Shown: piece after piece, positions 1 to 41,044 of the stretch | Layout of the letters: every line of letters starts with the position of its first letter | Numbering within the stretch: position 1 is the first letter of the stretch | Program-made: the position numbers and the translations under genes | Notes under the pieces: generated by a model | The model's input: the letters and a program-made list of their open reading frames with translations, nothing else | The model's database searches: none | Told to the model about the DNA's origin: nothing | UHGV virus genome: UHGV-0106252 | Origin: a virus | Reading direction: 5' to 3' (one strand) | Length of the DNA stretch: 41,044 nucleotides

Positions 1-35
1 TTGATTGGAATGGTATTTTTTAGATGTGAGAAATA

Positions 36-55
36 TTTTACCCGCTATTTTACCC
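36..55. repeat. Two TTTTACCC motifs, part of an 8-bp motif array spanning the window ends
   Basis: TTTTACCC at 36-43 and 48-55. Same motif and its inverse GGGTAAAA recur at 40995-41039 on the other side of the circular junction. Confidence 0.5.
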
Positions 56-250
56 ATTAGCGCGGCTTAAGAGCTTATTTTTGAATTCACAATGGTCACG
101 ATATAACCATCTTGCTCGCCCGTGGATAACTTTGGCTTTAGGCAGGTCTCCGGACTTAATCCGGTCATAGATGAAGGTTTTACCGAAGCCAGTATCGGCC
201 ATGATGAATTTCAAATCAACCAGTGAATCAGGCTGTAGTTCGTGTTGCAT
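50..250 (-). CDS. xis: AlpA/TorI-family excisionase (recombination directionality factor)
   Basis: 66-aa ORF MQHELQPDSLVDLKFIMADTGFGKTFIYDRIKSGDLPKAKVIHGRARWLYRDH resembles AlpA/TorI-type small winged-helix excisionases. Lies immediately upstream of int across the circular junction. Confidence 0.7.
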   Translation of the reverse strand: MQHELQPDSLVDLKFIMADTGFGKTFIYDRIKSGDLPKAKVIHGRARWLYRDHCEFKNKLLSRANG

Positions 251-269
251 GAGTGCTATCTCCGAATAG

Positions 270-285
270 GGAATCGAACCTGCAA
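270..285 (-). other. 16-nt tRNA T-arm-like segment (candidate attP core)
   Basis: Minus strand reads TTGCAGGTTCGATTCC, matching the T-stem/loop of a tRNA (argW-like as I recall it). Flanks do not complete a tRNA, so it is not a tRNA gene. Confidence 0.4.
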
Positions 286-292
286 ATCAGGC

Positions 293-318
293 AATAAAAA
301 ACCGCCATCAGGCGGCTT
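293..318 (-). terminator. Rho-independent terminator (minus strand)
   Basis: Minus-strand hairpin CCGCC-TGAT-GGCGG followed by a T-run, downstream of the 382-561 gene. Confidence 0.6.
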
Positions 319-381
319 GGTGTTCTTTCAGTTCTTCAATTCGAATATTGGTTACATTGTTTTCATATATGAATAAATAAA

Positions 382-561
382 TTAGCTTTTTTCGTTGCCT
401 TCGCGTTCTTTATTAATTTTGACAAAATCGTTTTTACCACGCTCTCCAAATGCGTCTTTAGAGTCGTTGTATCCGCAATCGCAGCACACATAATCATCAG
501 ACCATCCACGCATTGTTTTTTCTTTTGCAATATTTCCAGAACCGCATTTTGGACAAGACAT
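382..561 (-). CDS. Small zinc-ribbon protein (hypothetical, ea-type)
   Basis: MSCPKCGSGNIAKEK...CCDCGY has two Cys pairs. Strong SD (GGAGG) before the ATG at 561. The overlapping 363-719 ORF is rejected. Confidence 0.55.
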   Translation of the reverse strand: MSCPKCGSGNIAKEKTMRGWSDDYVCCDCGYNDSKDAFGERGKNDFVKINKEREGNEKS

Positions 562-657
562 ATCACTACCTCCAAAGCATGAGTGAGATGACAACGTAAC
601 ATTGATTGGAGATTAACAATAGATTGCTGATGTAAAAGATATGTATAAGCTTCGCTT

Positions 658-1290
658 TCAAAGTGGAGGCTCTGGTAGCGGCATCCAGTGTGACGGCTCA
701 CATACCCCCTCAACACCATTCATGTAAAAGAATTGAAATAACCCTTTACCTTTGTGAAACCCTACCATCTGCTCTTTTGTGTCTGAGCAATAAACCAAAA
801 CATCTTCTTCGCTTGGCATTCGCTCACTACAGCTTATCCAACCATCCGGAGTTACCGGAGAGTTGCCGGGTTCTTTAATGTGCAAGCGAGGCTCACCATC
901 TTTTGGCTCAGGCCACTGGCGCTCCATGATAATCTTCAATTTATCTTCCATAGCAACGGTAATTTCAGCATCGCTGATGCCAGCACGGCGCTGTGCATCC
1001 CACAACAGAAACTGCATATCAGCCCACTCGCTAAGATCGTCTGGTTCGGCTGCGGCTTCCAGTGCCTCTTTTGAGAGATGTTTCAGCGGAACAATGGGGC
1101 CAACGCAGCCAAATGTGGAGTCAGACCATTTGGCATACTCGTGGCGAATCTGTTCGCGTTCCAGTGATGCCAGCGCAATTCGTGCCAGTTCTTCCGCTTC
1201 TTCTGCTGGCAGTACAACGTTGCTACCAGGTCCGTATGTTTCGCGCCACTGCTTGATTGTCAGTAGTCGCTCTTTGGTCATAGTGGTCAT
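658..1290 (-). CDS. DUF551-type phage protein
   Basis: C-terminal WISCSERMPSEED...HWMPLPEPP resembles the DUF551 motif. AAGGAG SD before the ATG at 1290. Start/stop overlap with the upstream gene. Confidence 0.6.
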   Translation of the reverse strand: MTTMTKERLLTIKQWRETYGPGSNVVLPAEEAEELARIALASLEREQIRHEYAKWSDSTFGCVGPIVPLKHLSKEALEAAAEPDDLSEWADMQFLLWDAQRRAGISDAEITVAMEDKLKIIMERQWPEPKDGEPRLHIKEPGNSPVTPDGWISCSERMPSEEDVLVYCSDTKEQMVGFHKGKGLFQFFYMNGVEGVCEPSHWMPLPEPPL

Positions 1291-1291
1291 A

Positions 1292-1813
1292 TCACTCTCC
1301 TTTGATGCGAATGCCTGTTGCAATGCTGTTTATGATGCTGTCAGTGCATGGGGTAGAAAGCTGGGCATCTCCAGCAATTTTCATGACCTCAACATCTGCA
1401 TATCGAATACCGAGGTGTATCAGACCGGCTATGCCTGACTTAAGCCGAGCATTTTCCATAAATAGAACCTTTGCCCGCTGTTTTTCTGCTTCAAGCTCAA
1501 CTCTCAGCTTCCCTACCGTTAGCGCAATCTCCTCGTTCTCCTGGTCGCGAGATTTGATGTATTGCTGGTTTCTTTCCCGTTCATCCAGCAGCGCCTGCAC
1601 TACTTCAGGGTTGAAAGCTGCGATATAACGAGCGTTGTTCTCTGCGTTGTTCTGTCCATCAAAGCCGGTCCATTTGATAACGTCTTCACATCGTTTATCA
1701 CCAGGTGTATGCACCGCATATGTACCAGTACCAGACGAAATAAATGCGACCCATTCACCCTGTGTTGCCAGTTGCGCCGCCTCACGCAGTGCCTGATAGT
1801 CAATCTTGCTCAC
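1292..1813 (-). CDS. Ead/Ea22-like early protein
   Basis: Central AAFNPEVVQALLDERE and coiled-coil region typical of Ead/Ea22 family. GTG start at 1813 preceded by AAAGGAGG; the ORF track extends to 1855. Confidence 0.55.
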   Translation of the reverse strand: MSKIDYQALREAAQLATQGEWVAFISSGTGTYAVHTPGDKRCEDVIKWTGFDGQNNAENNARYIAAFNPEVVQALLDERERNQQYIKSRDQENEEIALTVGKLRVELEAEKQRAKVLFMENARLKSGIAGLIHLGIRYADVEVMKIAGDAQLSTPCTDSIINSIATGIRIKGE

Positions 1814-2105
1814 TGGTTGCCTCCTTTGCTGGGCTTTCGAATGTATCAAACTCAAACAACTTAACTACGTCATCAAACAGGACATAATCGCCATCAGAAT
1901 CTTCAGTCATGTCAGCGCCACAATCCTGACCGAACGAGTCACAACCATCCATATCAAGCTCGTATCGCTTGAGTTTTGCGATATTTGATAAATTCAGCGC
2001 CAGTACAGCAAGGTCATAAACCTCATCAGCGGTATACCCGGCACCATGCCCATACATTTCAATACGGGATATGATTTCTTCTACACGTTGTTTTGTGATC
2101 GTCAT
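1800..2105 (-). CDS. Hypothetical acidic protein
   Basis: 101-aa ORF with SD AGGAAGGTG; ATG overlaps the stop of the upstream gene (translational coupling). Confidence 0.5.
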   Translation of the reverse strand: MTITKQRVEEIISRIEMYGHGAGYTADEVYDLAVLALNLSNIAKLKRYELDMDGCDSFGQDCGADMTEDSDGDYVLFDDVVKLFEFDTFESPAKEATSEQD

Positions 2106-2563
2106 TTTTGCTCACCTTCCTGTTCTTCCAGAAAAATACGCATAGCCTCAAGCATCTCTTCGGTGTCATACGGAGACAGCTTGTCACGCAGGATGTGTTC
2201 AATGCTGTTAATGAACTTGCGGATTGCTTTGCGTTCAATTTCAGCCAGGAAAGCGTCGGTGGCTTGGGTTTCAGTAACATCATCTTCCCATTCGCTAAAC
2301 TCCTCACGACAAAAGTCATTAAATTCCTTCTCAGATTGCTTAAGCGAGGTATTTTCAGCAGCCATCTTCGCGCATTTAGCCTCAAGGTTATCAATCGTGA
2401 TTCCAGCAGAACGACACTCCCGCAACGCCGTTTCCAGTTTTGATTCAAGTTCGCCGAACTTACGGACAAGATATTCAGCGTTTGTTTCGTTAACCTTTAA
2501 ATCACTTGGGATGCATTTACCTTTCAGAAAACCATCCATCTCAATTAGTGTCATTTGTTTCAT
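2102..2563 (-). CDS. Hypothetical protein
   Basis: 153-aa ORF with GGAG SD, coupled to neighbours. The overlapping 2059-2469 ORF is rejected. Confidence 0.5.
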
Positions 2564-2724
2564 TTCTTCCCACTCCGCAACATCGCATTCAGATATTTGT
2601 TGTCGTTAACAGAACCGAAACTCTTTCTTTTAAGCAATTCCTCTCTCGATGGCATTGGCTTTACGCGTTGGCGAATAATCATTTCTGCCGGAAGAATGCC
2701 GGGATTGTATGCAAGTCCTCTCAT
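2560..2724 (-). CDS. Hypothetical small protein
   Basis: In-frame ATG at 2724 preceded by GAGGA; the longer ORF-track start at 2877 overlaps the upstream gene. Confidence 0.35.
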
Positions 2725-2734
2725 AGTAAATTCC

Positions 2735-3031
2735 TCAGTCATTACTGATAGCGCCATAGCGTGAGCGGTAATTACGCAGGCGCGGGTCGATATATTCAGG
2801 GAAGTGGGTATATGTGGCTTTGCGGAATGGTCGGATTGATGTCTGGTAAATTCGCTCTCGTTCTTCTTTCTCTGCAAGCCATATACAGTGGCGAAATTCC
2901 TTTTCCTCTTTCGTTTCCTGCGGTAGAGACATTATTCGATCGTAGTTTTTTCTGAATTTATCCAGCACCTCCGATACGGAATTGCCGGAACAGCGGCGCG
3001 GGTCATCCGCACCATACAAAGGCGCTGGCAT
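2735..3031 (-). CDS. Hypothetical protein (position and size compatible with an Abc-type anti-RecBCD gene)
   Basis: 98-aa ORF with AAGGA SD, downstream of erf in the pL operon. The Abc assignment is positional only. Confidence 0.45.
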
Positions 3032-3054
3032 AATTAAATCCTTATTTTTCTAAA

Positions 3055-3438
3055 TCAGAATGGGATGGAATCGTCGTATACAGGAGTGTTCTGCTGGTTA
3101 CTACTTTGCTGCTGCGGGCCATTTCCTGAAGCTGCAAATCCAATCTTTGCATTCAGTAATTCAAGAGTGATTGATTGACCATTTTGCCCCTGATAAACAT
3201 CAACCCTGATGTTTTCTCCGGTAATTTCCACAATGCCACCTTCAACAAGAACACTACGGTAGTAATCCGCTTGCGCTCCCGGCTTGGCAAATACAACGGC
3301 GCTGTAGTTTGTCCATTCTTTCTTTTTTGTCTGGCGATCGTAATACTGAACGCCAGCACGGATGTTGAATCCGATATTTTCCCCGGCCTGAAACTCTCTT
3401 GCGGGCTTGTTTAGTCTTACAGTAATCGAATGTGCCAT
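3055..3438 (-). CDS. SSB-like single-stranded DNA-binding protein
   Basis: C-terminus ...PVYDDSIPF matches the acidic SSB tail (DDDIPF-type); Gln-rich linker before it. ATG at 3438 overlaps the erf stop. Confidence 0.55.
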   Translation of the reverse strand: MAHSITVRLNKPAREFQAGENIGFNIRAGVQYYDRQTKKKEWTNYSAVVFAKPGAQADYYRSVLVEGGIVEITGENIRVDVYQGQNGQSITLELLNAKIGFAASGNGPQQQSSNQQNTPVYDDSIPF

Positions 3439-4043
3439 TAAGCAGCCGCTCCTTCTAATTCGTCTCGTCTGATGTTGTAAACGTCCTGCGCTTTGTGCTG
3501 CTCCGGTGTGCCTTCGAGCATCTTCCACGCTTTGGCGAACGCCTGTTTAAGCTCTTCCACGGTGTTTTTCTGCATTGCTGCGTCAGTGAATGCTTTTAGA
3601 ACCTGTTCAGGTGTAGGTGATGGTTTTGATTGCTTTGCTGCTGCGTTCTGCTGATGTTTATGCTCGTCTGTATCTGCATCTTTCGCATCATCAATGCCGA
3701 ACAAACCATTAAGGCAATACTTGCGCGCATAAGAGCTTGTAGCTCCAGTAACTTGTGCAGAATCCATTCCTTTCTTGCTTTCTTCCTCTCTTGCGAGAGC
3801 GGTTGCCGTATGACTGTTTTCGCCATCGGTAATAGTTGCCGTGGCTTTCACGTAATACCGATCACCAATCAACACAACTTCATCGCTGATTGATAAAAAC
3901 AGGCCATTCAGTAACGGCTTAACGCCTTCAAGAATGTCTTCGCAGCTTCTGTATTTATATTTACCGAATGAGTTGTACTGATTCTTTGGCGCGTTCAGAT
4001 TCTCCTGAATAGCTGCCAGTCTTGCATAAAATTCTTTGCTCAT
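3438..4043 (-). CDS. erf: Erf single-strand annealing recombinase
   Basis: MSKEFYARLAAIQENLNAPKNQYNSFGKYKYRSCEDILEGVKPLL... is close to P22 Erf as I recall it. Confidence 0.85.
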   Translation of the reverse strand: MSKEFYARLAAIQENLNAPKNQYNSFGKYKYRSCEDILEGVKPLLNGLFLSISDEVVLIGDRYYVKATATITDGENSHTATALAREEESKKGMDSAQVTGATSSYARKYCLNGLFGIDDAKDADTDEHKHQQNAAAKQSKPSPTPEQVLKAFTDAAMQKNTVEELKQAFAKAWKMLEGTPEQHKAQDVYNIRRDELEGAAA

Positions 4044-4144
4044 ATGTTTGATCTCAGAATGGACACAGCCCAAGAAAATAACGCTGATTTAATACTTCGA
4101 CTCGGGACAAATTAAGGCATACCCGCACTCCTTCGCGGTCGCCA

Positions 4145-4303
4145 TTATGGCGATACCAGAGAGCTTTCTGCGTGTACATGCGTCTCTGTAACTTGCTCTC
4201 CTTCACTGTGGTTGCAAGTGACATGAATATCTCCTTCGTTACCGATTAATTCTTTCATCTGACGAATGAATTCTTCGTCTGACCAGTTATCTGTAAAACT
4301 CAT
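4145..4303 (-). CDS. Small protein in kil/arf position
   Basis: 52-aa ORF (MSFTDNWSDEEF...) between erf and cIII; its start overlaps the cIII stop. Confidence 0.35.
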   Translation of the reverse strand: MSFTDNWSDEEFIRQMKELIGNEGDIHVTCNHSEGEQVTETHVHAESSLVSP

Positions 4304-4470
4304 GGGCGGCCTTGTTGTTTCAAAATATCCCAAAGCTTTTCGAGCAAACTTTTCATTCTTGGTTGTTTAAAGTCTGCTCCGGTTAGAATGTTTTTTCGTG
4401 AATGCTGTACCGATAAAATCGGGTTGAAAGGGCGAACCGATGCCGCCCCTGCAATAGCGAACTGTTGCAT
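4300..4470 (-). CDS. cIII: CIII-like protein
   Basis: N-terminus MQQFAIAGA resembles lambda CIII MQYAIAGW. AAGGAG SD before the ATG at 4470. Confidence 0.55.
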   Translation of the reverse strand: MQQFAIAGAASVRPFNPILSVQHSRKNILTGADFKQPRMKSLLEKLWDILKQQGRP

Positions 4471-4664
4471 AGGATGCTCCTTCTGTTTGATTGCATAACG
4501 AAAACGCCTCGAGTGAAGCGTTATTGGTATGCATATAAAAAGGCCCTCACACTGGAGGGCAAAGAAGATTTCCAATAATCAGAACAAGTCGGCTCCTGTT
4601 TAGTTACGAGCGACATTGCTCCGTGTATTCACTCGTTGGAATGAATACACAGTGCTTATTTGTA

Positions 4665-5135
4665 CTAATAAAATACCCAATTTTCTGTTTCTTGGTTGTG
4701 CCCAAAGTTATATTCAATATCTGGTGTTGATGTATCAATATTCTTCATCCCATCAACAAGAGTTGATACAACAGCCAAATCTTGTTTGATTCTCATTAAA
4801 TGGTATTTCTTCCGGCGTAATAAACTTTCAATGGCAAGTTTCTTCGTTGGGAATGCAAAAGATCTTTCTGCATTTTTTGCTACTTTCTTAATTGCATATC
4901 TATTTCTCTTTTGTTTCCATTCCTGTAACCACTGATTTGGTGCTGGTTTAAAATTAACAATCCAATGCGCAGGAACCAACCATGCATAATGCTCTGTCTG
5001 ATGAAAAGCTATATATTGAAGTGCGAATATTTTGATTCCATCTTCTTCAACTGTCGCCTGGAATCTCCAGAAAACAGGCATTCCATCATGTTCAGTTTCT
5101 GATTCAGGAAAAGGTACGCTCCATGATTTTGTCAT
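4665..5135 (-). CDS. Hypothetical 156-aa protein (AT-rich moron in pL operon)
   Basis: Long ORF in a visibly AT-rich segment between N and cIII. No recognisable motif and no obvious transmembrane segment. Confidence 0.5.
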   Translation of the reverse strand: MTKSWSVPFPESETEHDGMPVFWRFQATVEEDGIKIFALQYIAFHQTEHYAWLVPAHWIVNFKPAPNQWLQEWKQKRNRYAIKKVAKNAERSFAFPTKKLAIESLLRRKKYHLMRIKQDLAVVSTLVDGMKNIDTSTPDIEYNFGHNQETENWVFY

Positions 5136-5189
5136 ATCTCACCTCAAATAAGTGGTTTGCTGCGAAAGTAAATACGCTTAAGTTACCTG

Positions 5190-5327
5190 TTATTTATCCC
5201 ACCAAGTTCCGTATCTATCTATCCAGTTACACCAATCATCGACACTCCATTTTGTTGTGTCGCATTTTGGCAACTGGCATGAATATCTACCTTCTTTGTA
5301 AAGTCGGCGTTTGACTTTCTTGAGCAT
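5190..5327 (-). CDS. Small Cys/Trp-rich protein (hypothetical)
   Basis: 45-aa ORF MLKKVKRRLYKEGRYSCQLPKCDTTKWSVDDWCNWIDRYGTWWDK with GGTGAG SD. Not in the ORF track (under 60 aa). Confidence 0.35.
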   Translation of the reverse strand: MLKKVKRRLYKEGRYSCQLPKCDTTKWSVDDWCNWIDRYGTWWDK

Positions 5328-5391
5328 GGCTCACCTCAATCGTAATAAGCTGGAATTGATTTTCCGCGTTGCTTCTGGCGACCAACACAAG

Positions 5392-5775
5392 TCATCTCGC
5401 CGTCAGTTGTTTTGATTTCCGGTATCCTGCTGCGTAAAGAGCTACATTTGGAAGACATACACCAGTTTCTGGTTGCTTATGTCCAAACTCATTCGCGTAC
5501 ACAATGGCCGCTCTCTCCAGATTGCGTCTGTATTCTTTCTGTTGCCAGATCACGTCCTGTGCCATGAACTTAATTGGCTTAGCGTCTTCTATGCGCTCAG
5601 GCGTTTCGTGAGTACCTTTAGCCTGAATCTGCGCTCTGCTTAGAGTAGGGCGGTGTAATACTTCTGAACTTATTGCTTCTTCGCGGGCCAGTACGCCGTT
5701 AGCTAATGCCTTTGCCTTTAAACGCTCACGACGACGAGAACGTGAATTGCCTTTGAACTGAGTTCTGCGTGTCAT
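5392..5775 (-). CDS. N: N-like transcription antiterminator (P22 gene-24 type)
   Basis: Arg-rich motif near N-terminus (NSRSRRRERLKAKA); C-terminus ...VALYAAGYRKSKQLTAR resembles P22 N. CAGGAGG SD before the ATG at 5775. Confidence 0.7.
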   Translation of the reverse strand: MTRRTQFKGNSRSRRRERLKAKALANGVLAREEAISSEVLHRPTLSRAQIQAKGTHETPERIEDAKPIKFMAQDVIWQQKEYRRNLERAAIVYANEFGHKQPETGVCLPNVALYAAGYRKSKQLTAR

Positions 5776-5903
5776 ATAGACCTCCTGGTGAACTTTGGCG
5801 GTGAATACAGCCGGGCGACTAACTCCGGTAGCGTAATCATTGCAAAGCGCCTCCGCCGAGAAGGTTAGCTTCTGCATTCACCCCAAAGTTCACTTTGGTT
5901 ATT

Positions 5904-5918
5904 GCGCTTTGTCAGCGC
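5904..5918 (-). promoter_or_regulatory. nutL boxB hairpin (P22 type)
   Basis: Minus strand GCGCUGACAAAGCGC: 5-bp stem with GACAA pentaloop, as in P22 boxB. In the pL leader upstream of N. Confidence 0.7.
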
Positions 5919-5988
5919 CGTAGATTCATATTTGAATCGTTGTATATTCACCGCCCTGGTGAGTAGTGCGTCCTGCTGATGTGTTTAG

Positions 5989-6049
5989 TATCACCGCCAG
6001 TGGTATTTATGTCAACACCGCTAGAGATAATTCATCACCGCAGATGGTT
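5989..6049 (-). promoter_or_regulatory. OL1-OL2-OL3 operators and pL promoter (lambda type)
   Basis: TATCACCGCCAGTGGTA (OL1), CAACACCGCTAGAGATA (OL2), CATCACCGCAGATGGTT (OL3); TTGACA/GATACT pL hexamers on the minus strand. Confidence 0.85.
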
Positions 6050-6200
6050 ATCTGTATGTTTTTTATATGAATTTATTTTTTGCAGGGGTGCATTGTTTGG
6101 TAGGTGAGAGATCTGAACTGCTATGTTTAGTGAGTTGTATCTATTTATTTTCAAATAGATACAATTGGTTATGTGTTCTTGGGTGAGGGGGATCGTGAGG

Positions 6201-6227
6201 CAAAGAAAACCCGGCTCTGTGGCCGGG
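6201..6227 (-). terminator. Rho-independent terminator ending the cI operon
   Basis: Minus-strand hairpin CCCGGCC-ACAGA-GCCGGG followed by TTTTCTTTG. Confidence 0.6.
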
Positions 6228-6235
6228 AATAACAT

Positions 6236-6614
6236 TTAGGAATCAAGGTCAGGTAGCATGATTTTCTCAATCAACGTCAATGCCCTTTGGTCTCGTTCAG
6301 CAAAATATTTAGGAGCGTACTGAGGCAGCCACACTTCGTTGAAGTATTGTTTGAAATCTGCAATATTCGTTTGGGTATAGACGTACCGGGAATGTCCGGC
6401 CATCTGGGTACTCATGGTTATATGTTGGGAATGTCTTCGGCTCAACCCCCCGGTTGTCACGGAGCCATTGCGAGAAAACCCTACCCTCTGAAATATCAGG
6501 GACCATTTTTTCTGGCAGCGTATATCCGGCCTGTTCAAGTGGCGCAACCAAGTTAAACGTCAGTTCATTAAGCATAGAAAAGTGCGTATGAGGAACTCTG
6601 CCTCGGTTTGTCAT
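6236..6614 (-). pseudogene. Unknown gene in rexB position, apparently frameshifted
   Basis: Two overlapping same-strand ORFs (6309-6614 and 6236-6547). Protein-like N-terminus in one frame and protein-like C-terminus in the other; frames meet near 6385-6405. Confidence 0.45.
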
Positions 6615-6653
6615 ATACCGCTTAAGGTGGATAGGGAGTTCGGCAGGCGCTCT

Positions 6654-6995
6654 TTAACCTGACATCCACTCACGCACCCATCTCGATACTTGCACTGCAA
6701 ATTTTGGAGATAGCCACTGAGCTAAATTAATTGCGATGTCTGGATGAACCCAAGTCCCTTGATTCTCTGCTCTTCCGCCTTTAAATGATTGAATTAACTC
6801 CGATATGGGAATCCCCATATCGCGTGATAATTCATCAAAAAAATCTTGTGTTGTTTTTAGTCGTGTATAGTCAGCAAGTAGCTTCCCCGCAGACTTGCAC
6901 ATCGCGGTGGCATTGATGTATCCGTCTTTGGTGCGAAGATGGATGACTTCTCCATCAACTTCTCTAGCGATTAATGCAAGTTGAAATTGTGTCAT
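6654..6995 (-). CDS. KilA-N domain protein (stand-alone) in rexA position
   Basis: 113-aa ORF resembling the KilA-N DNA-binding domain; AGGA SD. Immediately downstream of cI in the same operon. Confidence 0.5.
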   Translation of the reverse strand: MTQFQLALIAREVDGEVIHLRTKDGYINATAMCKSAGKLLADYTRLKTTQDFFDELSRDMGIPISELIQSFKGGRAENQGTWVHPDIAINLAQWLSPKFAVQVSRWVREWMSG

Positions 6996-7026
6996 AAATC
7001 ATCCTATTACGTGAAAAATAAAACAA

Positions 7027-7743
<717 letters not shown>

Positions 7744-7750
7744 TTAAATC

Positions 7751-7816
7751 TATCACCGCAAGGGATAAACTTCTAACACCGTGCGTGTTGACTATTTTAC
7801 CTCTAGCGGTGATAAT
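7751..7816. promoter_or_regulatory. OR3-OR2-OR1 operators with pRM and pR
   Basis: TATCACCGCAAGGGATA, TAACACCGTGCGTGTTG, TACCTCTAGCGGTGATA; pR TTGACT (7788-7793) and GATAAT (7811-7816). Confidence 0.9.
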
Positions 7817-7840
7817 GGTTGCCTGTACTAAGGAGGTTGT

Positions 7841-8041
7841 ATGGAACAACGCATAACCCTGAAAGATTATGCAATACGCTTTGGGCAAACCAAGACGGCT
7901 AAAGATCTCGGCGTATATCAAAGCGCGATTAACAAGGCCATTCATGCAGGCCGAAAGATTTTTTTAACTATAAACGCTGATGGAAGCGTTTATGCGGAAG
8001 AAATAAAGCCCTTCCCAAGTAACAAAAAAACAACTGCATAA
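7841..8041 (+). CDS. cro: Cro repressor (lambda type)
   Basis: 66 aa, near-identical to lambda Cro (two substitutions relative to my recollection). Confidence 0.95.
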
Positions 8042-8048
8042 GTAACAC

Positions 8049-8094
8049 CGCTCTTTTCACAATGGACATTCGTCCTACGTCGCTGACAAAGCGA
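8049..8094 (+). promoter_or_regulatory. nutR (boxA CGCTCTTTT and boxB UCGCUGACAAAGCGA)
   Basis: boxA-like 9-mer at 8049-8057 and GACAA-loop hairpin at 8080-8094, between cro and cII. Confidence 0.6.
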
Positions 8095-8178
8095 GCCCCA
8101 AGATATCTGACCAACTAAGGCCATATGCGTTTCCACGCATACCTTTCAACTAACTATTCACTATTGGAAAATTAACAA

Positions 8179-8475
8179 ATGACACAAGCAAGTTATAGCA
8201 AGCCAACACAGCGAGAAATTGATCGCGCTGAAACTGATTTACTCATCAACCTGTCAACGCTTACCCAGCGCGGTCTGGCAAAGATGATTGGCTGTCATGA
8301 ATCGAAGATAAGCAGAACGGACTGGAGATTTATTGCTTCGGTCTTGTGTGCTTTCGGAATGGCATCAGACATCAGTCCGATTAGCAGGGCTTTTAAGTAT
8401 GCATTGGATGGAATCACAAAGAAAAAATCCCCGGCTGCCACCGAGGATTCTGAGCAAATTGATATGCAATTCTGA
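8179..8475 (+). CDS. cII: CII-like transcriptional activator
   Basis: 98-aa HTH protein in cII position; C-terminal ...KKKSPAATEDSEQIDMQF parallels lambda CII. Confidence 0.65.
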   Translation: MTQASYSKPTQREIDRAETDLLINLSTLTQRGLAKMIGCHESKISRTDWRFIASVLCAFGMASDISPISRAFKYALDGITKKKSPAATEDSEQIDMQF

Positions 8476-8507
8476 GGGAATTACTGGATCAATCCACAGG
8501 AGTAATT

Positions 8508-8669
8508 ATGACAAAACGTCGTAAGAAATACCAGGAAAAAGAAGAGATTCGACACCCTGATTCACCTGAGGGATTAGTGGTAGCCGCAGCAAATAACAGG
8601 GCGTTCGCAGAGCGCCTTGTTGGTGTTTACAGACTAGCCAAAGCAGGAGTGAAACATGGGCGTCGTTAA
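8508..8669 (+). CDS. Small basic protein (hypothetical)
   Basis: 53-aa ORF MTKRRKKYQEKEEIRHP... with AGGAGT SD. Not in the ORF track. Confidence 0.3.
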   Translation: MTKRRKKYQEKEEIRHPDSPEGLVVAAANNRAFAERLVGVYRLAKAGVKHGRR

Positions 8670-8718
8670 GTTAGCTGATTACAGGCATAACCCTGTACAA
8701 CATCAGGAGGCATCCAGT

Positions 8719-9546
8719 ATGGGGTATGTCTCTATACACCGCCAGTTTATGGACAGCAGGCTCTATAAGGACTCTCAGGCAGTACATCTTTGGCTTCACT
8801 TAATCCTCAAGGCTAATCACGAATCTACTGTCGTCAATACGGATATCGGTCCGATAACTGTTGATCGCGGTCAGATGATAACTGGACGCCCGTCGCTGGT
8901 CAGAGAAACATTCATCCCCGACAACAAAGTTCGGAGCTTATTACGGACTTTTGAGTCGAAAGGGATGCTTAATATTTGCTCGATGGGGAAGAAATTTAGC
9001 CTGTTTACAATCGTTAAATATGACGATTTTCAGGCAAAAAATTGTCCAACGGTTGTCCAACGGTTGTCCAACGCAAACACCAGTAATGGCGCGGCTCTCA
9101 GCGGAGATTGTCCAACGGTTGTCCAACGGTTGTCCATAAACAATAATATAAATAATATCTCTAATACTGACGTATTAGAGAGTGCCACAGCAGACAAAAA
9201 GTCTGACAAGAAAAAACCTTCCGTTAGCTGTCAGGATGTTGTCGATGCTTACCACGAAATCCTTCCTGAAGCGCCAAGAATCCGCGCACTGAATGACAAG
9301 CGTAAAAACCAGATCCGAACGTTCTGGCGCAAAGCCGGAGTGATAACCCGCCAGCTTGACGGGCATGGGTTCACGATGCAGGACTGGAGAAATTATTTGA
9401 GCTACGTAGGCGAAAATTGCCGATGGATGTTCGAAGAACGCCCAAACCATCAACGCGGAACCGTCTGGCACAAAAAGGGATTTGATTTCCTGCTTAACGA
9501 TAATACCTACCTGAAAGTTCGTGAGGGTGAACACGATGACCGATAA
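8719..9546 (+). CDS. Replication initiator (P22 gene-18 / lambda O type)
   Basis: Contains the iteron array inside the coding sequence (repeated CPTVVQRLS peptide). CAGGAGG SD before the ATG at 8719; an upstream ATG at 8656 is also possible. Confidence 0.7.
   Translation: MGYVSIHRQFMDSRLYKDSQAVHLWLHLILKANHESTVVNTDIGPITVDRGQMITGRPSLVRETFIPDNKVRSLLRTFESKGMLNICSMGKKFSLFTIVKYDDFQAKNCPTVVQRLSNANTSNGAALSGDCPTVVQRLSINNNINNISNTDVLESATADKKSDKKKPSVSCQDVVDAYHEILPEAPRIRALNDKRKNQIRTFWRKAGVITRQLDGHGFTMQDWRNYLSYVGENCRWMFEERPNHQRGTVWHKKGFDFLLNDNTYLKVREGEHDDR
9042..9170. repeat. Replication origin: 11-bp iterons plus AT-rich tract
   Basis: TTGTCCAACGG at 9042, 9053, 9064 (last base variant), 9108, 9119 and a partial copy at 9130; then AT-rich 9139-9170. 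Confidence 0.75.
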
Positions 9547-10972
9547 TTTTTATGCGCCGCCCCATAGCATCGAGGCTGAGCAGGCGGTGATTGGTGGATT
9601 GCTTCTGGATGATGACAGCAGTGAGCGCGTCCAGAAAGTTCTGGCGATGCTGAAGCCCGATTCATTTTACAGCCGACCACACAAAATCCTTTTCGAAGAA
9701 ATAACCAGAATGCACCGGGAGCAAAAGCCAGTAGATGGGCTGACGCTTTTCGATGAACTGGAGCGCAAATCGTTAACGGCGTCTGTTGGCGGTTTTGCTT
9801 ATATCGCTGAGATCGCAAAGAACACGCCAAGCGCAGCAAACATCGTTGCCTATGCAATGCAGGTTCGTGAAACCGCAATGGAACGCTACGCCATCAACCG
9901 CATGACTGAAGCGACGGAATTGCTCTATTCCCGCAACGGAATGACTGCAACGCAGAAGTACGAAGCTATTCAGGCGATTTTCACGCAACTGACAGACCAT
10001 GCAAAAACCGGATCGCGTCGCGGCCTTCGCTCATTTGGTGAGGTCATGGAAGACTGGGTTAGCGACCTTGAGAAGCGATTTGACCCGTCAGGCGAACAAC
10101 GAGTAATGAGCACAGGGATCCCATCGCTGGACAGGATGCTGTCACCGAAAGGCCTGGTGAAAGGCTCTCTGTTTGTCATTGGCGCTCGCCCTAAGATGGG
10201 GAAAACGACGCTATACAGCCAGATGGCAATCAACTGCGCAGTGCATGAGAAAAAGCCAGCTCTGATGTTCAGCCTTGAAATGCCAGGTGACCAGATACTG
10301 GAAAAACTGGTAGGGCAGAAGTCTGGTGTTAACCCGAATATTTTTTACCTTCCGGCGACAAATGACGCCGATGACGGCTATCAGGGTGATTACGATGGTG
10401 ACTTCAACAGGGCGATCGAAACAGCCAATCGCTTGAGTGAAATCGACCTGCTTTACATCGACGACACGCCGGGATTATCTCTGGCTCAAATCGTCAGCGA
10501 AAGCCGTCGAATCAAGCGAGAAAAAGGATGTGTTGGCATGATTCTGGTCGATTACCTGACACTAATGACCGCTGAGAAGGCCGATCGCAACGACCTTGCT
10601 TACGGCATGATCACCAAAGGACTGAAGAACCTTGCCAAAGAGCTTGATTGCGTTGTTGTGCTTCTGACGCAGCTTAACCGCGCACTGGAAAGCAGAACCA
10701 ATAAACGCCCATTACCAAGTGACTCACGAGATACAGGGCAGATTGAACAGGATTGCGATTATTGGGTCGGGATCCATCGTGAAGGCGCTTTTGATGACAG
10801 TGTTCCACCTGGTGAAACTGAACTAATCCTTCGTCTCAATCGTCATGGCAATACCGGCACGGTGTACTGCATTCAGGCAAATGGCGCTATTTATGACACA
10901 GACCAACAGTCTGCTGAAATGCGCCGCCGTGAACGCGAGGAACCGCAGTCCAAGAAGAAAGGAGGATTCTGA
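9536..10972 (+). CDS. Replicative DNA helicase (DnaB family, P22 gene-12 type)
   Basis: Walker A GARPKMGKT, DnaB-like N-terminal domain. ATG at 9536 overlaps the end of the initiator gene. Confidence 0.9.
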   Translation: MTDNFYAPPHSIEAEQAVIGGLLLDDDSSERVQKVLAMLKPDSFYSRPHKILFEEITRMHREQKPVDGLTLFDELERKSLTASVGGFAYIAEIAKNTPSAANIVAYAMQVRETAMERYAINRMTEATELLYSRNGMTATQKYEAIQAIFTQLTDHAKTGSRRGLRSFGEVMEDWVSDLEKRFDPSGEQRVMSTGIPSLDRMLSPKGLVKGSLFVIGARPKMGKTTLYSQMAINCAVHEKKPALMFSLEMPGDQILEKLVGQKSGVNPNIFYLPATNDADDGYQGDYDGDFNRAIETANRLSEIDLLYIDDTPGLSLAQIVSESRRIKREKGCVGMILVDYLTLMTAEKADRNDLAYGMITKGLKNLAKELDCVVVLLTQLNRALESRTNKRPLPSDSRDTGQIEQDCDYWVGIHREGAFDDSVPPGETELILRLNRHGNTGTVYCIQANGAIYDTDQQSAEMRRREREEPQSKKKGGF

Positions 10973-11241
10973 TGAATAAAAAACAATTAGCCATTCTCGA
11001 AAAGGCATGGGATGCACAAATATCATGCGCTTTGAAAGAACAGGCACTACCAATAATCCAGACCAAATCGAAAATAGCCAGGCAGTTATGCGATGACGGA
11101 TTCCTGAACGAAGTTGAGATTACGCGCCAGATGGTAACGTTCAAAGGGTATGAGATAAATCATCATGGTATAGCGGCGTATTGCTCCCATCTTCCTGATG
11201 ACGTTGACATTGATGAAATGGAAAGGGAGATGAAGCAATGA
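10972..11241 (+). CDS. Hypothetical nin-region protein
   Basis: 89-aa ORF, start/stop coupled to the helicase. Confidence 0.5.
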   Translation: MNKKQLAILEKAWDAQISCALKEQALPIIQTKSKIARQLCDDGFLNEVEITRQMVTFKGYEINHHGIAAYCSHLPDDVDIDEMEREMKQ

Positions 11242-11330
11242 CCATCTACATCACTGAGCTAATAACAGGCCTGCTGGTAATCGCAGGCCTTTTTATTTGG
11301 GGGAGGGTAATTGGAGGCTTTAAGAAATGA
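11238..11330 (+). CDS. Possible 30-aa hydrophobic peptide
   Basis: MTIYITELITGLLVIAGLFIWGRVIGGFKK; ATGA overlaps on both sides. Not in the ORF track. Confidence 0.25.
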   Translation: MTIYITELITGLLVIAGLFIWGRVIGGFKK

Positions 11331-11542
11331 GTACGATAGTTGAGCTTGTCCGCGCCGACTTTCAGGAGAACATTGGTCGTGCAAAGCGGTACTGGTCTGC
11401 TTCCAGACTTCCGACTGGCGAGAGACAGAAAAACGCCCCTAAGCCACGTAGCTATCCGCGTGACCGCGTTCTTCGCCGGTTGGTTAAAATCGATACTGAT
11501 TTTCAGTGTGACAGAATTATCCGGAACCTGGATTTAAAGTGA
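11327..11542 (+). CDS. Hypothetical nin-region protein
   Basis: 71-aa ORF, ATGA-coupled. The overlapping 11340-11537 ORF is rejected. Confidence 0.4.
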   Translation: MSTIVELVRADFQENIGRAKRYWSASRLPTGERQKNAPKPRSYPRDRVLRRLVKIDTDFQCDRIIRNLDLK

Positions 11543-11552
11543 AGGAGTGAGC

Positions 11553-11759
11553 ATGACAAATCAGCAGCAAATAGAGTTCATCCTTGAGCAGATTCGAAAA
11601 ATGCGAGAAAAGAACCAGCCAGACATGATGGAACTATGGAGACGCCAGCAGGAAGAATACCGCAAGCATATTTTTGGTGAGAGAAAACAGGATGGCTGGA
11701 GCCTATATGGCTATGGCACCAGGCCAAATAAAAATGGATACAGCCTTTACGCATACTGA
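11553..11759 (+). CDS. Hypothetical nin-region protein
   Basis: 68-aa ORF; GAAGGAG SD 5 nt before the ATG. Confidence 0.45.
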   Translation: MTNQQQIEFILEQIRKMREKNQPDMMELWRRQQEEYRKHIFGERKQDGWSLYGYGTRPNKNGYSLYAY

Positions 11760-11767
11760 GGAATTCC

Positions 11768-12178
11768 ATGAAACAGACAATTTTCCTCAGGAGTAAGCAA
11801 CAACAGCAAGCCGCAATCAACGCCATCCTCGCAACACCACTCGATAAAGACAAGCCAGTCACCATCCGCATTACTGACTACAAGCGCAACCTTGACCAGA
11901 ACGCAAAATTTCACGCGATGCTGGCGGATATCGCTCGTCAGGTTCAATGGTGCGGCAAATGGTTAAAACCAGAACAATGGAAGATTTTGTTGATTAGCGG
12001 TCATGCAGTGGCGACAAAGCAGGAAGCTGATGCTTTGCCCGGGCTTGAAGGCGAATACGTCAACATTCGCGAAAGCAGCGCACAGATGAGCGTGAAGCGC
12101 ATGGCAAGCCTGATTGAGTACACGACAGCATGGGCTATTGGTCAGGGTGTCAGATTTACCGACAGGAGGTACGAATGA
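11768..12178 (+). CDS. ninB: NinB (Orf-family recombination mediator)
   Basis: 136 aa; [22 protein letters not shown] parallels lambda NinB. Confidence 0.8.
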
Positions 12179-12351
12179 GACGACAGCGACGAAGTTTCAC
12201 CGACATCATCTGCGAAAACTGCAAATACCTTCCAACCAAACGCTCCAGAAATAAACCCAAGCCAATCCCAAAAGAATCTGATGTGAAAACATTCAATTAC
12301 ACTGCTCACCTGTGGGATATCCGGTGGCTAAGACATCGTGCGAGGAAATGA
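12175..12351 (+). CDS. ninE: NinE
   Basis: [52 protein letters not shown] is close to lambda NinE. AGGAGG SD; ATGA overlap with ninB. Confidence 0.8.
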
Positions 12352-12353
12352 CA

Positions 12354-12704
12354 ATGGATTATTCACAGTTAAGTGATTTTGAAATTAACAAGCGAGTATT
12401 TAAAGCGATAGTTGGGGCAAAACCATTAGGTTATCCGCACAACGCAGATGGACGGTCTGTTGGCAATGAAGCAAATGGTAATTATCGATGGTACGACTAC
12501 TGCAATAACCCAGCAGACGCATGGCCGATTATCACTGAAAACAACATCAGCATAATTTTAAACAATCCCTCAATGCCGTGCGCCACAGACAACGCAAGGG
12601 ACTTGTTTGATGATGCCGGACCGAATGTTGGTGTCGCATATGACAATCCACTCCGTGCCGCCATGATTGTCTTTCTCATGATGCAGGACGCCAATAATGC
12701 TTAG
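12354..12704 (+). CDS. NinX-like protein
   Basis: About 117-aa ORF in ninX position; start could alternatively be the ATG at 12348. Confidence 0.5.
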   Translation: MDYSQLSDFEINKRVFKAIVGAKPLGYPHNADGRSVGNEANGNYRWYDYCNNPADAWPIITENNISIILNNPSMPCATDNARDLFDDAGPNVGVAYDNPLRAAMIVFLMMQDANNA

Positions 12705-12873
12705 CCCATCCCAATCCCTTCAATACCAGAAAGAAAGCGTCGAGCGAGCTTTAACGTGCGCTAACTGCGGTCAGAAGCTGCATGTGCTGGAAGTTCACAT
12801 GTGTGAGCACTGCTGTGCAGAACTGATGAGCGATCCGAATAGCTCAATGTACGAGGAAGAAGACGATGAGTGA
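12697..12873 (+). CDS. ninF: NinF
   Basis: MLSPSQSLQYQKESVERALTCANCGQKLHVLEVHMCEHCCAELMSDPNSS is close to lambda NinF. Not in the ORF track (58 aa). Confidence 0.8.
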   Translation: MLSPSQSLQYQKESVERALTCANCGQKLHVLEVHMCEHCCAELMSDPNSSMYEEEDDE

Positions 12874-13589
12874 GTTAATAAATGGCAATGCCATCAAAAT
12901 GACAAGCATTGAAATCGCTGAGTTGGTGGGAAGTCGTCATGACAAGGTGAAACAATCTATTGAACGACTGGCGGCTCGAGGTGTGATCCGAAATCCCCCA
13001 ATGGTGGTTTTCGAAAAAAATCAATAACTTAGGATTACTTCGTGGCGTAGAGGCTTACGTTTTTGAGGGCGAACAAGGTAAGCGAGACAGCATTATTGTC
13101 GTCGCTCAGTTGTCGCCGGAATTCACCGCTCGTCTTGTTGACCGTTGGCGAGAGCTTGAAGAAACTGCGGTTAATATCCCAAAAACGCTACCAGAAGCGT
13201 TGCGCCTTGCTGCTGATCTTGCTGAGCAGAAAATGCAACTGGAAAACCAGCTCGCAATTGCCGCACCTAAAGTTGAGTTTGCCGATCGCGTTGGCGAGGC
13301 CAGCGGAATTTTGATTGGAAACTTTGCAAAGGTTGTTGGTATTGGTCCAAACAAACTGTTTGCGTGGATGCGCGATCACAAAATCCTTATTGCTTCAGGT
13401 TCCCGGCGCAATGTGCCAATGCAGGAATATATGGATCGCGGCTATTTCACAGTGAAAGAAACAGCGGTCAACACAAATCACGGAATACAGATATCGTTCA
13501 CTACAAAAATCACCGGACGTGGCCAACAGTGGCTGACCAGAAAGCTGCTCGATAACGGAATGCTGAAAGTAACAGGAGAGGCTGCTTAA
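12866..13589 (+). pseudogene. Rha/KilAC-type antirepressor-like gene interrupted by a +1 frameshift in an A7 run
   Basis: Rha-like N-terminal part ends at a stop at 13025-13027; the KilAC-like remainder continues in another frame. Removing one A from the run 13014-13020 fuses them. Confidence 0.6.
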
Positions 13590-13879
13590 TGGTTAACCTA
13601 CGCAAAGAAGCGCGCGGCAGAGAATGCCAGGTACGTATTTACGGCGTATGCAATGGTAATCCTGAAACTACAGTTCTGGCACATTACCGGATGGCTGGAA
13701 TTTGCGGAACTGGAATGAAGCCTGACGACCTGATCGGCGCATGGGCTTGTAGCGCGTGTCACGATGAAATCGACCGACGCACAATGATTCTCGACAACAA
13801 AGACGCCAGACTTTACCACCTCGAAGGCGTGATCAGGACGCAGGCGATACTGCTGAAGGAGGGGAAGATTAAGCCATGA
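13589..13879 (+). CDS. DUF1364 (YbcO-like) protein
   Basis: 96 aa; ...IYGVCNGNPETTVLAHY...AWACSACHDEIDRR Cys/His motif typical of YbcO-like nin-region proteins. Confidence 0.55.
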   Translation: MVNLRKEARGRECQVRIYGVCNGNPETTVLAHYRMAGICGTGMKPDDLIGAWACSACHDEIDRRTMILDNKDARLYHLEGVIRTQAILLKEGKIKP

Positions 13880-13893
13880 ACTAATATCAGTTT

Positions 13894-14238
13894 GTGCTTC
13901 CATACCCGCCGTCGGTGAACACCTACTGGCGAAGACGGGGAAGCCAATACTACATCAGCGATAAAGGCGAGAAATACCGAAAAGACGTTCAGCAAATCAT
14001 CCGCCAACTCAAGTTAGACATTTTCACCAAATCACGACTCCGCATCAAAGTCATCGCAGACGTTCCAGACTCCCGCCGCCGCGACCTCGATAACATCCTG
14101 AAGGGTTTACTCGACTCCCTTATCCACGCCGGATTTGCGGAAGACGACGAGCAATTCGATGACATTCGCGTAATTCGTGGTGTGAAAGTACCAGGCGGAA
14201 GGCTTGGAATAAAAATCACCGAACTGGAGAACGTATGA
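13894..14238 (+). CDS. rusA: RusA Holliday-junction resolvase
   Basis: LPYPPSVNTYWRRRG...DLDNILKGLLDSL are RusA signature motifs. GTG start. Confidence 0.85.
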   Translation: MLPYPPSVNTYWRRRGSQYYISDKGEKYRKDVQQIIRQLKLDIFTKSRLRIKVIADVPDSRRRDLDNILKGLLDSLIHAGFAEDDEQFDDIRVIRGVKVPGGRLGIKITELENV

Positions 14239-14423
14239 ACGCCACAATTCAAACGATACCAGAGCTTCTTATCCAGACACGAGGCAATCAGACCGAAGTG
14301 GCGAGGATGCTTTCCTGCGCAAGAGGAACAGTGCTCAAGTACAACCGAGACAGCAAAGGCGAGCGTCACGTAATAGTTAACGGCGTCCTGATGGTCAAAC
14401 AGGGCAAGAAGGGAAGACGATGA
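14235..14423 (+). CDS. ninH: NinH
   Basis: ...GNQTEVARMLSCARGTVLKY... matches the lambda NinH HTH core. Confidence 0.75.
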   Translation: MNATIQTIPELLIQTRGNQTEVARMLSCARGTVLKYNRDSKGERHVIVNGVLMVKQGKKGRR

Positions 14424-15043
14424 GACTCGAAAGCGTAGCTAAATTTCATTCGCCAAAAAGCCCGATGATGAGCGACTCACCACGGACTACGGCTTCTGAC
14501 TCTCTTTCCGGTACTGATGTGATGGCTGCTATGGGGATGGCGCAATCACAAGCCGGATTCGGAATGGCTGCATTCTGCGGTAAGCATGAACTCAGCCAGA
14601 ACGACAAACAAAAGGCTATCAACTATCTGATGCAATTTGCACACAAGGTATCGGGGAAATACCGTGGCGTGGCAAAGCTTGAAGGAAATACTAAGGCAAA
14701 GGTACTGCAAGTGCTCGCAACATTCGCTTATGCGGATTATTGCCGTAGTGCCGCGACGCCGAGCGCAAGATGCAGAGATTGCCACGGAACAGGTCGGGCA
14801 GTTGATATAGCAAAAACAGAGCAGTGGGGGAGAGTTGTTGAGAAAGAGTGCGGAAGATGTAAAGGCGTCGGTTATTCAAGGATGCCAGCAAGCGCCGCAT
14901 ATCGCGCTGTAACGATGCTAATCCCAAACCTTACCCAACCCACCTGGTCACGCACTGTTAAGCCGCTGTATGACGCTCTGGTGGTGCAATGCCACAAAGA
15001 AGAGTCAATCGCAGACAACATTTTGAATGCGGTCACACGTTAG
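14420..15043 (+). CDS. Q: Late-gene antiterminator Q (lambda type)
   Basis: 207 aa, near-identical to lambda Q as I recall it, including the zinc-binding Cys cluster. Confidence 0.95.
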   Translation: MRLESVAKFHSPKSPMMSDSPRTTASDSLSGTDVMAAMGMAQSQAGFGMAAFCGKHELSQNDKQKAINYLMQFAHKVSGKYRGVAKLEGNTKAKVLQVLATFAYADYCRSAATPSARCRDCHGTGRAVDIAKTEQWGRVVEKECGRCKGVGYSRMPASAAYRAVTMLIPNLTQPTWSRTVKPLYDALVVQCHKEESIADNILNAVTR

Positions 15044-15085
15044 CAGCATGATTGCCACGGATGGCAACATATTAACGGCATGATA

Positions 15086-15113
15086 TTGACTTTTTGAATA
15101 AACTTGGGTAAAT
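15086..15113 (+). promoter_or_regulatory. Late promoter pR' (with qut region downstream)
   Basis: TTGACT (15086-15091) and TAAATT (15108-15113), in sequence context almost identical to lambda pR'. Confidence 0.8.
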
Positions 15114-15254
15114 TTGACCCAACGATGGGTTAATTCGCTCGTTGTGGTAGTGAGATAAAAAGAGGCGGCGCTTACTACCGATTCCGCCTAGTTGGTCACT
15201 TCGACGTATCGTCTGGAACTCCAACCATCGCAGGCTGAGAGGTCTGCAAAATGC

Positions 15255-15312
15255 AATCCCGAAACAGTTCGCAGGTAATAGTTAGAGCCTGCATAACGGT
15301 TTCGGGATTTTT
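15255..15312 (+). terminator. tR' terminator (end of the 6S-like short late transcript)
   Basis: Long hairpin ATCCCGAAAC...GTTTCGGGAT followed by T6, as in lambda tR'. Confidence 0.8.
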
Positions 15313-15711
15313 TATATCTGTGCAACAGGTAAGAGCATTCTCCCTTATAGGGCTTGGCTTAAATGCATTGAGTGCTCTTTCCGTTGTGCTGAATTAAGCG
15401 AGTACCGGAAGCAGAACCGGATCACCAAATGCGTACAGGCGTCATCGCCGCCCAGCAACAGCACGACCCAAACTGAGCCGTAGCCACTGGCTATCCTGAA
15501 TTCATCAGTGATAGTTACGCTGCGGCCTTCTACACATGACCTTCGTGAAAGCGGGTGGCATGAGGTTGCGCTAATAACCTCCTGCCGTTTTGCCCGTGCA
15601 TATCGGTCACGAACAAATCTGATTACTAAACACAGTAGCTTGGATTTGTTCTATCAGTAATCGACCTTATTCCTAATTAAATAGAGCAAATCCCCTTATT
15701 GGGGGTAAGAC

Positions 15712-16035
15712 ATGAAGATGCCAGAAAAACATGACCTGTTAGCCGCCATTCTCGCGGCAAAGGAACAAGGCATCGGGGCAATCCTTGCGTTTGCAATGGC
15801 GTACCTTCGCGGCAGATATAATGGCGGTGCGTTTACAAAAACAGTAATCGACGCAACGATGTGCGCCATCATCGCCTGGTTCATTCGTGACCTTCTCGAC
15901 TTCGCCGGACTAAGTAGCAATCTCGCTTATATAACGAGCGTGTTCATCGGCTACATCGGTACTGACTCGATTGGTTCGCTTATCAAACGCTTCGCTGCTA
16001 AAAAAGCCGGAGTAGAAGATGGTGGAAATCAATAA
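15712..16035 (+). CDS. S: Holin S (dual-start class I holin, lambda type)
   Basis: [20 protein letters not shown]... with the Met1-Lys2-Met3 dual start; near-identical to lambda S. Confidence 0.95.
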
Positions 16036-16495
16036 TCAACGTAAGGCGTTCCTCGATATGCTGGCGTGGTCAGAGGGAACAGATAACGGACGACAGAAAA
16101 CCAGAAATCATGGTTATGACGTCATTGTAGGCGGAGAGCTATTCACTGATTACTCCGATCACCCTCGCAAACTTGTCACGCTAAACCCCAAACTCAAATC
16201 AACAGCCGCCGGACGTTACCAGCTTCTTTCGCGTTGGTGGGATGCATACCGTAAGCAGCTTGGCCTGAAAGACTTCTCTCCGAAAAGCCAGGACGCTGTG
16301 GCATTGCAACAGATTAAAGAGCGTGGCGCTTTGCCGATGATTGATCGCGGTGATATCCGTCAGGCAATCGACCGTTGCAGCAATATCTGGGCTTCGTTGC
16401 CCGGGGCTGGTTATGGCCAGTTCGAGCATAAGGCTGACAGCCTGATTGCAAAATTCAAAGAAGCTGGCGGAACAGTCAGAGAGATTGAGGTATGA
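16019..16495 (+). CDS. R: Endolysin R (lytic transglycosylase, lambda type)
   Basis: 158 aa, near-identical to lambda R ([24 protein letters not shown]...). Confidence 0.95.
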
Positions 16496-16929
16496 GCAGA
16501 GTAACCGCGATTATCTCCGCTCTGGTTATCTGCATCATCGTCTGCCTGTCATGGGCTGTTAATCATTACCGTGATAACGCCATCGCCTACAAAGAGCAGC
16601 GCGATAAAGCCACATCCACAATCGCTGACATGCAGAAGCGTCAACGTGATGTAGCAGAACTCGACGCCAGATACACAAAGGAGCTTGCTGATGCTAACGC
16701 GACTATCGAAAGTCTCCGTGCTGATGTTTCTGCTGGTCGTAAGCGCCTGCAAGTCGCAGCCACCTGTGCAAAGTCAACGACCGGAGCCAGCAGCATGGGC
16801 GATGGAGAAAGCCCAAGACTTACAGCAGATGCTGAACTCAATTATTACCGTCTCAGAAGTGGAATCGACAGGATAACCGCGCAGGTTAACTACCTGCAGG
16901 AGTACATCAGGACGCAATGCCTGAAATAA
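16492..16929 (+). CDS. Rz: i-spanin Rz
   Basis: N-terminal TM segment, coiled-coil periplasmic domain; position after R. Confidence 0.85.
16685..16876 (+). CDS. Rz1: o-spanin Rz1 (embedded in Rz, +1 frame)
   Basis: Signal peptide with lipobox LVVSAC and Pro-rich mature region, wholly inside Rz. Confidence 0.7.
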
Positions 16930-17132
16930 TTTTTTTTGCAAATCACAAAGTCCATTTAATGAGCCTCGCGATGCAGGGCTTTTTTATGTCCGCAGTAAAC
17001 GCGCTTCACACGCGCGACTTATGAACACAGAACCTTTCAGGATGACCCTTGAGGATGCCGGTTTGGTGATCGGTGCCTTTCTGTGGGCCGGAATCCTGTG
17101 TGACAAGGTTCATCACTAAAAGGTGAGCACTG

Positions 17133-17675
17133 ATGAATTATCCAACTATCGTTAACGGCATCGATTTCCGAGATCTGATTTTTGTGGCAAACAACGATCC
17201 GGTTACAGATTCTTTTATGGTGGCAAAAGCATTTGGAAAGCTGCCGAAGAACGTAGTTCGTGACATTGAACGAACCATAGAAGCTTGCCCTCCTGAGTTT
17301 GATACAAAGCTCAATTTTGAGCTTTGCTATAAAAACAATGAGTTACAGAATGGTAAGCCGCAAAAATTCTACCGTCTCCGCAAGGATGGGTTGATGCTTT
17401 TGGTTATGTCCTACACCAAAAAAGAAGCAATGCGTATCAAAATTGCTTACATCAACGCATTTAACTGGATGTACGCCATGCTTCAGGTTGGTCATCGTCA
17501 ATTTGAAGAAGAGAGAAATGCCGTAATGCTGGAGTACATGAAAGAGAAGGATGTTGCCAGCATGTCAGGTCGCCTGCTAAATCGCTGGGGCAAAATTAAG
17601 AAGCCACAGCTGATGGCTAGAATTGAACGCCTTGAACAGCACGGGCAAACCGTAATCCCCGGACTCATCAATTAA
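17133..17675 (+). CDS. Rha-family phage regulatory protein
   Basis: N-terminal ...PVTDSFMVAKAFGKLPKNVVRDIER... resembles the Phage_pRha domain. Confidence 0.6.
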   Translation: MNYPTIVNGIDFRDLIFVANNDPVTDSFMVAKAFGKLPKNVVRDIERTIEACPPEFDTKLNFELCYKNNELQNGKPQKFYRLRKDGLMLLVMSYTKKEAMRIKIAYINAFNWMYAMLQVGHRQFEEERNAVMLEYMKEKDVASMSGRLLNRWGKIKKPQLMARIERLEQHGQTVIPGLIN

Positions 17676-17902
17676 CGGCAGTACAGCGAAACAACCCAAG
17701 CCAGAAAGTGGGGAAATAACACTGGCAGCCACTGAAAGATGAACCTCCAGCCTTCTGGCAAAAAAGATTCTTTGTGGTGGCGGACTGATGGAAAGACATC
17801 GGTTATTGCAGAGGCCATTCAATGAGTGGTCTCGACAATGGCTTATACCCTACACGGGATAACTTAACTGATATCCCTTTTAACGGATAAACGGAGCCAA
17901 CA

Positions 17903-18145
17903 ATGGCAGAGATTATTCCCATGACTGAAGAACAGAAATTCCAGTTAGAGATTTACAAACTGGTCATGAACCAGAACGCAGCCGCAGAGGAAGCATTTCA
18001 ATTCATTGGCACTGACGAGCTGAAGCTTGAGCTATTCAAAATTCACTTCCAGTCAGGCGGCGCTAATTCAGATATCACGACCAGAACTATCGAAGCGGTG
18101 CGTAAATCGAAGGAAGCGTTAGACCTGTTCACTACCGGAGCATGA
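17903..18145 (+). CDS. Hypothetical protein
   Basis: 80-aa ORF upstream of the terminase small subunit. Confidence 0.45.
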   Translation: MAEIIPMTEEQKFQLEIYKLVMNQNAAAEEAFQFIGTDELKLELFKIHFQSGGANSDITTRTIEAVRKSKEALDLFTTGA

Positions 18146-18174
18146 TGCTCAACCTGAAATAACAACTAAGTGAG

Positions 18175-18669
18175 ATGAATATGGCAGCACCAAAGGGCAA
18201 CCGATTTTGGGAGGCCCGCAGTAGTCATGGGCGAAATCCTAAATTCGAATCGCCTGAGGCGCTGTGGGCTGCTTGTTGTGAATACTTCGAGTGGGTGGAA
18301 GCTAACCCGCTATGGGAGATGAAGGCGTTCTCGTATCAGGGTGAAGTAATACAAGAGCCTATCGCCAAGATGCGAGCGATGACCATTACCGGCCTCACTC
18401 TGTTCATTGATGTGACGCTTGAAACATGGCGCACATATCGCCTGCGAGAAGATTTATCTGAAGTCGTTACGCGAGCAGAACAGGTCATCTACGACCAGAA
18501 ATTCTCTGGCGCAGCCGCTGACCTTCTCAACGCTAACATCATCGCCCGTGATTTGGGCCTCAAAGAGCAGTCGCAAGTTGAAGACGTGACACCTGATAAG
18601 GGAGATCGCGATAAGCGGCGCTCTCGTATCAAGGAGCTATTCAACCGTGGAACTGGACGCGATTCTTGA
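18175..18669 (+). CDS. Terminase small subunit (P22 gp3 type)
   Basis: [47 protein letters not shown]... is close to P22 gp3. Contains the pac site. Confidence 0.9.
18448..18475 (+). promoter_or_regulatory. pac site (headful packaging initiation)
   Basis: GAAGATTTATCTGAAGTCGTTACGCGAG matches the P22 pac sequence as I recall it, inside the small terminase gene. Confidence 0.7.
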
Positions 18670-20146
18670 TAACCTGAGCGACGAAGAGCAAATCGAGTTG
18701 CTCGAGCTACTCGAAGAAGAAGAGAACTACCGGAACACACACCTGCTATATGAATTTACGCCATACAGCAAGCAGCGTGAGTTCATCGACGCCGGGCATG
18801 ACTATCCAGAGCGATGTTTTATGGCTGGTAACCAGCTTGGTAAGTCATTTACTGGTGCTGCTGAAGTCGCGTTTCACCTTACCGGTCGTTATCCGGGCAC
18901 AAAAGGCTATCCTGCTGATGGTAAATATGGCGGTGAGTGGAAAGGTAAGCGTTTCTATGAGCCTGTTGTCTTCTGGATTGGTGGAGAGACAAACGAGACT
19001 GTAACCAAAACGACTCAACGCATCCTGTGCGGTCGTATCGAAGAGAATGGTGAGCCAGGCTACGGTTCCATACCGAAAGAGGACATCATTAGCTGGAAGA
19101 AGTCTCCTTTCTTTCCGAACCTTGTTGATCATCTTCTGGTTAAGCATCACACGGCTGATGGCGTTGAAGATGGTATTTCAATCTGCTACTTCAAACCATA
19201 CTCGCAAGGCCGTGCTCGCTGGCAGGGTGACACAATCCACGGTGTGTGGTTTGACGAAGAACCACCATACAGCATTTATGGCGAAGGGCTTACCCGTACC
19301 AACAAATACGGGCAATTCTCAATTCTGACGTTTACCCCGCTGATGGGGATGTCTGACGTTGTTACCAAGTTCCTGAAGAATCCCAGCAAGTCGCAGAAAG
19401 TGGTCAACATGACCATCTATGACGCTGAGCACTACACCGACGAGCAGAAAGAGCAAATCATCGCATCCTATCCTGAGCATGAGAGAGAGGCGCGTGCTCG
19501 CGGTATTCCTACGATGGGTAGCGGGCGAATCTTCCAGATACCGGAAGAGACGATTAAGTGTCAGCCGTTCGAGTGCCCTGATCACTTTTACGTAATTGGC
19601 GGTATGGATTTCGGATGGGATCACCCGCAGGCGCAGGTTCAGCTTTGGTGGGATAAGGACGCAGACACAATCTACGTTTCACGCGTGTGGAAGGCGAAAG
19701 AAAAAACAGCCGTTCAGGCGTGGGGAGCCGTTAAATCTTGGGCGCATAAAGTGCCAACCGCATGGCCTCATGACGGAAACCAGCACGAGAAGGGCGGCGG
19801 TGAGCAGCTTAAAGGGCAGTACGCGGACGCTGGTTTTATGATGTTGCAGGAGCATGCGACATGGCCTGATGGCGGTAATGCTGTTGAGCCTGGCATCACT
19901 GAATTGCGCGACATGATGCTCGATGGACGCTTCAAAGTATTCAACACCTGTGAGCCATTCTTTGAGGAGTTCCGCCTCTATCACCGTGATGAAAACGGGA
20001 AGATCGTCAAGCTTAACGATGACGTTCTCTCAGCCGTTCGCTATGCATACATGATGCGCCGCTTCGCAAAAATGATGCGCGACATCAAAAAACCAAAAGA
20101 GAAAAAGATACCAGCCCCAATCAGGCCCATCGCACGGAGAACTTAA
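18647..20146 (+). CDS. Terminase large subunit (P22 gp2 type)
   Basis: 499 aa, ATPase and nuclease domains; GTG start overlapping the small-subunit 3' end. Confidence 0.9.
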
Positions 20147-22312
20147 ATGGCCGACGAAAACAGACTCAATTCCATTCTGTGTAAGTTTGACGCAGACTGG
20201 ATGGCGAGCGATGAAGCCAGAACCGAGGCGACAAATGACCTGTATTTTAGCCGAGTGTCGCAATGGGATGACTGGCTATCAAACTACACGACCCTGCAAT
20301 ATCGCGGACAATTCGATGTTGTTCGCCCGGTGGTCAGGAAACTGGTCGCAGAGATGCGCCGGAACCCTATCGACGTTCTCTTCCGACCAAAAGACGGTGC
20401 TAATCCTGATGCAGCCGATGTGTTGATGGGGATGTATCGTACTGATATGCGCCATAACACGGCAAAAATTGCCGTTAACGTTGGCGTTCGTGAGCAGATA
20501 GAGTCAGGCGTTGGTGCATGGCGTCTGGTCACGCAGTACGAAGACAACGATCCAACAAGCAACAATCAGGTAATCCGACGCCTGCCAATCCATGAAGCCT
20601 GCTCACACGTCATATGGGACGCCAACAGCAAGCAGATGGATAAGAGCGACGCTAAGCACTGCACGGTGATTAACGCTTTGTCACGCAATGGCTGGAAAGA
20701 GTTCGCAGAGGATTACGGCATTGATCCTGACACGCTGCCATCTTTCCAGAATCCGAACGATACATGGCTGTTTCCGTGGGTATCGAATGATGTCGTCTAC
20801 GTCGCTGAGTATTACGAGGTAGAAGAGAAGAAGGAGAAAGTCTTCATCTACCGCGACCCGCTGACAGGTGAGCCGGTCAGCTATTTCCAGCAGGATATCA
20901 AAGACGTCATCGACGACCTGGCTAATCGTGGATTCATTAAGGTAGCAGAGCGTAAGGTCAAGCGTCGGCGTGTGTATAAGTCGATCATCACCTGCACGCA
21001 GATACTGAAAGACCGCGAGAAGATAGCTGGAGAGCATATCCCAATCGTTCCTGTGTACGGCGAATGGTCATTCGCTGGTGACAAGGAGTGCTACGAGGGC
21101 GTGGTAAGGCTGACGAAAGACGGTCAACGCCTTCGTAACATGATCATGTCGTTCAACGCCGATATTGTTGCTCGTACACCGAAGAAGAAACCGACCTTCT
21201 TCCCTGAGCAAATCGAAGGCTACGAATACATGTACGGTGGAAATGATGACTATCCGTACTATCTGCAGAACAGGACCGATGAAAACGGTAACGACCTGCC
21301 GATTGGTCCAATCTCCTACATGGAAAACCCTGAAGTGCCGCAAGCCAACGCTTACATGCTTGAGGCTGCCACCAACGCAGTGAAAGAAGTGGCTAGTCTT
21401 GGCGTGGATGCGCAGGCGGCAAATGGTCAGGTCGCTTTCGATACCGTCAATCAACTGAACATGCGGGCAGACCTTGAGACATACGTGTTTCAGGATAACC
21501 TGGCTACCGCAATGCGACGTGATGGCGAGATTTATGCCTCAATGGTCAACGATATTTATGACGTTCCTCGTCATGTAACGCTGACACTTGAAGATGGAAG
21601 CGAGAAAGACGTTCAACTCTACGCGCAAGTTGTAGATTACCAGTCCGGTAATGTGGTCACACTCAACGACATTCGCGGTCGCTATGAGTGCTATACAGAC
21701 GTTGGGCCATCCTTCCAGAGCATGAAGGAACAGAACCGCGCAGAGATTCAGGAATTGCTCACTAAGGTTCCGCAAGGTACTCCAGAGTTCCAGATGCTGA
21801 TGCTGCAATACTTCACGCTGCTTGACGGTAAAGGCGTCGAGATGATGCGAGAGTACGCTAACAAGCAACTGGTGATGATGGGGCTGAAGAAACCAGAAAC
21901 ACCTGAAGAGATGGAGATGGTACAGCAGGCTCAACAGCAGCCGCAGCAGCCATCAGCAGAGCAAATTCAGGCGCAGGGTATCCTTCTGCAAGGTCAGGCT
22001 GAATTGCTCAAGGCAGAGAACCAACAGGCGCAGATTCAGGTTGAGGCCGCCAAGGTTGAAGCCCAAAACCAACTCAACGCCGCGAAGATTGCGGAAATCT
22101 TCAACAATATGGACCTCGACAAGCAGGCAGAACTGCGTGAGTACCTCAAGCTCGTAGGTCAATTCCAGCAACAGCGCAGCAAAGATGCTCGTGCTAACGC
22201 TGAGCTGCTTCTTAAAGATGCAGACCAGACTCATTCACAACGCATGGATTTCGCGAATCTTATGCGTCAAGTTCAAATCCCCTCCGGCGGAGTAGCCGAG
22301 ACACCTCAATAA
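20147..22312 (+). CDS. Portal protein (P22 gp1 type)
   Basis: 721 aa, strong resemblance to P22 portal including the Gln-rich C-terminal barrel region. Confidence 0.95.
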
Positions 22313-22325
22313 GAGAGAGTTAACC

Positions 22326-23237
22326 ATGGACCAAACCACCGACATTCAGGCTTCTGAAGAATTAACCCTGCCCGGAAATCATGCAGCGGCATCTGCTGAT
22401 GGCTTAGTTGTCGATAATGCCAACGACATCGCAGGTCAGGAAGAAGGCTTCGAGATTGTCCTGAAAGACGATGAGAAACCAAAACAAGACCCGGCAACTA
22501 ATGCTGAATTTGCCCGTCGCCGCATCGAACGCAAACGCCAGCGTGAGCTTGAGCAGCAGATGGAAGCGGTTAAGCGTGGAGAGTTGCCGGAGCACCTGCG
22601 GGTGAACCCTGAGTTACCAAAACAACCAGACCCTAACGATTATCTTTCCGAAGATGCGCTGGCTAAGTACGACTATGACCAGAGCCGCGCACTGGCTGCC
22701 TTCCAGCAGGCAAACAGTGAATGGCAGATCAAGGCTATGGACGCACGAAGCCAGGCTGTCGCCGAGCAGGGTCGCAAAACTCAGGAGTTCACCCAGCAAT
22801 CAGCGCAATACGTCGAGGCAGCCCGTAAGCACTACGACGCAGCGGAAAAGCTCAATATCCCTGACTATCAGGAGAAAGAGGATGCATTCATGCAACTGGT
22901 GCCGCCAGCAGTCGGTGCCGACATCATGCTCCTCTTCCCGGAGAAATCCGCCGCTCTCATGTATCACCTTGGTGCTAATCCTGAGAAAACACGCCAGTTG
23001 CTGGCGATGGACGGGCAATCCGCGCTGATTGAACTCACTCGACTGTCAGAACGTTTAACTCTCAAGCCTCGAGCCAAACCTGTTTCAGAAGCCCCGCTAC
23101 CTGATGAACCCATTCAGGGACACGCTGTTGCTGCAAATATATCTGCGATTGAAAAGCAGATGGAAGCGGCAGCAAACAAAGGGGATGTAGAGACGTACCG
23201 CAAGCTCAAGGCGCAACTGAATAAAGGAATTCGATAA
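22326..23237 (+). CDS. Scaffolding protein (P22 gp8 type)
   Basis: 303 aa, close to P22 gp8. Confidence 0.9.
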
Positions 23238-24532
23238 TGGCATTAAATGAAGGTCAACTGGTCACGTATGCTCTGGATGAAATCATCGAAACCGTCCAGA
23301 ACCTGACGCCAATGGCGTCCAAAGTGACAAAATACACCCCTCCGGCAGAATCCATGCAACGTTCAAGCAACACCGTGTGGATGCCTGTTGAGCAGGAAGC
23401 GCCAACTCAGACTGGCTGGGATTTAACTGGCAACGCTACTGGGATTCTGGAACTCTCCGTGAAATGCAACATGGGTGATCCGGATAACGATTTCTTCGAG
23501 CTTCGTGCAGATGACCTGCGTGATGAGCGTTCTTACCGTCGCCGCATCCAGGCATCTGCCAAAAAACTGGCGAATAACATTGAGTCAGCGATTGCCAAAC
23601 AGGCAACTGAAATGGGCTCACTTGTTGTTCACGATACCCGCGCAATTGGTCCATCTACTGGCCTGTCTGGCTGGGATTTTGTGTCTGATGCAGAGCGCCT
23701 GATGTTCTCCCGCGAACTCAACCGCGACATGGGCATCAGTTACTTCCTGAACCCTGACGATTACCGCAAAGCAGGCCGCAACCTGGTAGATGGTGACATC
23801 TTTGGGCGCGTTCCTGAAGAAGCTTATCGCAACGGTACTATTCAGCGTCAGATTGCTGGCTTTGATGAAATTCTTCGCTCACCGAAACTTCCTGCAGTTA
23901 CCAAGTCAACCGCTACTGGTGTAACTGTTTCTGGTGCGCAGAAGTTTAAGCCGCAGGCATACACCCTTGATACTGATGGTAACAAAGAGAACGTCGACAA
24001 CCGTGTTGCAACGGTGACCGTATCCTCCACCACCGGATTTAAGCGCGGCGACAAAATCAGCTTCACTGGTGTGAAATTCCTATCTCAGATGGCGAAGAAC
24101 GTGCTGACTGATGATGCGACTTTCTCAATCACCCGTGTGATCGATGGTACTCACATCGAAATCACGCCGAAACCGATTGCACTGGATGACGCGTCACTGA
24201 CAAAAGAAGAGAAGGCTTACGCTAATGTAAACACATCTCTTGCTGATACCACTCCGGTAAACGTTCTGAACGTGGCAACAACCACCGCTAACGTGTTCTG
24301 GGCTGATGACTCAATCCGCCTACTGTCTCAGCCGATCCCGGTAACCCATGAACTGTTTGCGGGCATGAAAACTTCTTCCTTCAGCATTCCTGGCATTGGT
24401 GTTAACGGCATCTTCGCAACGCAGGGTGATATCAACACTCTGTCTGGTAAGTGCCGTATTGCTGTGTGGTATTCAGCATGTGCTGTACGACCAGAGGCAA
24501 TTGGTGTTGGTCTGCCTAACCAGACTGCGTGA
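23237..24532 (+). CDS. Major capsid (coat) protein (P22 gp5 type)
   Basis: 431 aa, MALNEGQ... close to P22 coat protein. Confidence 0.95.
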
Positions 24533-24540
24533 TAACCAGA

Positions 24541-24564
24541 GGGAGCTTCGGCTCCCTTTTTTAT
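24541..24564 (+). terminator. Rho-independent terminator after the coat gene
   Basis: GGGAGC-TTCG-GCTCCC hairpin followed by T6. Confidence 0.75.
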
Positions 24565-24576
24565 CTGGAGACAAGC

Positions 24577-24826
<250 letters not shown>

Positions 24827-24849
<23 letters not shown>

Positions 24850-25327
24850 TTTAGTCCTTGCAGCATTACGTAAGCTCGGTGTGGCATCAAATGCCACGTT
24901 AACCGATGTCGAACCGCAGTCTATGGAAGACGGCGTCAACGACCTTGAAATGATGATGGCTGAATGGCTTGGCGGTGATGTGTCACCTGGTATCAGCGTT
25001 GGCTACATTTTCGCTGATGCAGATGTCGCTCCAGATCCGGGCGATGAGCACGGTTTATCAAATAACGCTATCAATGCTGTTATTTTCAACCTTGCCTGCC
25101 GCATTGCACCGGATTATGCGCTGGAAGCGCCTGCAAAACTTATAACCACTGCCAGATACGGGAAAGAGCGACTCGTCAAACTGTCTGCAATGGACAGAGC
25201 AAAAGCCGCTAAATGTAAGTCCGGTTATCCAAACCGTATGCCTGTTGGTAGTGGTAACCAGTTGGCGAAGTGGAACGGTTGGAATTACTTCCACCGGAAG
25301 GAACCTTGCGATAACGGGAGCGAATAA
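24827..25327 (+). CDS. Head-completion / tail-adaptor protein (P22 gp4 type)
   Basis: [33 protein letters not shown]... parallels P22 gp4 (166 aa). The ORF-track start at 24716 is a repeat-driven extension. Confidence 0.85.
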
Positions 25328-26746
25328 ATGCCGATTCAGCAACTTCCGCTTATGAAAGGTGTCGGCAAAGACTTTCGAAACGCCGACTATATCGACTATC
25401 TGCCAGTGAATATGCTGGCTACACCCAAAGAAATCCTGAACAGCAGCGGATATCTTCGCTCATTCCCGGGCATTGCCAAACGTTCTGATGTGAACGGTGT
25501 ATCGCGCGGAGTCGAGTACAACATGGCGCAGAATGCTGTTTATCGCGTTTGCGGTGGCAAGTTGTATAAGGGTGAAAGCGAAGTCGGTGACGTCGCCGGA
25601 AGTGGTCGTGTATCAATGGCGCATGGTAGGACATCACAGGCGGTAGGCGTTAATGGTCAACTGGTCGAATACCGCTATGATGGCACGGTTAAAACCGTCT
25701 CAAACTGGCCTACTGACAGCGGATTCACACAGTACGAGTTAGGTTCAGTTCGCGACATTACGCGCTTACGTGGGCGTTATGCGTGGTCAAAAGACGGTAC
25801 TGATTCATGGTTTATCACTGACCTTGAAGACGAATCGCACCCTGACCGATACAGCGCACAATATCGCGCAGAATCGCAGCCGGACGGTATCATCGGCATC
25901 GGAACATGGCGAGACTTCATCGTCTGCTTTGGTTCATCGACGATTGAATATTTCTCCCTGACTGGCGCAACCACCGTTGGTGCTGCTTTGTATGTCGCAC
26001 AGCCATCGCTGATGGTGCAGAAAGGCATTGCCGGAACCTACTGCAAAACGCAGTTTGCTGATTCGTATGCGTTCATCAGCAATCCGGCAACAGGTGCGCC
26101 GTCTGTGTATATCATCGGCTCCGGGCAGGTGTCACCAATCGCCAGCGCGAGCATTGAGAAAATCCTCCGCTCCTACACTGCTGATGAACTGGCTGATGGC
26201 GTGATGGAATCGTTGCGCTTTGATGCTCATGAGCTGCTGATTATCCATCTTCCGCGCCATGTTCTGGTGTACGACGCATCTTCAAGCGCCAATGCTCCGC
26301 AATGGTGTGTACTGAAAACAGGCCTGTATGACGATGTGTACCGCGCCATTGACTTCATTTACGAAGGCAATCAGATAACGTGCGGCGATAAGCTGGAGTC
26401 CGTGACCGGGAAATTGCAGTTCGATATCAGCAGCCAGTATGGGCTACAGCAAGAACACCTGCTGTTTACTCCACTCTTCAAAGCAGATAACGCCAGATGC
26501 TTTGATCTGGAGGTGGAATCATCGACGGGTGTTGCTCAGTACGCCGACCGCCTGTTCCTCTCGGCAACCACTGATGGCATCAATTACTGTCGTGAGCAGA
26601 TGATTGAGCAGAATGAACCGTTCGTTTACGACAAACGCGTTTTGTGGAAGCGAGTAGGGCGCATCAGGAAAAATGTTGGCTTCAAATTGCGCGTTATCAC
26701 TAAGTCACCTGTCACTCTGTCTGGCTGCCAGATAAGGATTGAGTAA
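25328..26746 (+). CDS. Tail hub / head-completion protein (P22 gp10 type)
   Basis: 472 aa, same length and position as P22 gp10. Confidence 0.85.
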
Positions 26747-27699
26747 TGGCGGATTCGAATCTCAATGTGCCGGTAATCATCCAAGCTACGCGGCTCGATA
26801 CATCAGTTCTTCCACGCAATATCTTCTCGCAGTCGTATCTGCTTTACGTTATCGCACAGGGCACTGATGTTGGTAACGTGGCTAACAAGGCCAACGAAGC
26901 AGGGAAGGGGGCTTATGATGCACAGGTGAAGAATGATGAGCAGGATGTCACCCTTGCAGACCATGAATCCAGAATTGAAGCTGCTGAAGCAACTCTCGTC
27001 AATCATGAACATAGAATTGCAGCAGCGGAAAGCACTCTTGCAGATCATGAAACAAGGATTACGGCTGCTGAAACAGAGCTGGCTGATCACGAGACGCGAA
27101 TTGCTGCCAATGAATCTGAGTTAGCAAACCATGATGCGCGCATAACTCAGAATACAACCGATATCGACGCACTTGATACCAGGCTCACAGCGGCAGAAGG
27201 AAGTATTTCGACGCTACAAAGCACAGTTGGTGATCACTCAACAAGAATATCTGCGCTTGAGTATGCCACCACGCGCAAGAAATCAGAGGTTGTTTACTCA
27301 GGAGTATCTGTAACCATCCCGACAGCGCCGACTAACCTTGTTAGCCTGCTGAAAACGCTCACGCCGTCATCCGGAACGTTGGCACCATTCTTCGACACCG
27401 TTAACAACAAGATGGTTGTGTTCAACGAGAACAAAACCTTGTTCTTCAAGCTGTCGATCGTCGGGACGTGGCCCAGCGGAACCGCTAACAGATCAATGCA
27501 GCTAACCTTTTCCGGCTCTGTTCCTGACACACTGGTTAGCAGTCGTAATGCGGCGACAACAACCGACAACATCCTGTTAGCTACGTTCTTCAGCGTGGAT
27601 AAAGACGGATTTCTTGCCACAAATGGCAGCACGTTAACCATTCAGTCAAATGGTGCGGCGTTTACTGCCACAACCATCAAGATAATCGCGGAGCAGTGA
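26746..27699 (+). CDS. Tail needle (P22 gp26 type) with extended C-terminal knob
   Basis: N-terminal plug domain, His-containing heptad coiled coil, then about 100 extra C-terminal residues versus P22 gp26. Confidence 0.75.
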
Positions 27700-28154
27700 T
27701 GATTCAGTTCAAACCAACGCGAAACATCGACCTGATCGAAGCAGTCGGAAATCACCCTGACATTATTGCCGGGAGCAACAACGGTGATGGATACGACTAC
27801 AAACCTGATTGCCGTTACTTTGAGGTGAACGTGCACGGGCAGTTCGGCGGCATTGTTTACTATCAGGAGATTCAGCCGCTTACATTCGATTGCCACGCCA
27901 TGTACCTGCCAGAGATTCGTGGCTTCAGCAAGGAAATCGGGCTGGCGTTCTGGCGATACATTCTGACTAACACCACTGTTCAGTGCGTCACATCGTTCGC
28001 TGCACGCAAATTCCGCCACGGTCAGATGTACTGCGCAATGATTGGCCTTAAGCGTGTAGGAACCATCAAGAAATACTTCAAAGGCGTTGATGACGTGACG
28101 TTTTACAGCGCCACACGCGAAGAACTAATCGACTTCCTGAATCACGGGAGATAG
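27699..28154 (+). CDS. P22 gp14-like protein
   Basis: Position between tail needle and ejection proteins; ATGA overlap with the tail-needle stop. Confidence 0.55.
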   Translation: MIQFKPTRNIDLIEAVGNHPDIIAGSNNGDGYDYKPDCRYFEVNVHGQFGGIVYYQEIQPLTFDCHAMYLPEIRGFSKEIGLAFWRYILTNTTVQCVTSFAARKFRHGQMYCAMIGLKRVGTIKKYFKGVDDVTFYSATREELIDFLNHGR

Positions 28155-28156
28155 CC

Positions 28157-28849
28157 ATGTTATATGCATTTAAGCTGGGCAGAAAACTGCGCGGCGAGGA
28201 ACCTTATTGCCCTGAAAAAGGCGGGAAAGGTGGCAGTTCTGATAAAAGTGCAAAGTATGCCGCAGAAGCTCAGAAGTATGCCGCAGACCTGCAAAATCAA
28301 CAGTGGCAGACGATCATGAAAAACCTTGCTCCGTTCACGCCGCTTGCGGAGCAGTATGTTAACCAGCTTCAGAATCTTTCCAGTTTAGAAGGACAGGGGC
28401 AGGCACTTAATCAGTATTACAACTCTCAGCAGTATAAAGACCTTGCAGGTCAGGCGCGTTACCAGAGTCTTGCTGCTGCGGAGGCGACGGGTGGACTTGG
28501 CTCGACAGCCACAAGCAATCAACTGGCCACGATTGCCCCGACTCTCGGTCAGTCGTGGTTGTCGAACCAGATGAGCAACTACAACAATCTGGCAAACATT
28601 GGCCTTGGTGCTCTGCAAGGTCAGGCAAACGCCGGGCAGACGTACGCCAACAACATGAGCAGCATTGCACAGCAAAGCGCAGCTCTTGCCGCTGCTAATG
28701 CCAATAAACCATCAAGTCTTCAGACTGCAATTAGCGGTGGCACGTCTGGTGCGATTGCAGGTGCAGGTCTTGCCAGCCTTTTGGGAACATCAACACCTTG
28801 GGGCGCTGGCATTGGTGCTGGTATCGGATTGCTTGGCTCGTTGTTTTAA
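28157..28849 (+). CDS. Ejection protein (P22 gp7 type)
   Basis: 230 aa, Gln/Ala-rich with Gly-rich hydrophobic C-terminus; position. Confidence 0.75.
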   Translation: MLYAFKLGRKLRGEEPYCPEKGGKGGSSDKSAKYAAEAQKYAADLQNQQWQTIMKNLAPFTPLAEQYVNQLQNLSSLEGQGQALNQYYNSQQYKDLAGQARYQSLAAAEATGGLGSTATSNQLATIAPTLGQSWLSNQMSNYNNLANIGLGALQGQANAGQTYANNMSSIAQQSAALAAANANKPSSLQTAISGGTSGAIAGAGLASLLGTSTPWGAGIGAGIGLLGSLF

Positions 28850-28858
28850 GGGGTAATC

Positions 28859-30325
28859 ATGGCTACTTGGCAAGGATCAAATGGTGGATTGTTAGCTGGT
28901 ATCGGCGGCGTCAACTCAAACGCTCCGAGCGTAAATGACATCGGCAATACGCTTCAGCTTATCAGGCAGAACAATGATATTGAGCGTTCAGGCGCTAACA
29001 ATGTTGGGCTGACTGCTTTGCAAGGTCTTTCAGGTATTGCAGGGGTGTTTCAGCAGGAAAAGCAGGCTCAGCGGCAGAAAGAATTTCAGCAGGCGTACGC
29101 TAATGCTTATGCGTCTGGTGATCGCGGTGCTTTGCGTCAGTTGGCTACTCAATATCCAGACCAGATTGAATCCGTTCGTAAAGGCATGGGATTCATTGAT
29201 GAAGATCAGCGTAATTCTATCGGCACCTTAGCGGCTGGCGCACGCCTTGCGTCATCGTCTCCAGAAGCAATGCAATCATGGCTGCAAAACAACGCCAATG
29301 AGCTGGCGCGCGTCGGTGTTGACCCTAATAACGTTGCTCAGATGTATCAGCAGAATCCTTCAGGATTTGGTGAGTTTGTTGATCACCTTGGAATGGCCGC
29401 GCTTGGTCCGATTGATTACTTCAATGTTCAGGATAAGATGGCTGGTCGTGAAATTGACCGAGGCAGGCTGGCAGAGACAATCCGCAGCAATCAGGCCAGC
29501 GAAGCACTTCAGGCGAGAGGGCAGGATATTAGCCGAGCAAATGCGTTAACGTCAGCATATGCACCAACAGCCGCAATGCAGAATTACAATCAGTACGCGC
29601 AAATGTTAAAGGCGGATCCAGATGGTGCAGCAGCATTTGCGGCAGCGGCGGGAATTAATCCCAATGCTAAGAAATTACTTAAGGTTGAAACCAATCCTGA
29701 TGGCTCGGTAACTAAGTATTACACCGATGGCAGCGAGGAAGCCGGAAAACTAAACCAACCTATATCTGGTGATGGCATTAAACCAATTAGCTTGCCACAA
29801 GCGCAAAGCATCATAGATAAGGCTAATGAGGGTTCCAAGAAGGCGGCAGGATTTGCTTTGCGATTAAAAGATTCAATGGACTCAATGAATCAGCTTAGTA
29901 AAAGCATTGACCCTAAGCGAGTTGCATTAATAAATCGCTCTCTTGGTGATGGGACTATTGCAAATTTAAGCCTATCACCAGCGGAGCAGCAATATATGGT
30001 AAATGCGAGAGACGCCTTGTATGCAATTTTGCGCCCAGAAACAGGTGCAGCAATTACTCTGCCAGAGATGCAGGAGTATTCCAAAATGTACCTGCCTCAG
30101 CCCGGTGATTCCAAGGCTGCTACTGAAACAAAAATGCGAAAAATGCAGGGCCAATATAACTCGTTACGTGGTCAGTCTGGTCGCGTTTATGATGCTTTGG
30201 TGGTTTCAAGTGCTGCAAATAGTCAACAACAGAGCAATAGCCAACAACCGACAAATACCCAACCGCAGCAGAGTCAATCCGGATCATATACCTCAAAATC
30301 AGGCATTCAATTTACGGTGGAATGA
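28859..30325 (+). CDS. Ejection protein (P22 gp20 type)
   Basis: 488 aa, position and composition. Confidence 0.75.
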
Positions 30326-32163
30326 TGAAAGTAACTGCAAACGGTAAGACATTTACCTTTCCTGATGGTACGAGCACCGAAGATATTGGCACCGCCATTG
30401 ATGAGTATTTTGCTGGTCAGGCTGTTCAGCAACAAACAGTTAATCAGGCCAATAATGCACCAACACAGGAAGAACCATCATTGATGCAACAAGCTGGCGA
30501 TTGGCTCACAGGTGGTCAAAGTGCAGGGCAAATTGCAGAGCAGGCTGGTCGTGGTCTGGTAAACATACCATTTGACGTATTGCAGGGTGGCGCAAGTCTG
30601 ATTAATGCAATCAGCCAGGGTCTTGGTGGTCCCAAGGTTTTGGATGATGTTTATCGCCCTGTCGATCGACCGACAGACCCTTATGCGCAAGCTGGAGAAA
30701 CAATTGGCGGGTATTTAGTTCCAGGAGTTGGAACGGCAGGAAGCATGGCTATTGGATCACTGGCAGAAGCCGCAAACCAGAAAGGTGATTTCGCGCAAAA
30801 TGCAGCCATAAATGCCGGAGTTAACCTTGCCGCTCAGGGTGTTCTTTCCGCAGCAGCAAAGGGAATAGGGCGTGGAATAACGGCTATAAAAGGCGATATC
30901 GCGCCAGAAGTAGCGAAAAAAATTGCCACCTCAGAATCAATGGGTGTGACACCAATGACATCTGATGTTATCCCGCCGAAAAATGCTTTCACTCGCGGCC
31001 TTACTCAGGATGCCGAGGGGGCTTTGCTCGGGACAGGCTCAAAGCGAGCGGAGCAATATGCAACGCGTAGTAAGCTGGTAAGCAATTATTTTGACCGTTT
31101 TGGTGAGTACAACCCTGATGATGTGGTGAAATCTCTGACCACCACGTTAAGGGGGCGAAAGGATGCTGCTGGCGCTGTTATCAATGACGTCACCAATAAA
31201 ATGGGTAATGCCGCAGTTGATACCACAAATACCATGAATGCTCTGAATACAGCGATCGCAAGACAGGAACGGCTTGGGACTTCAGCCAATCAAAGCCTGC
31301 TTACATCCTTGCGTAACCTACGTGAAGAATTAGCAAACCCTGCAACTGATTTGGATGTTACGTTTGATCTATTGCGTCAGCACAGAACAGCATTTAGATC
31401 TAATGTTCAGGGAGATGCTATGGTCTTCCCCAACCAGGCAAAAGCAGCTACCAATATGGTAGAGAATGCAATGTCAAAAGACCTTCGTAACGCAGTTGCA
31501 AAAAACCTCGGTGCGTCAGACGCAGCAAAATACCTTAAAGCAAATTCCGATTATGCAAACGTTTATAATAAGGTGCTTAATAAAAACATTGCTAACAAGC
31601 TCAACAAGGCAAACAGTGAAGCCAGTCCTGAACTTATAAATACCGTTGTATTAAGCAGAAAACCATCTGACGTGAAACGAATCTGGAGCGCATTGGATGA
31701 TAAAGGGAAAGATGCTATGCGTGCAGCTTACGTCAGCAAAATAGCGGAAAAGGCCGGTGACTCTCCAGCCAAGTTCATCACGGAAGTTAATAAGCTGAAA
31801 TCTCAGTCAGGCGGTGAAATTTACAACACTATTTTTTCTGGAAAGCACATGAAAGAACTTGATGCTCTTCATGAAGTTCTACAGCAAACAGCAAGATCAG
31901 ACACCGCAAATGTAGTAACTCAGACGGGGCAATCTCAAGCCAACAGGATAAGGACGATTGGCGCAACTGCGACTCTTGGCGTATCAATGGGGCTTGAGGC
32001 TGGTTTCGGTGCAATGATGCGTTTGTATGAGTCCAAAGCAGCAAGGAATGCGCTCTTACGTCTGGCAAACACTAAAGCTGGAACGCCAGCTTATGAAAGA
32101 GCGCTAAATCAGGCTGCTACTGCCGTGCGCCCGCTCTTAGCTAACGAAGCGACCCGGCAGTAG
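30322..32163 (+). CDS. Ejection protein (P22 gp16 type)
   Basis: 613 aa, position and composition. Confidence 0.75.
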
Positions 32164-32185
32164 CACTGTAAGCCAAGGACGGCAT

Positions 32186-32752
32186 TTATTTTATAGTTTT
32201 TATGAATTCTTTATTAAATCCCTTAGCTTCTCCGGGATATCTTCCAAAGACAATTTTTATAAAAACAGAAAAAATAAAGATAGCAACGCTTAACAACAGT
32301 TGCAGTATCATTGGAACCCAAAGAACTACAGGCTCTATATTCATGAAACCAAATATTCTTCCGGCGATCATGGCGAAGTACCACACTGTTATCAGCAAAC
32401 TTAGTGGCATATGAATTACTGATATTACCAATCCAAGAGCATCAGTAATTCTATTTTCAAATTTTTCAGGGGAAAACTTTTCTTTAAGGTAATTCAGTGC
32501 GCAGGCCTCATTCTCTGGATTTTCAGCATTTTTCCCTATAGCAATAGAAATCTCAGATATCCTTGATTCAATTCTTTTGCGTTTAATAAAACTAGAAAAA
32601 AAGAACCACGCAATCTGCAACCCTATCCCCATAAATAGAGTTGCGGCAACTAGCACAGCGTAACTCATAGAATCAGACACACCAACCTCTTTAGTTTTTC
32701 TAGTTACTTTGTCACGATAGGATATGCGAATTGATAAAACTAAATTGCGCAC
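32186..32752 (-). CDS. Integral membrane protein, SieA-like by position
   Basis: Three predicted TM segments; AT-rich; convergent with gp16 where P22 carries sieA. Start uncertain (GTG at 32752 or ATG at 32668). Confidence 0.5.
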
Positions 32753-32897
32753 ATGATAACTCAGTAATAATTGTTAATGAAAACATGATCACCTATATTG
32801 CACAAGGCGAAACAGGAAGCATAATCTGGTTTCATGAGTGTGATCACGTTTGGGTAAATCAAAGTCAAGAGGAAATACTTGAAATTATCAAAAATAA

Positions 32898-33479
32898 CTA
32901 TCTAAACGTTGCACACGACTCATCTATCCATTTTTCATAAAATTGTATACCGAGATAGGCAAGAACAGATGGATGTATATCAACAAGCTTTTCGCCAAGA
33001 TGTTCTGTTGGAGGTGGATAATCTTTGCCTTGGTTTCTTACGGTTATAGGCATAGTTGTTGCTGGATGAAACTCAACTATCATAGGGTCGCCTTCGTATT
33101 TTGCTATTTTCCCTGTTGAATCAATGATTAACTCTTTAATATAATGGCTTCTTGCTCCCGGAAATGCCCCAAGAGTAGTATAAGGAGGTTCAAGTTTTGA
33201 GATTTCCATAGTGGAATGATGATCAGCATTTCTTGCTTGGTGAAGGTAAGCAAGTGTTTTGTCTGTTTTTCTAAGCATGAACTTTTGGTTGAAGTGGCTG
33301 CTAAATTTTCCACTAACCGGCTTTGTTGCACAGAGCAACTTACTGAAAGACTTTTCTATATGCCCAAGACATTCTCGCCAGTGCATTTCAAAATCATCAT
33401 GGTTTGTAGATGATTTCATCTGCTCTAGGCACTTTTTAGCTGCGATGATTTCTTTTTTTGCTGGGTTGTAATCGATCAT
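32898..33479 (-). CDS. Unknown 193-aa protein co-transcribed with mnt
   Basis: ATG overlaps the mnt stop (ATGA). AT-rich; no motif I recognise. Confidence 0.55.
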   Translation of the reverse strand: MIDYNPAKKEIIAAKKCLEQMKSSTNHDDFEMHWRECLGHIEKSFSKLLCATKPVSGKFSSHFNQKFMLRKTDKTLAYLHQARNADHHSTMEISKLEPPYTTLGAFPGARSHYIKELIIDSTGKIAKYEGDPMIVEFHPATTMPITVRNQGKDYPPPTEHLGEKLVDIHPSVLAYLGIQFYEKWIDESCATFR

Positions 33480-33730
33480 TTTGCATCCTTGCCATACATG
33501 TTTTTAAGTGTCTCAAATACCACAGACTTGAACTGTTCAGCCTGCATCTCGGCTAATCGTTCAGCTTCATTGCGATAACCTTTTACAGGAGATGGTCTCG
33601 ATAGAGCATCTTGGACGATTTGCAACAATTCTGAGTTCATTGATCTACCATTTGACTCTGCTCTGTATTTTAATTTTTCTCTTACTTCCAAAGGCATGCG
33701 GAAGTTAAAGTGCGGATCATCTCTAGCCAT
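33476..33730 (-). CDS. mnt: Mnt repressor (ribbon-helix-helix)
   Basis: MARDDPHFNFRMPLEVREKLKYRAESNGRSMNSELLQIVQDAL... is close to P22 Mnt. Confidence 0.9.
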   Translation of the reverse strand: MARDDPHFNFRMPLEVREKLKYRAESNGRSMNSELLQIVQDALSRPSPVKGYRNEAERLAEMQAEQFKSVVFETLKNMYGKDAK

Positions 33731-33752
33731 GCCATCACTCCAAGTTAGTGTA

Positions 33753-33805
33753 TTGACATGATAGAAGCACTCTACTATATTCTCAATAGGTCCACCGTGG
33801 ACCTA
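33753..33805. promoter_or_regulatory. immI control region: Pant with Oarc and Omnt operators
   Basis: ATGATAGAAGCACTCTACTAT (33758-33778) matches the P22 arc operator as I recall it; TAGGTCCACCGTGGACCTA (33787-33805) is the palindromic mnt operator; TTGACA at 33753-33758. Confidence 0.85.
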
Positions 33806-33820
33806 TATTGTGAGGTGAAC

Positions 33821-33982
33821 ATGAAAGGAATGAGCAAAATGCCGCAGTTCAATTTGCGGTGGCCTAAAGAAGTATTGGATTTGGTACGCAAGGTGGCGGA
33901 AGAGAATGGTCGGTCTGTTAACTCTGAGATTTATCAGAGAGTAATGGACAGCTTTAAGAAGGAAGGGCGTATTGGCGCGTAA
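33821..33982 (+). CDS. arc: Arc repressor
   Basis: [53 protein letters not shown] is near-identical to P22 Arc (53 aa). Confidence 0.92.
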
Positions 33983-34050
33983 AGTTGAAGCCCCAACTGC
34001 GGGAACAGTCAGGGCTTCTGTTGTCAGTAAATTCGTGGAGAAAAACCAAC

Positions 34051-34953
34051 ATGAATAGTATAGCAATTTTAGAAGCAGTGAACACCTCTTACGTACCTTT
34101 CAATGGTCAGCAGATTATCACCGCCATGACTGCCGGAGTTGCATATGTTGCGATGAAGCCAATCGTTAAAAACCTTGGAATGAGCTGGTCAACGCAGCAA
34201 ACAAAACTCATGAAGCAGATTAGCAAATTCAACTGTGTTCATATGAACATGGTTGCCGCTGATGGTAAGCTTCGTAGGCTACTCTGCCTTCCTTTGAAGA
34301 AGTTAAATGGATGGCTGTTCAGCATCAACCCTGAGAAAGTTCGTGCTGACATCCGCGATAAACTGATTCAGTACCAGGAAGAATGCTTTACTGTGCTGCA
34401 TGACTACTGGACGAAGGGAAAGGCAGAAAATGCACGTAAGAAAACATCTGTTGATGACAGGACTCCGCTTCGTGATGCTGTAAATATGCTAGTCAGCAAA
34501 AAGCATCTAATGTACCCAGAAGCTTATGCAATGATTCATCAGCGTTTCAACGTGGAAAGTATTGAAGAGCTTGATTCATCTCAGATACCGCAAGCAGTAG
34601 AGTACATCCACAGGGTAGTGCTTGAAGGCGAGTTCATCGGCAAACAAGAGAAGAAAACCAACGAGCTTTCTGCAAAAGAAGCAAACAGCCTTGTATGGCT
34701 ATGGGATTATGCCAACCGCTCACAGGCATTATTCCGCGAACTGTATCCGGCATTAAAACAAATTCAATCGAACTATTCCGGCAGATGCTACGACTACGGT
34801 CATGAATTCTCGTATGTTATCGGAATGGCGAGAGACGTTTTAATAAACCACACACGAGATGTTGATATTAATGAGCCAGACGGACCAACGAATCTTTCCG
34901 CATGGATGAGACTTAAGAATAAAGAATTACCTCCTTCAGTACATAACTACTGA
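34051..34953 (+). CDS. ant: Antirepressor Ant
   Basis: 300 aa, [26 protein letters not shown]... close to P22 Ant. Confidence 0.9.
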
Positions 34954-34972
34954 CAGATAACCAACGCAACGA

Positions 34973-34996
34973 CCCAGCTTCGGCTGGGTTTTTTTA
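34973..34996 (+). terminator. Rho-independent terminator after ant
   Basis: CCCAGC-TTCG-GCTGGG hairpin followed by T7. Confidence 0.75.
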
Positions 34997-35062
34997 TGCC
35001 CAAAATTCACCGTAGCTACGCTGCGGCGATTCCTTGTATCTGGAGCAATGAAATGTCAGATA

Positions 35063-35572
35063 TCACCTACCATGATTCTCATGATAACCATAGGTCTTTT
35101 CAGCCTCACGCCTTACAGCAATTGCATCATCGAGACACTTAAAGTATCCGAGATTAATGCGCTTCCCTGCGTCGCTAATATATGCCACCCACTTTTTATG
35201 GGTCTTATGCCATGAAACACCTGCGCACCCAGATGTATTGTTTGTGTATTTAGATTTGTTTTTTAGGTTTTCACCGAGACTAACTAGACGCAGGTTGTCT
35301 ATTGAATTATTTAACCCATTACCATCTTTATGGTCAATTTGCATTCCTGAAGGGATTTCACCATAAAACATTTCCCATATTATCCTATGGGCGGCGTATA
35401 TTTTATCTTGATACCTGATAATTATATAAGATGTTTTCCTGTTCTTGTCCTTGAATATATGTCCTGCAGGCTTTTCTTTAGAGATATTGAACATTTTGGG
35501 TCTTGAAAGATATTGGTCACTCCAGTACAGGAGTCCATCGTCTTTTAATACGAATACTTCGTTCCAGTTCAT
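35063..35572 (-). CDS. HNH homing-type endonuclease with C-terminal AP2 DNA-binding domain
   Basis: HNH motif IDHKDGNGLNNSIDNLRLVSLGENLKNK, then AP2-like SGCAGVSWHKTHKKWVAYISDAGKRINLGYF. AAGGTGG SD before the ATG at 35572. AT-rich. Confidence 0.75.
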   Translation of the reverse strand: MNWNEVFVLKDDGLLYWSDQYLSRPKMFNISKEKPAGHIFKDKNRKTSYIIIRYQDKIYAAHRIIWEMFYGEIPSGMQIDHKDGNGLNNSIDNLRLVSLGENLKNKSKYTNNTSGCAGVSWHKTHKKWVAYISDAGKRINLGYFKCLDDAIAVRREAEKTYGYHENHGR

Positions 35573-35658
35573 GTTAACCACCTTTAAATAAAGTTCACTC
35601 ATTATACAAAAACATGCTAGCAATGAATATTGCTTGCTTAACATATAGAGAAATTAAA

Positions 35659-37605
35659 ATGACAGATTCAATAAATGCCAATGTTGTGGTAAGCATGCCT
35701 TCGCAACTCTTCACTATGGCTCGTTCTTTTAAAGCCGTAGCCAATGGCAAAATTTATATCGGTAAAATTGACACTGACCCTGTAAATCCTGAAAACCAGA
35801 TTCAGGTTTATGTGGAAAACGAAGACGGCTCTCACGTTTCTGTTGCACAGCCAATCATCATTAACGCTGCTGGATATCCGGTATATAACGGGCAGATTGC
35901 CAAATTCGTAACTGTGCAAGGCCATTCTATGGCTGTATATGATGCGTATGGCACGCAGCAGTTCTATTTCCCTAATGTGCTGAAATATGACCCTGATCAA
36001 TTTCAGGAAAGATTGCTATCTGAAAATGGGCCATTATTAGTTGATGATTCAGTTGTTCGTGTAAAACAACCCCTCTCTATGGCAATCGAGAGAGCACAGC
36101 ACGATAAAAATGCAGATTTTGTGAGCGCGAAAGACTTTGGGTTTAAAGGTGATGGCACGAATGATGATGCTGCGGTGCTCAAACTTAAAGATTACGTTAA
36201 CACAAGACCTAAATATTCTCCACCAGTATCCGTGTACTTTCCAGATGGAAATTATCTTATTAGCGAGTCATTGAATTTAATTAGACCTGTTACTTTATAC
36301 TCTTTTAAAGGAGCAACAATAAACTATACTGGAACTGACGCTGCAGTTAAGTGTGGAGATCCAACTGACGAAGATCAACCAACAGCAGATAATTTTTATC
36401 AAGGTGATTATGTAATTTATGGAATTAGATTCACTGGTGGTCAAAATGCAAAGTTTGGAATAATGGTAAAGAGCTTTGTTTTTACACCAAAAATACAATA
36501 TTGTGATTTTATTGATTATGGTAATAAGGATTCTTATGATATATATGCTCAGTTTGAAAACTGGGATATCCTTATAGAAGGATGCTATAAAAAAACATTT
36601 TTTAGTGATATTGCAATAGGTAATTTCATTTCTTTACCTGGTAAAAAAACGGATGGCAGTGCATATGATGGTGGGAACTCTAGAGTTACAATAAGAGATT
36701 GCGCCATGGCAGCATATAACAATCAAGATTTAGGATATTTTGCCTATATTAACTGCGTTAAGGGGCGAGTAATTGGAGGTAGTGCGCATCACTCTACAGG
36801 TGGAATACTACTTGGACCAGCGGCATCTGGAACGCTTATTGATGGATTTTATTGTGAAGTAAGTACTCAACACAGACCTTGGGTAATATCTGTTTTAAGT
36901 GATAAAACTAATCCTGATAATTATTTGTTTCCTCAGTCTGTTACGGTAAGAAATGTGTATGTAAATATGCATAAAGAAAAAATTGGTAATGCTGGTAAGC
37001 TTATTGGTGTCATGGATGCTGATGTGAAGTTAAGAGACTGGAGTGTAACAGACTGCCAGATTTCAAACTTCGAAAATGGTCAAGTTCTTATTGATAGAAA
37101 TGATCTTAATGAGCAGATCGGTAACACTTATGCAAGAATAAAACCAATTTTTGTTCCTTATAATTCTGGTGGTGGAAGTAAATTTATTGTTACTGGAAAA
37201 CTAACAACAGCAGAAGACTGGTCGTGTGGTGATATAGAAACTGGAGTTTGGATTCCGACTGTAGGCGGAAATGCCTCCTACTATAAACAAGTTGGAAGTT
37301 ATACAAGAACTGGTGATGTAGTGACCGCAAGTTTTCACATAGGGATAACGATTATTGGAAGTGGAGATGGTTATAGGATAGGTGGATTACCTTTTTTGTC
37401 ACGACCAGGGGCTACTTCTGTTGGATCTATTGGGTATTACAATAACTTAACTACGGCTGTGGCTGCGCTATTGCCTAGGGTTGATGCTGAAAGTAATTAC
37501 ATAACATTTACAGGAGCTACATCTGTCGCTGGTAATATGAATGTACAACTAAATGTTCTAGGTAATAATGCTGAGATAATTGGTTCTGTTACTTATTTTA
37601 TATAA
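35659..37605 (+). CDS. Tailspike protein (P22 gp9-like head-binding domain, divergent receptor domain)
   Basis: N-terminal ~110 aa ([35 protein letters not shown]...) parallels the P22 tailspike head-binding domain; the rest is AT-rich and unlike the P22 beta-helix as I recall it. Confidence 0.8.
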
Positions 37606-37635
37606 AAACAGCGGCGAAATTGCCGCTGTTTTTTT
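37605..37635. terminator. Bidirectional rho-independent terminator
   Basis: CAGCGGC-GAAATT-GCCGCTG hairpin flanked by an A-run and a T-run, between convergent tailspike and oac. Confidence 0.75.
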
Positions 37636-37665
37636 AGTATTGATAATGTTGGTGGACAAAATAAA

Positions 37666-39666
37666 CTAATTAATTACAAAGCCGTTATCATTAAGTATTT
37701 CTTTAACACCAGATTTAGATAAGTGAAAACCAACATTATATAATCCGCCGTTATGGTCAATTATTCTACAACCATTGTCATCACATAAAGTTTTTATAGG
37801 TTTTATCTTATGCAATCCTTTCATGTCAGGAATATATTTATCTAATATATCGGATTGTTGTTTTGCTAAGTTAAGCCCATTTCTGCTGCTTGTGTATGTT
37901 GTCTCAAACTTATAATTGATAGATCTTAGTTTTGAGAATACTATGTTGGCAACATCTTCAGAAGGATTAGGGGTTGGGTATACAATATATACATCATGCC
38001 CCTTGGACACGAGTTTCTTAACATTATTCGATAGAGAGATATATGCCTGCTCGCCACCTAAAAAATCTCCGCCACTAAAATTTTGCTTCGCCATCTCTAA
38101 AGGAGATGACACAGGAGCCTTAGCAAGCGGGAATTGATCATAATTAGCAGCTATAAAAATAGTTTTCTTCCCCTTAAGAGAATCAATGGCTTTCCATCTT
38201 TGCTCATTGACAACCACACATTCAGGAACATTGCCAAACCACATATCACTCACAAATGGACATTGCTCATACGTGAGAGATAACATCCCTTTGTTATTTT
38301 CTTTTGAGTAATCTAAAATTGTTGGTGCATATTGTCCAGCATAGCTATCTCCTAATACGATGATGTCATCACCGCCAAAGCTACACGGGTTATCAAGAGA
38401 ACGTAAACCACATAAATAACTATCAGGTTCACCTCTTAAACTTTTACCAATATTTGAATAATCTGCCAATTTCCTGAACTCTGGTTCTTTGTACATTTCA
38501 TAGGTTTCTTTCAGAATGCCTGCAAGACGCCACTGAAAACCCCCATCGGCCTTTGCATAAATAGAGAAAGCAAGCAATGCTGACAGAGATGTTGCTAATA
38601 CTATTGTATTCTTACTTTTAACATGTTTTGCTCTATATGGTTTTTCAATAAAAAAATATGAAAAAGACGAAATAACAATTGAAATTGATGCTAATACTAC
38701 ACAGTAATAAGGAGTGATATTTTCACTAAATAATATCCTGTAAAAAACAAAAACAGGTTGATGCCATAAATATAGAGAATATGATATCAAGCCAATAAAG
38801 ACAATCGGACGCAAGGATAATATTTTAGATATTAAATCGGCACCATTTGCAAATGCGATTATCAAACATGAACCAGCTACAGGTATTAGGGTGATAAATG
38901 AAGGGTGTTTGATGTTATTTCCAAAAAACAACATTGAATAAACAATCATCAACATTCCAATTACTGGCAGAAACGAAGTTAAAGATGATTGGTCTTTATG
39001 TATATTGCTTCTTCTTTCTTTTACAAAAAAAGACACAATTCCACCAAGAATTAATTCCCATGCCCTTGGTAGTAGCGTATAGAATGCTAAGTCAGGGTAA
39101 CTGCTAACTATAATATTTGCATACACAATAGATGAAACAGAAATCAATATAAGAAGTAATACTCTGTATTTCTTAATAAATTTATTTATAAAAATCAATA
39201 AGAATGGATAAAATACGTAGAATTGCCATTCAACAGCAAGACTCCATGTATGAAGGAGTGGTTTAAATATACTTGCATTTGATACATAGCTATCTTCACC
39301 AAGAAAATAATAATTAGAACCAAAATAAATAGCAGAAATGAGAGATTCAGAGAATTTTACTAAGTCATTTGGTAGAAGAATTTTATAAGCCACTATCGAT
39401 GTAACTACAAGCATAGCAATAAGAGCAGGAACAATTCTCTTTATGCGTCTCCAATAGAAGTCAGTTAGTGAGAAAGAGCGGCTATCAAGTTTATTTATAA
39501 TGATATCTGTAATTAAATATCCTGAAAGAACCAGGAAGACATCAACTCCAAAGAATCCGCCTTTGAATATCTTTACTCCAAACAAAGAAATGCCAGAGTG
39601 ATAAATGATGACAGCCATCACTGCCAAACAACGCAATCCATCAAGCTCTTTCCTATACTTAAGCAT
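37666..39666 (-). CDS. oac: O-antigen acetyltransferase (acyltransferase-3 membrane domain plus SGNH domain; Oac/OafA-like)
   Basis: 666 aa; N-terminal multi-TM acyltransferase-3 domain (RCLAVMAVIIYH...), C-terminal SGNH-like domain. AT-rich. Same position as oac in Sf6. Confidence 0.75.
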   Translation of the reverse strand: MLKYRKELDGLRCLAVMAVIIYHSGISLFGVKIFKGGFFGVDVFLVLSGYLITDIIINKLDSRSFSLTDFYWRRIKRIVPALIAMLVVTSIVAYKILLPNDLVKFSESLISAIYFGSNYYFLGEDSYVSNASIFKPLLHTWSLAVEWQFYVFYPFLLIFINKFIKKYRVLLLILISVSSIVYANIIVSSYPDLAFYTLLPRAWELILGGIVSFFVKERRSNIHKDQSSLTSFLPVIGMLMIVYSMLFFGNNIKHPSFITLIPVAGSCLIIAFANGADLISKILSLRPIVFIGLISYSLYLWHQPVFVFYRILFSENITPYYCVVLASISIVISSFSYFFIEKPYRAKHVKSKNTIVLATSLSALLAFSIYAKADGGFQWRLAGILKETYEMYKEPEFRKLADYSNIGKSLRGEPDSYLCGLRSLDNPCSFGGDDIIVLGDSYAGQYAPTILDYSKENNKGMLSLTYEQCPFVSDMWFGNVPECVVVNEQRWKAIDSLKGKKTIFIAANYDQFPLAKAPVSSPLEMAKQNFSGGDFLGGEQAYISLSNNVKKLVSKGHDVYIVYPTPNPSEDVANIVFSKLRSINYKFETTYTSSRNGLNLAKQQSDILDKYIPDMKGLHKIKPIKTLCDDNGCRIIDHNGGLYNVGFHLSKSGVKEILNDNGFVIN

Positions 39667-39836
39667 TAAGTTTTCTCTCTACATATAATGCGAAATTTCG
39701 CGTGATTCTATCACATTCATTCTAAAAGTTGTTCCGTGCCATAAAATTGAGTCAACACATTGTATGATACTGAAATGTAAAATTTGTTTGTGTCGATCTA
39801 CAAAATTGTGCATATCTCTTAGGTTGGATATGAGGA

Positions 39837-40994
39837 TTACAGCACACTTTCATCAAGCCAGTCCGCCCACCACTGCATCATTTCTCTGCGCTTATCGAGA
39901 TACTGAGCATGGTTGTAAATACCGCGCACAGATCCTCCGTTGGCATGTGCCAGTTGCACTTCAATAGCGTCAGCAGGCCATTCGTGCTCGTTCATAATCG
40001 TGCTGAATTCATGCCTGAATCCGTGACCGCTTTCCAGACCTTCATAGCCGATTTGTTTGATCACAAGTAGTACCGCGTTCTCGCAGATTGGCTTCTTCTT
40101 ATCGTTGCGTCCGGCAAAAACAAACTCTGATACTGGTTTAGTGATTGAGCTTAGCGTAGTGAGAAGTTCAACCACCTGGTCTGACATAGGAACAACATGA
40201 ATCTTGCGGCCCTTCATCACACTGGCGTCGATAGTGATAATCCTGTTTTCAAAATCGACGTTCTTCCATTGCATGGAACGAAGCTCTTTTGTTCTGAGGG
40301 CTGTGTAGCGTAAAACTTTGGTCGCAATGAGCGATACGATACTTCCTGAAAATGTTGCCAGTGCTTTGTTGAATGCCGGGATCTGGTCTGCAGGAAGAAA
40401 CGGGAAGTTCTTCTTGCGGTATCCCTTCATGGCGTCAGCAAGGTCAGGTGCCGGGTTATATTTAGCCCTTCCGGTGACAATAGCGTAACGGAAAACCTCG
40501 CCGCATCTTCTGCGTGCTTTGTTGGCTCGCTCCATTGCACCGCGATCTTCAAACCTGCGGATTACTTCCAGCAGTTGCATAGGCTCAATATCCTGAATTT
40601 CAAGGCCGCCGATGATAGGTAAAATGTCGTCATCAAACATTTTTGCAAGTTCAGTTGCATAGCCTACTGACCAGACTTGCTTCTTGTGCTCGTACCATTC
40701 CTTGTAAATCGCACTAAAGGAATTGTTGTTAGACGAAGCCTTTTTCGCTTTTACCGGATCGATGCCAACCGAGATGTCTTTCCTCGCAGTCCATGCTTTA
40801 TCCCTTGCCTCCTGCAAAGTCATAAGCGGATATTTTCCTACGGTCAGGATTTTCTCCTTACCGTCAATCTTGTAGCGAAGCTGCCATACCTTTTTCCCTG
40901 ACACAGGGACATAAAGGTACAGGCCATTACCATCGAGTAGGCGGTATGGTTTTTCTTTCGGCTTTGCTGCTTCAATCTGCTTAACGGTGAGCAT
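39837..40994 (-). CDS. int: Tyrosine integrase (P4/IntS family)
   Basis: N-terminal DUF4102-type arm-binding domain; C-terminal catalytic domain with R...HGFRH...Y. ATG at 40994 gives 385 aa; the ORF track extends to a GTG at 41030. Confidence 0.9.
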   Translation of the reverse strand: MLTVKQIEAAKPKEKPYRLLDGNGLYLYVPVSGKKVWQLRYKIDGKEKILTVGKYPLMTLQEARDKAWTARKDISVGIDPVKAKKASSNNNSFSAIYKEWYEHKKQVWSVGYATELAKMFDDDILPIIGGLEIQDIEPMQLLEVIRRFEDRGAMERANKARRRCGEVFRYAIVTGRAKYNPAPDLADAMKGYRKKNFPFLPADQIPAFNKALATFSGSIVSLIATKVLRYTALRTKELRSMQWKNVDFENRIITIDASVMKGRKIHVVPMSDQVVELLTTLSSITKPVSEFVFAGRNDKKKPICENAVLLVIKQIGYEGLESGHGFRHEFSTIMNEHEWPADAIEVQLAHANGGSVRGIYNHAQYLDKRREMMQWWADWLDESVL

Positions 40995-41039
40995 GGGTAA
41001 AAATCCGGTGGGTAAAATTATTTTATCCACTTTTTACCC
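40995..41039. repeat. GGGTAAAA / TTTTACCC motif array upstream of int (candidate Int arm or RDF binding sites)
   Basis: GGGTAAAA at 40995-41002 and 41010-41017; TTTTACCC at 41032-41039; degenerate TTTTATCC at 41021-41028. Continues at 36-55. Confidence 0.5.
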
Positions 41040-41044
41040 GTCAT

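Follow-up and report, generated by a model that had tools for sequence, protein, structure and literature searches.

Comparison with related phages indicates that the interval between the antiterminator gene N and the cIII gene of the phage genome studied here (UHGV-0106252) consists of two coding cassettes, which are exchanged horizontally and independently of each other. The genes they carry, ORF156 and ORF45, are both real and belong to already known phage families of unassigned role, and the interval represents a sound and fairly ordinary accessory-gene slot. The genome context, as seen in the whole stretch of 41,044 nucleotides that was analysed (the window), is that of a P22-like prophage whose immunity is of the lambda type. 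Our preferred reading, which we hold tentatively, is that the cassettes in this slot of the pL operon encode an early, non-enzymatic protein, ORF156, which would bind nucleic acid or an acidic partner in the course of host takeover or counter-defence, and a separate binder, ORF45.

The slot between N and the tL2a/PreS block

The following features of the window are relevant to the analysis.

4300 to 4470, minus strand: cIII (phrog_550, E 4e-22), the next gene of the operon 3' of the terminator block
4503 to 4522, minus strand: another terminator-like hairpin, immediately 5' of cIII (terminator scan)
4536 to 4655, minus strand: tL2a/PreS-equivalent non-coding block (lambda identity, terminator scan, RNA fold)
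4656 to 5132, minus strand: ORF156 cassette, missing from phage phi458 (blastn)
4665 to 5135, minus strand: ORF156, 156 aa, ATG start, TAG stop (ORF list)
5138 to 5145, minus strand: Shine-Dalgarno sequence of ORF156, GAGGTGAG, 4 nt 5' of the ATG (sequence inspection)
5164 to 5372, minus strand: ORF45 cassette, 209 bp (blastn breakpoints against HK97, 933W and H-19B)
5190 to 5327, minus strand: ORF45, 45 aa, ATG start, TAA stop (ORF list)
5330 to 5337, minus strand: Shine-Dalgarno sequence of ORF45, GAGGTGAG, 4 nt 5' of the ATG (sequence inspection)
5392 to 5775, minus strand: antiterminator N, 933W/H-19B type, 127 aa from an internal ATG
5987 to 6015, minus strand: pL promoter, TTGACA-17-GATACT (consensus scans, likeness to oL/pL)

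An earlier note, made from the sequence alone, had placed two ORFs of 156 and 45 aa between N and cIII, in an AT-rich stretch equivalent to the sieB/ral interval of lambda, and all of this is borne out. Both minus-strand ORFs and their flanking genes were verified, and 4665-5327 has a GC content of 36.8%, where the window as a whole has 45.9% (z = -1.75). Across the whole window 8.8% of the equal-size windows are as GC-poor; within the first 31 kb, values this low occur only in windows overlapping 4665-5327 (0.2%), which is the lowest GC content of that part. The sequence comparisons place the right boundary of the slot at N, which matches the Pfam N_peptide profile (E 2.8e-16) and phrog_271 (E 3e-39) and is at the DNA level 97-98% identical to the N genes of HK97, 933W and H-19B (blastn). 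The left boundary is placed at the tL2a/PreS block: positions 4533-4655 are 97.6% identical to lambda 33,923-34,045 (123 nt), the region between ral and ea10. The block hardly varies between the window and lambda, HK97 and 933W, and comprises, in this order, a 12-bp hairpin (~4622-4650), the body of the sRNA and a terminator hairpin (4560-4543) followed by the U-tract CTTTTTAT, with a z-score of -5.2 for its predicted RNA fold. In lambda, tL2a is associated with the Hfq-dependent sRNA LPR1/PreS, which regulates dnaN and is found during lytic growth from 10 min post-induction and is absent in lysogeny (bioRxiv 10.1101/2024.10.31.621285).

From N to the tL2a block (4665-5392) the scan showed no intrinsic terminator, and the first terminator-like sites past ORF156 are those at 4560-4543 and 4522-4503. 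A terminator does follow ORF156, yet it is the conserved tL2a/PreS block, which is common to phages with other cargo. Upstream of the two ORFs, pL, residing in a region 92.8% identical to lambda oL/pL, was the only promoter-like site that the scans identified on the coding strand. From 5135 to 5480 the minus strand yielded no sigma-70-like site, the closest candidate being an 8-of-12 match inside ORF45. The ribosome-binding sites of ORF156 and ORF45 are identical and strong. We infer that both genes are transcribed from pL together with N upon infection or induction and stay unexpressed while the prophage is repressed. Termination by Rho, or a weak promoter of a kind that consensus scans miss, may occur in this region and would qualify this timing.

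The cassette structure is apparent from close relatives. HK97, 933W and H-19B are devoid of the ORF45 cassette, and their ORF156 homologue is located almost directly after N; accordingly, the segments matching window positions 4477-5163 and 5373-5803 adjoin in HK97 save 11 bp (blastn). Conversely, phage phi458 has retained ORF45 and the conserved downstream block and lacks ORF156, matching the window at 5133-5394 and 4533-4655 with ~310 unrelated bp in between (blastn). ORF156 is carried by 83 of the 342 phage records that match the N-to-cIII region (window 4300-5900), and it directly follows N in further lambdoid contigs. In other genomes, the slot contains a gene for Nmad5 or additional small genes, and in E. 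coli A21005 the Nmad5 'nucleotide modification' gene is located immediately upstream of the ORF156 homologue. The slot is exactly delimited and offers a place to look for further early genes that act on the host.

The ORF156 homologues co-occur with Red/Gam, Erf/Abc2 or RecT modules. In NX263-like phages the homologue leads a divergent early operon, preceding the gene for a ParB/KorB-type HTH protein, and in Vibrio PvVp04 and in LIET2, a virulent phage of Pantoea, it is part of early small-gene blocks. In a Pectobacterium prophage it adjoins xis/int, away from N, and in one metagenomic phage it is found among structural genes. With the T-even-like phages and LIET2, both families are represented in virulent phages.

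Two phage protein families

Based on its sequence, ORF156 is assigned to the HK97 gp45 / 933W L0079 family (PHROG 1636), with a match to phrog_1636 over residues 1-156 of 156 (E 5.4e-112) and identities of 100% to an H-19B ORF, which has been left without annotation in the H-19B record, 99.4% to 933W L0079 and 98.7% to HK97 gp45. The dN/dS ratio against five informative homologues is 0.05-0.22, and the alignment of Enterobacterales homologues has 40 invariant columns, with the length being kept across genera. The family extends to a distant member, P0057, which matches HK97 gp45-family ORFs reciprocally (E 1e-6). Two further proteins with long multi-stretch profile matches, P0066 and P0087, were discarded as low-complexity repeat proteins, and a kinship of the family to H-19B/P22 gp17 was rejected at an hhalign probability of only 1.4%. 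In the plasmid collection, homologues occur in only 11 records, all non-mobilizable, which resemble pieces of phages or chromosomes.

ORF156 is a soluble, basic protein (pI 9.05) with seven Trp and no Cys. As proposed in the earlier note, it has no TM segments (maximum 19-residue Kyte-Doolittle value 0.56) and no recognisable motif: sequence searches in Pfam, NCBIfam, PADLOC and the PDB returned no informative match, an HTH or other known DNA-binding motif was not found, and a weak match to Cas1_II in PADLOC (E 0.0097, 13 bits) was regarded as noise. The note had named confident homology to a replication or recombination function as evidence against its reading, and structure prediction as a check. 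No such homology was found, and the prediction yielded an AlphaFold2 model with a pLDDT of 95.5 and a pTM of 0.83, based on an alignment of 74 sequences, which replaced a run with 22 close homologues at pLDDT 65. According to this model, ORF156 is a small, phage-specific alpha/beta protein. No solved structural relative of the model was found, and all 14 BFVD matches at E < 1e-3 are uncharacterised phage proteins.

Across the 74 members, only G33, T47, K87 and A101, plus hydrophobic positions, are conserved at >=90%, and none of the conserved positions is a catalytic-type residue. The central segment (residues 74-117) has a net charge of +5 to +14 in 100% of the members, +14 in ORF156 itself, and the flanks are acidic. 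This combination of a conserved core and a basic central surface with no catalytic-type residues suggests that ORF156 is likely a stoichiometric binder. A basic patch of this kind fits DNA, RNA, membrane or protein partners alike.

ORF45, in contrast, does match a known profile. Residues 5-42 match the Pfam family DUF5484 (PF17583; profile positions 3-41 of 43) with E 2.6e-12 and 46.7 bits, well above the gathering threshold of 27 bits, and a match to phrog_1871 was obtained (E 1.4e-22). On these profile matches, ORF45 is placed in the DUF5484, T4-like gp55.4 family. Homologues were found by tblastn in 1037 phage records, including gene 55.4 of RB32, and none in the plasmid collection; DUF5484 had no match in the PDB. 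The small ORF is conserved, a point which the earlier note had marked for checking: at 41-56% identity to homologues of T-even-like, Klebsiella, Enterobacter and Erwinia phages, 14 residues are invariant (M1, K6, R7, K11, G13, Y15, P20, T24, W27, W32, I36, D37, G40 and W42). In a near-identical prophage of E. coli strain 81 and in others, PGAP omits the gene. ORF45 is basic (pI 9.37), has five Trp and has no TM segments (maximum 19-residue Kyte-Doolittle value -0.74). The four Cys and possible zinc binding ascribed to it are not borne out, as there are three Cys (C17, C22 and C33) and no His where four ligands are needed. All three Cys columns vary in the family alignment, and in two of them the Cys is replaced (e.g. 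by G or I) in every T-even-like and Klebsiella/Enterobacter homologue. ORF45 is probably an independent mini-protein with a Trp core that binds or inhibits a host component.

Searches of the literature for HK97 gp45, L0079 and DUF5484 and for their accessions and PHROG identifiers returned nothing relevant on either family, and a preprint on machine learning of anti-defence genes gave no result for them.

Possible roles and alternative explanations

The reading which we tentatively prefer may be outlined as follows. The two cassettes lie in the cargo slot nearest to the promoter of the leftward early operon, and pL would transcribe both genes along with N upon infection or induction. ORF156 would then use its basic central surface to bind nucleic acid or an acidic protein of the host stoichiometrically and might thereby serve host takeover or counter-defence, replacing Ral in position and not by homology, while ORF45 would separately bind or inhibit a host component in a manner other than that of a zinc finger. 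Considering position only, a role in anti-restriction or exclusion is plausible. It should be noted that deriving a mechanism from residence in the ral slot amounts to guilt by location, and the placement of the homologues in the Pectobacterium prophage and the metagenomic phage speaks against it. It might even be speculated, with little expectation that all parts hold, that the HK97 gp45/933W L0079 family constitutes an unrecognised, phage-specific class of counter-defence or host-takeover proteins with a new fold, which would be made together with N within minutes of infection, bind nucleic acid or a host complex that handles nucleic acid by a conserved basic face and take over the function of Ral in the Shiga-toxin phages, in HK97 and in P22-like prophages, the distant relatives in virulent phages of many bacterial groups acting likewise.

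A more specific version would have ORF156 as an anti-restriction factor in place of Ral, which blocks or modulates type I or other restriction-modification systems or works along with DNA modification. The exact ral position, the lack of ral in the window and the Nmad5 gene adjoining the homologue in E. coli A21005 are in line with this idea. In addition, 3 of ~11 independent contexts of distant homologues have a gene for a C5-cytosine DNA methyltransferase a short way upstream, with a few genes in between. However, the early regions of prophages often hold orphan methyltransferases, so that this association may be due to chance; it is too weak to carry any conclusion. ORF156 has no sequence similarity to Ral and, since it is basic, is not a DNA mimic of the Ocr/ArdA type. 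The scarcity of the two families on plasmids, with the 11 non-mobilizable records for ORF156 and none for ORF45, also speaks against this role, which we consider unlikely.

Alternatively, ORF156 might be directed not at the host but at the phage itself, as a DNA- or RNA-binding regulator or accessory factor in early transcription, replication, recombination or excision. The conserved basic surface, the leading position in the early operon of NX263-like phages before the ParB/KorB-type HTH gene and the location next to excisionase and integrase genes in the Pectobacterium prophage would fit such a function. It appears doubtful, however, given that the gene is dispensable and variable among lambdoid phages with the same N (the 83 of 342 records), combines freely with the different recombination modules and has neither a known DNA-binding motif nor a Pfam match.

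The earlier note had regarded the interval as a moron. The divergent GC content and the presence or absence of the cassettes among close relatives agree with that designation, as do the terminator downstream and the location of sieB in the same interval of lambda. In the classical sense, in which a self-contained AT-rich unit is expressed by the repressed prophage and confers superinfection exclusion or another trait beneficial to the lysogen, as for sieB or HK97 gp15, it is quite improbable. The scans found nothing like a promoter ahead of either ORF on the coding strand, even when the threshold was relaxed to 8-of-12; the ORFs are closely packed, co-directional with pL and equipped with operon-style ribosome-binding sites; the terminator is the common tL2a/PreS block, the RNA of which is absent from lambda lysogens; and neither protein has the TM segments of SieB-type exclusion proteins. 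Thus, a strict moron is not supported, as the genes lack their own promoter, run with the pL operon and have homologues in virulent phages. A likeness to SieB-type exclusion proteins was likewise not seen, with no tblastn match to SieB and no hydrophobic segment in either ORF. Finally, the notion that one or both ORFs arose by chance as open frames in AT-rich spacer DNA without a coding role, as might be suspected from the omission of ORF45 by PGAP and the missing annotation in H-19B, is essentially refuted by the low dN/dS and conserved length of ORF156 and its confident structure from co-variation, by the ORF45 score above the curated Pfam cut-off and its invariant residues, and by the strong ribosome-binding sites of both.

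The findings do not overturn the current view of lambdoid phages. What they add is a confident model of ORF156 for which there is no solved relative, a family that is wider than annotation suggests and a conserved basic surface that is directly testable. In 933W, H-19B, many Stx1- and Stx2-converting phages and HK97, the ORF156 homologue is the first gene past N, and the protein would hence rank among the first to be made upon induction of a Shiga-toxin prophage.

Comparison with known systems

The same slot, from N to the tL2a/PreS block, holds sieB, orf28 and ral in lambda, all of which are accessory. The occupants are different here: homologues of orf28, sieB, ea10 and gp17 were found nowhere in the window, and lambda Ral had no match at E < 0.01 (tblastn). 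Ral has 66 aa, compared to 156 aa for the basic ORF156, and the two have unrelated predicted folds and no sequence similarity. The Ocr and ArdA DNA mimics display an acidic surface, unlike ORF156 and ORF45 with pI values of 9.05 and 9.37.

Similar to the lambdoid morons such as HK97 gp15 and lambda bor and lom, the interval is AT-rich relative to its flanks and subject to insertion or replacement among relatives. It differs from them in that no promoter of its own was found, the terminator is a common operon sequence and lytic expression is expected. As at lambda LPR1/PreS, the block in the window possesses the hairpin and the U-tract, here known from sequence, while the upstream gene is ORF156 and not ral. 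The T4-like gp55.4 proteins ('Uncharacterized 5.1 kDa protein in Gp55-nrdG intergenic region') and ORF45 have the 14 invariant residues in common; the lambdoid ORF45, at 41-56% identity to the gp55.4 family, has three non-conserved Cys, and it resides in the pL operon of a temperate phage, whereas T-even gp55.4 belongs to the gene 55-nrdG cluster. The closest counterparts of ORF156 are HK97 gp45, 933W L0079 and the H-19B ORF, which have the same length and are likewise the last gene before the tL2a/PreS block; in those phages the gene directly follows N, whereas here the 209-bp ORF45 cassette intervenes.

Genomic setting of the locus

The window represents a P22-like prophage: its tailspike has the head-binding domain of P22, and it encodes sar RNA, mnt, arc, ant and a sieA-like gene. 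Its immunity region is of the lambda type, and an AT3-SGNH O-antigen acyltransferase adjoins the integrase. Leftward from pL, the gene order is N, ORF45, ORF156, a structured non-coding block, cIII, two small genes, Erf and, downstream of the latter, an ORF designated SSB-like from its sequence only.

Features of the immunity region and the pL operon
7841-8041, cro, lambda-type immunity region
7027-7740, cI, lambda-type immunity region
6015-5987, leftward, promoter pL (TTGACA-17-GATACT)
5392-5775, N of the 933W/H-19B type, first gene leftward from pL
5190-5327, (-), ORF45, 45 aa
4665-5135, (-), ORF156, 156 aa
4560-4543 and 4522-4503, two terminator-like hairpins inside the structured block
4300-4470, cIII, following the structured block

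The ORF listing returned both ORFs at the coordinates and on the strand reported in an earlier note on this DNA, and the same strong ribosome-binding site, GAGGTGAG, is located four bases 5' of each ATG. The AT-richness described there was borne out (GC 36.8% in 4665-5327 versus 45.9% in the window), and in the GC scan suggested in that note this segment was the lowest among 663-bp stretches of the first 31 kb, islands of equally low GC occurring only at 32.1-33.4 kb and 35.0-40.0 kb. Neither ORF has a hydrophobic segment, in agreement with the lack of transmembrane segments noted earlier for ORF156. Both reside within the pL operon, without a promoter of their own and upstream of the first recognizable intrinsic terminator: no promoter-like site was found on the coding strand 5' of either ORF, even at a relaxed threshold, and the terminator scan detected no terminator-like site from N to the end of ORF156. 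If lambda tL1 lies between N and ral, as we presume, the window phage has lost this barrier.

Downstream of ORF156, the sequence at 4533-4655 is 97.6% identical to lambda 33,923-34,045, located between ral and ea10, is almost invariant across lambda, HK97, 933W and the window phage, and folds well above shuffled sequence (z = -5.2). The block at 4536-4655 (-), for which Rfam 15 gave no match, is the predicted counterpart of the lambda terminator tL2a and the Hfq-dependent sRNA LPR1/PreS, an RNA which up-regulates host dnaN, is present from 10 min post-induction and absent in lysogeny, and is conserved among other lambdoid phages as well as in a further eight phage species and in prophage-like sequences of eight bacterial species (2024 preprint, bioRxiv 10.1101/2024.10.31.621285). 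As this block matches the lambda ral-ea10 sequence, ORF45 and ORF156 fill exactly the sieB/orf28/ral interval of lambda, confirming the assignment in the earlier note. Homologues of ral, orf28, sieB, ea10, P22/H-19B gp17 and Nmad5 were found nowhere in the window.

The rex position, between cI and pL, is occupied at 6236-6995 (-) by a pair of adjoining ORFs that both match the abortive-infection protein BstA (PADLOC E 4e-12). The first, a KilA-N ORF (6654-6995, 113 aa), and the second (6309-6614, 101 aa) cover phrog_6287 positions 6-121 and 164-253; they look like a bstA gene interrupted by a frameshift or stop, and a terminator-like hairpin lies beyond them at 6227-6210. The prophage of E. 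coli strain 81, 99.8% identical to the window over 4000-6100, has a KilA-N gene beside a hypothetical gene at this position. The lambda-type immC is combined in one phage with a P22-type immI region (33476-34953), comprising mnt-like (33476-33730) and arc-like (33758-33982) genes, the ant antirepressor (33985-34953) and sar antisense RNA (33983-34050 (-); Rfam RF00262, 91 bits). An HNH endonuclease ORF (35063-35644 (-); phrog_99, E 7e-60) has been inserted on the opposite strand, flanked by ant and the tailspike gene, and the low-GC island at 32186-33479 (-) encodes a SieA-like superinfection exclusion protein (phrog_7745, E 1e-108) and an uncharacterised 193-aa protein (phrog_23516).

Independent exchange of the two cassettes

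Occupancy of the slot between N and the PreS block in related phages and prophages
HK97, 933W, H-19B: ORF45 cassette absent (about 11 bp in place of window 5164-5372); ORF156 cassette present
phi458: ORF45 cassette present, 100% identical; ORF156 cassette absent (about 310 bp of unrelated sequence in place of 4656-5132)
Bas106, E. coli SC407: ORF45 cassette present by DNA match, annotated in Bas106 only; ORF156 cassette present, with two extra small genes before the PreS block
E. coli A21005: ORF45 cassette replaced by an Nmad5 'nucleotide modification' gene; ORF156 cassette present

Some part of 4533-5391 was matched in 2240 of 5426 complete E. coli genomes, only 47 of which carry both cassettes in tandem. 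Together with the distribution listed, this count identifies the N-PreS slot as a site of variable cargo whose junctions are sharp. ORF45 and ORF156 are accessory, are exchanged independently and form no obligate pair. In E. coli A21005 (NZ_CP185938.1, 518-2787 of the retrieved locus), the Nmad5-family gene lies between N and the ORF156 homologue, and a 322-aa gene annotated 'TolA' resides between the PreS block and cIII; this prophage shows two adjacent variable cargo sites.

Conservation and predicted structure

Both ORFs are real genes under selection. ORF156 is 100% identical to an unannotated H-19B ORF, 99.4% to 933W L0079 and 98.7% to HK97 gp45, matches PHROG 1636 end to end and has a dN/dS of 0.05-0.22; homologues with 55-85% identity occur in Pectobacterium, Brenneria, Cronobacter and Rosenbergiella prophages and in Salmonella phage NX263. 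An exhaustive profile search yielded 87 cluster representatives (E < 1e-3; mostly 130-160 aa), every one unnamed or 'hypothetical', and the family has no match in Pfam, NCBIfam, PADLOC or PDB sequences. Homologues immediately follow N in other lambdoid contigs, open a divergent early operon in NX263-like phages and reside within early small-gene blocks in Vibrio PvVp04 and the virulent Pantoea phage LIET2; exceptions are a Pectobacterium prophage, where the homologue adjoins xis/int, and one metagenomic phage, where it lies among structural genes. Distant homologues in three phages or prophages unrelated to one another (LIET2, loci L029 and L030) have a C5-cytosine DNA methyltransferase gene a few genes upstream, and a Phage_phiTE_072 (PF26211) gene recurs nearby in LIET2, L029 and L032; these associations may be due to chance.

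The AlphaFold2 model of ORF156 (pLDDT 95.5, pTM 0.83; 74-sequence alignment) predicts a long three-stranded beta-meander (19-30, 33-46, 50-55), two short helices and a fourth strand (83-86); a 33-residue helix (98-130) and a C-terminal tail, likewise ordered, complete the model. All 14 BFVD structure matches (E < 1e-3) are uncharacterised proteins, from Erwinia, Achromobacter, Delftia, Rhizobium, Sinorhizobium, Tenacibaculum and Cellulophaga phages. Family-wide conservation is confined to core hydrophobic positions and G33, T47, K87 and A101. Residues 74-117 carry a net charge of +5 to +14 in all 74 aligned members, and the protein ends are mostly net acidic.

ORF45 matches Pfam DUF5484 at 46.7 bits (curated threshold 27) and, by tblastn, has homologues in 1037 phage records. 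About ten are lambdoid copies with at least 80% identity; the remainder are below 60%, those listed being mostly from T-even-like phages of Escherichia, Klebsiella, Shigella, Yersinia, Citrobacter and Enterobacter, where the homologue is gene 55.4 of the 55-nrdG cluster. PGAP frequently misses ORF45. The temperate Erwinia phage phiEt88 has an unannotated homologue downstream of the repressor (2495-2641 (+) of the retrieved locus), in place of which an opposite-strand 118-aa ORF (P88_00440) is annotated, probably a mis-call. ORF45 is conserved, the alignment retaining K6, R7, K11, G13, Y15, P20, T24, W27, W32, I36, D37, G40 and W42. In contrast to the four cysteines and possible zinc binding proposed in the earlier note, ORF45 has three (17, 22, 33), besides five Trp and no His; as none of the three is conserved, a zinc site is unsupported. 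No PDB relative of ORF45 was found.

Possible function and relation to known systems

The lambda data on the adjacent PreS RNA and the occurrence of both families in virulent phages suggest that ORF45 and ORF156 would be made along with N upon infection or induction and be silent in the lysogen. Since ORF156 lacks conserved catalytic-type residues and has a universally conserved basic face, it most likely acts by binding either an acidic host protein or nucleic acid. The place of the gene close to the promoter and its substitution for ral point to host takeover or counter-defence as the most probable purpose. We put forward this pL-timed, binding-based reading as a whole only tentatively, and within it a specific role of ORF156 in anti-restriction is unlikely. 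It is similarly doubtful that the family represents new-fold, immediate-early counter-defence proteins, among them the product of the gene that comes first behind N in Shiga-toxin phages. The main alternative, a phage-internal regulatory role of ORF156, is itself improbable. Expression of the locus from the prophage as a moron, the term used in the earlier note, agrees with the cassette-type exchange and low GC, but no own promoter was found, and we consider it very unlikely. The 666-aa AT3 acyltransferase fused to an SGNH domain (O-antigen acetylase type; 37666-39666 (-)), inside a 35% GC island with the tailspike on one side and the integrase on the other, would qualify better than this locus as a true lysogenic-conversion moron.

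Both families are already catalogued, ORF156 as PHROG 1636 and ORF45 as Pfam DUF5484/PHROG 1871, and near-identical copies in textbook phages make the feature known as sequence, not as function. New are the confident predicted model, which has no solved relative, the family's breadth, the conserved pattern of charge and the cargo slot mapped exactly to the PreS/tL2a boundary. Testing for the defining features of the Ral, SieB, Ocr/ArdA and zinc-finger families placed the locus outside all four. The segment 4665-5327 is an ordinary, uncharacterised accessory locus, correctly observed, and works like other accessory genes expressed early from the interval between N and cIII.

What the first reader, a model, noticed from the sequence alone, without database searches (positions are those of the whole stretch)
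6236..6995. rexA/rexB slot of a lambda-type immunity region holds an unrelated two-gene cassette
cI, cro and both operator sets are almost identical to lambda, yet the two genes between cI and the cI-operon terminator are not rexA/rexB. They are a stand-alone KilA-N domain protein (6654-6995) and a second unrecognised gene (6236-6614). Genes here are expressed from pRM in the lysogen, the position lambda uses for Rex exclusion. This is the strongest candidate in the window for an uncharacterised prophage-encoded exclusion or defence module.
Basis: partly seen in the sequence, partly recalled or inferred. Interest (0 to 1): 0.72.

Follow-up and report, generated by a model that had tools for sequence, protein, structure and literature searches.

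The report
Broken bstA defence gene beside cI
The "two genes" in the rexA/rexB position of this lambda-immunity prophage are the pieces of one gene of the already described BstA phage-defence family, cut here by a premature stop codon and a 2-base deletion, so the finding is a decayed copy of a known system rather than a new one.

Summary
cI is 98% and cro 97% identical to lambda. Three operators are identical and three differ by one base. Lambda homology stops at the Timm terminator (window about 6227) and resumes at the cI stop (about 7025). RexA/rexB are absent.

The "two-gene cassette" is one gene. Relatives with 5 differing positions in the gene (E. coli D5, phage PhiR5_2) carry a single 253-aa ORF at this spot. 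The window copy has GAA to TAA at codon 114 (6654-6656) and a 2-bp deletion at codon 211 (6362-6364).

The intact protein is KilA-N plus BstA_C. It matches PHROG 6287 "BstA abortive infection system" end to end (E 1.8e-82) and the PADLOC BstA model (E 2.5e-20). Its C-terminal half is 29% identical to the tested BstA of Salmonella phage BTP1.

BstA genes are known to sit directly downstream of prophage repressors (Owen et al. 2021). Copies at least 90% identical to this gene follow at least seven different repressor types.

The double-lesion allele is real and common, and it most likely no longer defends. The one open point is that the same stop codon recurs on at least two haplotypes, and it leaves a complete KilA-N domain.

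The parts
6236..6995 (-). bstA-family gene (KilA-N + BstA_C), here a pseudogene. The intact allele is 762 nt / 253 aa.
   Evidence: Differs at 5 positions from the intact ORFs in E. coli D5 and phage PhiR5_2. PHROG 6287 BstA E 1.8e-82 over the full length, PADLOC BstA E 2.5e-20.
6654..6995 (-). Fragment 1: 113-aa ORF holding the complete KilA-N domain. It ends at the premature TAA (6654-6656), which is GAA (Glu114) in intact alleles. An AGGA Shine-Dalgarno lies 6 nt before the ATG.
   Evidence: Pfam KilA-N E 1.7e-27; alignment A1 column 377; sequence read.
6365..6653 (-). Linker and first part of the BstA_C domain (residues 115-210 of the intact protein), stranded behind the stop codon. An internal ATG at 6614 (Met127) has no canonical ribosome-binding site.
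   Evidence: PHROG 6287 positions 164-253, E 6.6e-30; PADLOC BstA E 4.3e-12; sequence read.
6362..6364 (-). Site of the 2-bp (TC) deletion, a frameshift at codon 211.
   Evidence: Alignment A1 columns 670-671. The deletion-specific 22-mer is found in 11 loci and the intact 22-mer in 2.
6236..6361 (-). Last 42-43 codons of BstA_C, now in a different frame; the original TAA stop is at 6236-6238. This stretch carries 5 of the 53 residues that are invariant among the 41 homologs aligned (F215, F219, W223, Y231, F232).
   Evidence: PHROG 6287 positions 245-301, E 4.4e-9; invariant columns of alignment A4.
6962..7024 (-). Position equivalent to the aba self-immunity DNA element of BTP1 (29 bp upstream plus the first 34 bp of the gene). 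Assigned by position only. No sequence similarity to the BTP1 aba element is expected, because aba elements are cognate.
   Evidence: PMC8585504. The stretch differs from the intact D5 allele at one base (nt 9 of the gene).
6210..6227 (-). Timm-type intrinsic terminator of the cI operon, shared with lambda. It is the left edge of the swapped cassette.
   Evidence: Terminator scan; alignment with lambda.
7027..7740 (-). cI repressor, lambda immunity type. The bstA-like gene starts 31 nt after its stop codon.
   Evidence: 232/237 identical to lambda cI; HTH_3 + Peptidase_S24.
7751..7814 (.). OR3 (7751-7767), OR2 (7774-7790) and OR1 (7798-7814). The pR promoter was detected at 7788-7816. pRM is placed here by analogy with lambda and was not detected by the scan.
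   Evidence: Alignment with lambda; promoter scan finds pR at 7788-7816.
7841..8041 (+). cro
   Evidence: 64/66 identical to lambda Cro.
5987..6049 (.). pL (5987-6015, minus strand) with OL1 (5989-6005), OL2 (6013-6029) and OL3 (6033-6049).
   Evidence: Alignment with lambda; promoter scan.

Best explanation
Window 6236-6995 (minus strand) is a single gene of the BstA family that has been inactivated.

What the intact gene does (inferred from the family). In intact relatives the 253-aa protein is co-transcribed with the repressor in the lysogen. It has an N-terminal KilA-N (APSES-fold) DNA-binding domain and a C-terminal BstA_C domain. By homology to the tested BstA proteins, it blocks DNA replication of a superinfecting phage and aborts the infection. 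A short DNA element overlapping the start of the gene (aba) would spare the prophage's own lytic growth.

What the window copy makes. A G-to-T change turns Glu114 into TAA, in the flexible linker between the two domains. A 2-bp deletion then shifts the frame at codon 211 and removes the last two helices of BstA_C. The lysogen can therefore make at most an isolated 113-aa KilA-N domain, and the abortive-infection function is most likely lost.

Shown here: one gene, two lesions, family membership by sequence, position, and spread of the allele.

Inferred: transcription from pRM, the defence activity of the intact allele, its loss in the window, and the existence of an aba element.
For: One gene:
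- Copies differing at 5 positions in the gene hold an uninterrupted 762-nt ORF, annotated as a single KilA-N protein (WP_000191544.1), 31 nt downstream of the same cI.

Family:
- PHROG 6287 'BstA abortive infection system' covers residues 1-252, E 1.8e-82.
- PADLOC BstA E 2.5e-20.
- BLASTP to BTP1 BstA: 29% identity over residues 133-251, E 5e-15.
- 118 of the 120 best homologs carry both PF04383 KilA-N and PF26567 BstA_C. One of the two exceptions is a partial protein with BstA_C only; the other is the query's own cluster representative, for which both domains are also on record.

Structure:
- AlphaFold2 model of an 81%-identical homolog has mean pLDDT 88.7. It shows two domains joined by a low-confidence linker (pLDDT below 50 at residues 115-117).

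Position:
- Copies at least 90% identical lie 31-354 nt downstream of at least seven different HTH + Peptidase_S24 repressors. This is the published BstA architecture (PMC8585504).

Lesions are real:
- Seventeen independent loci are identical to the window over the 861 nt compared, including both lesions.
- The exact 113-aa product is indexed in 1970 blocks of the collection, on at least 1000 contigs.
- Derivatives of the double-lesion allele carry further indels in the C-terminal half, as expected for a decaying gene.
Against: - No BstA protein of this short subfamily (253 aa, canonical KilA-N) was among the three tested experimentally. Those were 298-307 aa. The similarity to BTP1 BstA is confined to the C-terminal domain.
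- The PADLOC BstA model aligns only to the C-terminal half.
- The same stop codon sits on a second haplotype whose C-terminal frame is intact. The stop falls exactly at the domain boundary. A selected function for the truncated product is therefore not excluded.
- Expression and loss of function were not measured.
Confidence: 0.87

Rival explanations
1. The truncated 113-aa KilA-N protein is kept by selection for a job of its own. It could be a DNA-binding regulator. It could be a dominant-negative or decoy that neutralises intact BstA of related prophages. The retained start region of the gene could still act as an aba element. On this view the locus is a remodelled module rather than simple junk.
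For: - The stop lies in the disordered inter-domain linker and leaves the whole KilA-N fold intact.
- E114 to TAA occurs on at least two nucleotide haplotypes: GGT-TAA and GGC-TAA, 22 differences apart. The H6-type allele differs from its nearest intact relative at only 5 positions, all within nt 340-414 of the gene.
- A Klebsiella protein pair shows the same split.
- Among derivatives of the double-lesion allele, the extra changes fall in the C-terminal half and the flanks. None falls in the 339-nt KilA-N part.
- A good Shine-Dalgarno precedes the ATG.
- Owen et al. note natural homologs that have only the KilA-N half.
Against: - Numbers are small. Several of the extra changes lie in a G6 run that is prone to sequencing error.
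- The same 90% cluster holds truncations of other lengths (69, 81, 93, 175, 176 and 239 aa), which fits unselected, repeated decay.
- Much of the allele's abundance comes from one defective prophage remnant next to the pectinesterase gene, so it is clonal.
- No functional data exist.
Confidence: 0.1
2. The locus is a working split system. KilA-N and BstA_C are made as two polypeptides that act together, which would be the two-gene cassette the first reader saw.
For: - Stop-only alleles with an intact C-terminal frame exist in E. coli H5/H6 and, judging from a pair of proteins, in Klebsiella.
- An ATG (Met127, window 6614) lies 37 nt after the stop codon.
Against: - In the window the 2-bp deletion removes residues 211-253. 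That stretch includes 5 invariant and 6 nearly invariant residues and the two terminal helices.
- No canonical ribosome-binding site precedes Met127 or Met141.
- 118 of the 120 closest cluster representatives have both domains in one chain, and the one with BstA_C alone is labelled partial.
Confidence: 0.03
3. The stop codon and the frameshift are sequencing or assembly errors, and the gene is really intact.
For: The 2-bp deletion and a single-base change are the kinds of difference that errors can produce.
Against: Seventeen loci from independent assemblies of different prophages and hosts are identical to the window over the 861 nt compared. Intact alleles are equally reproducible. Neither lesion lies in a homopolymer.
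Confidence: 0.01

Closest known systems
BstA abortive-infection proteins (BstA of Salmonella phage BTP1, BstA-Ec, BstA-Kp; Owen et al. 2021, PMC8585504)
   Same: - Two-domain layout: KilA-N or KilA-N-like at the N-terminus and BstA_C at the C-terminus.
- Gene immediately downstream of, and co-oriented with, the prophage CI-type repressor, followed by an intrinsic terminator.
- C-terminal domain 29% identical to BTP1 BstA (E 5e-15).
- Same PHROG, PADLOC and Pfam families.
   Different: - Shorter: 253 aa against 298-307 aa.
- The N-terminal domain is a canonical Pfam KilA-N. In BTP1 the KilA-N-like region was found only by remote homology detection, and the two N-termini do not align by BLASTP.
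- No member of this subfamily has been tested.
- The aba element is unidentified.
- The window copy is disrupted by a nonsense codon and a frameshift.
Lambda rexA/rexB
   Same: Same slot between cI and Timm. Presumably the same pRM-driven expression in the lysogen. Both are abortive-infection functions.
   Different: No sequence similarity. Rex is a two-protein sensor plus membrane channel system. BstA is one DNA-associated protein that blocks phage replication.
Other cassettes in the rex slot of wild lambda-immunity phages (HK544, mEp332, HK542, HK244; GenBank EF120455-EF120458)
   Same: Conserved cI, operators and Timm flank a swapped insert. The cassette exchange happens at the same boundaries.
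   Different: Those phages carry other genes: a 345-aa ORF in mEp332, and 183-aa plus 93-aa ORFs in HK544. They do not carry the KilA-N/BstA_C gene.
Stand-alone KilA-N proteins and APSES DNA-binding domains (Mbp1, Bqt4)
   Different: Here the stand-alone state arises from a premature stop in a two-domain gene, not from a native single-domain gene.

Membership tests
BstA abortive-infection family | C-terminal BstA_C domain (Pfam PF26567) | tested here: met
   - Intact allele: PADLOC BstA E 2.5e-20; PHROG 6287 E 1.8e-82; BLASTP to BTP1 BstA E 5e-15.
- PF26567 is on record for the close homologs and for the 55-aa tail ORF.
- In the window the domain is present only as two out-of-frame pieces.
BstA abortive-infection family | N-terminal KilA-N or KilA-N-like DNA-binding domain | tested here: met
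BstA abortive-infection family | Located directly downstream of the prophage repressor, in the same orientation, and followed by a terminator | tested here: met
   The gene starts 31 nt after the cI stop, and Timm lies 9 nt after the original stop. Close copies sit downstream of at least seven repressor types.
BstA abortive-infection family | Single uninterrupted polypeptide containing both domains | tested here: not met
   TAA at codon 114 and a 2-bp deletion at codon 211. This feature is met by the intact alleles in E. coli D5 and phage PhiR5_2.
BstA abortive-infection family | Cognate aba DNA element overlapping the gene start that suppresses BstA during the prophage's own lytic growth | not testable with these tools
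   aba elements are specific to each BstA and have no shared sequence signature (PMC8585504). Only the equivalent position (6962-7024) can be named.
BstA abortive-infection family | Abortive-infection phenotype with a block of phage DNA replication | not testable with these tools
   This needs phage challenge experiments.
Lambda Rex exclusion system (RexA/RexB) | Sequence homology to RexA or RexB | tested here: not met
   BLASTP of the 113-aa ORF against RexA gives E 40. There is no nucleotide homology to lambda between Timm and the cI stop.

The most novel reading that the evidence does not exclude
The truncation is not random decay. The same Glu114-to-stop change, placed exactly at the domain boundary, has arisen or been transferred repeatedly, because a free KilA-N domain is useful to the phage. 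It might work as a dominant-negative or decoy that disarms the intact BstA of competing resident prophages, together with the retained aba-position DNA. It might also act as a regulator. That would make it a defence gene converted into an anti-defence or self-immunity gene.
Probability: 0.08. Interest if true: 0.6.

Novelty: new member of a known kind. Interest (0 to 1): 0.2.

Why it matters
The practical value is correct annotation. Automatic pipelines label this locus 'KilA-N domain-containing protein' plus a hypothetical protein. It is in fact a dead copy of a BstA-family gene.

Three smaller points may be useful:
- A short subfamily (about 250 aa, canonical KilA-N plus BstA_C) is abundant: 2748 cluster representatives. 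In Enterobacteriaceae it sits behind many different repressors, yet no member has been tested.
- Intact and broken alleles that differ at 5 positions in the gene exist in otherwise similar lambda-immunity regions. They form a natural matched pair for testing BstA function and for mapping its aba element.
- The recurrent stop at the domain boundary is a cheap hypothesis to test for conversion of a defence gene into an anti-defence gene.

Tried and rejected
- The local Pfam-A copy gave no hit for the two C-terminal fragments. It appears to lack PF26567 BstA_C, which does show up in the precomputed annotations.
- A scan of GTDB species-representative genomes for the 22-mer spanning codon 114, either allele, found nothing.
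The third haplotype therefore rests on protein sequences only.
- Literature searches for later mechanistic work on BstA or on KilA-N defence proteins found nothing beyond Owen et al. 2021.
- I looked by eye for terminal direct repeats like the CCCGCC repeats of the BTP1 aba element around the gene start and saw none. Six-base repeats in 90 bp are expected by chance, so I did not pursue this.
- I considered programmed frameshifting or readthrough and rejected it. It would need both stop suppression and a frame change, and intact alleles exist.

Full report
**The observation**

On the minus strand, between cI (7027-7740) and a hairpin-plus-T-run terminator (6210-6227), the ORF list shows three overlapping pieces. 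They are a 113-aa ORF (6654-6995), a 101-aa ORF (6309-6614) and a 103-aa ORF (6236-6547).

The cI protein is 232/237 identical to lambda cI, and Cro is 64/66 identical. Reading the alignments with lambda gives these operator positions:
- OR3 (7751-7767), OR2 (7774-7790) and OL1 (5989-6005) are identical to lambda.
- OR1 (7798-7814), OL2 (6013-6029) and OL3 (6033-6049) each differ by one base.
- The lambda spacing between operators is kept.

Lambda homology runs from pL/OL through the Timm hairpin and stops at about 6227. It resumes at the cI stop codon at about 7025. About 800 bp therefore replace the roughly 1.4 kb of rexB, rexA and spacer. The 113-aa ORF has no similarity to RexA. The descriptive part of the finding is correct.

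**It is one gene, not two**

A megablast of 6000-7050 against complete E. coli genomes and against phages found near-identical copies in which one 762-nt ORF occupies the slot. It is annotated as a single 'KilA-N domain-containing protein' (WP_000191544.1 in E. coli D5, and a hypothetical protein in phage PhiR5_2). It starts 31 nt after the same cI.

The four-way alignment and the pairwise count show five differing positions inside the gene:
- a synonymous change at nt 9;
- G to T at nt 340, turning GAA (Glu114) into TAA (window 6654-6656);
- a 2-bp TC deletion at nt 634-635 (window 6362-6364, codon 211);
- a change at nt 653 (His to Tyr in the original frame).

The 'second gene' is therefore the C-terminal half of the same gene, split over two frames.

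**What the gene is**

- The intact protein matches PHROG 6287 'BstA abortive infection system, replication inhibitor' over residues 1-252 (E 1.8e-82).
- It matches the PADLOC BstA model over residues 120-237 (E 2.5e-20).
- The three window fragments hit consecutive parts of the same PHROG profile.
- BLASTP against the experimentally studied BstA of Salmonella phage BTP1 gives 29% identity over residues 133-251 (E 5e-15).
- The N-terminal 113 residues are a canonical Pfam KilA-N domain.
- A search of the large protein collection found 2748 cluster representatives. Of the 120 best, 118 carry PF04383 KilA-N and PF26567 BstA_C in one chain of about 250 aa, and one partial protein carries BstA_C alone.

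**How it compares with what is published**

Owen et al. 2021 (PMC8585504) described BstA as follows:
- It is expressed in the lysogen and colocalises with incoming phage DNA.
- It blocks phage DNA replication.
- During the prophage's own induction it is neutralised by aba, a 63-bp DNA element covering 29 bp upstream plus the first 34 bp of bstA. The element is specific to each BstA.

The authors stress that bstA genes lie directly downstream of the prophage repressor, in the slot where lambda has rexAB. I tested that here for this subfamily. I took 49 copies at least 90% identical to the window gene, from complete genomes, public assemblies and IMG/VR. Wherever enough upstream sequence was available, the gene lies 31-354 nt downstream of a repressor. 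The repressors fall into at least seven sequence types, all HTH plus Peptidase_S24.

More distant homologs (60-73% identity) also occur in a primase-bearing island, next to an MmeI-type restriction gene, or alone. This fits the prophage-independent minority that Owen et al. report.

Exchange of the rex cassette in wild lambda-immunity phages is also on record (EF120455 and EF120456).

**State of the window copy**

The two lesions are genuine. Seventeen other loci are identical to the window over the 861 nt compared. They include ten different genomic places returned for the exact 113-aa product, E. coli 1008S19, and six IMG/VR contigs.

The exact 113-aa product is indexed in 1970 blocks of the collection, on at least 1000 contigs. 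The exact intact protein is on 924 contigs. Much of this abundance comes from a degraded prophage remnant next to a pectinesterase gene. That gene may be ybhC beside attB-lambda, which is my inference.

Among 5426 complete E. coli genomes:
- 22 carry an allele at least 95% identical;
- of the copies I inspected, 3 have both lesions and 2 have the stop only.

The frameshift removes residues 211-253. That stretch holds the two terminal helices and 5 of the 53 residues that are invariant among the 41 homologs aligned. No canonical ribosome-binding site precedes Met127 or Met141, whereas the true start has AGGA 6 nt upstream. The most likely output is an isolated KilA-N domain, with no abortive-infection activity. 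Derivatives of this allele have picked up further indels in the C-terminal half.

**What remains open**

The stop codon is present on two nucleotide backgrounds.
- One is GGT-TAA, the window type, always with the deletion.
- The other is GGC-TAA, in E. coli H5/H6 and one IMG/VR contig. There the gene follows a different repressor in a Rac-like prophage, and the C-terminal frame is intact.

The H6-type allele differs from its nearest intact relative at five positions, all within nt 340-414. That points to a short recombination patch or to recurrent mutation. A Klebsiella protein pair shows the same split.

The stop lies in the inter-domain linker, so a selected role for the free KilA-N domain cannot be excluded. 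Against this, the same 90% cluster contains truncations of other lengths, the counts are small, and some variants lie in a G6 run. I give this reading about 8-10%.

**Context**

The window is a P22-like lambdoid prophage with an apparently complete late region. It carries an antirepressor, a tailspike with a P22 head-binding domain, an O-antigen acyltransferase and an integrase.

**Verdict**

The finding is a real feature, correctly located, but it is not a new defence module. It is a decayed member of the known BstA family, in the family's known position. Its novelty is limited to being an untested short subfamily, plus the curiosity of the recurrent domain-boundary stop.

Noticed in passing
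window 6654-6656; L026:1959-2300; L031: The identical Glu114-to-TAA nonsense change occurs on two haplotypes of the gene that differ at 22 positions. The preceding codon is GGT on one and GGC on the other. The second haplotype differs from its nearest intact allele only within nt 340-414, which suggests a short recombination patch or recurrent mutation at the domain boundary.
   Followed up: partly
L028:2483-3256 and 117 of 5426 complete E. coli genomes: A 77%-identical paralogue type (257 aa, WP_000200358.1; 86.5% amino-acid identity in phages vB_EcoS-666R9, -673R7 and -613R10) is much commoner than the cI-linked type. In the one locus inspected it is not next to a repressor; it lies near hokD and DUF551/DUF968 genes.
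   Followed up: partly
window 9042-9136: Two clusters of the 11-bp unit TTGTCCAACGG (2.9 and 2.6 copies) lie inside the 296-aa replication-initiator ORF (8656-9546). They look like origin iterons. That ORF has no Pfam hit.
   Followed up: no
window 5392-5877 (-): The N antiterminator ORF reads as 161 aa, but the Pfam N_peptide match begins at residue 33. The real start is probably Met35 (MTRRTQFKGNS...), giving the 127-aa product called in related loci. This N is not lambda's, and lambda homology ends just left of pL. The N/nutL side and the cII side are of a different type from the cI-cro core.
   Followed up: partly
window 4665-5135 (-): A 156-aa ORF just downstream of N matches phrog_1636 end to end (E 5e-112). 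That family has no known function, and there is no significant Pfam or PADLOC hit. It sits in the early-left region, where lambdoid phages often carry exclusion genes.
   Followed up: no
window 35063-35644 (-) and 37666-39666 (-): An HNH plus AP2-domain endonuclease ORF abuts the start of the tailspike gene (35614-37605). A 666-aa AT3-SGNH acyltransferase, a likely O-antigen-modifying moron, lies between the tailspike and the integrase (39837-41030).
   Followed up: no
window 24722-24779: A perfect hexanucleotide repeat, (CAGAGC) x 9.7, lies at the start of the ORF 24716-25327 in the structural-gene region.
   Followed up: no
L006, L008, L011, L014, L015: Many carriers of the double-lesion allele are a heavily degraded prophage remnant: split DnaB, truncated N, RecT and an integrase fragment next to a pectinesterase gene. 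In L014 the cI gene itself is disrupted. This points to long vertical inheritance of a dead immunity region.
   Followed up: partly

What the first reader, a model, noticed from the sequence alone, without database searches (positions are those of the whole stretch)
6236..6614. Second rex-slot gene is split across two reading frames
The ORF at 6309-6614 has a protein-like N-terminus and a low-complexity Arg/Cys-rich tail. The ORF at 6236-6547 has a poor N-terminus but a protein-like C-terminus. The two frames meet near 6385-6405 in a GC-rich GGCCGG/CCCGG stretch. This fits a single ~125-aa gene carrying a frameshift (mutation, sequencing error or slippage).
Basis: seen in the sequence. Interest (0 to 1): 0.45.

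Follow-up and report, generated by a model that had tools for sequence, protein, structure and literature searches.

The report
Broken bstA phage-defence gene after cI
The two overlapping small ORFs, together with the "first rex-slot gene" upstream of them, are the remains of one 253-codon BstA-type phage-defence gene, broken by a premature stop and a 2-base deletion; it is an ordinary, widely circulating pseudogene.

Summary
The frame split is real, but its size and position were misjudged. Intact relatives carry one 762-nt ORF immediately after the prophage repressor. It encodes 253 aa: an N-terminal KilA-N domain plus a BstA_C domain, a homologue of the BstA abortive-infection protein. This ORF spans window 6236-6995 (- strand), so it also includes the 113-aa "first rex-slot gene".

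Against the nearest intact allele the window has five changes:
- a synonymous 9G>A (6987);
- GAA>TAA at codon 114 (stop at 6654-6656);
- a 2-bp deletion in AATA[TC]TTG at 6362-6364, which causes the frame split;
- H218Y at a near-invariant His (6346).

The exact haplotype recurs in every one of 12 fetched genome-derived copies and 3 full-length metagenome contigs. The flanks differ but the cI is always lambda-type, so it is an inherited allele, not a sequencing error or recoding. The 113-aa fragment is indexed about as often (1970 blocks) as the intact protein (2229).

Only the KilA-N fragment should be made efficiently, so defence function is most likely lost. The same stop codon on other haplotypes is a minor curiosity. 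Interest is low.

The parts
6236..6995 (-). Whole bstA-type pseudogene (ancestrally one 762-nt, 253-codon ORF: KilA-N + BstA_C)
   Evidence: It aligns end to end with the intact ORFs of E. coli D5 (L001:1166-1927), DY612 and phage PhiR5_2, differing from D5 at 5 positions. The intact protein hits PHROG 6287 'BstA abortive infection system' at E = 1.8e-82 over its full length and PADLOC BstA at 2.5e-20. Precomputed Pfam on the intact protein gives KilA-N + PF26567 BstA_C.
6654..6995 (-).
   Evidence: Pfam KilA-N E = 1.7e-27. PHROG 6287 profile positions 6-121. Identical to residues 1-113 of the intact protein. RefSeq annotates this fragment elsewhere as WP_227164514.1.
6654..6656 (-). Premature stop codon: GAA(Glu114)>TAA, a G>T change at window 6656 (read on the - strand)
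   Evidence: Alignment column 376; 340G>T. It falls in the low-confidence interdomain linker of the AlphaFold model (pLDDT block 111-120 = 66).
6309..6614 (-). Fragment 2: ORF from internal Met128. Residues 128-211 of BstA_C are followed by 17 out-of-frame codons.
   Evidence: PHROG 6287 positions 164-253 at E = 6.6e-30. PADLOC BstA at 4.3e-12. From direct reading of the sequence, there is no good Shine-Dalgarno before the ATG at 6614 (CTTAAGCGGTATATG).
6362..6364 (-). Site of the 2-bp deletion (intact GAA TAT CTT GCA becomes GAA TAT T GCA). This is the actual frame-switch point.
   Evidence: Alignment columns 669-670; deletion of nt 633-634. The placement is ambiguous by 1-2 nt within T[CT]T.
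6236..6361 (-). Fragment 3: the last 41 codons (Ala213-Ser253) plus the native stop, now in another frame (inside the 6236-6547 ORF)
   Evidence: PHROG 6287 positions 255-301 at E = 5.3e-8. It holds invariant family residues F215, F219, W223, Y231 and F232, and corresponds to the last two helices of the model.
6346..6346 (-). 652C>T: His218>Tyr in the repaired frame, at a residue conserved in at least 90% of 59 homologues
   Evidence: H219 in P0003 numbering equals H218 here.
6987..6987 (-). 9G>A, synonymous (Gln3), part of the haplotype. It lies in the region that corresponds positionally to the BTP1 aba element.
   Evidence: The aba position (-29 to +34 of bstA) is taken from PMC8585504. Whether aba lies here in this subfamily is not known.
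6210..6227 (-). Rho-independent terminator 9 nt after the native stop codon of the gene
   Evidence: CCCGGCCACAGAGCCGGG + TTTTCTTT. It is conserved in the homologous loci, and the same 36-38 nt is annotated as a terminator in phage HK544.
7027..7740 (-). Lambda-type cI repressor (237 aa), directly upstream and co-directional. A 31-nt spacer with an AGGA ribosome-binding site lies at 6996-7026.
   Evidence: Annotated as cI / LexA family protein in homologous loci. PR-like (7788-7816 +) and PL-like (6015-5987 -) promoters were found.

Best explanation
Window 6236-6995 (- strand) is a decayed copy of a bstA-family gene. BstA is a prophage-encoded abortive-infection protein that sits downstream of the repressor and is co-transcribed with it in lysogens.

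The ancestral product is 253 aa: an N-terminal KilA-N/APSES-type DNA-binding domain, a short linker, and a BstA_C domain.

In this window the gene carries three damaging changes:
1. a nonsense mutation at codon 114, exactly in the interdomain linker;
2. a 2-bp deletion at codons 211-212 that throws the last 41 codons out of frame;
3. His218>Tyr at a near-invariant residue.

Shown: the lesions, the homology, the colinearity of the three fragments, and the fact that the haplotype is inherited and widespread.

Inferred: in lysogens the cI transcript still runs through the locus to the terminator, but ribosomes stop at codon 114. Only the 113-aa KilA-N fragment is then made efficiently. The BstA_C effector part is not made, or is made only as a truncated fragment lacking its last two helices. 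BstA-type defence would therefore be lost. The 2-bp deletion and H218Y are read as secondary decay after the nonsense mutation.
For: Intact single ORF in relatives:
- Intact 762-nt ORFs lie at the same position after cI in E. coli D5, DY612 and phage PhiR5_2.
- The nucleotide alignment shows the TAA and the 2-bp gap. Exact differences are listed.
- More than 2700 homologues were found. Nearly all of the 120 listed are about 250 aa with KilA-N + BstA_C.

Family assignment:
- PHROG 6287 'BstA' at 1.8e-82 over the full length; the three window fragments map colinearly onto it.
- PADLOC BstA at 2.5e-20.
- BLASTP to BTP1 BstA at 5e-15, 29% identity over the C-domain.
- hhalign gives 97.9% probability over 200 columns.
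- The Pfam name BstA_C appears on the intact protein and on C-terminal fragments.

Inherited allele, not an error:
- The identical haplotype occurs in L002, L009 and L014-L023 (NCBI genomes and ENA assemblies) and in 3 full-length metagenome contigs (L039, L040, L044). A fourth, L048, carries it plus one extra substitution.
- The flanking N and replication genes differ between these copies.
- The window itself is not any of the complete E. coli genomes searched (best cover 69%).
- The 113-aa fragment is indexed in 1970 blocks, against 2229 for the intact protein.

Structure (model of an ~86%-identical homologue, mean pLDDT 88.9):
- Two domains with a weak linker at 111-122; helices 210-234 and 238-247 are lost by the frameshift.

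Context and biology:
- Terminator, PL and PR sites.
- BstA biology is taken from PMC8585504.

Decay is common in this gene: other independent truncations and frameshifts occur in the same clusters (144, 175, 176 and 239 aa), plus 439delT in L054.
Against: - No expression or phenotype data exist for this allele or for this 253-aa subfamily. Only the BTP1, Kp52.145 and NCTC10963 BstA proteins were tested, and they share only ~30% identity in the C-domain.
- The broken allele is about as frequent as the intact one, and the N-terminal fragment is unchanged in protein sequence. This could mean the fragment or its DNA is retained for a reason.
- TAA-only alleles with an intact downstream 113/126-aa BstA_C ORF exist (H6, Klebsiella). 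A two-polypeptide form is therefore not excluded for them.
- The order of the lesions is inferred, not shown.
Confidence: 0.9

Rival explanations
1. One reading: one ~125-aa gene (6236-6614), separate from the upstream 113-aa gene, carrying a single frameshift in the GC-rich 6385-6405 stretch.
For: Two same-strand ORFs overlap and their good parts are complementary. An internal ATG at 6614 gives a 126-aa ORF in TAA-only relatives (P0145, P0148, P0149).
Against: Intact relatives have one 253-aa ORF that covers both 'genes'. The 6385-6405 stretch is identical to the intact alleles, and the deletion is at 6362-6364. The three fragments map colinearly onto one BstA profile.
Confidence: 0.03
2. Sequencing or assembly error in this window: the real gene is intact.
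For: Indels are a common assembly artefact. One relative (E. coli strain 81) has an extra 1-bp loss in a G-run and a frameshifted cI, which looks like poor consensus.
Against: The same 5-change haplotype, including a substitution-type nonsense codon and a 2-bp loss in a non-repetitive ATATCTTG context, occurs in 12 fetched genome-derived copies and 3 full-length metagenome contigs from NCBI and ENA, with different flanking genes.
Confidence: 0.02
3. Programmed recoding: stop-codon readthrough and/or ribosomal frameshifting produces full-length BstA from the split gene.
For: None specific. The only support is that the fragments remain colinear and nearly unmutated.
Against: - TAA is followed by A (TAAA), a strong stop context.
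- There is no slippery heptamer at GAATATTGCAG.
- Restoring the frame needs a 2-nt correction.
- Two independent recoding events would be required.
- Intact alleles of the same gene lack both features.
- H218Y hits a near-invariant residue.
Confidence: 0.01
4. The truncation is selected rather than neutral. Either the stand-alone KilA-N protein, or the retained 5' DNA (a putative cognate aba self-immunity element), still does something. One example would be letting the phage replicate in hosts whose resident prophage makes the cognate intact BstA, while the costly abortive-infection effector is discarded.
For: - The stop lies exactly at the domain boundary.
- The same E114* is found on at least two haplotype backgrounds, each 2-5 changes from its own nearest intact allele. 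The flanking markers 339 and 399 differ between them.
- The allele is about as common as the intact one.
- The only change in the N-terminal fragment is synonymous.
- In BTP1, aba is DNA-based, overlaps the 5' end of bstA and works independently of the protein (PMC8585504).
Against: - The Klebsiella E114* allele also carries T81A at an invariant KilA-N residue.
- N-terminal truncations of 69-101 aa also circulate.
- No similarity to the BTP1 aba and no terminal direct repeats were found.
- Recombination between alleles is evidently frequent. It can spread one mutation and inflate its frequency by hitchhiking with the lambda-type immunity region.
Confidence: 0.1

Closest known systems
BstA of Salmonella prophage BTP1 (STMMW_03531; Owen et al. 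2021, PMC8585504)
   Same: - Position immediately downstream of, and co-directional with, the prophage cI-type repressor, followed by a Rho-independent terminator and then the N gene.
- Two-domain plan: KilA-N-type N-domain plus BstA_C.
- C-domain homology by BLASTP (5e-15, 29% identity) and hhalign (97.9% probability over 200 columns).
- Same PHROG (6287) and PADLOC (BstA) models.
   Different: - The ancestral protein here is shorter (253 vs 307 aa).
- Its N-domain is a canonical Pfam KilA-N (8e-27), not detectably similar to the BTP1 N-domain by BLASTP.
- There is no sequence resembling the 63-bp BTP1 aba or its CCCGCC repeats.
- The window copy is broken by a nonsense codon and a 2-bp deletion, so it is not expected to make BstA at all.
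E. coli BstA homologues listed by Owen et al. (e.g. NCTC9022 WP_042043889.1; BstA-Ec of NCTC10963)
   Same: E. coli prophage-associated BstA_C proteins. The NCTC9022 protein aligns to residues 128-231 at 31% identity (2e-9).
   Different: - Those genes are 849-897 nt in the paper's supplementary table, against 762 nt here.
- Only the C-domain aligns.
- The accession numbers of the 253-aa subfamily (WP_000191544 and two relatives) were not found in the paper's supplementary files.
- This subfamily therefore appears experimentally untested.
Intact allele WP_000191544.1 (E. coli D5, ML35, phage PhiR5_2; P0151)
   Same: Same locus, the same lambda-type cI neighbour and the same terminator. It is 757 of 762 nt identical.
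   Different: It is intact (253 aa). The window differs by 9G>A, E114*, deletion of nt 633-634, and H218Y.
RexAB of phage lambda
   Same: It occupies the same slot between cI and PL/N, and it is also an abortive-infection function expressed with the repressor in lysogens (PMC8585504 discussion).
   Different: There is no sequence relationship: Pfam finds only KilA-N in the window ORFs. RexAB is a two-protein membrane-depolarising system, whereas BstA is a single DNA-replication-targeting protein.

Membership tests
BstA abortive-infection family (Owen et al. 2021; PHROG 6287; PADLOC BstA; Pfam PF26567 BstA_C) | C-terminal BstA_C domain | tested here: met
   The window fragments 6312-6614 and 6239-6361 hit PHROG 6287 at profile positions 164-253 and 255-301 (6.6e-30, 5.3e-8). 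The 6312-6614 fragment hits PADLOC BstA at 4.3e-12. The intact allele carries PF26567 BstA_C and matches BTP1 BstA by BLASTP at 5e-15. In the window the domain is present only as two out-of-frame pieces.
BstA abortive-infection family | N-terminal KilA-N (-like) DNA-binding domain | tested here: met
BstA abortive-infection family | Both domains on one polypeptide (about 250-310 aa) | tested here: not met
   The window has a TAA at codon 114 and a 2-bp deletion at codons 211-212. The feature is met in intact relatives. The window copy is therefore filed as a pseudogene of the family, not as a functional member.
BstA abortive-infection family | Located directly downstream of, and co-directional with, a prophage repressor gene, with its own terminator | tested here: met
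   cI lies at 7027-7740 (-), followed by a 31-nt spacer, the gene at 6236-6995 (-) and a terminator at 6227-6210. The arrangement is the same in all fetched loci.
BstA abortive-infection family | Cognate aba self-immunity DNA element overlapping the 5' end of the gene | tested here: inconclusive
   There is no similarity to the 63-bp BTP1 aba, and no terminal direct repeats flank the start codon. aba elements are variant-specific, so sequence alone cannot find or exclude one. About 35 nt upstream of the ATG is conserved along with the gene behind different repressors.
BstA abortive-infection family | Abortive-infection phenotype: blocks replication of exogenous phage DNA | not testable with these tools
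   This needs plaque and replication assays. No paper from 2022 onward in the searched library holds all three terms BstA, KilA-N and defense, and the subfamily's accession numbers are absent from the Owen et al. supplementary files.
Lambda RexA/RexB | Sequence homology to RexA or RexB | tested here: not met
   A Pfam scan of all three window ORFs and of the intact protein at E <= 1 returns KilA-N and no Rex family. Only the genomic slot is shared.
Programmed ribosomal frameshift gene | Slippery site and a frame change conserved among homologues | tested here: not met
   Homologues are single-frame. The site GAATATTGCAG has no slippery heptamer.

The most novel reading that the evidence does not exclude
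The E114* truncation is not neutral decay but a repeatedly selected 'disarming' of BstA at its domain boundary. The prophage sheds the costly or self-endangering BstA_C effector. It keeps either a stand-alone KilA-N protein or the 5' aba-type DNA element, and so can exploit (replicate in spite of) the cognate intact BstA of related prophages. Supporting hints:
- the same stop codon sits on at least two haplotype backgrounds;
- the markers immediately flanking it differ between those backgrounds;
- the broken allele is about as frequent as the intact one.
Probability: 0.1. Interest if true: 0.5.

Novelty: already known. Interest (0 to 1): 0.2.

Why it matters
Mostly for annotation. The locus should be read as one bstA-family pseudogene, not as two or three small hypothetical genes, and the 113-aa 'KilA-N domain-containing protein' in RefSeq is a truncation product. 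A lysogen carrying this prophage should be scored as lacking BstA-type defence.

More broadly, this 253-aa BstA subfamily is inactivated again and again in Enterobacteriaceae: E114*, the 2-bp deletion, and several other truncations and frameshifts. This fits the idea that prophage abortive-infection genes are costly and turn over quickly. If the recurrence of E114* reflects selection, it would give a natural system for asking what the KilA-N domain and the aba element do on their own.

Tried and rejected
- The local Pfam copy finds no family for the C-terminal half. The BstA_C name comes only from precomputed annotations.
- I looked for an aba-like element. Aligning the BTP1 aba region with the equivalent region here shows no similarity. 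A repeat search around the start codon finds only a trivial 7-nt coding repeat and short palindromes (one search was a syntax error).
- A literature search for post-2021 work on BstA and KilA-N returned nothing.
- A scan of species-representative genomes for the TAA allele found none. The scan for either allele found one intact copy, in an Enterobacter MAG.
- I considered phages vB_EcoS-613R10 and 666R9 as a further split case, because two features were listed under the match. The gene there is intact at 257 aa.
- I considered independent recurrence of E114* as proven, and rejected that. Recombinant haplotypes (L031, L033, L035, L053) show frequent exchange. A very short conversion tract, or a recurrent synonymous change at nt 339, could also give the four-gamete pattern.
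- The whole-window search shows that the prophage is not present as such in the complete E. coli genomes.

Full report
**Observation**

On the - strand, directly downstream of a lambda-type cI gene (7027-7740), lie three ORFs:
- 6654-6995 (113 aa);
- 6309-6614 (101 aa);
- 6236-6547 (103 aa), which overlaps the second in another frame.

A terminator-like hairpin follows at 6227-6210. A PL-like promoter (6015-5987) and a 933W-type N gene (5392-5877) come next, so the 'rex slot' placement is correct.

**What the intact form looks like**

A megablast of 6190-6660 against complete E. coli genomes found 22 genomes holding at least 80% of the stretch.
- In most of them the match is 2 bases longer than the query and lies under a single feature annotated 'KilA-N domain-containing protein'.
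- In E. coli D5, DY612 and phage PhiR5_2 that feature is one 762-nt ORF of 253 aa. It starts 31 nt after cI and ends 9 nt before the terminator.

**The lesions**

A seven-sequence alignment and a pairwise comparison with the D5 allele give exactly five differences:
- 9G>A (synonymous, window 6987);
- 340G>T, turning GAA (Glu114) into TAA (window 6654-6656);
- loss of nt 633-634, so that GAA TAT CTT GCA becomes GAA TAT T GCA (window 6362-6364);
- 652C>T, giving His218>Tyr in the repaired frame (window 6346).

After the 2-bp deletion the old frame runs on for 17 junk codons (CRFQTILQRSVAASVRS). The true last 41 codons sit in the frame of the 6236-6547 ORF.

**Identity of the gene**

The intact protein has a Pfam KilA-N domain (8e-27).
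- It matches PHROG 6287, 'BstA abortive infection system, replication inhibitor', over its full length (1.8e-82).
- It matches the PADLOC BstA model with its C-terminal half (2.5e-20).
- The three window fragments hit PHROG 6287 colinearly at profile positions 6-121, 164-253 and 255-301.
- Precomputed Pfam annotation names the C-terminal domain PF26567 BstA_C.
- Against the founding member, BstA of Salmonella prophage BTP1, BLASTP aligns only the C-domain (29% identity, 5e-15).
- A profile of 59 homologues aligns 200 columns with 97.9% probability.
- A BstA homologue listed in the paper's supplement (E. coli NCTC9022) likewise shares only the C-domain (31% identity).

More than 2700 homologues were found, and nearly all of the 120 listed are about 250 aa with both domains.

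According to Owen et al. 2021 (PMC8585504):
- BstA lies downstream of the prophage repressor and is highly expressed in lysogens.
- It localises to replicating exogenous phage DNA and aborts infection.
- It is neutralised for the phage's own replication by aba. In BTP1, aba is a 63-bp DNA element spanning -29 to +34 of bstA.
- The paper also infers two domains with a boundary in the middle of the protein.

**Structure**

An AlphaFold model was built for P0003, a homologue about 86% identical to the intact allele. Its mean pLDDT is 88.9.
- It shows an N-domain (1-113), a low-confidence linker (about 111-122) and a C-domain ending with helices 210-234 and 238-247.
- The premature stop therefore falls exactly in the linker.
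- The 2-bp deletion removes the last two helices. These carry five invariant and several near-invariant residues, including His218, which the window has changed to Tyr.

**Error, recoding or allele?**

The exact 5-change haplotype recurs in many independent copies:
- E. coli EC2641 and 1008S19;
- all ten diverse loci returned for the 113-aa fragment, from NCBI genomes and ENA assemblies;
- three full-length contigs from an independent metagenome scan, plus a fourth (L048) with one extra substitution.

These copies always sit next to a 237-aa lambda-type cI, but their N, recombination and replication genes differ. The window itself is not any of the complete genomes searched (best cover 69%).

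The 113-aa fragment is indexed in 1970 blocks of the collection, against 2229 for the intact 253-aa protein. In the metagenome scan 7 of 19 contigs carried TAA.

This rules out a sequencing error. Recoding is also implausible:
- There is no slippery site at the deletion.
- The stop context is TAAA.
- Two separate recoding events would be needed.

**Most likely working**

This part is inferred. The cI transcript still reads through to the terminator, but translation ends at codon 114, giving a 113-aa KilA-N fragment. The internal ATG at 6614 has no good Shine-Dalgarno, and its ORF would lack the end of BstA_C. BstA-type defence is therefore most likely lost. The 2-bp deletion and H218Y look like secondary decay.

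The same gene is broken in other ways elsewhere:
- products of 144, 175, 176 and 239 aa, and N-terminal stumps of 69-101 aa;
- 439delT in L054;
- an extra 1-bp loss in strain 81.

**Side observation**

E114* also occurs without the 2-bp deletion in two other settings:
- a Rac-like E. coli haplotype (H5/H6);
- a Klebsiella haplotype.

The Klebsiella TAA allele differs from its nearest intact relative (L045) only by E114* and T81A, the latter at an invariant KilA-N residue. The window allele differs from D5 only by the five changes above. The two backgrounds differ at about 20 sites, including nt 339 and 399 on either side of the stop.

Two explanations are possible:
- the G>T change arose more than once;
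- it moved in a conversion tract shorter than 60 bp.

Recombinant alleles (L031, L033, L035, L053) show that exchange is frequent, so this stays open.

Whether the retained 5' end still carries a functional aba-type element could not be decided. There is no similarity to the BTP1 aba and there are no terminal repeats.

**Verdict**

It is an ordinary, widely disseminated bstA pseudogene. Interest is low.

Noticed in passing
window 6654-6656; L004, L030, L032, L034 (E. coli H6-type); L010-L013 (Klebsiella-type); L045, L050 (nearest intact alleles): The same premature stop (Glu114 GAA>TAA) occurs on at least two different bstA haplotypes, each only 2-5 changes from its own nearest intact allele. 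The adjacent marker nt 339 (T vs C) and nt 399 differ between them. This implies either parallel mutation at the domain boundary or a conversion tract shorter than 60 bp. In the H6-type and Klebsiella-type alleles the downstream 113/126-aa BstA_C ORF is still intact.
   Followed up: partly
P0123, P0127, P0129, P0135, P0124, P0126, P0128; L054; L003: Many other independent disruptions of the same 253-aa bstA subfamily circulate in E. coli, Klebsiella, Raoultella and Enterobacter. They include frameshifts near codons 137 and 183, stops at about codons 176-177, N-terminal stumps and 439delT. The gene appears to be inactivated repeatedly.
   Followed up: partly
window 6996-7035 and the equivalent stretch in L001, L004, L005, L010, L029: About 35 nt upstream of the bstA start is conserved behind different repressor genes of 217-253 aa. 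It includes the last codons of the repressor (TTT GGG TGA). The exchangeable module therefore starts inside the 3' end of the repressor gene. This is where a cognate aba-type element would be expected, but none could be recognised.
   Followed up: partly
window 33983-34050 (-): There is a full-length match to Rfam RF00262, sar RNA (91 bits, E = 3e-18). This is the antisense RNA of the P22 immI/ant region, so the prophage has a P22-type second immunity region alongside a lambda-type cI/PL/PR.
   Followed up: no
window 1-41044: From the ORF layout, the window looks like a complete ~41-kb mosaic prophage:
- lambda-type cI/cro;
- a 933W-type N (5392-5877);
- P22-like portal, coat and terminase genes, by the annotation of the best matches;
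- an ORF near 39837-41030 in the position expected for an integrase.
No complete E. coli genome in the collection holds more than 69% of the first 25 kb. No tRNA genes were found.
   Followed up: no
L003 (E. coli strain 81, NZ_CP088131.1): This copy carries the window haplotype plus a 1-bp loss in a G-run (nt 545) and two substitutions. The -1 and -2 losses together restore the frame, and RefSeq annotates a 112-aa 'hypothetical protein'. The neighbouring cI is also annotated as frameshifted, so consensus errors in that assembly are as likely as further decay.
   Followed up: no

Follow-up and report, generated by a model that had tools for sequence, protein, structure and literature searches.

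A 30-codon hydrophobic reading frame in the nin region of a lambdoid phage matches ninA and lies across the tR2 terminator

The window analysed here, the whole 41,044-nt stretch of phage genome UHGV-0106252, contains between its replicative helicase and its Q gene a hydrophobic reading frame of 30 codons that starts on the stop of one gene and ends on the start of the next. The question that this locus raises is whether such a frame specifies a small membrane peptide, as the initial annotation had suggested, or owes its form to something else written in the same nucleotides. The phage is lambdoid, of the P22/HK620-like kind, and the region makes up the nin segment of its early-right (pR) operon, with the genes packed stop-on-start as follows.

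9536 to 10972, plus strand: DnaB-like replicative helicase (phrog_19, E=8e-136; homologue of HK620 gene P); its TGA stop (10970-10972) begins the chain and shares 1 nt with the next ATG (TGATG, 10970-10974)
10972 to 11241, plus strand: 89-aa gene of unknown function (phrog_2239, E=3e-63); ATGA junction at 11238-11241
11238 to 11330, plus strand: 30-codon frame MTIYITELITGLLVIAGLFIWGRVIGGFKK (ninA, see below), with an ATGA overlap at each end, the second at 11327-11330
11327 to 11542, plus strand: DUF7301 gene (PF23975, E=4e-24); followed by a 10-nt gap
11553 to 11759, plus strand: 68-aa gene (phrog_18758, E=3e-43 over residues 1-68), with no overlap on either side; followed by an 8-nt gap
11768 to 12178, plus strand: NinB (PF05772, E=6e-55); ATGA junction at 12175
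12175 to 12351, plus strand: NinE (PF05322, E=3e-43); ATGA junction at 12348
12348 to 12704, plus strand: NinX (PF10765, E=2e-16); 8-nt overlap with NinF
12697 to 12873, plus strand: NinF (PF05810, E=1e-10); 8-nt overlap on both sides
12866 to 13589, plus strand: roi/antirepressor gene, interrupted by a +1 frameshift within an A7 run (13013-13019); 1-nt TAATG junction
13589 to 13879, plus strand: YbcO-like (HNH) nuclease (PF07102, E=3e-44); ATGA junction at 13876
13876 to 14238, plus strand: rusA (PF05866, E=1e-16), with an ATGA start; ATGA junction at 14235
14235 to 14423, plus strand: NinH (PF06322, E=3e-24), with ATGA on both sides; second junction at 14420
14420 to 15043, plus strand: Q antiterminator (PF03589, E=6e-58), the end of the chain

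With each junction read against the sequence, overlaps occur at 11 of the 14 junctions from the helicase to Q (seven ATGA, two of 8 nt and two of 1 nt), the exceptions being the gaps of 10 nt and 8 nt and the frameshifted roi. An earlier count of at least eight successive overlapping junctions is right in its number and wrong in its succession, because the two short gaps and the broken roi interrupt the series, leaving longest unbroken runs of four and four (eight were roi intact). Two of the genes carry lesions relative to HK620. The roi gene has one base more than the intact HK620 copy and is divided into an N-terminal piece with a sub-threshold match to Phage_pRha (23.1 bits, cut-off 29.9) and a C-terminal piece with a KilAC/ANT domain, and codon 3 of rusA is TAA (13882-13884) where HK620 has GAA, with a possible restart at GTG 13894.

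NinB, NinE, NinX, NinF, NinH and Q are recognised by Pfam, and the run of co-directional nin genes from the replication genes to Q, with its stop/start overlaps, is that of a lambdoid ninR chain. Since overlaps are common throughout this compact phage (the late operon has about 3 ATGA among about 14 junctions in a rough greedy ORF list read by eye), the enrichment of ATGA here is modest and typical of the region. Exceptionally tight packing, with many ATGA motifs, is described for the nin genes of every lambdoid phage (PMC8022706, the phage L genome), and most of the stop-overlapping starts in this chain also have a Shine-Dalgarno sequence in our junction table, so that the translational coupling proposed for the chain is a reasonable and accepted reading.

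By sequence comparison, the 30-codon frame at 11238-11330 is ninA, a reading frame that already has a name. Residues 1-26 match phrog_5907 (E=5.2e-17), and tblastn returned matches in 421 phage records, with 93-100% identity to frames annotated ninA/NinA. Its description as unannotated holds for RefSeq PGAP and for the lambda RefSeq record, both of which omit it, and fails for the curated records of P22, HK620, 24B and PhiR12, which name it. Its hydrophobicity was correctly seen: the best 18-residue Kyte-Doolittle mean is 2.19, a value reached by 1.8% of the 165 window ORFs of 24-45 aa, and the hydrophobic segment, I3 to W21, is long enough to span a membrane. NinA has no Pfam family, its PHROG carries no known function, and the literature searched reports no function, phenotype or membrane localisation for it.

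The central 12 of its 30 codons (10-21), which hold the bulk of the hydrophobic stretch, can be identified as the lambda tR2 intrinsic terminator.

11267 to 11298, plus strand: tR2 intrinsic terminator, stem AGGCCTGC / GCAGGCCT, loop TGGTAATC, U-tract TTTTTATTT
11267 to 11290, plus strand: tR2 stem, with the U-tract directly after it

The hairpin has an 8-bp stem with six G-C pairs and an 8-nt loop, is present in both the MFE and the centroid folds, and was the top-listed terminator-like site on the plus strand in a 9-kb scan. Together with its U-tract it is identical to lambda 40596-40627, and a single base separates the window from lambda over the conserved block around it (11238-11306), which extends from the ninA ATG up to and including the G-run behind the U-tract. 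The map position is also that of lambda tR2, after O/P-ren or the helicase and before ninB, and a terminator is annotated at the homologous spot inside ninA in the P22 and HK620 records. Of the three frames across the hairpin and U-tract, that of ninA alone is open, and in it the stem and T-run read as G/L/A/F/I codons; the transmembrane-like look of NinA arises mainly because a G+C-rich stem and a T-run encode G-L-L-V-I-A-G-L-F-I-W in frame. The C-terminal tail, in contrast to this core, differs at every mosaic junction, which falls just after the U-tract, and it changes even by frameshift (VIGGFKK vs GNWRL), with basic residues being usual after the core in most tail variants. The call of a possible membrane peptide was thus sound as to the hydrophobic segment, missed tR2, and leaves a functional membrane peptide unproven. 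tR2 is a standard model terminator, and read-through of it depends on N antitermination. In published work it is located 30 bp past the NinA AUG, with a maximal termination efficiency (TE0) of 0.9 used for lambda tR2 (PMC4824070).

Conservation was surveyed in 228 related loci that have the 5' end of ninA. Of these, 221 hold the hairpin and U-tract in place, and 6 more have them displaced, ∼690 nt downstream after an inserted homing-endonuclease gene. Substitutions in the stem are C to T changes that preserve pairing as G·U; the one exception, a C to A, shortens the stem to 6 bp. Two unrelated stems, GGGGCTAT/GTAGCCC and GGGGCCAC/GTGGCC, can take this position, each with a T-run behind it, and the alternative-hairpin allele likewise encodes a hydrophobic stretch (GAIYTVALFYWI). 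The reading frame is intact in 213 loci and broken in 15, by a 1-nt loop deletion (6 loci), a premature stop (1), an in-frame fusion to the next gene (1) or a split by the endonuclease-gene insertion (7), and the hairpin is kept in all of the broken loci wherever the sequence reaches it. The terminator is the constrained element of the ninA/tR2 block. Part of this conservation reflects recent shared ancestry, because every homologue has a DNA identity of at least ∼92% and comes from a phage of Escherichia, Salmonella or Shimwellia. Upstream of the hairpin, codons 2-10 show 7 synonymous and 6 non-synonymous changes, for which the per-site ratio is 0.30 (P=0.03, from small counts), against ratios of 0.35 and 0.53 in the flanking genes; in codons 10-21 the terminator confounds any such reading of protein-level conservation.

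We also found conserved signals for the translation of ninA. In this phage the 3' end of the 89-aa gene holds a Shine-Dalgarno sequence, GGGAG (11225-11229), with GGAG placed 8 nt before the ATG. Among relatives, seven non-homologous upstream gene ends all join ninA at ATGA; all seven put an A before the TGA, creating the ATG, and in 6 of the 7 a GGAG, GAGG or AGGA lies 6-8 nt before the AUG, vs a background of 8.5% (P=2.4e-6). Several different downstream genes begin on or across the ninA stop. Since unrelated upstream genes supply both the Shine-Dalgarno and the ATGA, the survey gives modest support to selection on ninA translation initiation. In a published reporter, mutation of the NinA RBS or AUG altered expression, and the site "is not weak" (PMC4824070). 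On this indirect evidence, from start signals and reporter, ninA is probably translated. Being conserved and probably translated, it is not the non-conserved frame that the initial annotation had allowed for.

Given these features, we consider it quite probable that the locus as a whole is a nin segment in which ninA lies over tR2 and bridges the coupled chain. By analogy with lambda tR2, polymerase unmodified by a phage N-type antiterminator would stop in the U-tract, inside ninA codons 19-21, whereas N-modified polymerase would read through into the nin genes and Q. Ribosomes ending the upstream gene at the TGA of the ATGA would restart at the ninA AUG, aided by the Shine-Dalgarno sequence in the last codons of that gene; on read-through transcripts they would cross and melt the hairpin and then stop at the TGA overlapping the AUG of the next gene. 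By these steps ninA could act as a translated bridge that leaves the coupled chain unbroken across a terminator. Efficient termination at tR2 and an active NinA start are both taken from the literature, and we infer the bridging role and, for the peptide, a probable lack of any function of its own. The DUF7301 gene may not need the coupling because it has its own Shine-Dalgarno sequence, GGAGG (11314-11318), within the ninA tail. Two junctions further along the chain work with gaps of 8-10 nt, an observation that speaks against a bridge, and the hydrophobic stretch of the alternative-hairpin allele and the basic residues usual in the tail both fit a real membrane peptide.

It seems to us unlikely that NinA is a true small protein of the inner membrane, crossing it once and having its own function (such as exclusion or the modulation of a host membrane protein), with the terminator merely embedded in its coding sequence. 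The rarity of its 18-residue core among small window ORFs, the basic residues that follow the core, the large majority of intact frames, the Shine-Dalgarno motifs in six to seven unrelated upstream contexts, the synonymous lean of codons 2-10 and the hydrophobic segment retained with a different hairpin are all as such a protein would have them. Set against this, codons 10-21 are exactly the hairpin and U-tract with this frame alone open, the tail is unconserved to the point of frameshift, the peptide is lost and the hairpin kept in 15 of 228 loci, no Pfam family and, in the literature searched, no function attaches to NinA, and the nin region has been described as nonessential (PMC8022706). 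The opposite extreme, a pure by-product of the terminator without meaningful translation, would explain why the frame can go while the hairpin stays and why PGAP and the lambda RefSeq record leave it uncalled, and 30 open codons on a conserved 70-nt block are cheap to keep by descent alone; it is nonetheless very unlikely in view of the well-spaced Shine-Dalgarno motifs and the A before TGA across unrelated upstream genes, the activity of the initiation site in the reporter, and downstream genes that repeatedly begin on the ninA stop.

We regard as scarcely probable a pyrBI-type leader, in which a ribosome close behind polymerase would block the tR2 hairpin and transcription-translation coupling would set read-through independently of N. 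The anatomy of a short ORF running through an intrinsic terminator agrees with the pyrBI attenuator, the distance from the upstream stop to the hairpin, 25 nt, is near the 27-nt interference limit measured for tR2 (PMC4824070), and Rfam gave a sub-threshold match to Trp_leader (E=0.56), which is far under the gathering score (21.5 vs 41 bits). Silencing NinA translation, however, shifts tR2 efficiency only ∼10%, because the ribosome cannot catch polymerase within 30 nt (PMC4824070), no alternative structure beyond the hairpin was found in the region (z-score -0.56), and no U-rich pause site was seen between the AUG and the hairpin. A ribosome-mediated attenuator of this type implies a substantial leader effect, and on the published ∼10% we rejected that class for ninA. 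Because tR2 lies inside a translated frame, every pR transcript terminated there would be a non-stop mRNA, and upstream reporter expression was halved by the non-stop mRNA/tmRNA route in published work (PMC4824070). It is rather doubtful that either ninA translation feeds terminated early transcripts (O, helicase) to tmRNA rescue or decay, or the 26-30-aa NinA is a functional membrane-active product; if true, the tmRNA route would be a conserved, N-dependent switch on replication-gene expression.

The observation is real but ordinary. Earlier work had already described the interlinked nin genes, ninA and tR2, and the locus carries little weight as a discovery. It has some practical value: an intrinsic terminator, read in a protein frame, can show up as a hydrophobic mini-ORF, so calls of small membrane peptides should be checked against RNA elements. 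The comparative evidence on ninA initiation bears on the small question of why a translated frame lies across a terminator.

Compared with known systems, NinA resembles enterobacterial small membrane proteins such as MgrB and TimP in having fewer than 50 aa and one predicted segment of transmembrane length. In NinA, unlike in those proteins, an RNA element dictates the hydrophobic residues, and the tail is not conserved. The pyrBI attenuator leader peptide (Roland et al., as described in PMC4824070) is, like ninA, a short ORF passing through an intrinsic terminator hairpin, so that in both a ribosome could in principle prevent the hairpin from folding; at ninA, unlike pyrBI, no U-rich site for a pause synchronising ribosome and polymerase was seen, and the effect of translation on tR2 is small (PMC4824070). 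The lambda ninR "chain of interlinked genes" (Kroger & Hobom 1982, Gene 20:25, as cited in PMC4824070 and restated in PMC8022706) links consecutive nin genes through ATGA or short overlaps all the way from the replication genes to Q, as here. It differs from the present chain in that this phage has two short-gap junctions and two genes with inactivating mutations, and carries NinX, roi, a YbcO-like nuclease and RusA where lambda has NinC, NinD, NinG and NinI, a mosaic content.

The closest counterparts are tR2/ninA of lambda (40567-40647) and ninA of P22 (34673-34753) and HK620, which lie, like the present frame, between the replication genes and the nin genes and share the ATGA start. The lambda frame has ren before it and NinB after it, joined by ATGA on both sides. 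In lambda and P22 ninA has 26 codons and ends on the ninB start, whereas here it has 30 (..RVIGGFKK) and ends on the start of the DUF7301 gene; its upstream neighbour is the 89-aa phrog_2239 gene, as in Stx phage 24B, in place of ren in lambda and the helicase in P22 and HK620.

By its ORF map and database matches, the window is a P22/HK620-like lambdoid phage or prophage. HK620, HK633, Kapi1 and their relatives are the best nucleotide matches, at ~95% over ~70% of the region, and this partial match is the usual mosaic pattern. Based on Pfam and PHROG matches, the early-right operon has the following genes in order.

8656-9546, plus strand: O-like initiator, first in the listed operon
9536-10972, plus strand: DnaB-type helicase
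Plus strand: 89-aa phrog_2239 gene
11238-11330, plus strand: 30-codon ORF
Plus strand: DUF7301 gene
11553-11759, plus strand: 68-aa phrog_18758 gene, function unknown
Plus strand: NinB, NinE, NinX and NinF, in that order
Plus strand: roi
Plus strand: YbcO-like nuclease
Plus strand: RusA
Plus strand: NinH
14420-15043, plus strand: Q, the antiterminator, last in the chain

Minus-strand ORFs at 13598-13903 and 13989-14369 are antisense to Pfam-identified genes and were taken as shadows. Just 3' of Q, a promoter-like TTGACT-17 nt-TAAATT at 15086-15114 matches the position of the late promoter pR' in the HK620 and P22 annotation.

All junctions from the helicase to Q were read from the sequence, and 11 of the 14 overlap, in agreement with the initial annotation, which had counted at least eight ATGA or short-overlap junctions. 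Seven are ATGA (11238, 11327, 12175, 12348, 13876, 14235 and 14420), NinX/NinF and NinF/roi overlap by 8 nt each, and two others overlap by 1 nt (TGATG at 10970 and TAATG at 13587). Their description as successive is approximately right, but not strictly so, given two gaps (10 nt between DUF7301 and the 68-aa gene, 8 nt between the 68-aa gene and NinB) and a frameshift that interrupts roi. Translational coupling along the chain, as had been proposed, is the standard reading, and a Shine-Dalgarno sequence is also present at most of the overlapping starts. In the late operon, our own reading of a rough ORF list gave ~3 ATGA in ~14 junctions; overlap density is thus higher in the nin region, but not dramatically. 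The 68-aa gene, the sole chain member with gaps on both sides, has no Pfam match and fills the slot that holds the Lar restriction-alleviation gene in Stx phages.

Two of the nin genes carry lesions. The roi/antirepressor gene (12866-13589) is split into 53-aa and 159-aa ORFs by a single added base in an A7 run at 13013-13019 relative to the intact roi of HK620. The addition could be a true frameshift in a prophage undergoing decay, a sequencing error in the homopolymer or a site of transcriptional slippage. The rusA ATG lies in an ATGA overlap, yet its third codon is TAA, as against GAA in HK620 (G to T at 13882, within 13876-13896); the other 114 codons are intact, and translation could restart at GTG 13894. 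Taken with the roi frameshift, this stop suggests a prophage gathering mutations in dispensable nin genes.

The 30-codon ORF is present in 421 phage records (tblastn) and matches phrog_5907 with E=5e-17. It is annotated as ninA or NinA in Stx phage 24B, the PhiR12 phages, HK620 and P22. In lambda, ren and NinB flank the same frame, each joined to it by ATGA; the RefSeq record does not annotate it, and PGAP omits ninA in E. coli genomes. The first-listed terminator-like site in a 9-kb scan falls inside this ORF, with a stem AGGCCTGC/GCAGGCCT at 11267-11290, a loop TGGTAATC and a tail TTTTTATTT, hairpin and tail together covering codons 10-21. A terminator (tR2) is annotated inside ninA in the P22 and HK620 records, and a study that measures tR2 efficiency places it 30 bp after the NinA AUG (PMC4824070). 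The hairpin and U-tract are identical in lambda and the window, which differ at one base across the conserved block 11238-11306. Read in the ninA frame, the stem and T-run encode G-L-L-V-I-A-G-L-F-I-W, the core of the "transmembrane" segment; the two other frames contain stops. The small ORF pointed out in the initial annotation is therefore real and conserved but not new, being already annotated in several phage records, and the supposed unannotated membrane peptide exists as an ORF whose identity, ninA wrapped around tR2, was already known.

We compared 228 loci with the ninA 5' end, gathered through the two neighboring genes, a degenerate DNA pattern or annotated records. The hairpin and U-tract lie at the same position in 221 of them. 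In the remaining seven, an HNH_3/AP2 homing-endonuclease gene is inserted at about ninA codon 10, and a canonical hairpin directly follows the endonuclease stop in six, the seventh locus being too short to tell. The inserted gene (at 1849-2460 in L064; also in L028, L045, L046, L060, L069 and L119) is AT-rich and encodes 203 aa, its stop lying right against an intact tR2 hairpin, and ninA/tR2, a highly conserved block, seems to be used as a homing site. Stem substitutions are C to T and preserve pairing as G·U, apart from one exception, which leaves a stem of 6 bp. In two further alleles the stem differs greatly (GGGGCTAT..GTAGCCC or GGGGCCAC..GTGGCC) and precedes a T-run at the same position, a compensatory pattern that is evidence of selection on the terminator. 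Such alternative-stem alleles sit exactly at ninA/tR2 in L036, L039, L082, L151, L156, L188, L198, L232, L269 and L184.

The peptide is less well kept than the terminator across these loci. Conservation in relatives had been proposed as a check on the small ORF, and it is indeed conserved, being intact (24-40 aa) in 213 of the 228. In six loci the loss of 1 nt from the hairpin loop cuts it to 13 aa; one locus has it cut to 20 aa, another (L184) has it joined in frame with an 86-aa ORF, and in seven the endonuclease insertion splits it. The loop deletion (TGGTAATC to TGTAATC; L076, L077, L079-L081 and L083) leaves the hairpin intact, and three of its loci share one source genome. Past residue 23 the peptide varies by mosaic junction (VIGGFKK, VNRG, GKS, GKT, GK, GKCG, GNWRL or RKHG), and DNA homology ends just past the U-tract and a G-run. 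A scan of genome contigs with the ninA 5' part gave mostly chance matches, the real ones coming from Escherichia and Shimwellia only, so there is no deep divergence to compare. Because all ninA homologues are at least ~92% identical and confined to Escherichia, Salmonella and Shimwellia phages, conservation of ninA/tR2 partly reflects recent exchange of a mosaic module. Exact lambda ren-ninA-ninB was also found in assemblies of unrelated bacteria (for example Oceanobacillus, Bradyrhizobium, Pseudoxanthomonas and Nocardioides; lambda-identical loci include L250, L252, L253, L256, L257, L259, L261, L262, L264, L265, L275, L277 and L279). Many of these contigs have ~1x coverage in their names, and the lambda sequence looks like contamination of public assemblies.

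Seven non-homologous upstream gene ends, including the 89-aa gene, ren and two helicase types, join ninA, all via ATGA, and several different downstream genes start on or across its stop. GGAG, GAGG or AGGA stands 6-8 nt before the ninA AUG in six of the seven upstream contexts, against a background of 8.5% of positions in this operon (binomial P = 2.4e-6). Mutation of the NinA RBS or AUG restored reporter expression, from which it was concluded that the site "is not weak" (PMC4824070). Codons 2-10, 5' of the hairpin, hold 7 synonymous and 6 non-synonymous variants, a per-site ratio of 0.30 (P=0.03) on small counts, compared with 0.35 and 0.53 for the flanking genes. This ratio uses neighbor-ascertained loci only, the degenerate-pattern loci being left out because the pattern admits only synonymous variation in codons 1-11. 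A brief look at the tmRNA and lambda-immP22 literature turned up nothing tying either to ninA.

In lambda, unmodified polymerase stops at tR2 and polymerase modified by the antiterminator N reads through. By the mechanism that we favor, unmodified polymerase would likewise terminate at tR2, within ninA codons 19-21, and N-modified polymerase would pass it. Ribosomes finishing the upstream gene would reinitiate at ninA, traverse the hairpin wherever the transcript reads through, and end on the AUG of the next gene; translated ninA would thus probably bridge the terminator, and the hydrophobic peptide is most likely a by-product. That NinA is instead a functional small membrane protein we consider unlikely.

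It is more doubtful still that ninA is not translated at all, a reading opposed both by the frequency of Shine-Dalgarno motifs and by the reporter result (PMC4824070). Least probable is a ribosome-controlled attenuator like that of pyrBI, since NinA translation lowers tR2 efficiency by just ~10% (PMC4824070). Folding of a 121-nt region showed the hairpin and no other structure (z=-0.56), and an attenuator with alternative pairings was rejected on this ground; the lone Rfam match, Trp_leader, was sub-threshold (E=0.56) and was dismissed as chance.

The observation from which this analysis started is thus essentially correct, and both of its elements have precedents. ninA and tR2 were already known, and the tight ATGA packing of the nin region is likewise established knowledge, the nin genes of all lambdoid phages having been described as "exceptionally tightly packed," with numerous ATGA motifs (PMC8022706).

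Follow-up and report, generated by a model that had tools for sequence, protein, structure and literature searches.

The closest described relatives of the gene considered here are the roi genes of the lambdoid phages. Roi is reportedly a DNA-binding protein that binds inside its own gene beside an IHF site, and it is said to inhibit lytic growth on IHF-deficient hosts; roi mutants are said to be viable and to gain growth on such hosts. The protein of phage HK022 was described by Clerget & Boccard (1996, as cited in PMC3430580 and PMC4587872), and in natural Stx2a phages the gene has been found interrupted by IS629 (PMC4587872).

The locus under study lies in the window, by which we mean the whole 41,044-nt stretch of DNA that was analysed. 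A gene of the same family is found there on the + strand, broken by a single extra A in a run of seven. We consider it highly probable that this is a real, inherited frameshift in a dispensable roi, that is, an ordinary young pseudogene from which slippage would yield only a trace of product.

Structure of the broken gene

The frame that opens with the ATG at 12866 reads GTG GTT TTC GAA AAA AAT CAA TAA across the homopolymer AAAAAAA (A7) at 13014-13020 (+ strand; read from the sequence and by script), and closes at the TAA at 13025-13027. This 5' fragment (12866-13027, +) encodes 53 residues that end in ...VVFEKNQ and comprise the HTH part of a Rha-like N-terminal domain. A second frame, open from 12987 to the TAA at 13587-13589, holds the 3' part of the gene in the +1 register (13020-13589, +), with the remainder of the Rha-like domain, a linker and a KilAC/ANT domain. 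When one A is removed, the two frames become a single ORF of 723 nt and 240 aa with the junction ...VVFEKINNLGLLRGVEAYVFEGEQGK... in it. The original prediction had described an antirepressor-like gene disrupted by one base in an A7 run, whose Rha-like part joins the KilAC-like frame once an A is taken out; the sequence and the script bear out both statements, including the junction. Its placing of the stop holds in part: the stop is premature, but the "four codons" said to separate it from the run are true only when counted from GAA. The TAA begins 5 nt past the run; between it and the codon with the last A stands a single codon, CAA.

We inserted or deleted one nucleotide at each of the 54 runs of at least 6 bases in the window. 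Only the A7 run at 13014-13020 rejoins the halves of a recognisable gene; the other fusions obtained in this way are gene junctions or antisense ORFs. A generally error-ridden assembly was considered and rejected, since with all 54 runs tested roi is the sole gene split by a homopolymer. The fusion obtained at roi is not a chance event, because the repaired protein is identical to a recorded protein and, in addition, has a strong ANT match.

Identity of the gene and its domains

By homology and neighbourhood, the disrupted gene is identified as roi, a gene of the lambdoid nin region, which supports the Rha/KilAC antirepressor-like identity proposed earlier and gives it a more precise name. At 100% coverage it is 94.5% identical to HK629 Roi and 92% identical to roi of VT2-Sakai, and full-length identities of 92-94.5% are found with Roi-annotated genes in HK629, VT2-Sakai, the PA-series Stx2a phages and others. 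The P-Q interval of HK022 (from the helicase gene to Q) matches at 90.5% identity over 730 nt. In RefSeq, the prophage copies in E. coli are named "phage antirepressor KilAC domain-containing protein".

The domain assignments follow the same division. Against PF03374 (ANT) the repaired protein scores above the cut-off (9.3e-33), and the 3' frame alone matches Pfam ANT at 5.7e-33. The match of the repaired protein to PF09669 (Phage_pRha) is weak, 27.7 bits vs a cut-off of 29.9, and spans profile positions 1-91 and residues 12-99; the break leaves profile positions 1-26, and positions 27-91 fall after it. By itself the 53-aa piece matches Phage_pRha in Pfam over residues 12-37 only (E 1e-4, under the curated cut-off). 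In PHROGs the repaired protein belongs to phrog_63, "anti-repressor Ant" (4e-95), and the 53-aa piece matches end to end (1.4e-25) phrog_15709, a 59-position family of "unknown function". A search of solved structures by sequence gave no meaningful match, the only hit being ribosomal protein L5 at E = 0.13. The HTH helices are still present in the 53-aa peptide, and some activity might survive in it. Clustering of proteins at 90% lumps the 53-aa fragment with unrelated vWA and MoxR-like proteins, which is a database artefact.

The locus has the homology, the domains and the nin position of Roi, and it lacks the uninterrupted frame of ~240 aa. Because A7 puts a stop at 13025-13027, it is a disrupted roi allele (a pseudogene).

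An IHF-core-like motif, AATCAATAACTTA, abuts the A-run at 13019-13031 (+) and is the window's only perfect match to WATCAANNNNTTR. One match was observed vs ~3 expected by chance, so that the count by itself lends the motif no statistical support. In HK022 roi the flanks have diverged, yet AATCAATGATTTA is retained at the corresponding position (L082, 3808-3820), and the motif at 13019-13031 may be the IHF site published inside roi.

Neighbourhood and phage background

The gene order ninB-ninE-ninX-ninF-roi-ybcO-rusA-ninH-Q is shared by the window and by two further loci, L001 and L002. The stop of ninF (12697-12873, +; annotated in both of these loci, and assigned to PF05810 NinF in the identical locus L083) overlaps the roi start (ATGAGTGA). 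At the other end, the ATG of a ybcO-like DUF1364 gene (13589-13879, +; PF07102 YbcO) overlaps the roi stop in a TAATG. Translational coupling from roi to this gene through the TAATG would probably be lost in the A7 allele; the ybcO-like gene has its own AGGAG 10 nt upstream.

The rusA gene that follows (13876-14238, +) carries a premature TAA at 13882-13884, its codon 3, where orthologs have GAA. Four loci, all of the A7 lineage, have this TAA, and GAA is found in 38 other loci. A GTG at 13894 could restart a 114-aa RusA product. The rusA stop in the A7 lineage points to decay. Gene callers leave this Holliday-junction resolvase gene uncalled in the identical loci L083-L085.

A second Rha-family regulator gene, intact, is found at 17133-17675 (180 aa; phrog_518 at 2e-81). 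It stands where rha is found in P22, with the lysis genes on one side and the small terminase gene on the other, and its counterpart in L083 carries Pfam Phage_pRha and ORF11CD3. With roi broken, the phage is thus left with one Rha-domain protein.

The window is a P22-like mosaic phage, whose best matches (IME10 and similar) cover no more than 58% of the first 25 kb (~97% identity), and no damage is apparent in its head and tail genes. The window's ends (41044/1) meet in the torI(xis)-intS intergenic region. The junction lacks exactly 150 bp that are carried by a 39.4-kb circular relative (E. coli 0H26 "plasmid unnamed 4"; L097, 455-604), and the motifs GGGTAAAA/TTTTACCC are repeated on either side of it. 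A tRNA was sought at the 41044/1 junction and none was found there. Rather than a circular contig, the window may represent a prophage trimmed just within its att repeats.

State of the orthologs

The fused form is the norm among orthologs. The tract is A6 in 82 and A7 in 7 of the 89 fetched loci that carry it, and intact orthologs read GAA AAA ATC at this place. The top-listed orthologs are all 723 nt and not 724 nt long, and an alignment with three orthologs places a single-base gap exactly in the A-run. Comparison with intact orthologs had been proposed as a check on the original prediction, and it comes out in favour of a disrupted gene.

We scanned for the tract, allowing any run length from A5 to A9, and used a 66-nt probe for the E. 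coli complete-genome and phage records. A7 occurs once among the 59 tract-carrying loci on IMG/VR viral contigs (L033), once among 18 on metagenome contigs (L066), once among 171 in E. coli complete-genome records (strain TB354), and in none of the 46 loci in phage records. A collection with one genome per species gave no match, a result that is uninformative given such sampling. Altogether, A7 makes up ~1% of unbiased matches and the fused form ~99%. HK022 roi carries no homopolymer at the position of the A-run (ACTAACATAATCAAT), and the run is therefore a feature of one allele sub-lineage and not of the family.

Indels elsewhere in roi also appear possible: on IMG/VR contigs, the A6 loci L012 and L051 have lengths of 724 nt and 722 nt, and L048, also A6, aligns with 3 gaps.

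Inheritance, age and recurrence

The exact 53-aa product is found on 34 contigs (77 index blocks) drawn from NCBI, IMG, ENA and Logan, and its NCBI record is GAB0750325.1 from E. coli BT09F24. Three loci from different ENA metagenome assemblies match the window at 100% identity, L083 over 12.2 kb, L084 over 10.8 kb and L086 over 6.5 kb, and all have A7. Two more A7 loci, L085 and L066, differ from the window by 4-7 SNPs at 12237-12334, with one further SNP in L085. Judging from contig names (k127_, k141_, NODE_..._cov_), these are probably short-read assemblies made by MEGAHIT or SPAdes. Independent samples share the identical A7, and so do copies that have diverged slightly; the extra A is therefore inherited.

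The SNP patch at 12237-12334, in the ninE region, is less than 100 bp long and resembles a small recombination tract, not scattered mutation.

The repaired protein is residue-for-residue identical to a protein found on 50 contigs, one of them a complete E. coli chromosome. Intact alleles with the identical protein show only 2-9 silent differences from the repaired window gene, and the closest of them (L091 and L095) differ by 2 nt, both synonymous. The lesion is therefore young, and since the differences from intact alleles are silent, the gene was under purifying selection until very recently.

We looked up exactly the truncated products predicted for each N-terminal allele, with 7 backgrounds for A7. 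The A7 product (ending in ...FEKNQ) occurs on 6 of the 7 backgrounds, with 34, 18, 12, 11, 5 and 1 contigs; the A8 product (...FEKKSIT) on 3 backgrounds, with 3, 3 and 1 contigs; and the A5 product (...FEKSIT) on 2 backgrounds, with 4 and 1 contigs. With A7, A8 and A5 products on several allele backgrounds, the A-tract is a hot spot at which indels recur. Since Logan assemblies can include error-prone platforms, a part of the rarer A5 and A8 records may be artefactual. Two of the A7 loci can be traced to their intact sisters. The TB354 allele is 92% identical to that of the window and equals the intact L015, L021 and L041 except for the extra A, and L033 lies 13 nt from the window with an A6 allele as its nearest neighbour. 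TB354 and L033 are independent events.

A probable loss-of-function frameshift

These observations can be combined into a simple course of events. Replication slippage, a wholly ordinary mutational mechanism, would have added one A to A6, turning GAA AAA ATC into GAA AAA AAT C. Translation now stops after 53 residues, inside the N-terminal domain, with the KilAC domain left out of frame. The heritable A7 allele has spread with a nearly clonal prophage that is found in many human-gut samples, and it is probably tolerated since roi is an accessory gene. Full-length Roi, where polymerase or ribosome slippage produces it, would be a trace by-product and not a designed output.

We infer a loss of function without meaningful rescue. 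The loss appears tolerable, because roi is interrupted by IS629 in natural phages and roi mutants are reportedly viable; roi is thus probably a dispensable accessory gene, whose loss may sometimes even be advantageous. The original prediction had offered a sequencing error, an inactivating mutation and a slippage-based switch as possible explanations. Among the three, the inactivating mutation fits best, given a heritable A7, intact orthologs and no supported rescue.

Alternative explanations

The alternative that survives best is a switch: the A-tract would toggle Roi between ON (A6) and OFF (A7), or A7 would be decoded through programmed slippage or +1 frameshifting. This we regard as improbable. 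It is true that the tract is found at lengths A5, A6, A7 and A8, with A7 arising independently on at least 6 allele backgrounds. The tRNA-Lys is known to be shift-prone on A-runs, and a P-site slip of +1 from AAA to AAA, as read from the sequence, would give the native ...FEK-INNLG. ORFs disrupted at slippery runs can also still give a product (PMC1088944). Against a switch, the A7 form is rare among unbiased matches, and the lack of the run in HK022 roi means that the tract is not characteristic of the family. Within the window's clonal lineage we find A7 and three A8-type records, and among the loci read there is no A6 sister in the identical background. The second lesion, in rusA, indicates decay.

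The ways in which A7 could be rescued are few: the reading frame would have to shift by +1 or -2, or the mRNA would have to lose one A. A -1 ribosomal frameshift at A_AAA_AAU, of the classical A_AAA_AAN type, was considered and rejected, as the -1 frame closes after 5 codons (AAA AAA TCA ATA ACT TAG) and the KilAC frame is +1. For a +1 shift, the A-site codon AAU is neither a stop nor rare, the predicted RNA fold around and downstream of the run is no different from that of shuffles (z = -0.88), and no upstream frameshift stimulator is visible in the sequence. Phase-variable tracts typically have 8-9 or more units, and the tract here has 6-7. For slippage in transcription, 7 A's are too few: in a reporter study of E. 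coli RNA polymerase, slippage was undetected below 7 T's or 8 A's, and slippage by deletion on poly(A), the event needed here, was undetected (PMC6260861). In the same direction, genome-wide avoidance of A or T runs, a sign of selection against slippery runs, is evident only from ~9 nt (PMC1088944). What we find is a split that is not conserved in orthologs, a run that is too short and no stimulator, which is not the pattern of programmed slippage. With A7 in the minority, HK022 without the tract and a run below the slippage length of the RNA polymerase, the slippage-based switch of the original prediction goes unsupported, and the locus is very probably not a designed switch.

A related reading is that the A-tract, which adjoins the IHF-core-like motif, is a maintained hypermutable site which in lambdoid prophage populations turns Roi off (A6 to A7 or A8) and, by the reverse change, on again. 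For a pseudogene the A7 allele is frequent (34 contigs vs 50 for the identical intact protein), and this frequency, together with the A5-A8 variation over many backgrounds, would also fit such a hypermutable switch. If it were true, the toggle would hedge the dependence of lytic growth on the IHF state of the host, and low-level +1 slippage on A7 mRNA could add leaky Roi expression. We give this reading little credence.

It is very unlikely that the two pieces are genuine separate genes, one for a functional small HTH protein and the other for a separately translated KilAC-domain protein. Gene callers do call both pieces (GAB0750325.1 and GAB0750322.1), phrog_15709 matches the 53-aa piece over its whole length, and the allele persists in a successful lineage. 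However, the break falls inside the Rha-like domain, of which profile positions 1-26 alone survive in the first piece. The second piece has no convincing ribosome-binding site: its first in-frame start is the TTG at 13110, without a Shine-Dalgarno sequence, and the ATG at 13233 has only GAG upstream. The gene callers disagree on this start, giving 159 aa from the TTG vs 118 aa from the ATG. Orthologs are overwhelmingly fused, and the split alleles are recent, independent and 0-2 nt from their intact sisters. According to the original prediction, an A7 confirmed by independent reads with orthologs also split would argue for two genes. The A7 is independently confirmed and some orthologs are split, but two genes do not follow from this, as ~99% of matches are fused, the break is intradomain and the splits are recurrent and independent.

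Homopolymer indels are a classic error of 454, Ion Torrent and nanopore data, and a miscall of one base in a true A6, with a repaired protein identical to a common intact one, would look like this locus. Such an error is barely credible here and a sequencing artefact is effectively excluded, as the identical A7 is found in at least 5 other assemblies from different samples and studies, short-read metagenome assemblies among them, and in an NCBI E. coli genome, and no further homopolymer splits a gene in the 41-kb window.

Significance

For annotation, 12866-13027 and 13110/13233-13589 should be taken together as one frameshifted roi pseudogene and not as two hypothetical proteins. At least one NCBI genome has the two pieces as separate entries, and phrog_15709, the family of "unknown function", was seeded by the truncated piece and is a database artefact of the recurrent frameshift. 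In a prophage lineage frequently met in E. coli of the human gut, Roi has been lost, and full-length RusA probably as well. Should Roi hold back lytic growth under limiting IHF, as the work on HK022 suggests, its loss could slightly alter the induction of this prophage. The variation from A5 to A8 illustrates how indels recur in nature at one homopolymer of a dispensable phage gene.

Comparison with known systems

Genes that are expressed through slippage, such as Thermus dnaX (A9), Shigella mxiE (T9), Citrobacter tssM1 (A11) and IS elements (A9/T9), share with this locus an ORF split at a mononucleotide run, the two frames of which would be joined if the run in the mRNA had another length. 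Unlike in those genes, the run here has 7 A's only, the split is not conserved, and rescue needs a deletion on poly(A).

The resemblance to the roi genes of other phages is much closer. Like roi of HK022, HK629, VT2-Sakai, 933W-type phages and phi24B, the gene occupies a nin-region place between the replication genes and Q, beside ninF. With roi of HK022, HK629 and VT2-Sakai it shares 90-94% nt identity, a length of ~240 aa when repaired, and the combination of a Rha-like N-terminus with a KilAC C-terminus, and with HK022 roi an IHF-core-like motif at the equal internal position. It differs from the roi genes of the HK022 group in that its frame is broken by the +1A after codon 51; HK022 itself is without the A-run.

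Natural inactivation of roi has parallels. The Stx2a phages PST1-3 and PST1-6 of E. coli O157:H7 carry an IS629-disrupted roi and are otherwise complete (PMC4587872), with a transposon insertion in place of the homopolymer indel found here. The nearest parallel is roi of E. coli TB354 (NZ_AP038814.1, AC6I38_RS04520), which has the same A6-to-A7 insertion and the same ...FEKNQ* truncation, and which PGAP labels "frameshifted". Unlike the window's gene, the TB354 allele (92% identity) sits in a Stx-phage-like ant-roi-ninG mosaic; being a different allele in a different mosaic, it represents an independent event. The locus described here is a disrupted allele of a known gene, one that is already present in public databases and whose parallel allele PGAP has flagged as frameshifted.

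Follow-up and report, generated by a model that had tools for sequence, protein, structure and literature searches.

[quoted passage not shown] Domains that have kept the motif are catalytically active RNases, and the non-catalytic ones have lost it (PMC3710099). That a solo HEPN protein encoded by a prophage can form an abortive-infection system on its own was demonstrated only very recently (2026): HepS (STM14_3211), encoded by the Salmonella prophage Gifsy-1, is a solo HEPN protein that aborts infection as a tRNA anticodon nuclease (PMC13043305). In phage P22, the slot downstream of mnt on the Pmnt transcript is occupied by orf59a, which encodes a 59-aa protein (PHROG 3202), lies 99 bp after mnt without overlapping it and is followed by an annotated terminator.

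Here we describe the corresponding interval (32186-33479) in the immI region of a P22-like prophage whose host is E. coli, contained in the virus genome UHGV-0106252, the whole stretch of which (41,044 nt) was analysed and is called the window below. The interval includes a gene for a 193-aa protein, orf193, and we estimate at roughly 50% the probability that its product is a lysogen-expressed, solo HEPN-like RNase that would serve as an abortive-infection protein by analogy with HepS.

Gene order and base composition around mnt

We found a complete immI set (mnt, arc, sar and ant) around orf193. The mnt gene (33476-33730, minus strand) encodes an 84-aa Arc/MetJ-type repressor of Pant (Pfam Arc, 2.8e-27; Repressor_Mnt, 3.4e-11) that is 79% identical to P22 Mnt and diverges from it from near residue 60. 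A promoter scan placed Pant (plus strand, TTGACA-17-TATATT) and Pmnt (minus strand, TTGAGA-17-TATCAT) at 33753-33786 as divergent, overlapping promoters with Mnt and Arc operators, as in P22; the approximately 90 nt aligned upstream of mnt showed one difference from P22, where the P22 promoters and operators are annotated. On the plus strand, arc (33821-33982, 53 aa) was recognised because an ORF translation contains Arc, and its boundaries were taken from the RefSeq annotation of an identical locus. The antirepressor gene ant (34051-34953, plus strand; Pfam P22_AR_N and P22_AR_C) was assigned its start by analogy with P22 ant (903 nt), and the sar antisense RNA was located at 33983-34050 on the minus strand (Rfam RF00262, 91 bits vs a gathering score of 43, E = 3e-19).

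As stated in the earlier note, orf193 (32898-33479, minus strand) starts on the mnt stop codon. At the junction (...GGCAAGGATGCAAAATGATCG...) the TGA of mnt and the ATG of orf193 overlap in 4 nt (ATGA), and an AAGGA Shine-Dalgarno-like element was seen 6 nt upstream of the ATG. Downstream of orf193 come a 217-bp AT-rich spacer (32681-32897, minus strand), which always accompanies the gene, and sieA (32186-32680, minus strand). The first terminator-like element after mnt is a hairpin at 32075-32092 (minus strand, a consensus match only in the terminator scan), which lies past sieA, in the 3'-terminal part of the gene 16 homologue.

Together, orf193 and the spacer stand in place of orf59a, the mnt terminator and the sieA promoter (PsieA) of P22. 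Orf59a occupies the same slot but is unrelated to Orf193, and a tblastn search with orf193 against 50,697 phage records gave no match; orf193 is not a gene of P22. The description of the interval as AT-rich relative to its flanking genes was borne out as well, because its GC content was 0.362 (sieA 0.349, spacer 0.327, orf193 0.387), whereas the window as a whole has 0.459, the gene 16 homologue adjoining the interval 0.472 and the structural genes at 18647-30325 0.504. An antisense ORF of 69 aa is unlikely to be a genuine gene, having no family, no Shine-Dalgarno element and only near-identical copies.

The orf193 family and its predicted fold

The 193-aa product, a soluble protein, matched the 193-position profile of PHROG 23516 (function unknown) from end to end (E = 7e-120), and this match, together with hundreds of full-length homologues, excluded a chance ORF. 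A word-indexed search returned 177 homologous proteins and an exhaustive HMMER search (E<=1e-3) returned 1,772 clusters at 50% identity, nearly all of them of 190-200 aa. No family had been recognised for the protein previously, and we likewise found no match to it in Pfam, NCBIfam or PADLOC. Pfam gave nothing for Orf193 and 109 relatives even at E<=10, and none of the known or candidate defence models of PADLOC-DB v2 matched Orf193 at E<=1. When the N- and C-terminal extensions of longer family members were scanned with Pfam for fusions, no confident domain was obtained, the sole match being DUF6941 in one protein (P0215), below the Pfam gathering score. One homologue carries the precomputed Pfam label PF26900; a literature search on this label and on the RefSeq accession found nothing.

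Distant homologues are single genes without a conserved partner, and they occur as solitary morons in prophages, in toxin-antitoxin (TA) islands and on small plasmids. Those in prophages adjoin lysis genes, an integrase or a moron glycosyltransferase, and those on small Acinetobacter plasmids lie between BrnT/BrnA pairs and a Fic gene. At one locus a Ymh HEPN gene is located directly upstream of the homologue and a Phd/PIN pair also adjoins it. A profile search of genome contigs with a narrow alignment yielded a single Pseudomonas locus, and some homologues had ordinary chromosomal surroundings that bear no sign of a mobile element.

The structural model of Orf193 (pLDDT 94.6, pTM 0.86) has helices at residues 5-23, 27-58, 61-72, 74-88 and 170-191 and strands within residues 94-154, and it resembles the HEPN fold in forming an up-and-down four-helix bundle of two alpha-hairpins. 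An Rx4H motif, R83-N84-A85-D86-H87-H88 (33216-33233, minus strand), makes up the last six residues of helix 74-88 and is followed by a non-helical stretch, which by the order of secondary-structure elements is the HEPN-type placement. Judged by this order, R83 and H88 would be equivalent to the HEPN catalytic residues and the motif is a putative catalytic site. Its conservation among 109 homologues was nearly complete: R83 was present in 108, D86 in 107 and H88 in all, and residue 84 was polar in 108 (N in 97, H in 9 and D in 2). In helix 2 (27-58) an Ex3K arrangement was recognised, with E49 in 85/109 and K53 in 56/109 of the homologues; in the window protein and in those closely related to it, residue 49 is L instead. 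A beta-rich insert of eight short strands (residues 94-154; 33018-33200, minus strand) separates the motif helix from the last one, and we propose it as a sensor or regulatory module. The insert is followed by a PPTEHLG loop, before helix 4, in which H160 is invariant; P157 and G162 are also invariant. Known HEPN proteins have no counterpart to the insert or to these three residues.

No significant sequence or profile similarity linked Orf193 to a recognised HEPN family. A search of all PDB sequences with the family profile (hmmsearch) gave chance matches only, and Foldseek of the model against PDB and BFVD gave no significant match, one unnamed viral protein (A0A516KPP1) being marginal (E = 0.0095). 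The Ymh proteins (TIGR02391, PF09509) are alike in a local motif (AIRNPTAHE, compared with QARNADEHG in Orf193) and in their solo occurrence in defence islands, but they differ in length and architecture, and hhalign gave a probability of 1.2% with one Ymh gene and of 0.1% with an alignment of 30 Ymh sequences. The HepT/DUF86 toxins (PDB 7AE2, 5YEP, 8XDJ and 4NQF) are paired with a nucleotidyltransferase antitoxin, whereas orf193 has no such partner; they are 6-10% identical to Orf193, with no profile similarity, and the beta insert belongs to Orf193. The antitoxin called MNT in HEPN-MNT systems is a minimal nucleotidyltransferase, unrelated to the Mnt repressor of P22. Homology to Salmonella HepS (PDB 9OIJ) was not detected, and no ORF with R100/H105 was found in Gifsy-1 of the LT2 record for this comparison. 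The likeness to HepS is one of analogy, a solo HEPN-like protein on a prophage, with no detectable relationship.

An alternative reading is that Orf193 is no abortive-infection effector and serves the prophage or the host in another accessory role: it might counteract defence, modulate the RNA or nucleotide metabolism of the host, or be a HEPN-like protein that binds a ligand without catalysis. Some HEPN domains are indeed binding domains without catalysis (PMC3710099), and the lack of a match in the defence databases, the ordinary chromosomal surroundings of some homologues, the absence of the helix-2 acidic residue from the window protein and the features without counterpart in known HEPN proteins are all compatible with such a role. 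However, essentially every family member has kept the Rx4H motif with N after R, the mark of active HEPN RNases (PMC3710099), and most of the readable contexts are moron positions of prophages or TA and defence islands, so we consider this reading rather unlikely. It seems to us improbable that the helical bundle is not HEPN at all, its likeness being convergent, and that R83, D86, H88 and H160 serve an unrelated enzyme (another nuclease, a phosphoesterase or a transferase).

Association with mnt and proposed mode of action

In the 21 E. coli genomes in which orf193 was found, and likewise in the Citrobacter prophage, which is represented by two loci including one on a metagenome contig, the gene was in all cases embedded in immI and translationally coupled to mnt. 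The 4-nt coupling to an Arc/Mnt-type gene recurred with four Mnt alleles that are 31-46% identical to the window Mnt; the prophages concerned are further ones of E. coli and a lambdoid one of Citrobacter, the latter with an Orf193 homologue of 60% identity. The Mnt partners of E. coli have a common C-terminal tail (ETLKxMYGKxAK) that travels with orf193.

A small gene for an RHH protein followed, with a 4-nt overlap, by a larger gene is the classic layout of type II TA modules, and Orf193 might therefore be the toxin of a TA or addiction-like pair that stabilises the prophage or immI and in which Mnt doubles as antitoxin and autoregulator. The persistence of the pairing with four divergent Mnt alleles, one of them in Citrobacter, and the common tail of the E. 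coli partners agree with this possibility, as does the frequent occurrence of HEPN domains as TA toxins (PMC3710099). Outside the enterobacterial immI subgroup, however, the homologues have neither an upstream RHH gene nor any other conserved neighbour: an Arc/Mnt-like upstream gene was present only at the E. coli and Citrobacter immI loci and in none of 20+ other loci, and phmmer with Mnt across the homologue loci detected it in two only (L016 and L009). The common tail is more simply explained by a recombination junction inside mnt, and a function is already established for Mnt, the repression of Pant. As distant loci have no RHH partner, Mnt is unlikely to be a dedicated antitoxin, and we give the toxin-antitoxin explanation little credit. 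A role of Orf193 within the immI circuit itself, as a modulator of the activity of Mnt, Arc or Ant or of the sar/ant interplay in lysogeny maintenance, would suit its constant position inside the full mnt, arc, sar and ant set, but is very improbable, because immI works without orf193 in P22 and in the majority of P22-like phages, homologues of 27-41% identity are found in phages and on plasmids where the vicinity has no genes for Arc, Mnt or Ant, and a conserved, enzyme-like R/D/H site would be unexpected in such a regulator.

The reading that we favour, of Orf193 as a HEPN-like RNase that aborts infection, would operate as follows. Because the Pmnt transcript, which probably runs on into sieA, would carry orf193 in translational coupling with mnt, Orf193 would be present at a low constitutive level in the lysogen. 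In the predicted protein, helix 3 of the bundle would end in the Rx4H catalytic motif (R83...H88), with the beta-rich stretch in the connection between helices 3 and 4, ahead of H160. As a HEPN enzyme it would cleave RNA without a metal and depend on the R and H residues of the motif. It would stay inactive until a component of an infecting phage engaged it, plausibly via the beta insert, and once triggered it could cleave cellular RNA (tRNA, rRNA or mRNA), so that the infection would be aborted, as with HepS.

If this is true, orf193 would found a second solo-HEPN family, unrelated in sequence to the first and much larger, whose inserted domain could be the phage sensor. The family is absent from the databases that are currently used for finding defence systems; on the same reading, it would have escaped the inventories of prophage defence compiled for E. 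coli, Citrobacter, Pseudomonas, Acinetobacter and many environmental bacteria. The coupling to mnt offers a simple example of potentially toxic cargo tied to the circuit by which a prophage maintains lysogeny. More tentatively, and with somewhat less than even confidence, the family may be viewed as a large class, as yet unnamed, of stand-alone immunity proteins that are sensor and effector at once and would form a defence family new to Pfam, PADLOC and PDB. Its members would combine a HEPN-type RNase core with a beta-sheet sensor domain in the loop between helices 3 and 4 and would be hard-wired to Mnt in the P22-like and lambdoid prophages of enterobacteria. Such a defence would then be made in stable lysogeny alone, when the antirepressor is kept in check.

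The sieA-mnt slot, sieA and the spacer

The earlier note had treated orf193 and the membrane protein gene as a single horizontally acquired module. We found that orf193 moves with the last approximately 13 codons of mnt and with the 217-bp spacer, and that it is joined either to sieA or to unrelated genes; orf193 and sieA thus recombine independently and do not form one acquired module. In sister prophages the slot between sieA and mnt holds a Panacea-domain pair (one E. coli prophage) or a phrog_2651 gene (others), supporting the view that it carries interchangeable cargo of the conflict type. The features of Orf193 fit a defence effector; sieA, apart from its promoter, brings nothing novel.

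The membrane protein, which had been called merely SieA-like, is by its sequence the ordinary P22 type-A SieA, encoded in the ancestral position. It was identical to P22 SieA in 151/164 residues (92%) over the full length (E = 5e-114) and matched PHROG 7745 (1.2e-108). Its length and hydrophobic pattern are those of P22 SieA, and its gene likewise lies between gene 16 and mnt. An ORF listed at 32186-32752 (188 aa, GTG start) was rejected as the coding sequence, because the PHROG SieA model covers only its residues 25-188 and the nucleotide alignment with P22 starts approximately 20 nt upstream of the P22 sieA start codon, at the ribosome-binding site; the real coding sequence is therefore 32186-32680 (164 aa). 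P22 SieA has a three-TM inner-membrane topology and a cytoplasmic FxRYPxEAxxFNK motif (PMC10883804). The hydrophobic blocks of the window protein (residues 5-32 and 78-150) fit this published topology, as had been anticipated, and the motif was present as a 13-residue match. From its 92% identity to the characterised protein, the product probably blocks, at the inner membrane, DNA injection by superinfecting P22-like phages.

Low GC had also been taken as a sign of acquisition. The low values are real, but the sieA region of P22, which shares approximately 95% nucleotide identity with that of the window, is also low in GC, and for sieA this is weak evidence of recent acquisition. What is new about this sieA is that the P22 promoter has been replaced. 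The homology ends approximately 20 nt before the start codon and the PsieA region is not conserved, so that sieA may be transcribed by read-through from Pmnt or from a promoter that escaped recognition. A pattern scan of the coding (minus) strand of the spacer showed no terminator and no good sigma-70 promoter, and the spacer was rejected as a known RNA, terminator or structured element, as it had no Rfam match, no terminator pattern and a fold z-score of -0.27. Its sequence was kept at 98-100% in 18 loci, including loci in which sieA has been replaced.

The interval between mnt and sieA

The window is a P22-like prophage of E. coli; 12 complete chromosomes of this species matched positions 32100-33800 at 98.6-99.9% identity, and the surrounding genes encode DNA-ejection proteins, Arc/Mnt, Ant, the tailspike and an integrase (39837-41030), with arc, the sar RNA (Rfam, 91 bits) and ant all found. 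The open reading frames (ORFs) of the membrane protein (32186-32752, as called), of the 193-aa protein (orf193, 32898-33479) and of mnt (33476-33730), all on the minus strand, were located where the earlier note had put them, and the ATGA overlap of the mnt stop with the orf193 start was confirmed in the junction sequence GGCAAGGATGCAAAATGATCG, where 4 nt are common to the TGA of mnt and the downstream ATG. An AAGGA element lies 6 nt 5' of this ATG. The AT-richness ascribed to the interval was also borne out, the GC content being 0.362 from sieA through orf193, as compared with 0.459 in the window and 0.504 in the structural genes.

Nucleotide alignment with P22 showed about 95% identity that covers the gene 16 homologue's 3' end and the entire sieA and stops about 20 nt 5' of the P22 sieA start codon. 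The membrane protein was 92% identical to P22 SieA across 164/164 residues, and the sieA coding sequence was therefore set at 32186-32680 (minus strand). [quoted passage not shown] Judged by sequence, the membrane protein is the product of the known gene sieA in its usual place, for which the note's "SieA-like" was too weak.

Homology to P22 was lost within the last third of mnt and regained at the sieA ribosome-binding site. P22 carries in this interval orf59a (59 aa), an annotated mnt terminator and the sieA promoter, whereas the window has orf193 and a 217-bp AT-rich spacer; orf193 is not a P22 gene, so that one of the two outcomes named in the note as refuting it did not arise. The coding strand of the spacer showed no terminator-like hairpin, good sigma-70 match, significant fold or Rfam family, and the next terminator-like site on that strand lies past sieA. 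The Pmnt/Pant promoter-operator region differed from P22 at one position in about 90 aligned nt upstream of mnt. We infer that the Pmnt transcript spans mnt and orf193, and it probably reads on into sieA. A 69-aa ORF (32731-32940, plus strand, TTG start; 51 aa from an internal ATG) runs antisense through the spacer, with 43 nt of overlap at the 3' end of orf193. It had no PHROGs, PADLOC or NCBIfam family and no Shine-Dalgarno sequence, and the copies found were all at least 95% identical; the ORF is probably spurious.

Distribution and mobility of orf193

orf193 is uncommon: among the 5,426 complete genomes of E. coli it was present in 21, each time with at least 99% identity and adjoining an Arc-family gene, and it had no match among 50,697 deposited phage genomes. 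The recombining unit runs from about the last 13 codons of mnt through orf193 to the end of the spacer. On its upstream side it was fused to Mnt alleles just 46% and 35% identical to that of the window, with the same 4-nt overlap throughout; downstream was sieA in some genomes and, in other E. coli P22-like prophages, an unrelated 122-aa gene (PHROG 2651) in its place, with or without a YobH-family gene. The earlier note had joined sieA and orf193 in one accessory module, which does not hold, since sieA is exchanged beside orf193; the two genes have separate histories. The last third of the window mnt (33476-33560) departs from P22 mnt. The E. coli Mnt alleles preceding orf193, 35-46% identical, have in common the tail ETLKxMYGKxAK, and this shared C-terminus together with the mnt divergence indicates a putative recombination junction inside the Mnt tetramerisation region.

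Comparison of the sieA-mnt interval across P22-like prophages, which the note had proposed, revealed varied cargo. A sister E. coli prophage had there a second Arc-family gene as well as a Panacea-domain gene with its 139-aa partner, and another prophage had an ISSen4 insertion between gene 16 and mnt. In P22-like prophages of E. coli, the gene 16-mnt interval serves as a hotspot for cargo (variants at 3956-4823, 3614-3982 and 2897-3482 of the retrieved loci L004, L003 and L060, and in search hit H45). Further lysogen-expressed cargo in the prophage is a 666-aa AT3 acyltransferase-SGNH fusion (37666-39666, minus strand) between the tailspike and integrase genes, built like the lysogenic-conversion genes that acetylate O antigen. 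An HNH and AP2-domain endonuclease gene (35063-35644, minus strand; Pfam HNH_3 1.6e-20; PHROG 99) separates ant from the tailspike gene, and its 5' end overlaps the longest tailspike ORF (start 35614). Strain MB53 (L002) lacks it at this position, whereas strain Combat2C1 (L011) has it, as expected of a mobile homing-endonuclease insertion.

Features of the Orf193 family

The note had recognised no family for the 193-aa protein, and nothing matched in Pfam, NCBIfam or PADLOC; PHROG 23516, of unknown function, was matched end to end. Relatives amounted to 7 clusters by single-sequence search and 177 by profile search, and when 1.84 billion representatives were searched exhaustively with HMMER, 1,772 clusters were found at E<=1e-3 (1,296 at E<=1e-10). 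Nearly all members were single-domain proteins of 190-200 aa, and the occasional longer ones had no confident additional domain. One homologue (P0089) bore the precomputed Pfam label PF26900.1, absent from the Pfam copy searched and from the results of a literature search; a recent Pfam release may already hold a family for part of the group.

Residues W34, D73, L75, L76, Y78, A82, R83, A85, D86, H88, P157, H160 and G162 were conserved in 109 diverse members, H88 being invariant. The protein is soluble. The AlphaFold2 model built with the family alignment was confident (pLDDT 94.6, pTM 0.86) and showed helices 5-23, 27-58, 61-72 and 74-88, eight short strands (94-154) and a last helix (170-191). 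The family appears to fit features of the HEPN superfamily definition, in which an Rx4-6H motif stands at the end of helix 3, a polar N, D or H follows the R of the motif, many families have Ex3[KR] in helix 2, and inserts between helices 2 and 3 are common (PMC3710099). By the secondary-structure order of the model, R83-x4-H88 ends helix 74-88, with N, H or D at residue 84 in 108 of the 109 members; between helix 27-58 and the motif helix the model has a short additional one (61-72). In helix 27-58, E49-x3-K53 is seen in most members, but the window protein has L49. No HEPN family was matched in a Pfam scan of the 109 members at E<=10, a PDB profile search and hhalign against the alignment of the HEPN family Ymh gave no HEPN connection, and Foldseek returned no significant PDB or viral match for the model. 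For these reasons we call the family HEPN-like. Orf193 is not a demonstrated member of any named family, and its beta-rich stretch and invariant PPTEHLG loop have no known counterpart. We put the probability of a true, catalytically active HEPN domain at roughly 0.55-0.6; possibly the protein is a non-HEPN enzyme.

Proposed function and genomic context of the relatives

HepS, a solo HEPN protein of the Salmonella prophage Gifsy-1, is constitutively expressed and inactive by default until a phage tail-tip protein triggers it to cut tRNA anticodon loops (PMC13043305). By analogy, Orf193 would be a default-inactive RNase produced in the lysogen through its coupling to mnt; a phage component, plausibly acting via the beta insert, would activate it, and RNA cleavage would then abort the infection. 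With SieA excluding at DNA entry, one transcript would supply two layers of protection. orf193 is best filed as a candidate solo HEPN-type prophage defence, another accessory function being possible. The sieA half of the finding is ordinary and the orf193 half a genuine unknown with a specific, testable prediction, and this half would be of more interest should the protein prove to act in defence and the beta insert as its sensor.

Homologues 27-41% identical were found in 21 IMG/VR viral contigs as a gene standing alone, often on the strand opposite to its neighbours. Among other positions, they lay between moron glycosyltransferase and holin/endolysin genes, between the HNH/terminase region and lysis genes, directly following an integrase, in a Pseudomonas prophage next to its tail or lysis genes, or between DNA helicase and UmuC-like polymerase genes (57-kb viral contig). 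An Arc/Mnt-type gene was upstream only at immI loci, as in a lambdoid (siphovirus-tailed) prophage of Citrobacter koseri, whose 60%-identical homologue is overlapped by an Arc-type gene beside arc and ant. The local layout would fit a toxin-antitoxin-like pair with Mnt as the antitoxin, but this is contradicted by the lack of an RHH partner elsewhere in the family. A role within the immI circuit conflicts with the occurrence of homologues in elements without immI.

On metagenomic and genomic contigs, homologues occurred among IS elements and small ORFs or near an integrase, once adjoining a Ymh HEPN gene and a Phd/PIN pair, and in occasional cases within an ordinary stretch of chromosome. On two mobilizable plasmids of Acinetobacter, both small (8.8 and 12.8 kb), homologues about 40% identical (L062, 2448-3032; L063, 3977-4564) lay between two BrnT/BrnA pairs and adjoined a Fic-family gene. 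The overall picture is of a partner-less mobile accessory gene found alongside conflict systems. At three unrelated metagenomic loci with distant homologues, a divergent Lys/Arg-rich ORF of 45-59 aa with the common motif ALRRxLxTPP (L012, 3815-3988; L056, 2811-2990; L015, 3832-4050; all minus strand) had its start codon just 10-13 nt from the ATG of the homologue. Within that subfamily the ORF may encode a conserved small partner or regulator; alternatively, it may be the same miscall recurring.

Follow-up and report, generated by a model that had tools for sequence, protein, structure and literature searches.

What is an HNH endonuclease gene doing in a P22-like prophage, where it lies between ant and the tailspike gene on the strand opposite to both, and did it arrive there as a mobile element in its own right? 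We analyzed the question in a stretch of 41,044 nucleotides (UHGV virus genome UHGV-0106252), referred to here as the window. The window carries a P22-like (Lederbergvirus-type) prophage of E. coli, and its positions 34900–35800 matched E. coli strain 81 (NZ_CP088131.1) with 100% identity.

The genes mnt (33476–33730, minus strand), arc (33758–33982, plus strand) and ant (34051–34953, plus strand), together with the sar antisense RNA at the arc–ant junction (33983–34050, minus strand; Rfam RF00262, 91 bits), made up a complete P22-type immI region. A terminator scan placed an intrinsic terminator 3' of ant (34971–34997, plus strand), which was kept with or without the insertion described below and was identical in CUS-3 and Kapi1. 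The HNH-AP2 endonuclease gene followed (35063–35572, minus strand; 169 aa and a TGA stop), and then an essential gene, that of the tailspike (35659–37605, plus strand; 648 aa), so that the position and orientation given in the preliminary description were confirmed. The tailspike consisted of a P22-type head-binding domain (Pfam Head_binding, 7.9e-65) and a pectate-lyase-like receptor-binding part (Pect-lyase_RHGA_epim, 2.4e-9); it is the presumed target locus of the HNH-AP2 gene. Convergent with it was a gene for an AT3-SGNH acyltransferase (37666–39666, minus strand; 666 aa; PHROG_6705, O-antigen acetylase), probably a serotype-converting gene, and an unannotated 397-aa ORF (39837–41030, minus strand) lay at the integrase position of P22-like prophages.

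Two further ORFs, of 188 aa (32186–32752, minus strand) and 193 aa (32898–33479, minus strand), lay between gene 16 and mnt, in the position of the sieA-type accessory genes of P22. Neither had a PADLOC or NCBIfam match; the 193-aa product had no Pfam match and belonged to PHROG_23516, a family of unknown function.

The HNH gene had a G+C content of 38.2%, below that of ant (43.1%) and of the window as a whole (45.9%). The gene is thus AT-rich, as had been said of it, but this does not set it apart, since the tailspike gene (37.3%) and the acyltransferase gene (33.5%) are equally AT-rich.

The HNH protein matched Pfam HNH_3 (PF13392) with E=1.5e-20 and 72.9 bits, above the cutoff of 24.8, and was assigned to PHROG_99 (HNH endonuclease) at 5e-59. 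The HNH_3 (beta-beta-alpha-metal) nuclease motif occupied residues 59–105 (35258–35398, minus strand). Its match to Pfam AP2 (PF00847) remained below the cutoff (E=8e-5, 23.3 bits against 33.3), and PF00847 matches were precomputed for several of its homologs. The AlphaFold model (pLDDT 93.5) placed strands at residues 119–122, 127–134 and 137–144 and a helix at 147–161. In a Foldseek search, residues ~117–161 (35090–35224, minus strand) superimposed on the AP2 domain of AtERF1 (1gcc_A) with an rmsd of 1.3 A over 48 columns, and the same part also matched TEM1 and WRI1 (7et5, 7wq5) with probabilities of 0.94–1.00. Judged by the profile match and the predicted structure together, both the HNH domain and the AP2 domain are real in this 169-aa protein, which bears out the compact HNH nuclease with a C-terminal AP2 domain described earlier.

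The best Foldseek match to the whole model was I-HmuI of the Bacillus phage SPO1 (1u3e_M, probability 1.00), which was also the sole solved relative by sequence; the global TM-score to 1u3e was only 0.41, owing to a different arrangement of the domains. Residues D80, H81 and N102 aligned with D74, H75 and N96 of I-HmuI (phmmer against 1u3e). In I-HmuI, the Asp-His pair is reportedly catalytic, and the Asn is said to bind the metal. In an alignment of 60 homologs H62, D80, H81, N89 and N93 were invariant, and N102 was at least 90% conserved. The two proteins share the HNH_3 core with the aligned Asp-His...Asn and an N-terminal region rich in beta strands, and in both zinc-binding cysteines are absent, there being no CxxC or Cys4 zinc site in the HNH protein. 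Since the nicking enzyme I-HmuI lacks the zinc site as well, the protein may, by analogy, be a nickase. The differences are considerable: identity is only ~18–25%, and I-HmuI is encoded by a group I intron and ends in a helix-turn-helix, whereas the window protein is free-standing, carries an AP2 domain and is encoded on the strand opposite to its neighbor. No Rfam match to an intron RNA family was found at the HNH locus.

The HNH gene has its own Shine–Dalgarno sequence, AAAGGTGG (35578–35585, minus strand), 5 nt ahead of the ATG and kept in all E. coli cassette copies. The RefSeq call of the gene was likewise 510 nt long and labeled 'HNH endonuclease signature motif containing protein'. A longer reading of 193 aa from 35644 was rejected as not conserved, because a polymorphic run of A (5–7 A, 35608–35612) shifts its frame in other loci. 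Comparison of orthologs gave dN/dS values of 0.08–0.15, with synonymous sites saturated; by this measure the protein is under purifying selection, and its catalytic residues are intact.

The gene does not occupy the simple intergenic slot that had been proposed. Immediately to the left of its 3' end we found a vestigial tailspike translation-initiation region, CTGGAGCAATGAAATGTCAGATATCAC (35040–35066, plus strand), with a GGAG at 35042–35045 and a start codon opening the stub ATGTCAGATATCAC (35053–35066), which is cut off within codon 5. Tailspike starts of three alleles were distinguished, namely (a) MTDITAN, (b) MTDSINAN and (c) MSDITANV...; CUS-3 has allele (a) and HK620 allele (b). The stub is a truncated allele (c) and, up to the junction, was identical to the intact tailspike starts of cassette-less loci, among them L069, L074 and L083. 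The stop codon of the HNH gene (35063–35065) lies inside this stub. In an empty-site phage, CUS-3, the tailspike begins ...CTGGAGCAAATTAAATGACAGACATTACAGCCAATG... at the corresponding point. The dead start retains both its GGAG and its ATG and opens a 29-codon ORF (35053–35142; MSDITYHDSHDNHRSFQPHALQQLHHRDT) that overlaps the HNH gene in antisense at its 3' end.

At the right end, the tailspike regains a start. The segment 35646–35676 (plus strand) contains the ribosome-binding site TAGAGAAATTAAA, in place of CTGGAGCAAATTAA, and codons 1–6 of the working tailspike (ATG ACA GAT TCA ATA AAT, MTDSIN). The working start at 35659 is of allele (b) and reads ATGACAGATTCAATAAATGCC (MTDSINAN), with one Ser codon more than alleles (a) and (c). 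By its sequence, the entire translation-initiation region of the tailspike is supplied by the cassette. In the exchange, the Shine–Dalgarno sequence passed from GGAG to the weaker AGAG/GAGA. The earlier suggestion that the 5' region of the HNH gene may affect tailspike expression is therefore reasonable, and the effect would be more direct than supposed, since the ribosome-binding site and codons 1–6 are themselves borne on the cassette.

Comparison with P22-like genomes that lack the insert, which had been recommended as a check, defined the site. The BLAST breakpoints against the empty loci CUS-3, L022, L041 and L069 fell at 35061–35070 and at 35651, and positions 35067–35650 were specific to the cassette and missing from empty-site alleles. 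Against genes of alleles (a) and (c), the insert reached to ~35676 and included the new tailspike codons 1–6; relative to these genes, a cassette of ~610 bp lies after codon 4 2/3. Relative to (b) genes, the insertion lies just 5' of the start, between imperfect direct repeats of ~20 bp formed by the initiation region.

The HNH gene and the tailspike gene diverge from a control region of 86 bp. A conserved TATAAT (35601–35606, minus strand), a candidate -10 box for the HNH gene, was located 18–29 nt 5' of its ATG (28 nt in the window) and read TGaTATAAT in the diverged orthologs L102, L103 and L106. A consensus scan of both strands from 34800 to 35900 detected neither a full sigma-70 promoter nor a good -35 for this TATAAT. 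The run of A mentioned above adjoins the candidate -10 box and varied from 5 to 7 A among otherwise near-identical cassettes (L003–L014); its length therefore alters the spacing of the promoter region, besides opening or closing the 193-aa frame. Given the opposite strand, the separate Shine–Dalgarno sequence and the TATAAT as a putative promoter element, the HNH gene is free-standing. In P22, the tailspike is served by late-operon and ant transcripts; by analogy, such transcripts would run antisense through the HNH gene.

Between the TATAAT and the ribosome-binding site of the tailspike, a repeat search found an imperfect palindrome, GCTAGCAAT-GAAT-ATTGCTTGC (35616–35637). It may be a candidate operator, and comparable palindromes occurred in HNH orthologs. 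Its conservation as an RNA or operator structure had no statistical support: 70% of cells were paired, a level that 211 of 500 shuffles also attained, RNAalifold predicted nothing, and the single-sequence fold had z=+0.30.

Loci without the gene are the rule. Of 5426 complete E. coli genomes, 1125 contained the 5' region of the head-binding domain, at ~1212 places in all; the cassette was present in 15 of these 5426 genomes (15 of the ~1212 loci, about 1%), and a distantly related gene of the Kapi1 type occupied the same slot in another 15. Among the head-binding loci of IMG/VR the cassette was found in 7 of 80. The remaining 73 were empty. Overall, ~97% of homologous loci were empty, so that the gene is far from being shared by all relatives; its presence in all of them, with no empty sites, had been named as the outcome that would refute a selfish insertion. 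CUS-3, N7, HZ41, phiv205-1 and HK620 were empty at the site, and we take P22 and Sf6 to be empty-site phages as well. A scan of GTDB species representatives added only one E. coli copy and a truncated copy in Escherichia whittamii.

Searches of phage isolates (50,697 records) yielded no relative of the gene above ~60% protein identity; the best full-length tblastn match was 48% identical. The cassette DNA gave only matches of 58–67 bits to these isolates, 64–69 nt long and 80–81% identical, in the HNH core of unrelated phages. We found no paper on the HNH-AP2 gene or its site, and the paper on Kapi1 does not mention Kapi1_066.

The signs of mobility come from 13 cassette loci. The 592-nt cassette was 98.3–100% identical across them, whereas the adjoining 345 nt, encoding the head-binding domain, were only 90.4–93.9% identical in the same loci. 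The upstream neighbor differed (ant with its terminator, mnt alone, and others; at least four contexts), and so did the tailspike C-termini. In all 13 loci the junction read AT[TC]AC followed directly by CTACCATGATT (AT[TC]AC–CTACC). These comparisons suggest that the cassette spread horizontally and recently to one spot in otherwise different prophages.

The stub left of this junction was of allele (c) in nine loci, of allele (a) in three and a hybrid in one, and, the window excepted, it generally fitted the local upstream context. Such a pattern would be expected if the cassette had entered different recipient alleles at precisely the same position, with co-conversion tracts that were very short. 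In the window, an ant-type upstream region is joined to a (c)-type stub at a shared stretch of 10 nt, TCTGGAGCAA, and the left co-conversion tract is therefore only ~28 nt. On the right side, the cassette was linked to the tailspike allele over no more than the first ~50 nt of the ORF. With conversion tracts this short, any initiating break would have been at the insertion point or in its immediate vicinity.

A distinctive head-binding haplotype of the cassette loci, as long co-conversion would leave, was considered and rejected, as beyond 50 nt identity to cassette loci and to empty loci was equal. Within the head-binding domain (tailspike nt 1–345; L022–L101, IMG/VR), blocks of 82–89% identity to the window were located at nt 150–200, 250–300 and 300–350. 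They were independent of start allele and cassette state, and this mosaic therefore indicates frequent recombination within the domain.

Orthologs of the HNH gene were found at 83% (Enterobacter ludwigii), 79%, 75% (Salmonella enterica), 66% and 64% identity, some of them in assemblies from uncultured sources. All of them down to 64% were divergent from, and beside, a Head_binding tailspike, whatever the other neighbor. Most kept the stub, and in all of them the working start contained the extra Ser codon, reading M[TS]DSI[TN][AT]N. A Serratia relative of 45% identity was located elsewhere.

Two decaying copies were observed. In L014 (3001–3506) the HNH gene was frameshifted by a 1-nt deletion in the run CTAAAAAAC, and in the Escherichia whittamii locus L115 (2473–2839, reverse orientation) only the 3' two-thirds of the gene were present (corresponding to window positions 35039–35408). 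Decay of this sort is anticipated in the life cycle of homing endonuclease genes.

The Kapi1-type gene (Kapi1_066, QOC59582.1; L002, 1865–2450) shares with the window gene its slot, its orientation, the left junction ATTAC–CTAC... and a stop codon within the stub. It differs in that identity is 42% and confined to a 92-aa core, the N- and C-terminal parts being unalignable, and in its right end, where 22 bp separate it from a tailspike ATG with the surrogate start MPEQLYNVVVSQ... and the N-terminus MPEQLYNVVVSQPSQLF. An independent second invasion by the Kapi1 gene was considered less likely, its junction and last codons being homologous to those of the window's HNH gene. Because it has the same junction and the same terminal Arg-stop codons, the two insertions probably go back to an ancient shared insertion followed by divergence.

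We conclude, with a probability of roughly 0.6, that the 5' boundary of the tailspike gene in this P22-like E. coli prophage is occupied by a free-standing homing-endonuclease cassette of ~0.6 kb. The selfish, homing-type insertion proposed earlier is supported by the prevalence of empty sites, the higher conservation of the cassette than of its flank, the base-identical junction and purifying selection, a combination that fits a homing endonuclease gene active now or in the recent past. Its target is probably the tailspike start of cassette-less alleles, somewhere from roughly -25 to +30.

The cassette would move when P22-like genomes with and without it meet in one cell, either in a co-infection or when a relative superinfects or recombines with a prophage. 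The enzyme would bind the cassette-less genome and cut or nick it at, or within ~30 bp of, the tailspike start, and recombinational repair off the cassette-bearing copy would then copy the cassette in. Homology on the left would stop at ...ATG(A/T)CAGA(C/T)AT(T/C)AC and restart on the right at GCCAATGT.... Of the recipient's coding sequence, the first 14 bases would be left as a dead stub that also provides the HNH stop codon, and the tailspike would thereafter be translated from the cassette start. The carrier genome is proposed to escape the enzyme because its site is split by the insertion and because the functional copy has a different upstream sequence and a 3-nt insertion (the Ser codon). 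The Ser-codon allele is also frequent without the cassette (27 of 73 empty loci in IMG/VR) and is therefore no proof of target-site immunity. As a side effect, tailspike (host-range) modules would undergo additional recombination at the junction used for their exchange.

Homing is not the only way in which such a cassette could travel. P22-like genomes are highly mosaic, and general recombination with selection could spread a small cassette between conserved flanks, unaided by the nuclease. The gene could thus be a passive moron, or a nuclease with another job, spread by ordinary recombination and kept for a benefit to the prophage, such as exclusion of superinfecting relatives by attack on their DNA, or regulation by DNA binding near immI and the tailspike control region; it would then not catalyze its own transfer. 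This we regard as unlikely, though it is the most serious of the alternatives. It agrees with the location of the gene in the classic accessory stretch from gene 16 to the tailspike, near mnt-arc-ant and sar, with a divergent control region of its own (the conserved TATAAT and the palindrome), with strong purifying selection, which fits a useful function, and with the rarity of the cassette in the population. That rarity (~1% of E. coli loci and no phage isolates above ~60% protein identity) also argues against a strong current drive, and the failure of the scan to find a convincing full sigma-70 promoter for the gene counts against homing as well. Moreover, homing is not inferable from sequence alone (PMC10448857). 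The breakpoints of untargeted recombination, however, should be scattered over the long conserved flanks. The observed junction, which would be hard to obtain in that way, is base-exact, lies in the coding start of the tailspike in at least four backgrounds, and has co-conversion tracts of 0–28 nt. PADLOC and NCBIfam searches with the HNH protein returned generic homing-endonuclease models only and no match to a defence system. An exclusion role, for its part, would be compatible with homing, as exclusion and homing coincide in the seg and mob genes of T4. The base-exact junction and the short tracts argue against purely untargeted recombination, without proving homing.

Domestication of the protein as a DNA-binding regulator is very improbable. 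The AP2 part would then act as a transcription factor at the tailspike/HNH promoter region, and the nuclease would be inactive or irrelevant. The AP2 fold is present, the palindrome lies between the two divergent starts, and some homing endonucleases, such as I-TevI, repress their own genes. Yet D80, H81, N102, H62, N89 and N93 are invariant or nearly so among the 60 homologs, and the palindrome showed no significant covariation.

A packaging-associated role of the HK97 gp74 type, assisting the terminase, has in its favor only that small phage HNH proteins are common, and we consider it ruled out by location and sporadic distribution: the gene lies ~15 kb from ORFs 18175–20146, which by P22 gene order we take to be the terminase genes, is missing from about 97% of related prophages and encodes an HNH_3–AP2 protein other than the gp74 type, and P22-like phages package by a headful mechanism.

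As a homing-endonuclease cassette, the element has known counterparts. In T4, the free-standing endonucleases SegF, SegG and MobE carry out intronless homing. As in the window, the endonuclease gene lies beside a conserved gene and is polymorphic in presence or absence between relatives; the expected mechanism would also be alike, with a break in the endonuclease-less genome and co-conversion of nearby markers. The T4-type genes differ in being strictly intergenic or, in Aeh1, in splitting nrdA into two expressed pieces, whereas the window insert severs its neighbor's ribosome-binding site and first 14 coding bases and provides a surrogate start.

Proteins combining HNH and AP2 domains are a recognized homing-endonuclease family, and their genes are grouped next to essential ones, at boundaries of exchange (PMC10448857). 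HNH-AP2 homing endonucleases are described from phages, cyanobacteria and protists (Magnani et al. 2004, as cited in PMC10448857). The 'IPA-HNH' proteins of the vibriophage ICP1 differ from the window protein in that their HNH domains escape the HNH_3 profile, while that of the window protein is canonical HNH_3; the host element here is a temperate P22-like prophage and no lytic phage, and the site is the tailspike start. The type of element is therefore already known, and what is noteworthy is the start-replacing layout and the location at the tailspike. That the cassette represents something distinct, namely an invasion of the first codons of an essential gene with neither intron nor intein, by an element that brings a surrogate ribosome-binding site and N-terminus for that gene, and in which breaks at the tailspike drive host-range module exchange among P22-like temperate phages and the prophage expresses exclusion and conversion of superinfecting relatives, is a tentative proposal that we consider possible but doubtful.

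Work on free-standing homing endonucleases has centered on lytic phages such as T4, T5, SPO1 and ICP1. The HNH-AP2 cassette occurs in temperate P22-like prophages, at the exact boundary at which tailspike (host-range) modules are swapped. For annotation, it explains a dead ribosome-binding site and ATG stub and means that the translation signals of the tailspike are derived from the cassette. If active, the enzyme would be new and site-specific, possibly a nickase, with an AP2 domain for recognition, in a simple system with tractable empty-site phages (CUS-3 and HK620, and presumably P22 and Sf6). Such a system could show how a homing gene sits inside the start of an essential gene by means of a replacement start, and whether selfish nucleases promote host-range module exchange between a prophage and an infecting relative.

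Follow-up and report, generated by a model that had tools for sequence, protein, structure and literature searches.

Predicted IntS arm-type sites at both ends of a P22-like prophage sequence correspond to a KplE1/HK620/Sf6-type att region

We analyzed a cluster of short repeats at the two ends of the window, by which we mean the whole 41,044-nucleotide stretch of viral DNA (UHGV-0106252). The six copies are very probably (probability about 0.93) arm-type sites for the integrase IntS in an att region of the KplE1/HK620/Sf6 type, with four sites on the P' arm and two on the P arm. The integrase reading had been put forward in the first-pass annotation, and it is borne out by sequence identity with KplE1, by an Arm-DNA-bind_3 domain in the encoded integrase, and by co-variation of the motif with that domain among relatives. 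By extension, the sites are predicted to be bound and to function in the window's own prophage. The motif array itself brings no new biology, as these arm sites are already known: they were dissected in KplE1 and annotated in the HK620 GenBank record in 2001. Its value is mainly for annotation, where it marks the element as an argW-integrating IntS/TorI prophage and the window as cut within both att sites, with the core, TorI sites, and -35 box of intS left outside. The features, by window position, are as follows.

1..35, no strand: inner P arm, from the missing 24 bp next to the core up to site E; identical to KplE1 attR save one base
36..43, minus strand: putative site E, GGGTAAAA, P arm (attR side), oriented as C and D
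48..55, minus strand: putative site F, GGGTAAAA, P arm; holds the last torI codon GGG and the stop TAA
50..250, minus strand: torI, excisionase (recombination directionality factor, RDF), 66 aa; stop TAA at 50-52 inside site F
39837..40994, minus strand: intS, heterobivalent tyrosine integrase, 385 aa
40995..41002, plus strand: putative site A, GGGTAAAA, outermost P'-arm copy, inverted relative to C-F; abuts the intS ATG
41010..41017, plus strand: putative site B, GGGTAAAA, P' arm, oriented as A; in the intS 5' UTR
41021..41028, minus strand: putative site C, GGATAAAA, one mismatch, P' arm; the intS transcription start lies inside it
41032..41039, minus strand: putative site D, GGGTAAAA, equivalent to P'1 of KplE1; overlaps the intS -10 box

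Searched as an exact match on both strands, GGGTAAAA/TTTTACCC has exactly five copies in the 41,044 bp of the window, at 36-43(-), 48-55(-), 40995-41002(+), 41010-41017(+), and 41032-41039(-), and all five copies lie within 55 nt of the nearest window end. Dinucleotide-preserving shuffles (n = 100) gave a mean of 0.70 copies, and none of the 100 contained five or more. The sixth copy, GGATAAAA at 41021-41028(-), which reads TTTTATCC on the plus strand, carries one mismatch. Site C alone is not significant within the window because one-mismatch copies are common there (45 seen versus approximately 29 expected); it is validated by position only, as relatives carry GGGTAAA or GAGTAAA at this place. 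The P' arm thus has two copies and two inverted copies (40995-41039) and the P arm has two (36-55), so that the description of an 8-bp motif in five to six copies and both orientations is accurate, with five exact copies and one mismatched.

The array had also been described as separating an IntS-like start from a TorI-like stop, and this is the case: the intS ATG (40994-40992, minus strand) abuts site A, and the torI stop lies inside site F. The accompanying estimate of an approximately 110-bp span is right only if the window ends are joined directly; in a real attP the six sites span approximately 256 bp. In the reconstructed attP, they lie at -168, -153, -141, -130, +68, and +80 relative to the core center, and the array runs from -168 to +87. 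The motif is unlike the core and is repeated on both arms flanking it.

Identity with characterized att DNA carries much of the assignment. All 50 bases of 40995-41044 are the same as in the attL P' arm of KplE1 (CPS-53) from E. coli K-12, and also as in HK620, Sf6, and CUS-3, while 58 of the 60 bases at 1-60 are the same as in the KplE1 attR arm, the differences being T for G at window position 15 and A for G at position 59. Site A is identical in KplE1 attL, HK620, Sf6, and CUS-3, and site E is identical in KplE1 attR, HK620, and Sf6. The HK620 record annotates "attP" repeat regions at 1207-1232, which corresponds to A and B, at 1232-1253, which corresponds to C and D, and at 1441-1463, which corresponds to E and F. 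The comparison with Sf6, HK620, and KplE1 att regions that the first-pass annotation had proposed therefore finds the motifs conserved and the P' arm identical, and the match to all three supports reading the window ends as arms of a single attP. On KplE1 attL, the IntS arm-type sites and their TAAA core were reportedly mapped and mutated by Panis et al. in 2007 (JBC) and 2010 (Virology).

For KplE1 attL, the IntS arm-type P' sites are described as sharing a conserved TAAA, and P'1 as overlapping the intS -10 box of a promoter with consensus-like boxes TTGACA and TAaAAa, from which transcription starts approximately 30 nt upstream of the ATG (PMC2951348). IntS binding to the arm sites on the identical KplE1 sequence is reported in papers that PMC2951348 cites. 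We located the published primers (PMC3509656) in the window: attL-SpeI falls at 40970-40994 and attR-IHF2 at 54-73, the latter with one mismatch. By this mapping, the attL and attR substrates used in vitro, and the attP product defined by attL-SpeI/attR-IHF2, bracket exactly the six sites, and site F is part of the 135-bp attR fragment that supports recombination in vitro. The primer names imply IHF sites on attR (PMC3509656), and a host-factor (IHF) site would be expected in the inner P arm, at 1-35; judged by eye, this segment holds no convincing match to the IHF consensus.

The integrase encoded next to the P' arm has the domains expected of such a protein. Pfam detects Arm-DNA-bind_3 at residues 2-86 (2.2e-25), followed by Phage_int_M and Phage_integrase (1.6e-39). 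The gene is 96-98% identical at the DNA level to the int genes of CUS-3, Sf6, and HK620, and matches at 100% the intS that E. coli strain 81 carries beside tRNA-Arg. At the opposite end of the window, the torI product matches PDB entry 1Z4H ("Tor inhibition protein") over its full length (residues 1-66, E = 6.6e-43), and a TorI annotation is present in 1,400 E. coli genomes.

The intS promoter is embedded in the P' arm. Its -10 box, TAAAAA, is at 41031-41036(-), inside site D. In KplE1, strain 81, and relatives, a -35 box TTGACA and a 17-nt spacer precede the (G)TAAAAA, which places the -35 box of the window 11-16 nt past the window end, and the transcription start transfers to 41024/41025(-) through sequence identity with KplE1. 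A mechanical ORF list gives intS a 397-aa form that begins at GTG 41030 (39837-41030, minus strand). Because this GTG is upstream of the mapped transcription start, we take ATG 40994 (385 aa) as the real start. No obvious Shine-Dalgarno sequence precedes this ATG, as arm site A occupies the position. A consensus promoter scan of attL from strain 81 returned an unrelated weak match in place of the mapped intS promoter, which was missed because its -10 box, TAAAAA, lacks the final T.

With site D holding the mapped intS -10 box and sites C to A lying in the leader, the copies might be taken for promoter elements only, either -10-like TAAAAT hexamers or an A/T-rich intS leader, with no role in recombination. 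We consider this very unlikely. Two of the copies follow torI on the opposite arm, a place that needs no promoter, and the copies occur in both orientations. Moreover, in a related class of loci with GGGCATA in place of the motif (described below) both arms change together, and att substrates need their arms in order to recombine in vitro. As arm-type sites, the P' copies probably double as operators for repression of intS by its own product, since the array runs from the -10 box (D) through the transcription start and the 30-nt leader up to the ATG (C, B, and A). In KplE1, IntS represses its own gene roughly 5-fold, and single TAAA-to-ATTT mutations in P' sites did not relieve this autorepression (PMC2951348).

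The first-pass annotation had offered RDF sites as an alternative to integrase sites. The motifs do adjoin torI, with site F overlapping its stop, and RDF sites are typically short repeats in att arms, but the sequences of known TorI sites differ from the motif: the published pentamers GTTCG, GATCG, and GTCCG are absent from GGGTAAAA. In KplE1, these pentamers make up five TorI sites, which are grouped closer to the core in two blocks (68-95 and 131-158 nt upstream of the intS ATG; PMC2951348). Both blocks would lie beyond 41044, and we found the pentamers only in the reconstructed gap, outside the window. The arm motif also stays constant among relatives as the pentamers change, as detailed below. 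It is thus highly improbable that the copies are TorI rather than IntS sites.

We collected 61 IntS-relative loci across bacterial genomes. Relatives whose N-terminal arm-binding domain is 60-90% identical to that of the window occur across Enterobacterales, in Citrobacter, Dryocola, Pantoea, Edwardsiella, Rouxiella, Erwinia, Serratia, Tatumella, Mixta, and a Klebsiella phage. Upstream of int, these share the order TTGACA, 17-nt spacer, GGGTAAA(AA), G(G/A)GTAAA, TTTTACCC, TTTTACCC, ATG. In the alignment of this GGGTAAA class, the motif columns are nearly invariant and the spacers have diverged; because the columns at the position of site C are kept, this degenerate copy is validated as a site. 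The TTTTACCC directly before the int ATG, equivalent to site A, is kept in the Citrobacter, Pantoea, Edwardsiella, Serratia, Tatumella, and Klebsiella relatives. Site B is missing from two Xenorhabdus relatives, which have only three P' sites, and the Klebsiella phage Chronis has GAGTAAAA at the position of site E. The window fits the GGGTAAA class as an ordinary member.

In a second subgroup, GGGCATA/TATGCCC takes the place of the motif on both arms. The loci L022, L030-L033, L037, L084, and L094-L127 show it upstream of int, at about 1080-1500, and free-phage contigs of this subgroup have two GCGGGCA(T/C)A copies on the other arm, just past the RDF stop. The argW-type core is nearly the same as in the GGGTAAA class (the CTGCAGGGGAC part is common to both), as are the distances and the layout with the promoter inside the arm. 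In free phages of the GGGCATA class, the core is approximately 177 nt and the RDF stop approximately 271 nt upstream of the int ATG; the corresponding distances in Chronis are 175 and 252 nt. The N-terminal domains of the GGGCATA class are only 47-59% identical to that of the window IntS, even in members such as L022 and L127, whose remaining integrase domains are 75-81% identical to its other domains. Between the core and the -35 box, the pentamers of this subgroup vary with the RDF (GTTC(G/T), TTACC, or GACCA/GAAC) and the arm motif remains constant; TorI-type GTTCG-like pentamers are present with both arm classes.

The motif therefore follows the arm-binding domain of the integrase and not the excisionase, since GGGCATA accompanies the diverged N terminus and is constant across changes of RDF. 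This co-variation disfavors the RDF-site reading. It also raises the possibility, which we hold tentatively and at somewhat less than even odds, that argW phages with IntS fall into at least two natural arm-specificity classes, GGGTAAA and GGGCATA, that differ in the N-terminal domain and have been shuffled independently of RDF-site types. Nature would then supply modular and possibly orthogonal intasome parts, all competing for a single attB. The two-class co-variation of motif and arm domain is mildly new, in that we found no earlier description as far as we checked.

Where the first-pass annotation did not hold is in taking the window ends to be contiguous. In HK620, Sf6, HK633, and HZ41, 150 bp lie between the positions that correspond to the two ends; in the HK620 record, the int-side end corresponds to 1257 and the torI-side start to 1408. 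According to the HK620 and Sf6 records, the attP core falls in this gap (1368-1383 in HK620). The chromosome of strain 81 runs on from the int-side end for 111 bp to TGGTGTCCCCTGCAG, followed by the tRNA-Arg gene argW, and going outward from the torI-side start, E. coli chromosomes have 24 bp, then the 15-bp core again, then dsdC. The core TGGTGTCCCCTGCAG, which is the 3' end of argW, lies 111 nt and 24 nt past the respective ends in strain 81, EEC_W5, HK620, and Sf6. Host sequence past the ends, which that annotation listed, for the source assembly, as an observation that would count against it, is thus found in the nearest relatives. Among 2.9 million viral contigs, the directly joined window ends had 0 exact matches, versus 118 for the normal int-side continuation.

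We infer that approximately 150 bp are absent between the window ends, which would include the argW core, the five TorI sites, and the intS -35 box and so take in the elements of att that matter most. The window would then be truncated within attL and attR rather than being a circular molecule opened at this point, with both the prophage state and the missing 150 bp deduced from near-identical relatives. Beyond 41044, the sequence is expected to continue with GGAGTGCGGCTGTCAAC..., to reach the core TGGTGTCCCCTGCAG after 111 nt, and then to enter argW. Inside the window, ARAGORN finds no tRNA gene.

The position of the cuts suggests how the ends arose. The window extends 49 nt past the torI stop and 50 nt past the intS ATG, and IMG/VR proviruses with this int family are often cut exactly at the int ATG, losing the attL arm sites; one IMG/VR provirus with a window-specific 40-mer also ends exactly there. 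Based on these overhangs and cuts, the window looks like a gene-bounded provirus call of an argW-integrated prophage, trimmed approximately 50 nt outside its terminal genes as padding. Gene-bounded calls routinely cut att arms, and because they cut through the arms, joining the ends of such a provirus window can produce a false "circular junction."

In principle, the two ends could really adjoin each other if the genome, circular or terminally cut, were a non-integrating deletion variant without the 150-bp core segment. The window by itself is silent about its flanks, and both of its ends match HK620 to the last base. Nevertheless, we regard a core deletion as extremely unlikely, given the 0 versus 118 contig matches, the padding-like 49/50-nt overhangs together with the IMG/VR cuts at the int ATG, and the location in argW of the most similar chromosomal copy, which is 100% identical over 5 kb.

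The segment between the ends has two further features in relatives. A 46-aa ORF is annotated over the attP core and TorI sites as hkaB in HK620 (L001 1324-1464) and as gene 17 in Sf6 (L002 1556-1696), mostly within the 150 bp absent from the window; it is probably no gene, because integration would disrupt it. An inverted repeat, CCCCTGC...GCAGGGG with a 16-nt spacer, lies just outside window position 1 (L005 1166-1199, in EEC_W5 attR). One arm of this repeat is inside the core, and the repeat is kept in HK620, Sf6, and KplE1. It may reflect core-type IntS binding or mimicry of a tRNA stem.

Across the rest of the element, relationships differ by region. Over its last 1.2 kb, the window shares 96-98% identity with the integrase regions of CUS-3, HK633, Sf6, IME10, and HK620, and its last 5 kb matches E. 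coli strain 81 at 100%. At the other end, identity to HK620 and HK633 is 98.7% in the first 700 bp. P22-like (Lederbergvirus) coliphage genes form a mosaic over the first 25 kb, and none of the phage records spans more than 58% of this part. Only 2 of 5,426 complete E. coli genomes have the 5-kb int-side block at ≥99.7% identity. Strain 81 (L003/L006, NZ_CP088131.1 1490983-1510251) has the same intS end and a 99.3% identical torI end approximately 19.3 kb apart at argW-dsdC, and its element is apparently a deletion derivative of a prophage like that of the window.

Two other observations concern DNA near the terminal genes. An ORF of the acyltransferase family (666 aa, 37666-39666, minus strand) adjoins intS in DNA of 31-39% GC, at the place that the O-antigen acetylase (oac) moron occupies in Sf6. 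The 16-nt GGAATCGAACCTGCAA at 270-285(+), some 20 nt before the start of torI, exactly repeats the part of the argW T arm that abuts the host att core (L003 475-490), and it is the only tRNA-like piece in the window. A match of this type with ≤2 mismatches is expected by chance 0.03 times. The HK620 record has a cII-activated "phage integration" promoter at the equivalent position, and GGAATCGAACCTGCAA may be a leftover from an ancient imprecise excision or simply coincide with this promoter and its cII box.

The arm-type assignment suggests how the region would work. The N-terminal domain of IntS would bind the GGGTAAAA copies, and arm-bound IntS would at the same time grip the distant core through its C-terminal domains. 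Bending by a host factor, together with TorI bound on attL during excision, would fold the approximately 260 bp into an intasome that carries out integration and excision. This folding scheme follows the established lambda/KplE1 model.

The closest characterized system is the KplE1 module (IntS, TorI, and attL/attR at argW), which has the same IntS and TorI proteins as the window. In both, the intS -10 box is inside the core-proximal arm site, and KplE1 occupies the argW-dsdC locus, as do the nearest relatives of the window. KplE1 is a 10-kb defective remnant, whereas the window is a 41-kb P22-like prophage with morphogenesis genes. HK620 (AF335538) and Sf6 (AF547987) have the same order of int, attP, and xis (torI) and are 97-99% identical to the window in DNA sequence at both ends; as free phages they hold the 150 bp with the attP core that the window lacks. 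The two attP regions are reportedly covered in Clark et al. (2001) and Casjens et al. (2004).

The lambda attP is the more distant parallel, and its arm-type sites P1, P2, and P'1-P'3 were reportedly defined by Ross and Landy in 1982. Like the window, lambda has a heterobivalent integrase and non-core repeats on both arms of an att region of approximately 250 bp, one arm having two sites and the second three or four. The motif itself is different, and the arm-binding domain of the window integrase belongs to another family (Arm-DNA-bind_3, P4/IntS type). KplE1-type modules differ from lambda in three further respects (PMC2951348): the RDF sites are on the int-side arm (attL) and not on attR; attP separates int and xis, each of which has its own transcription; and the arm sites enclose the int promoter, leading to autoregulation.
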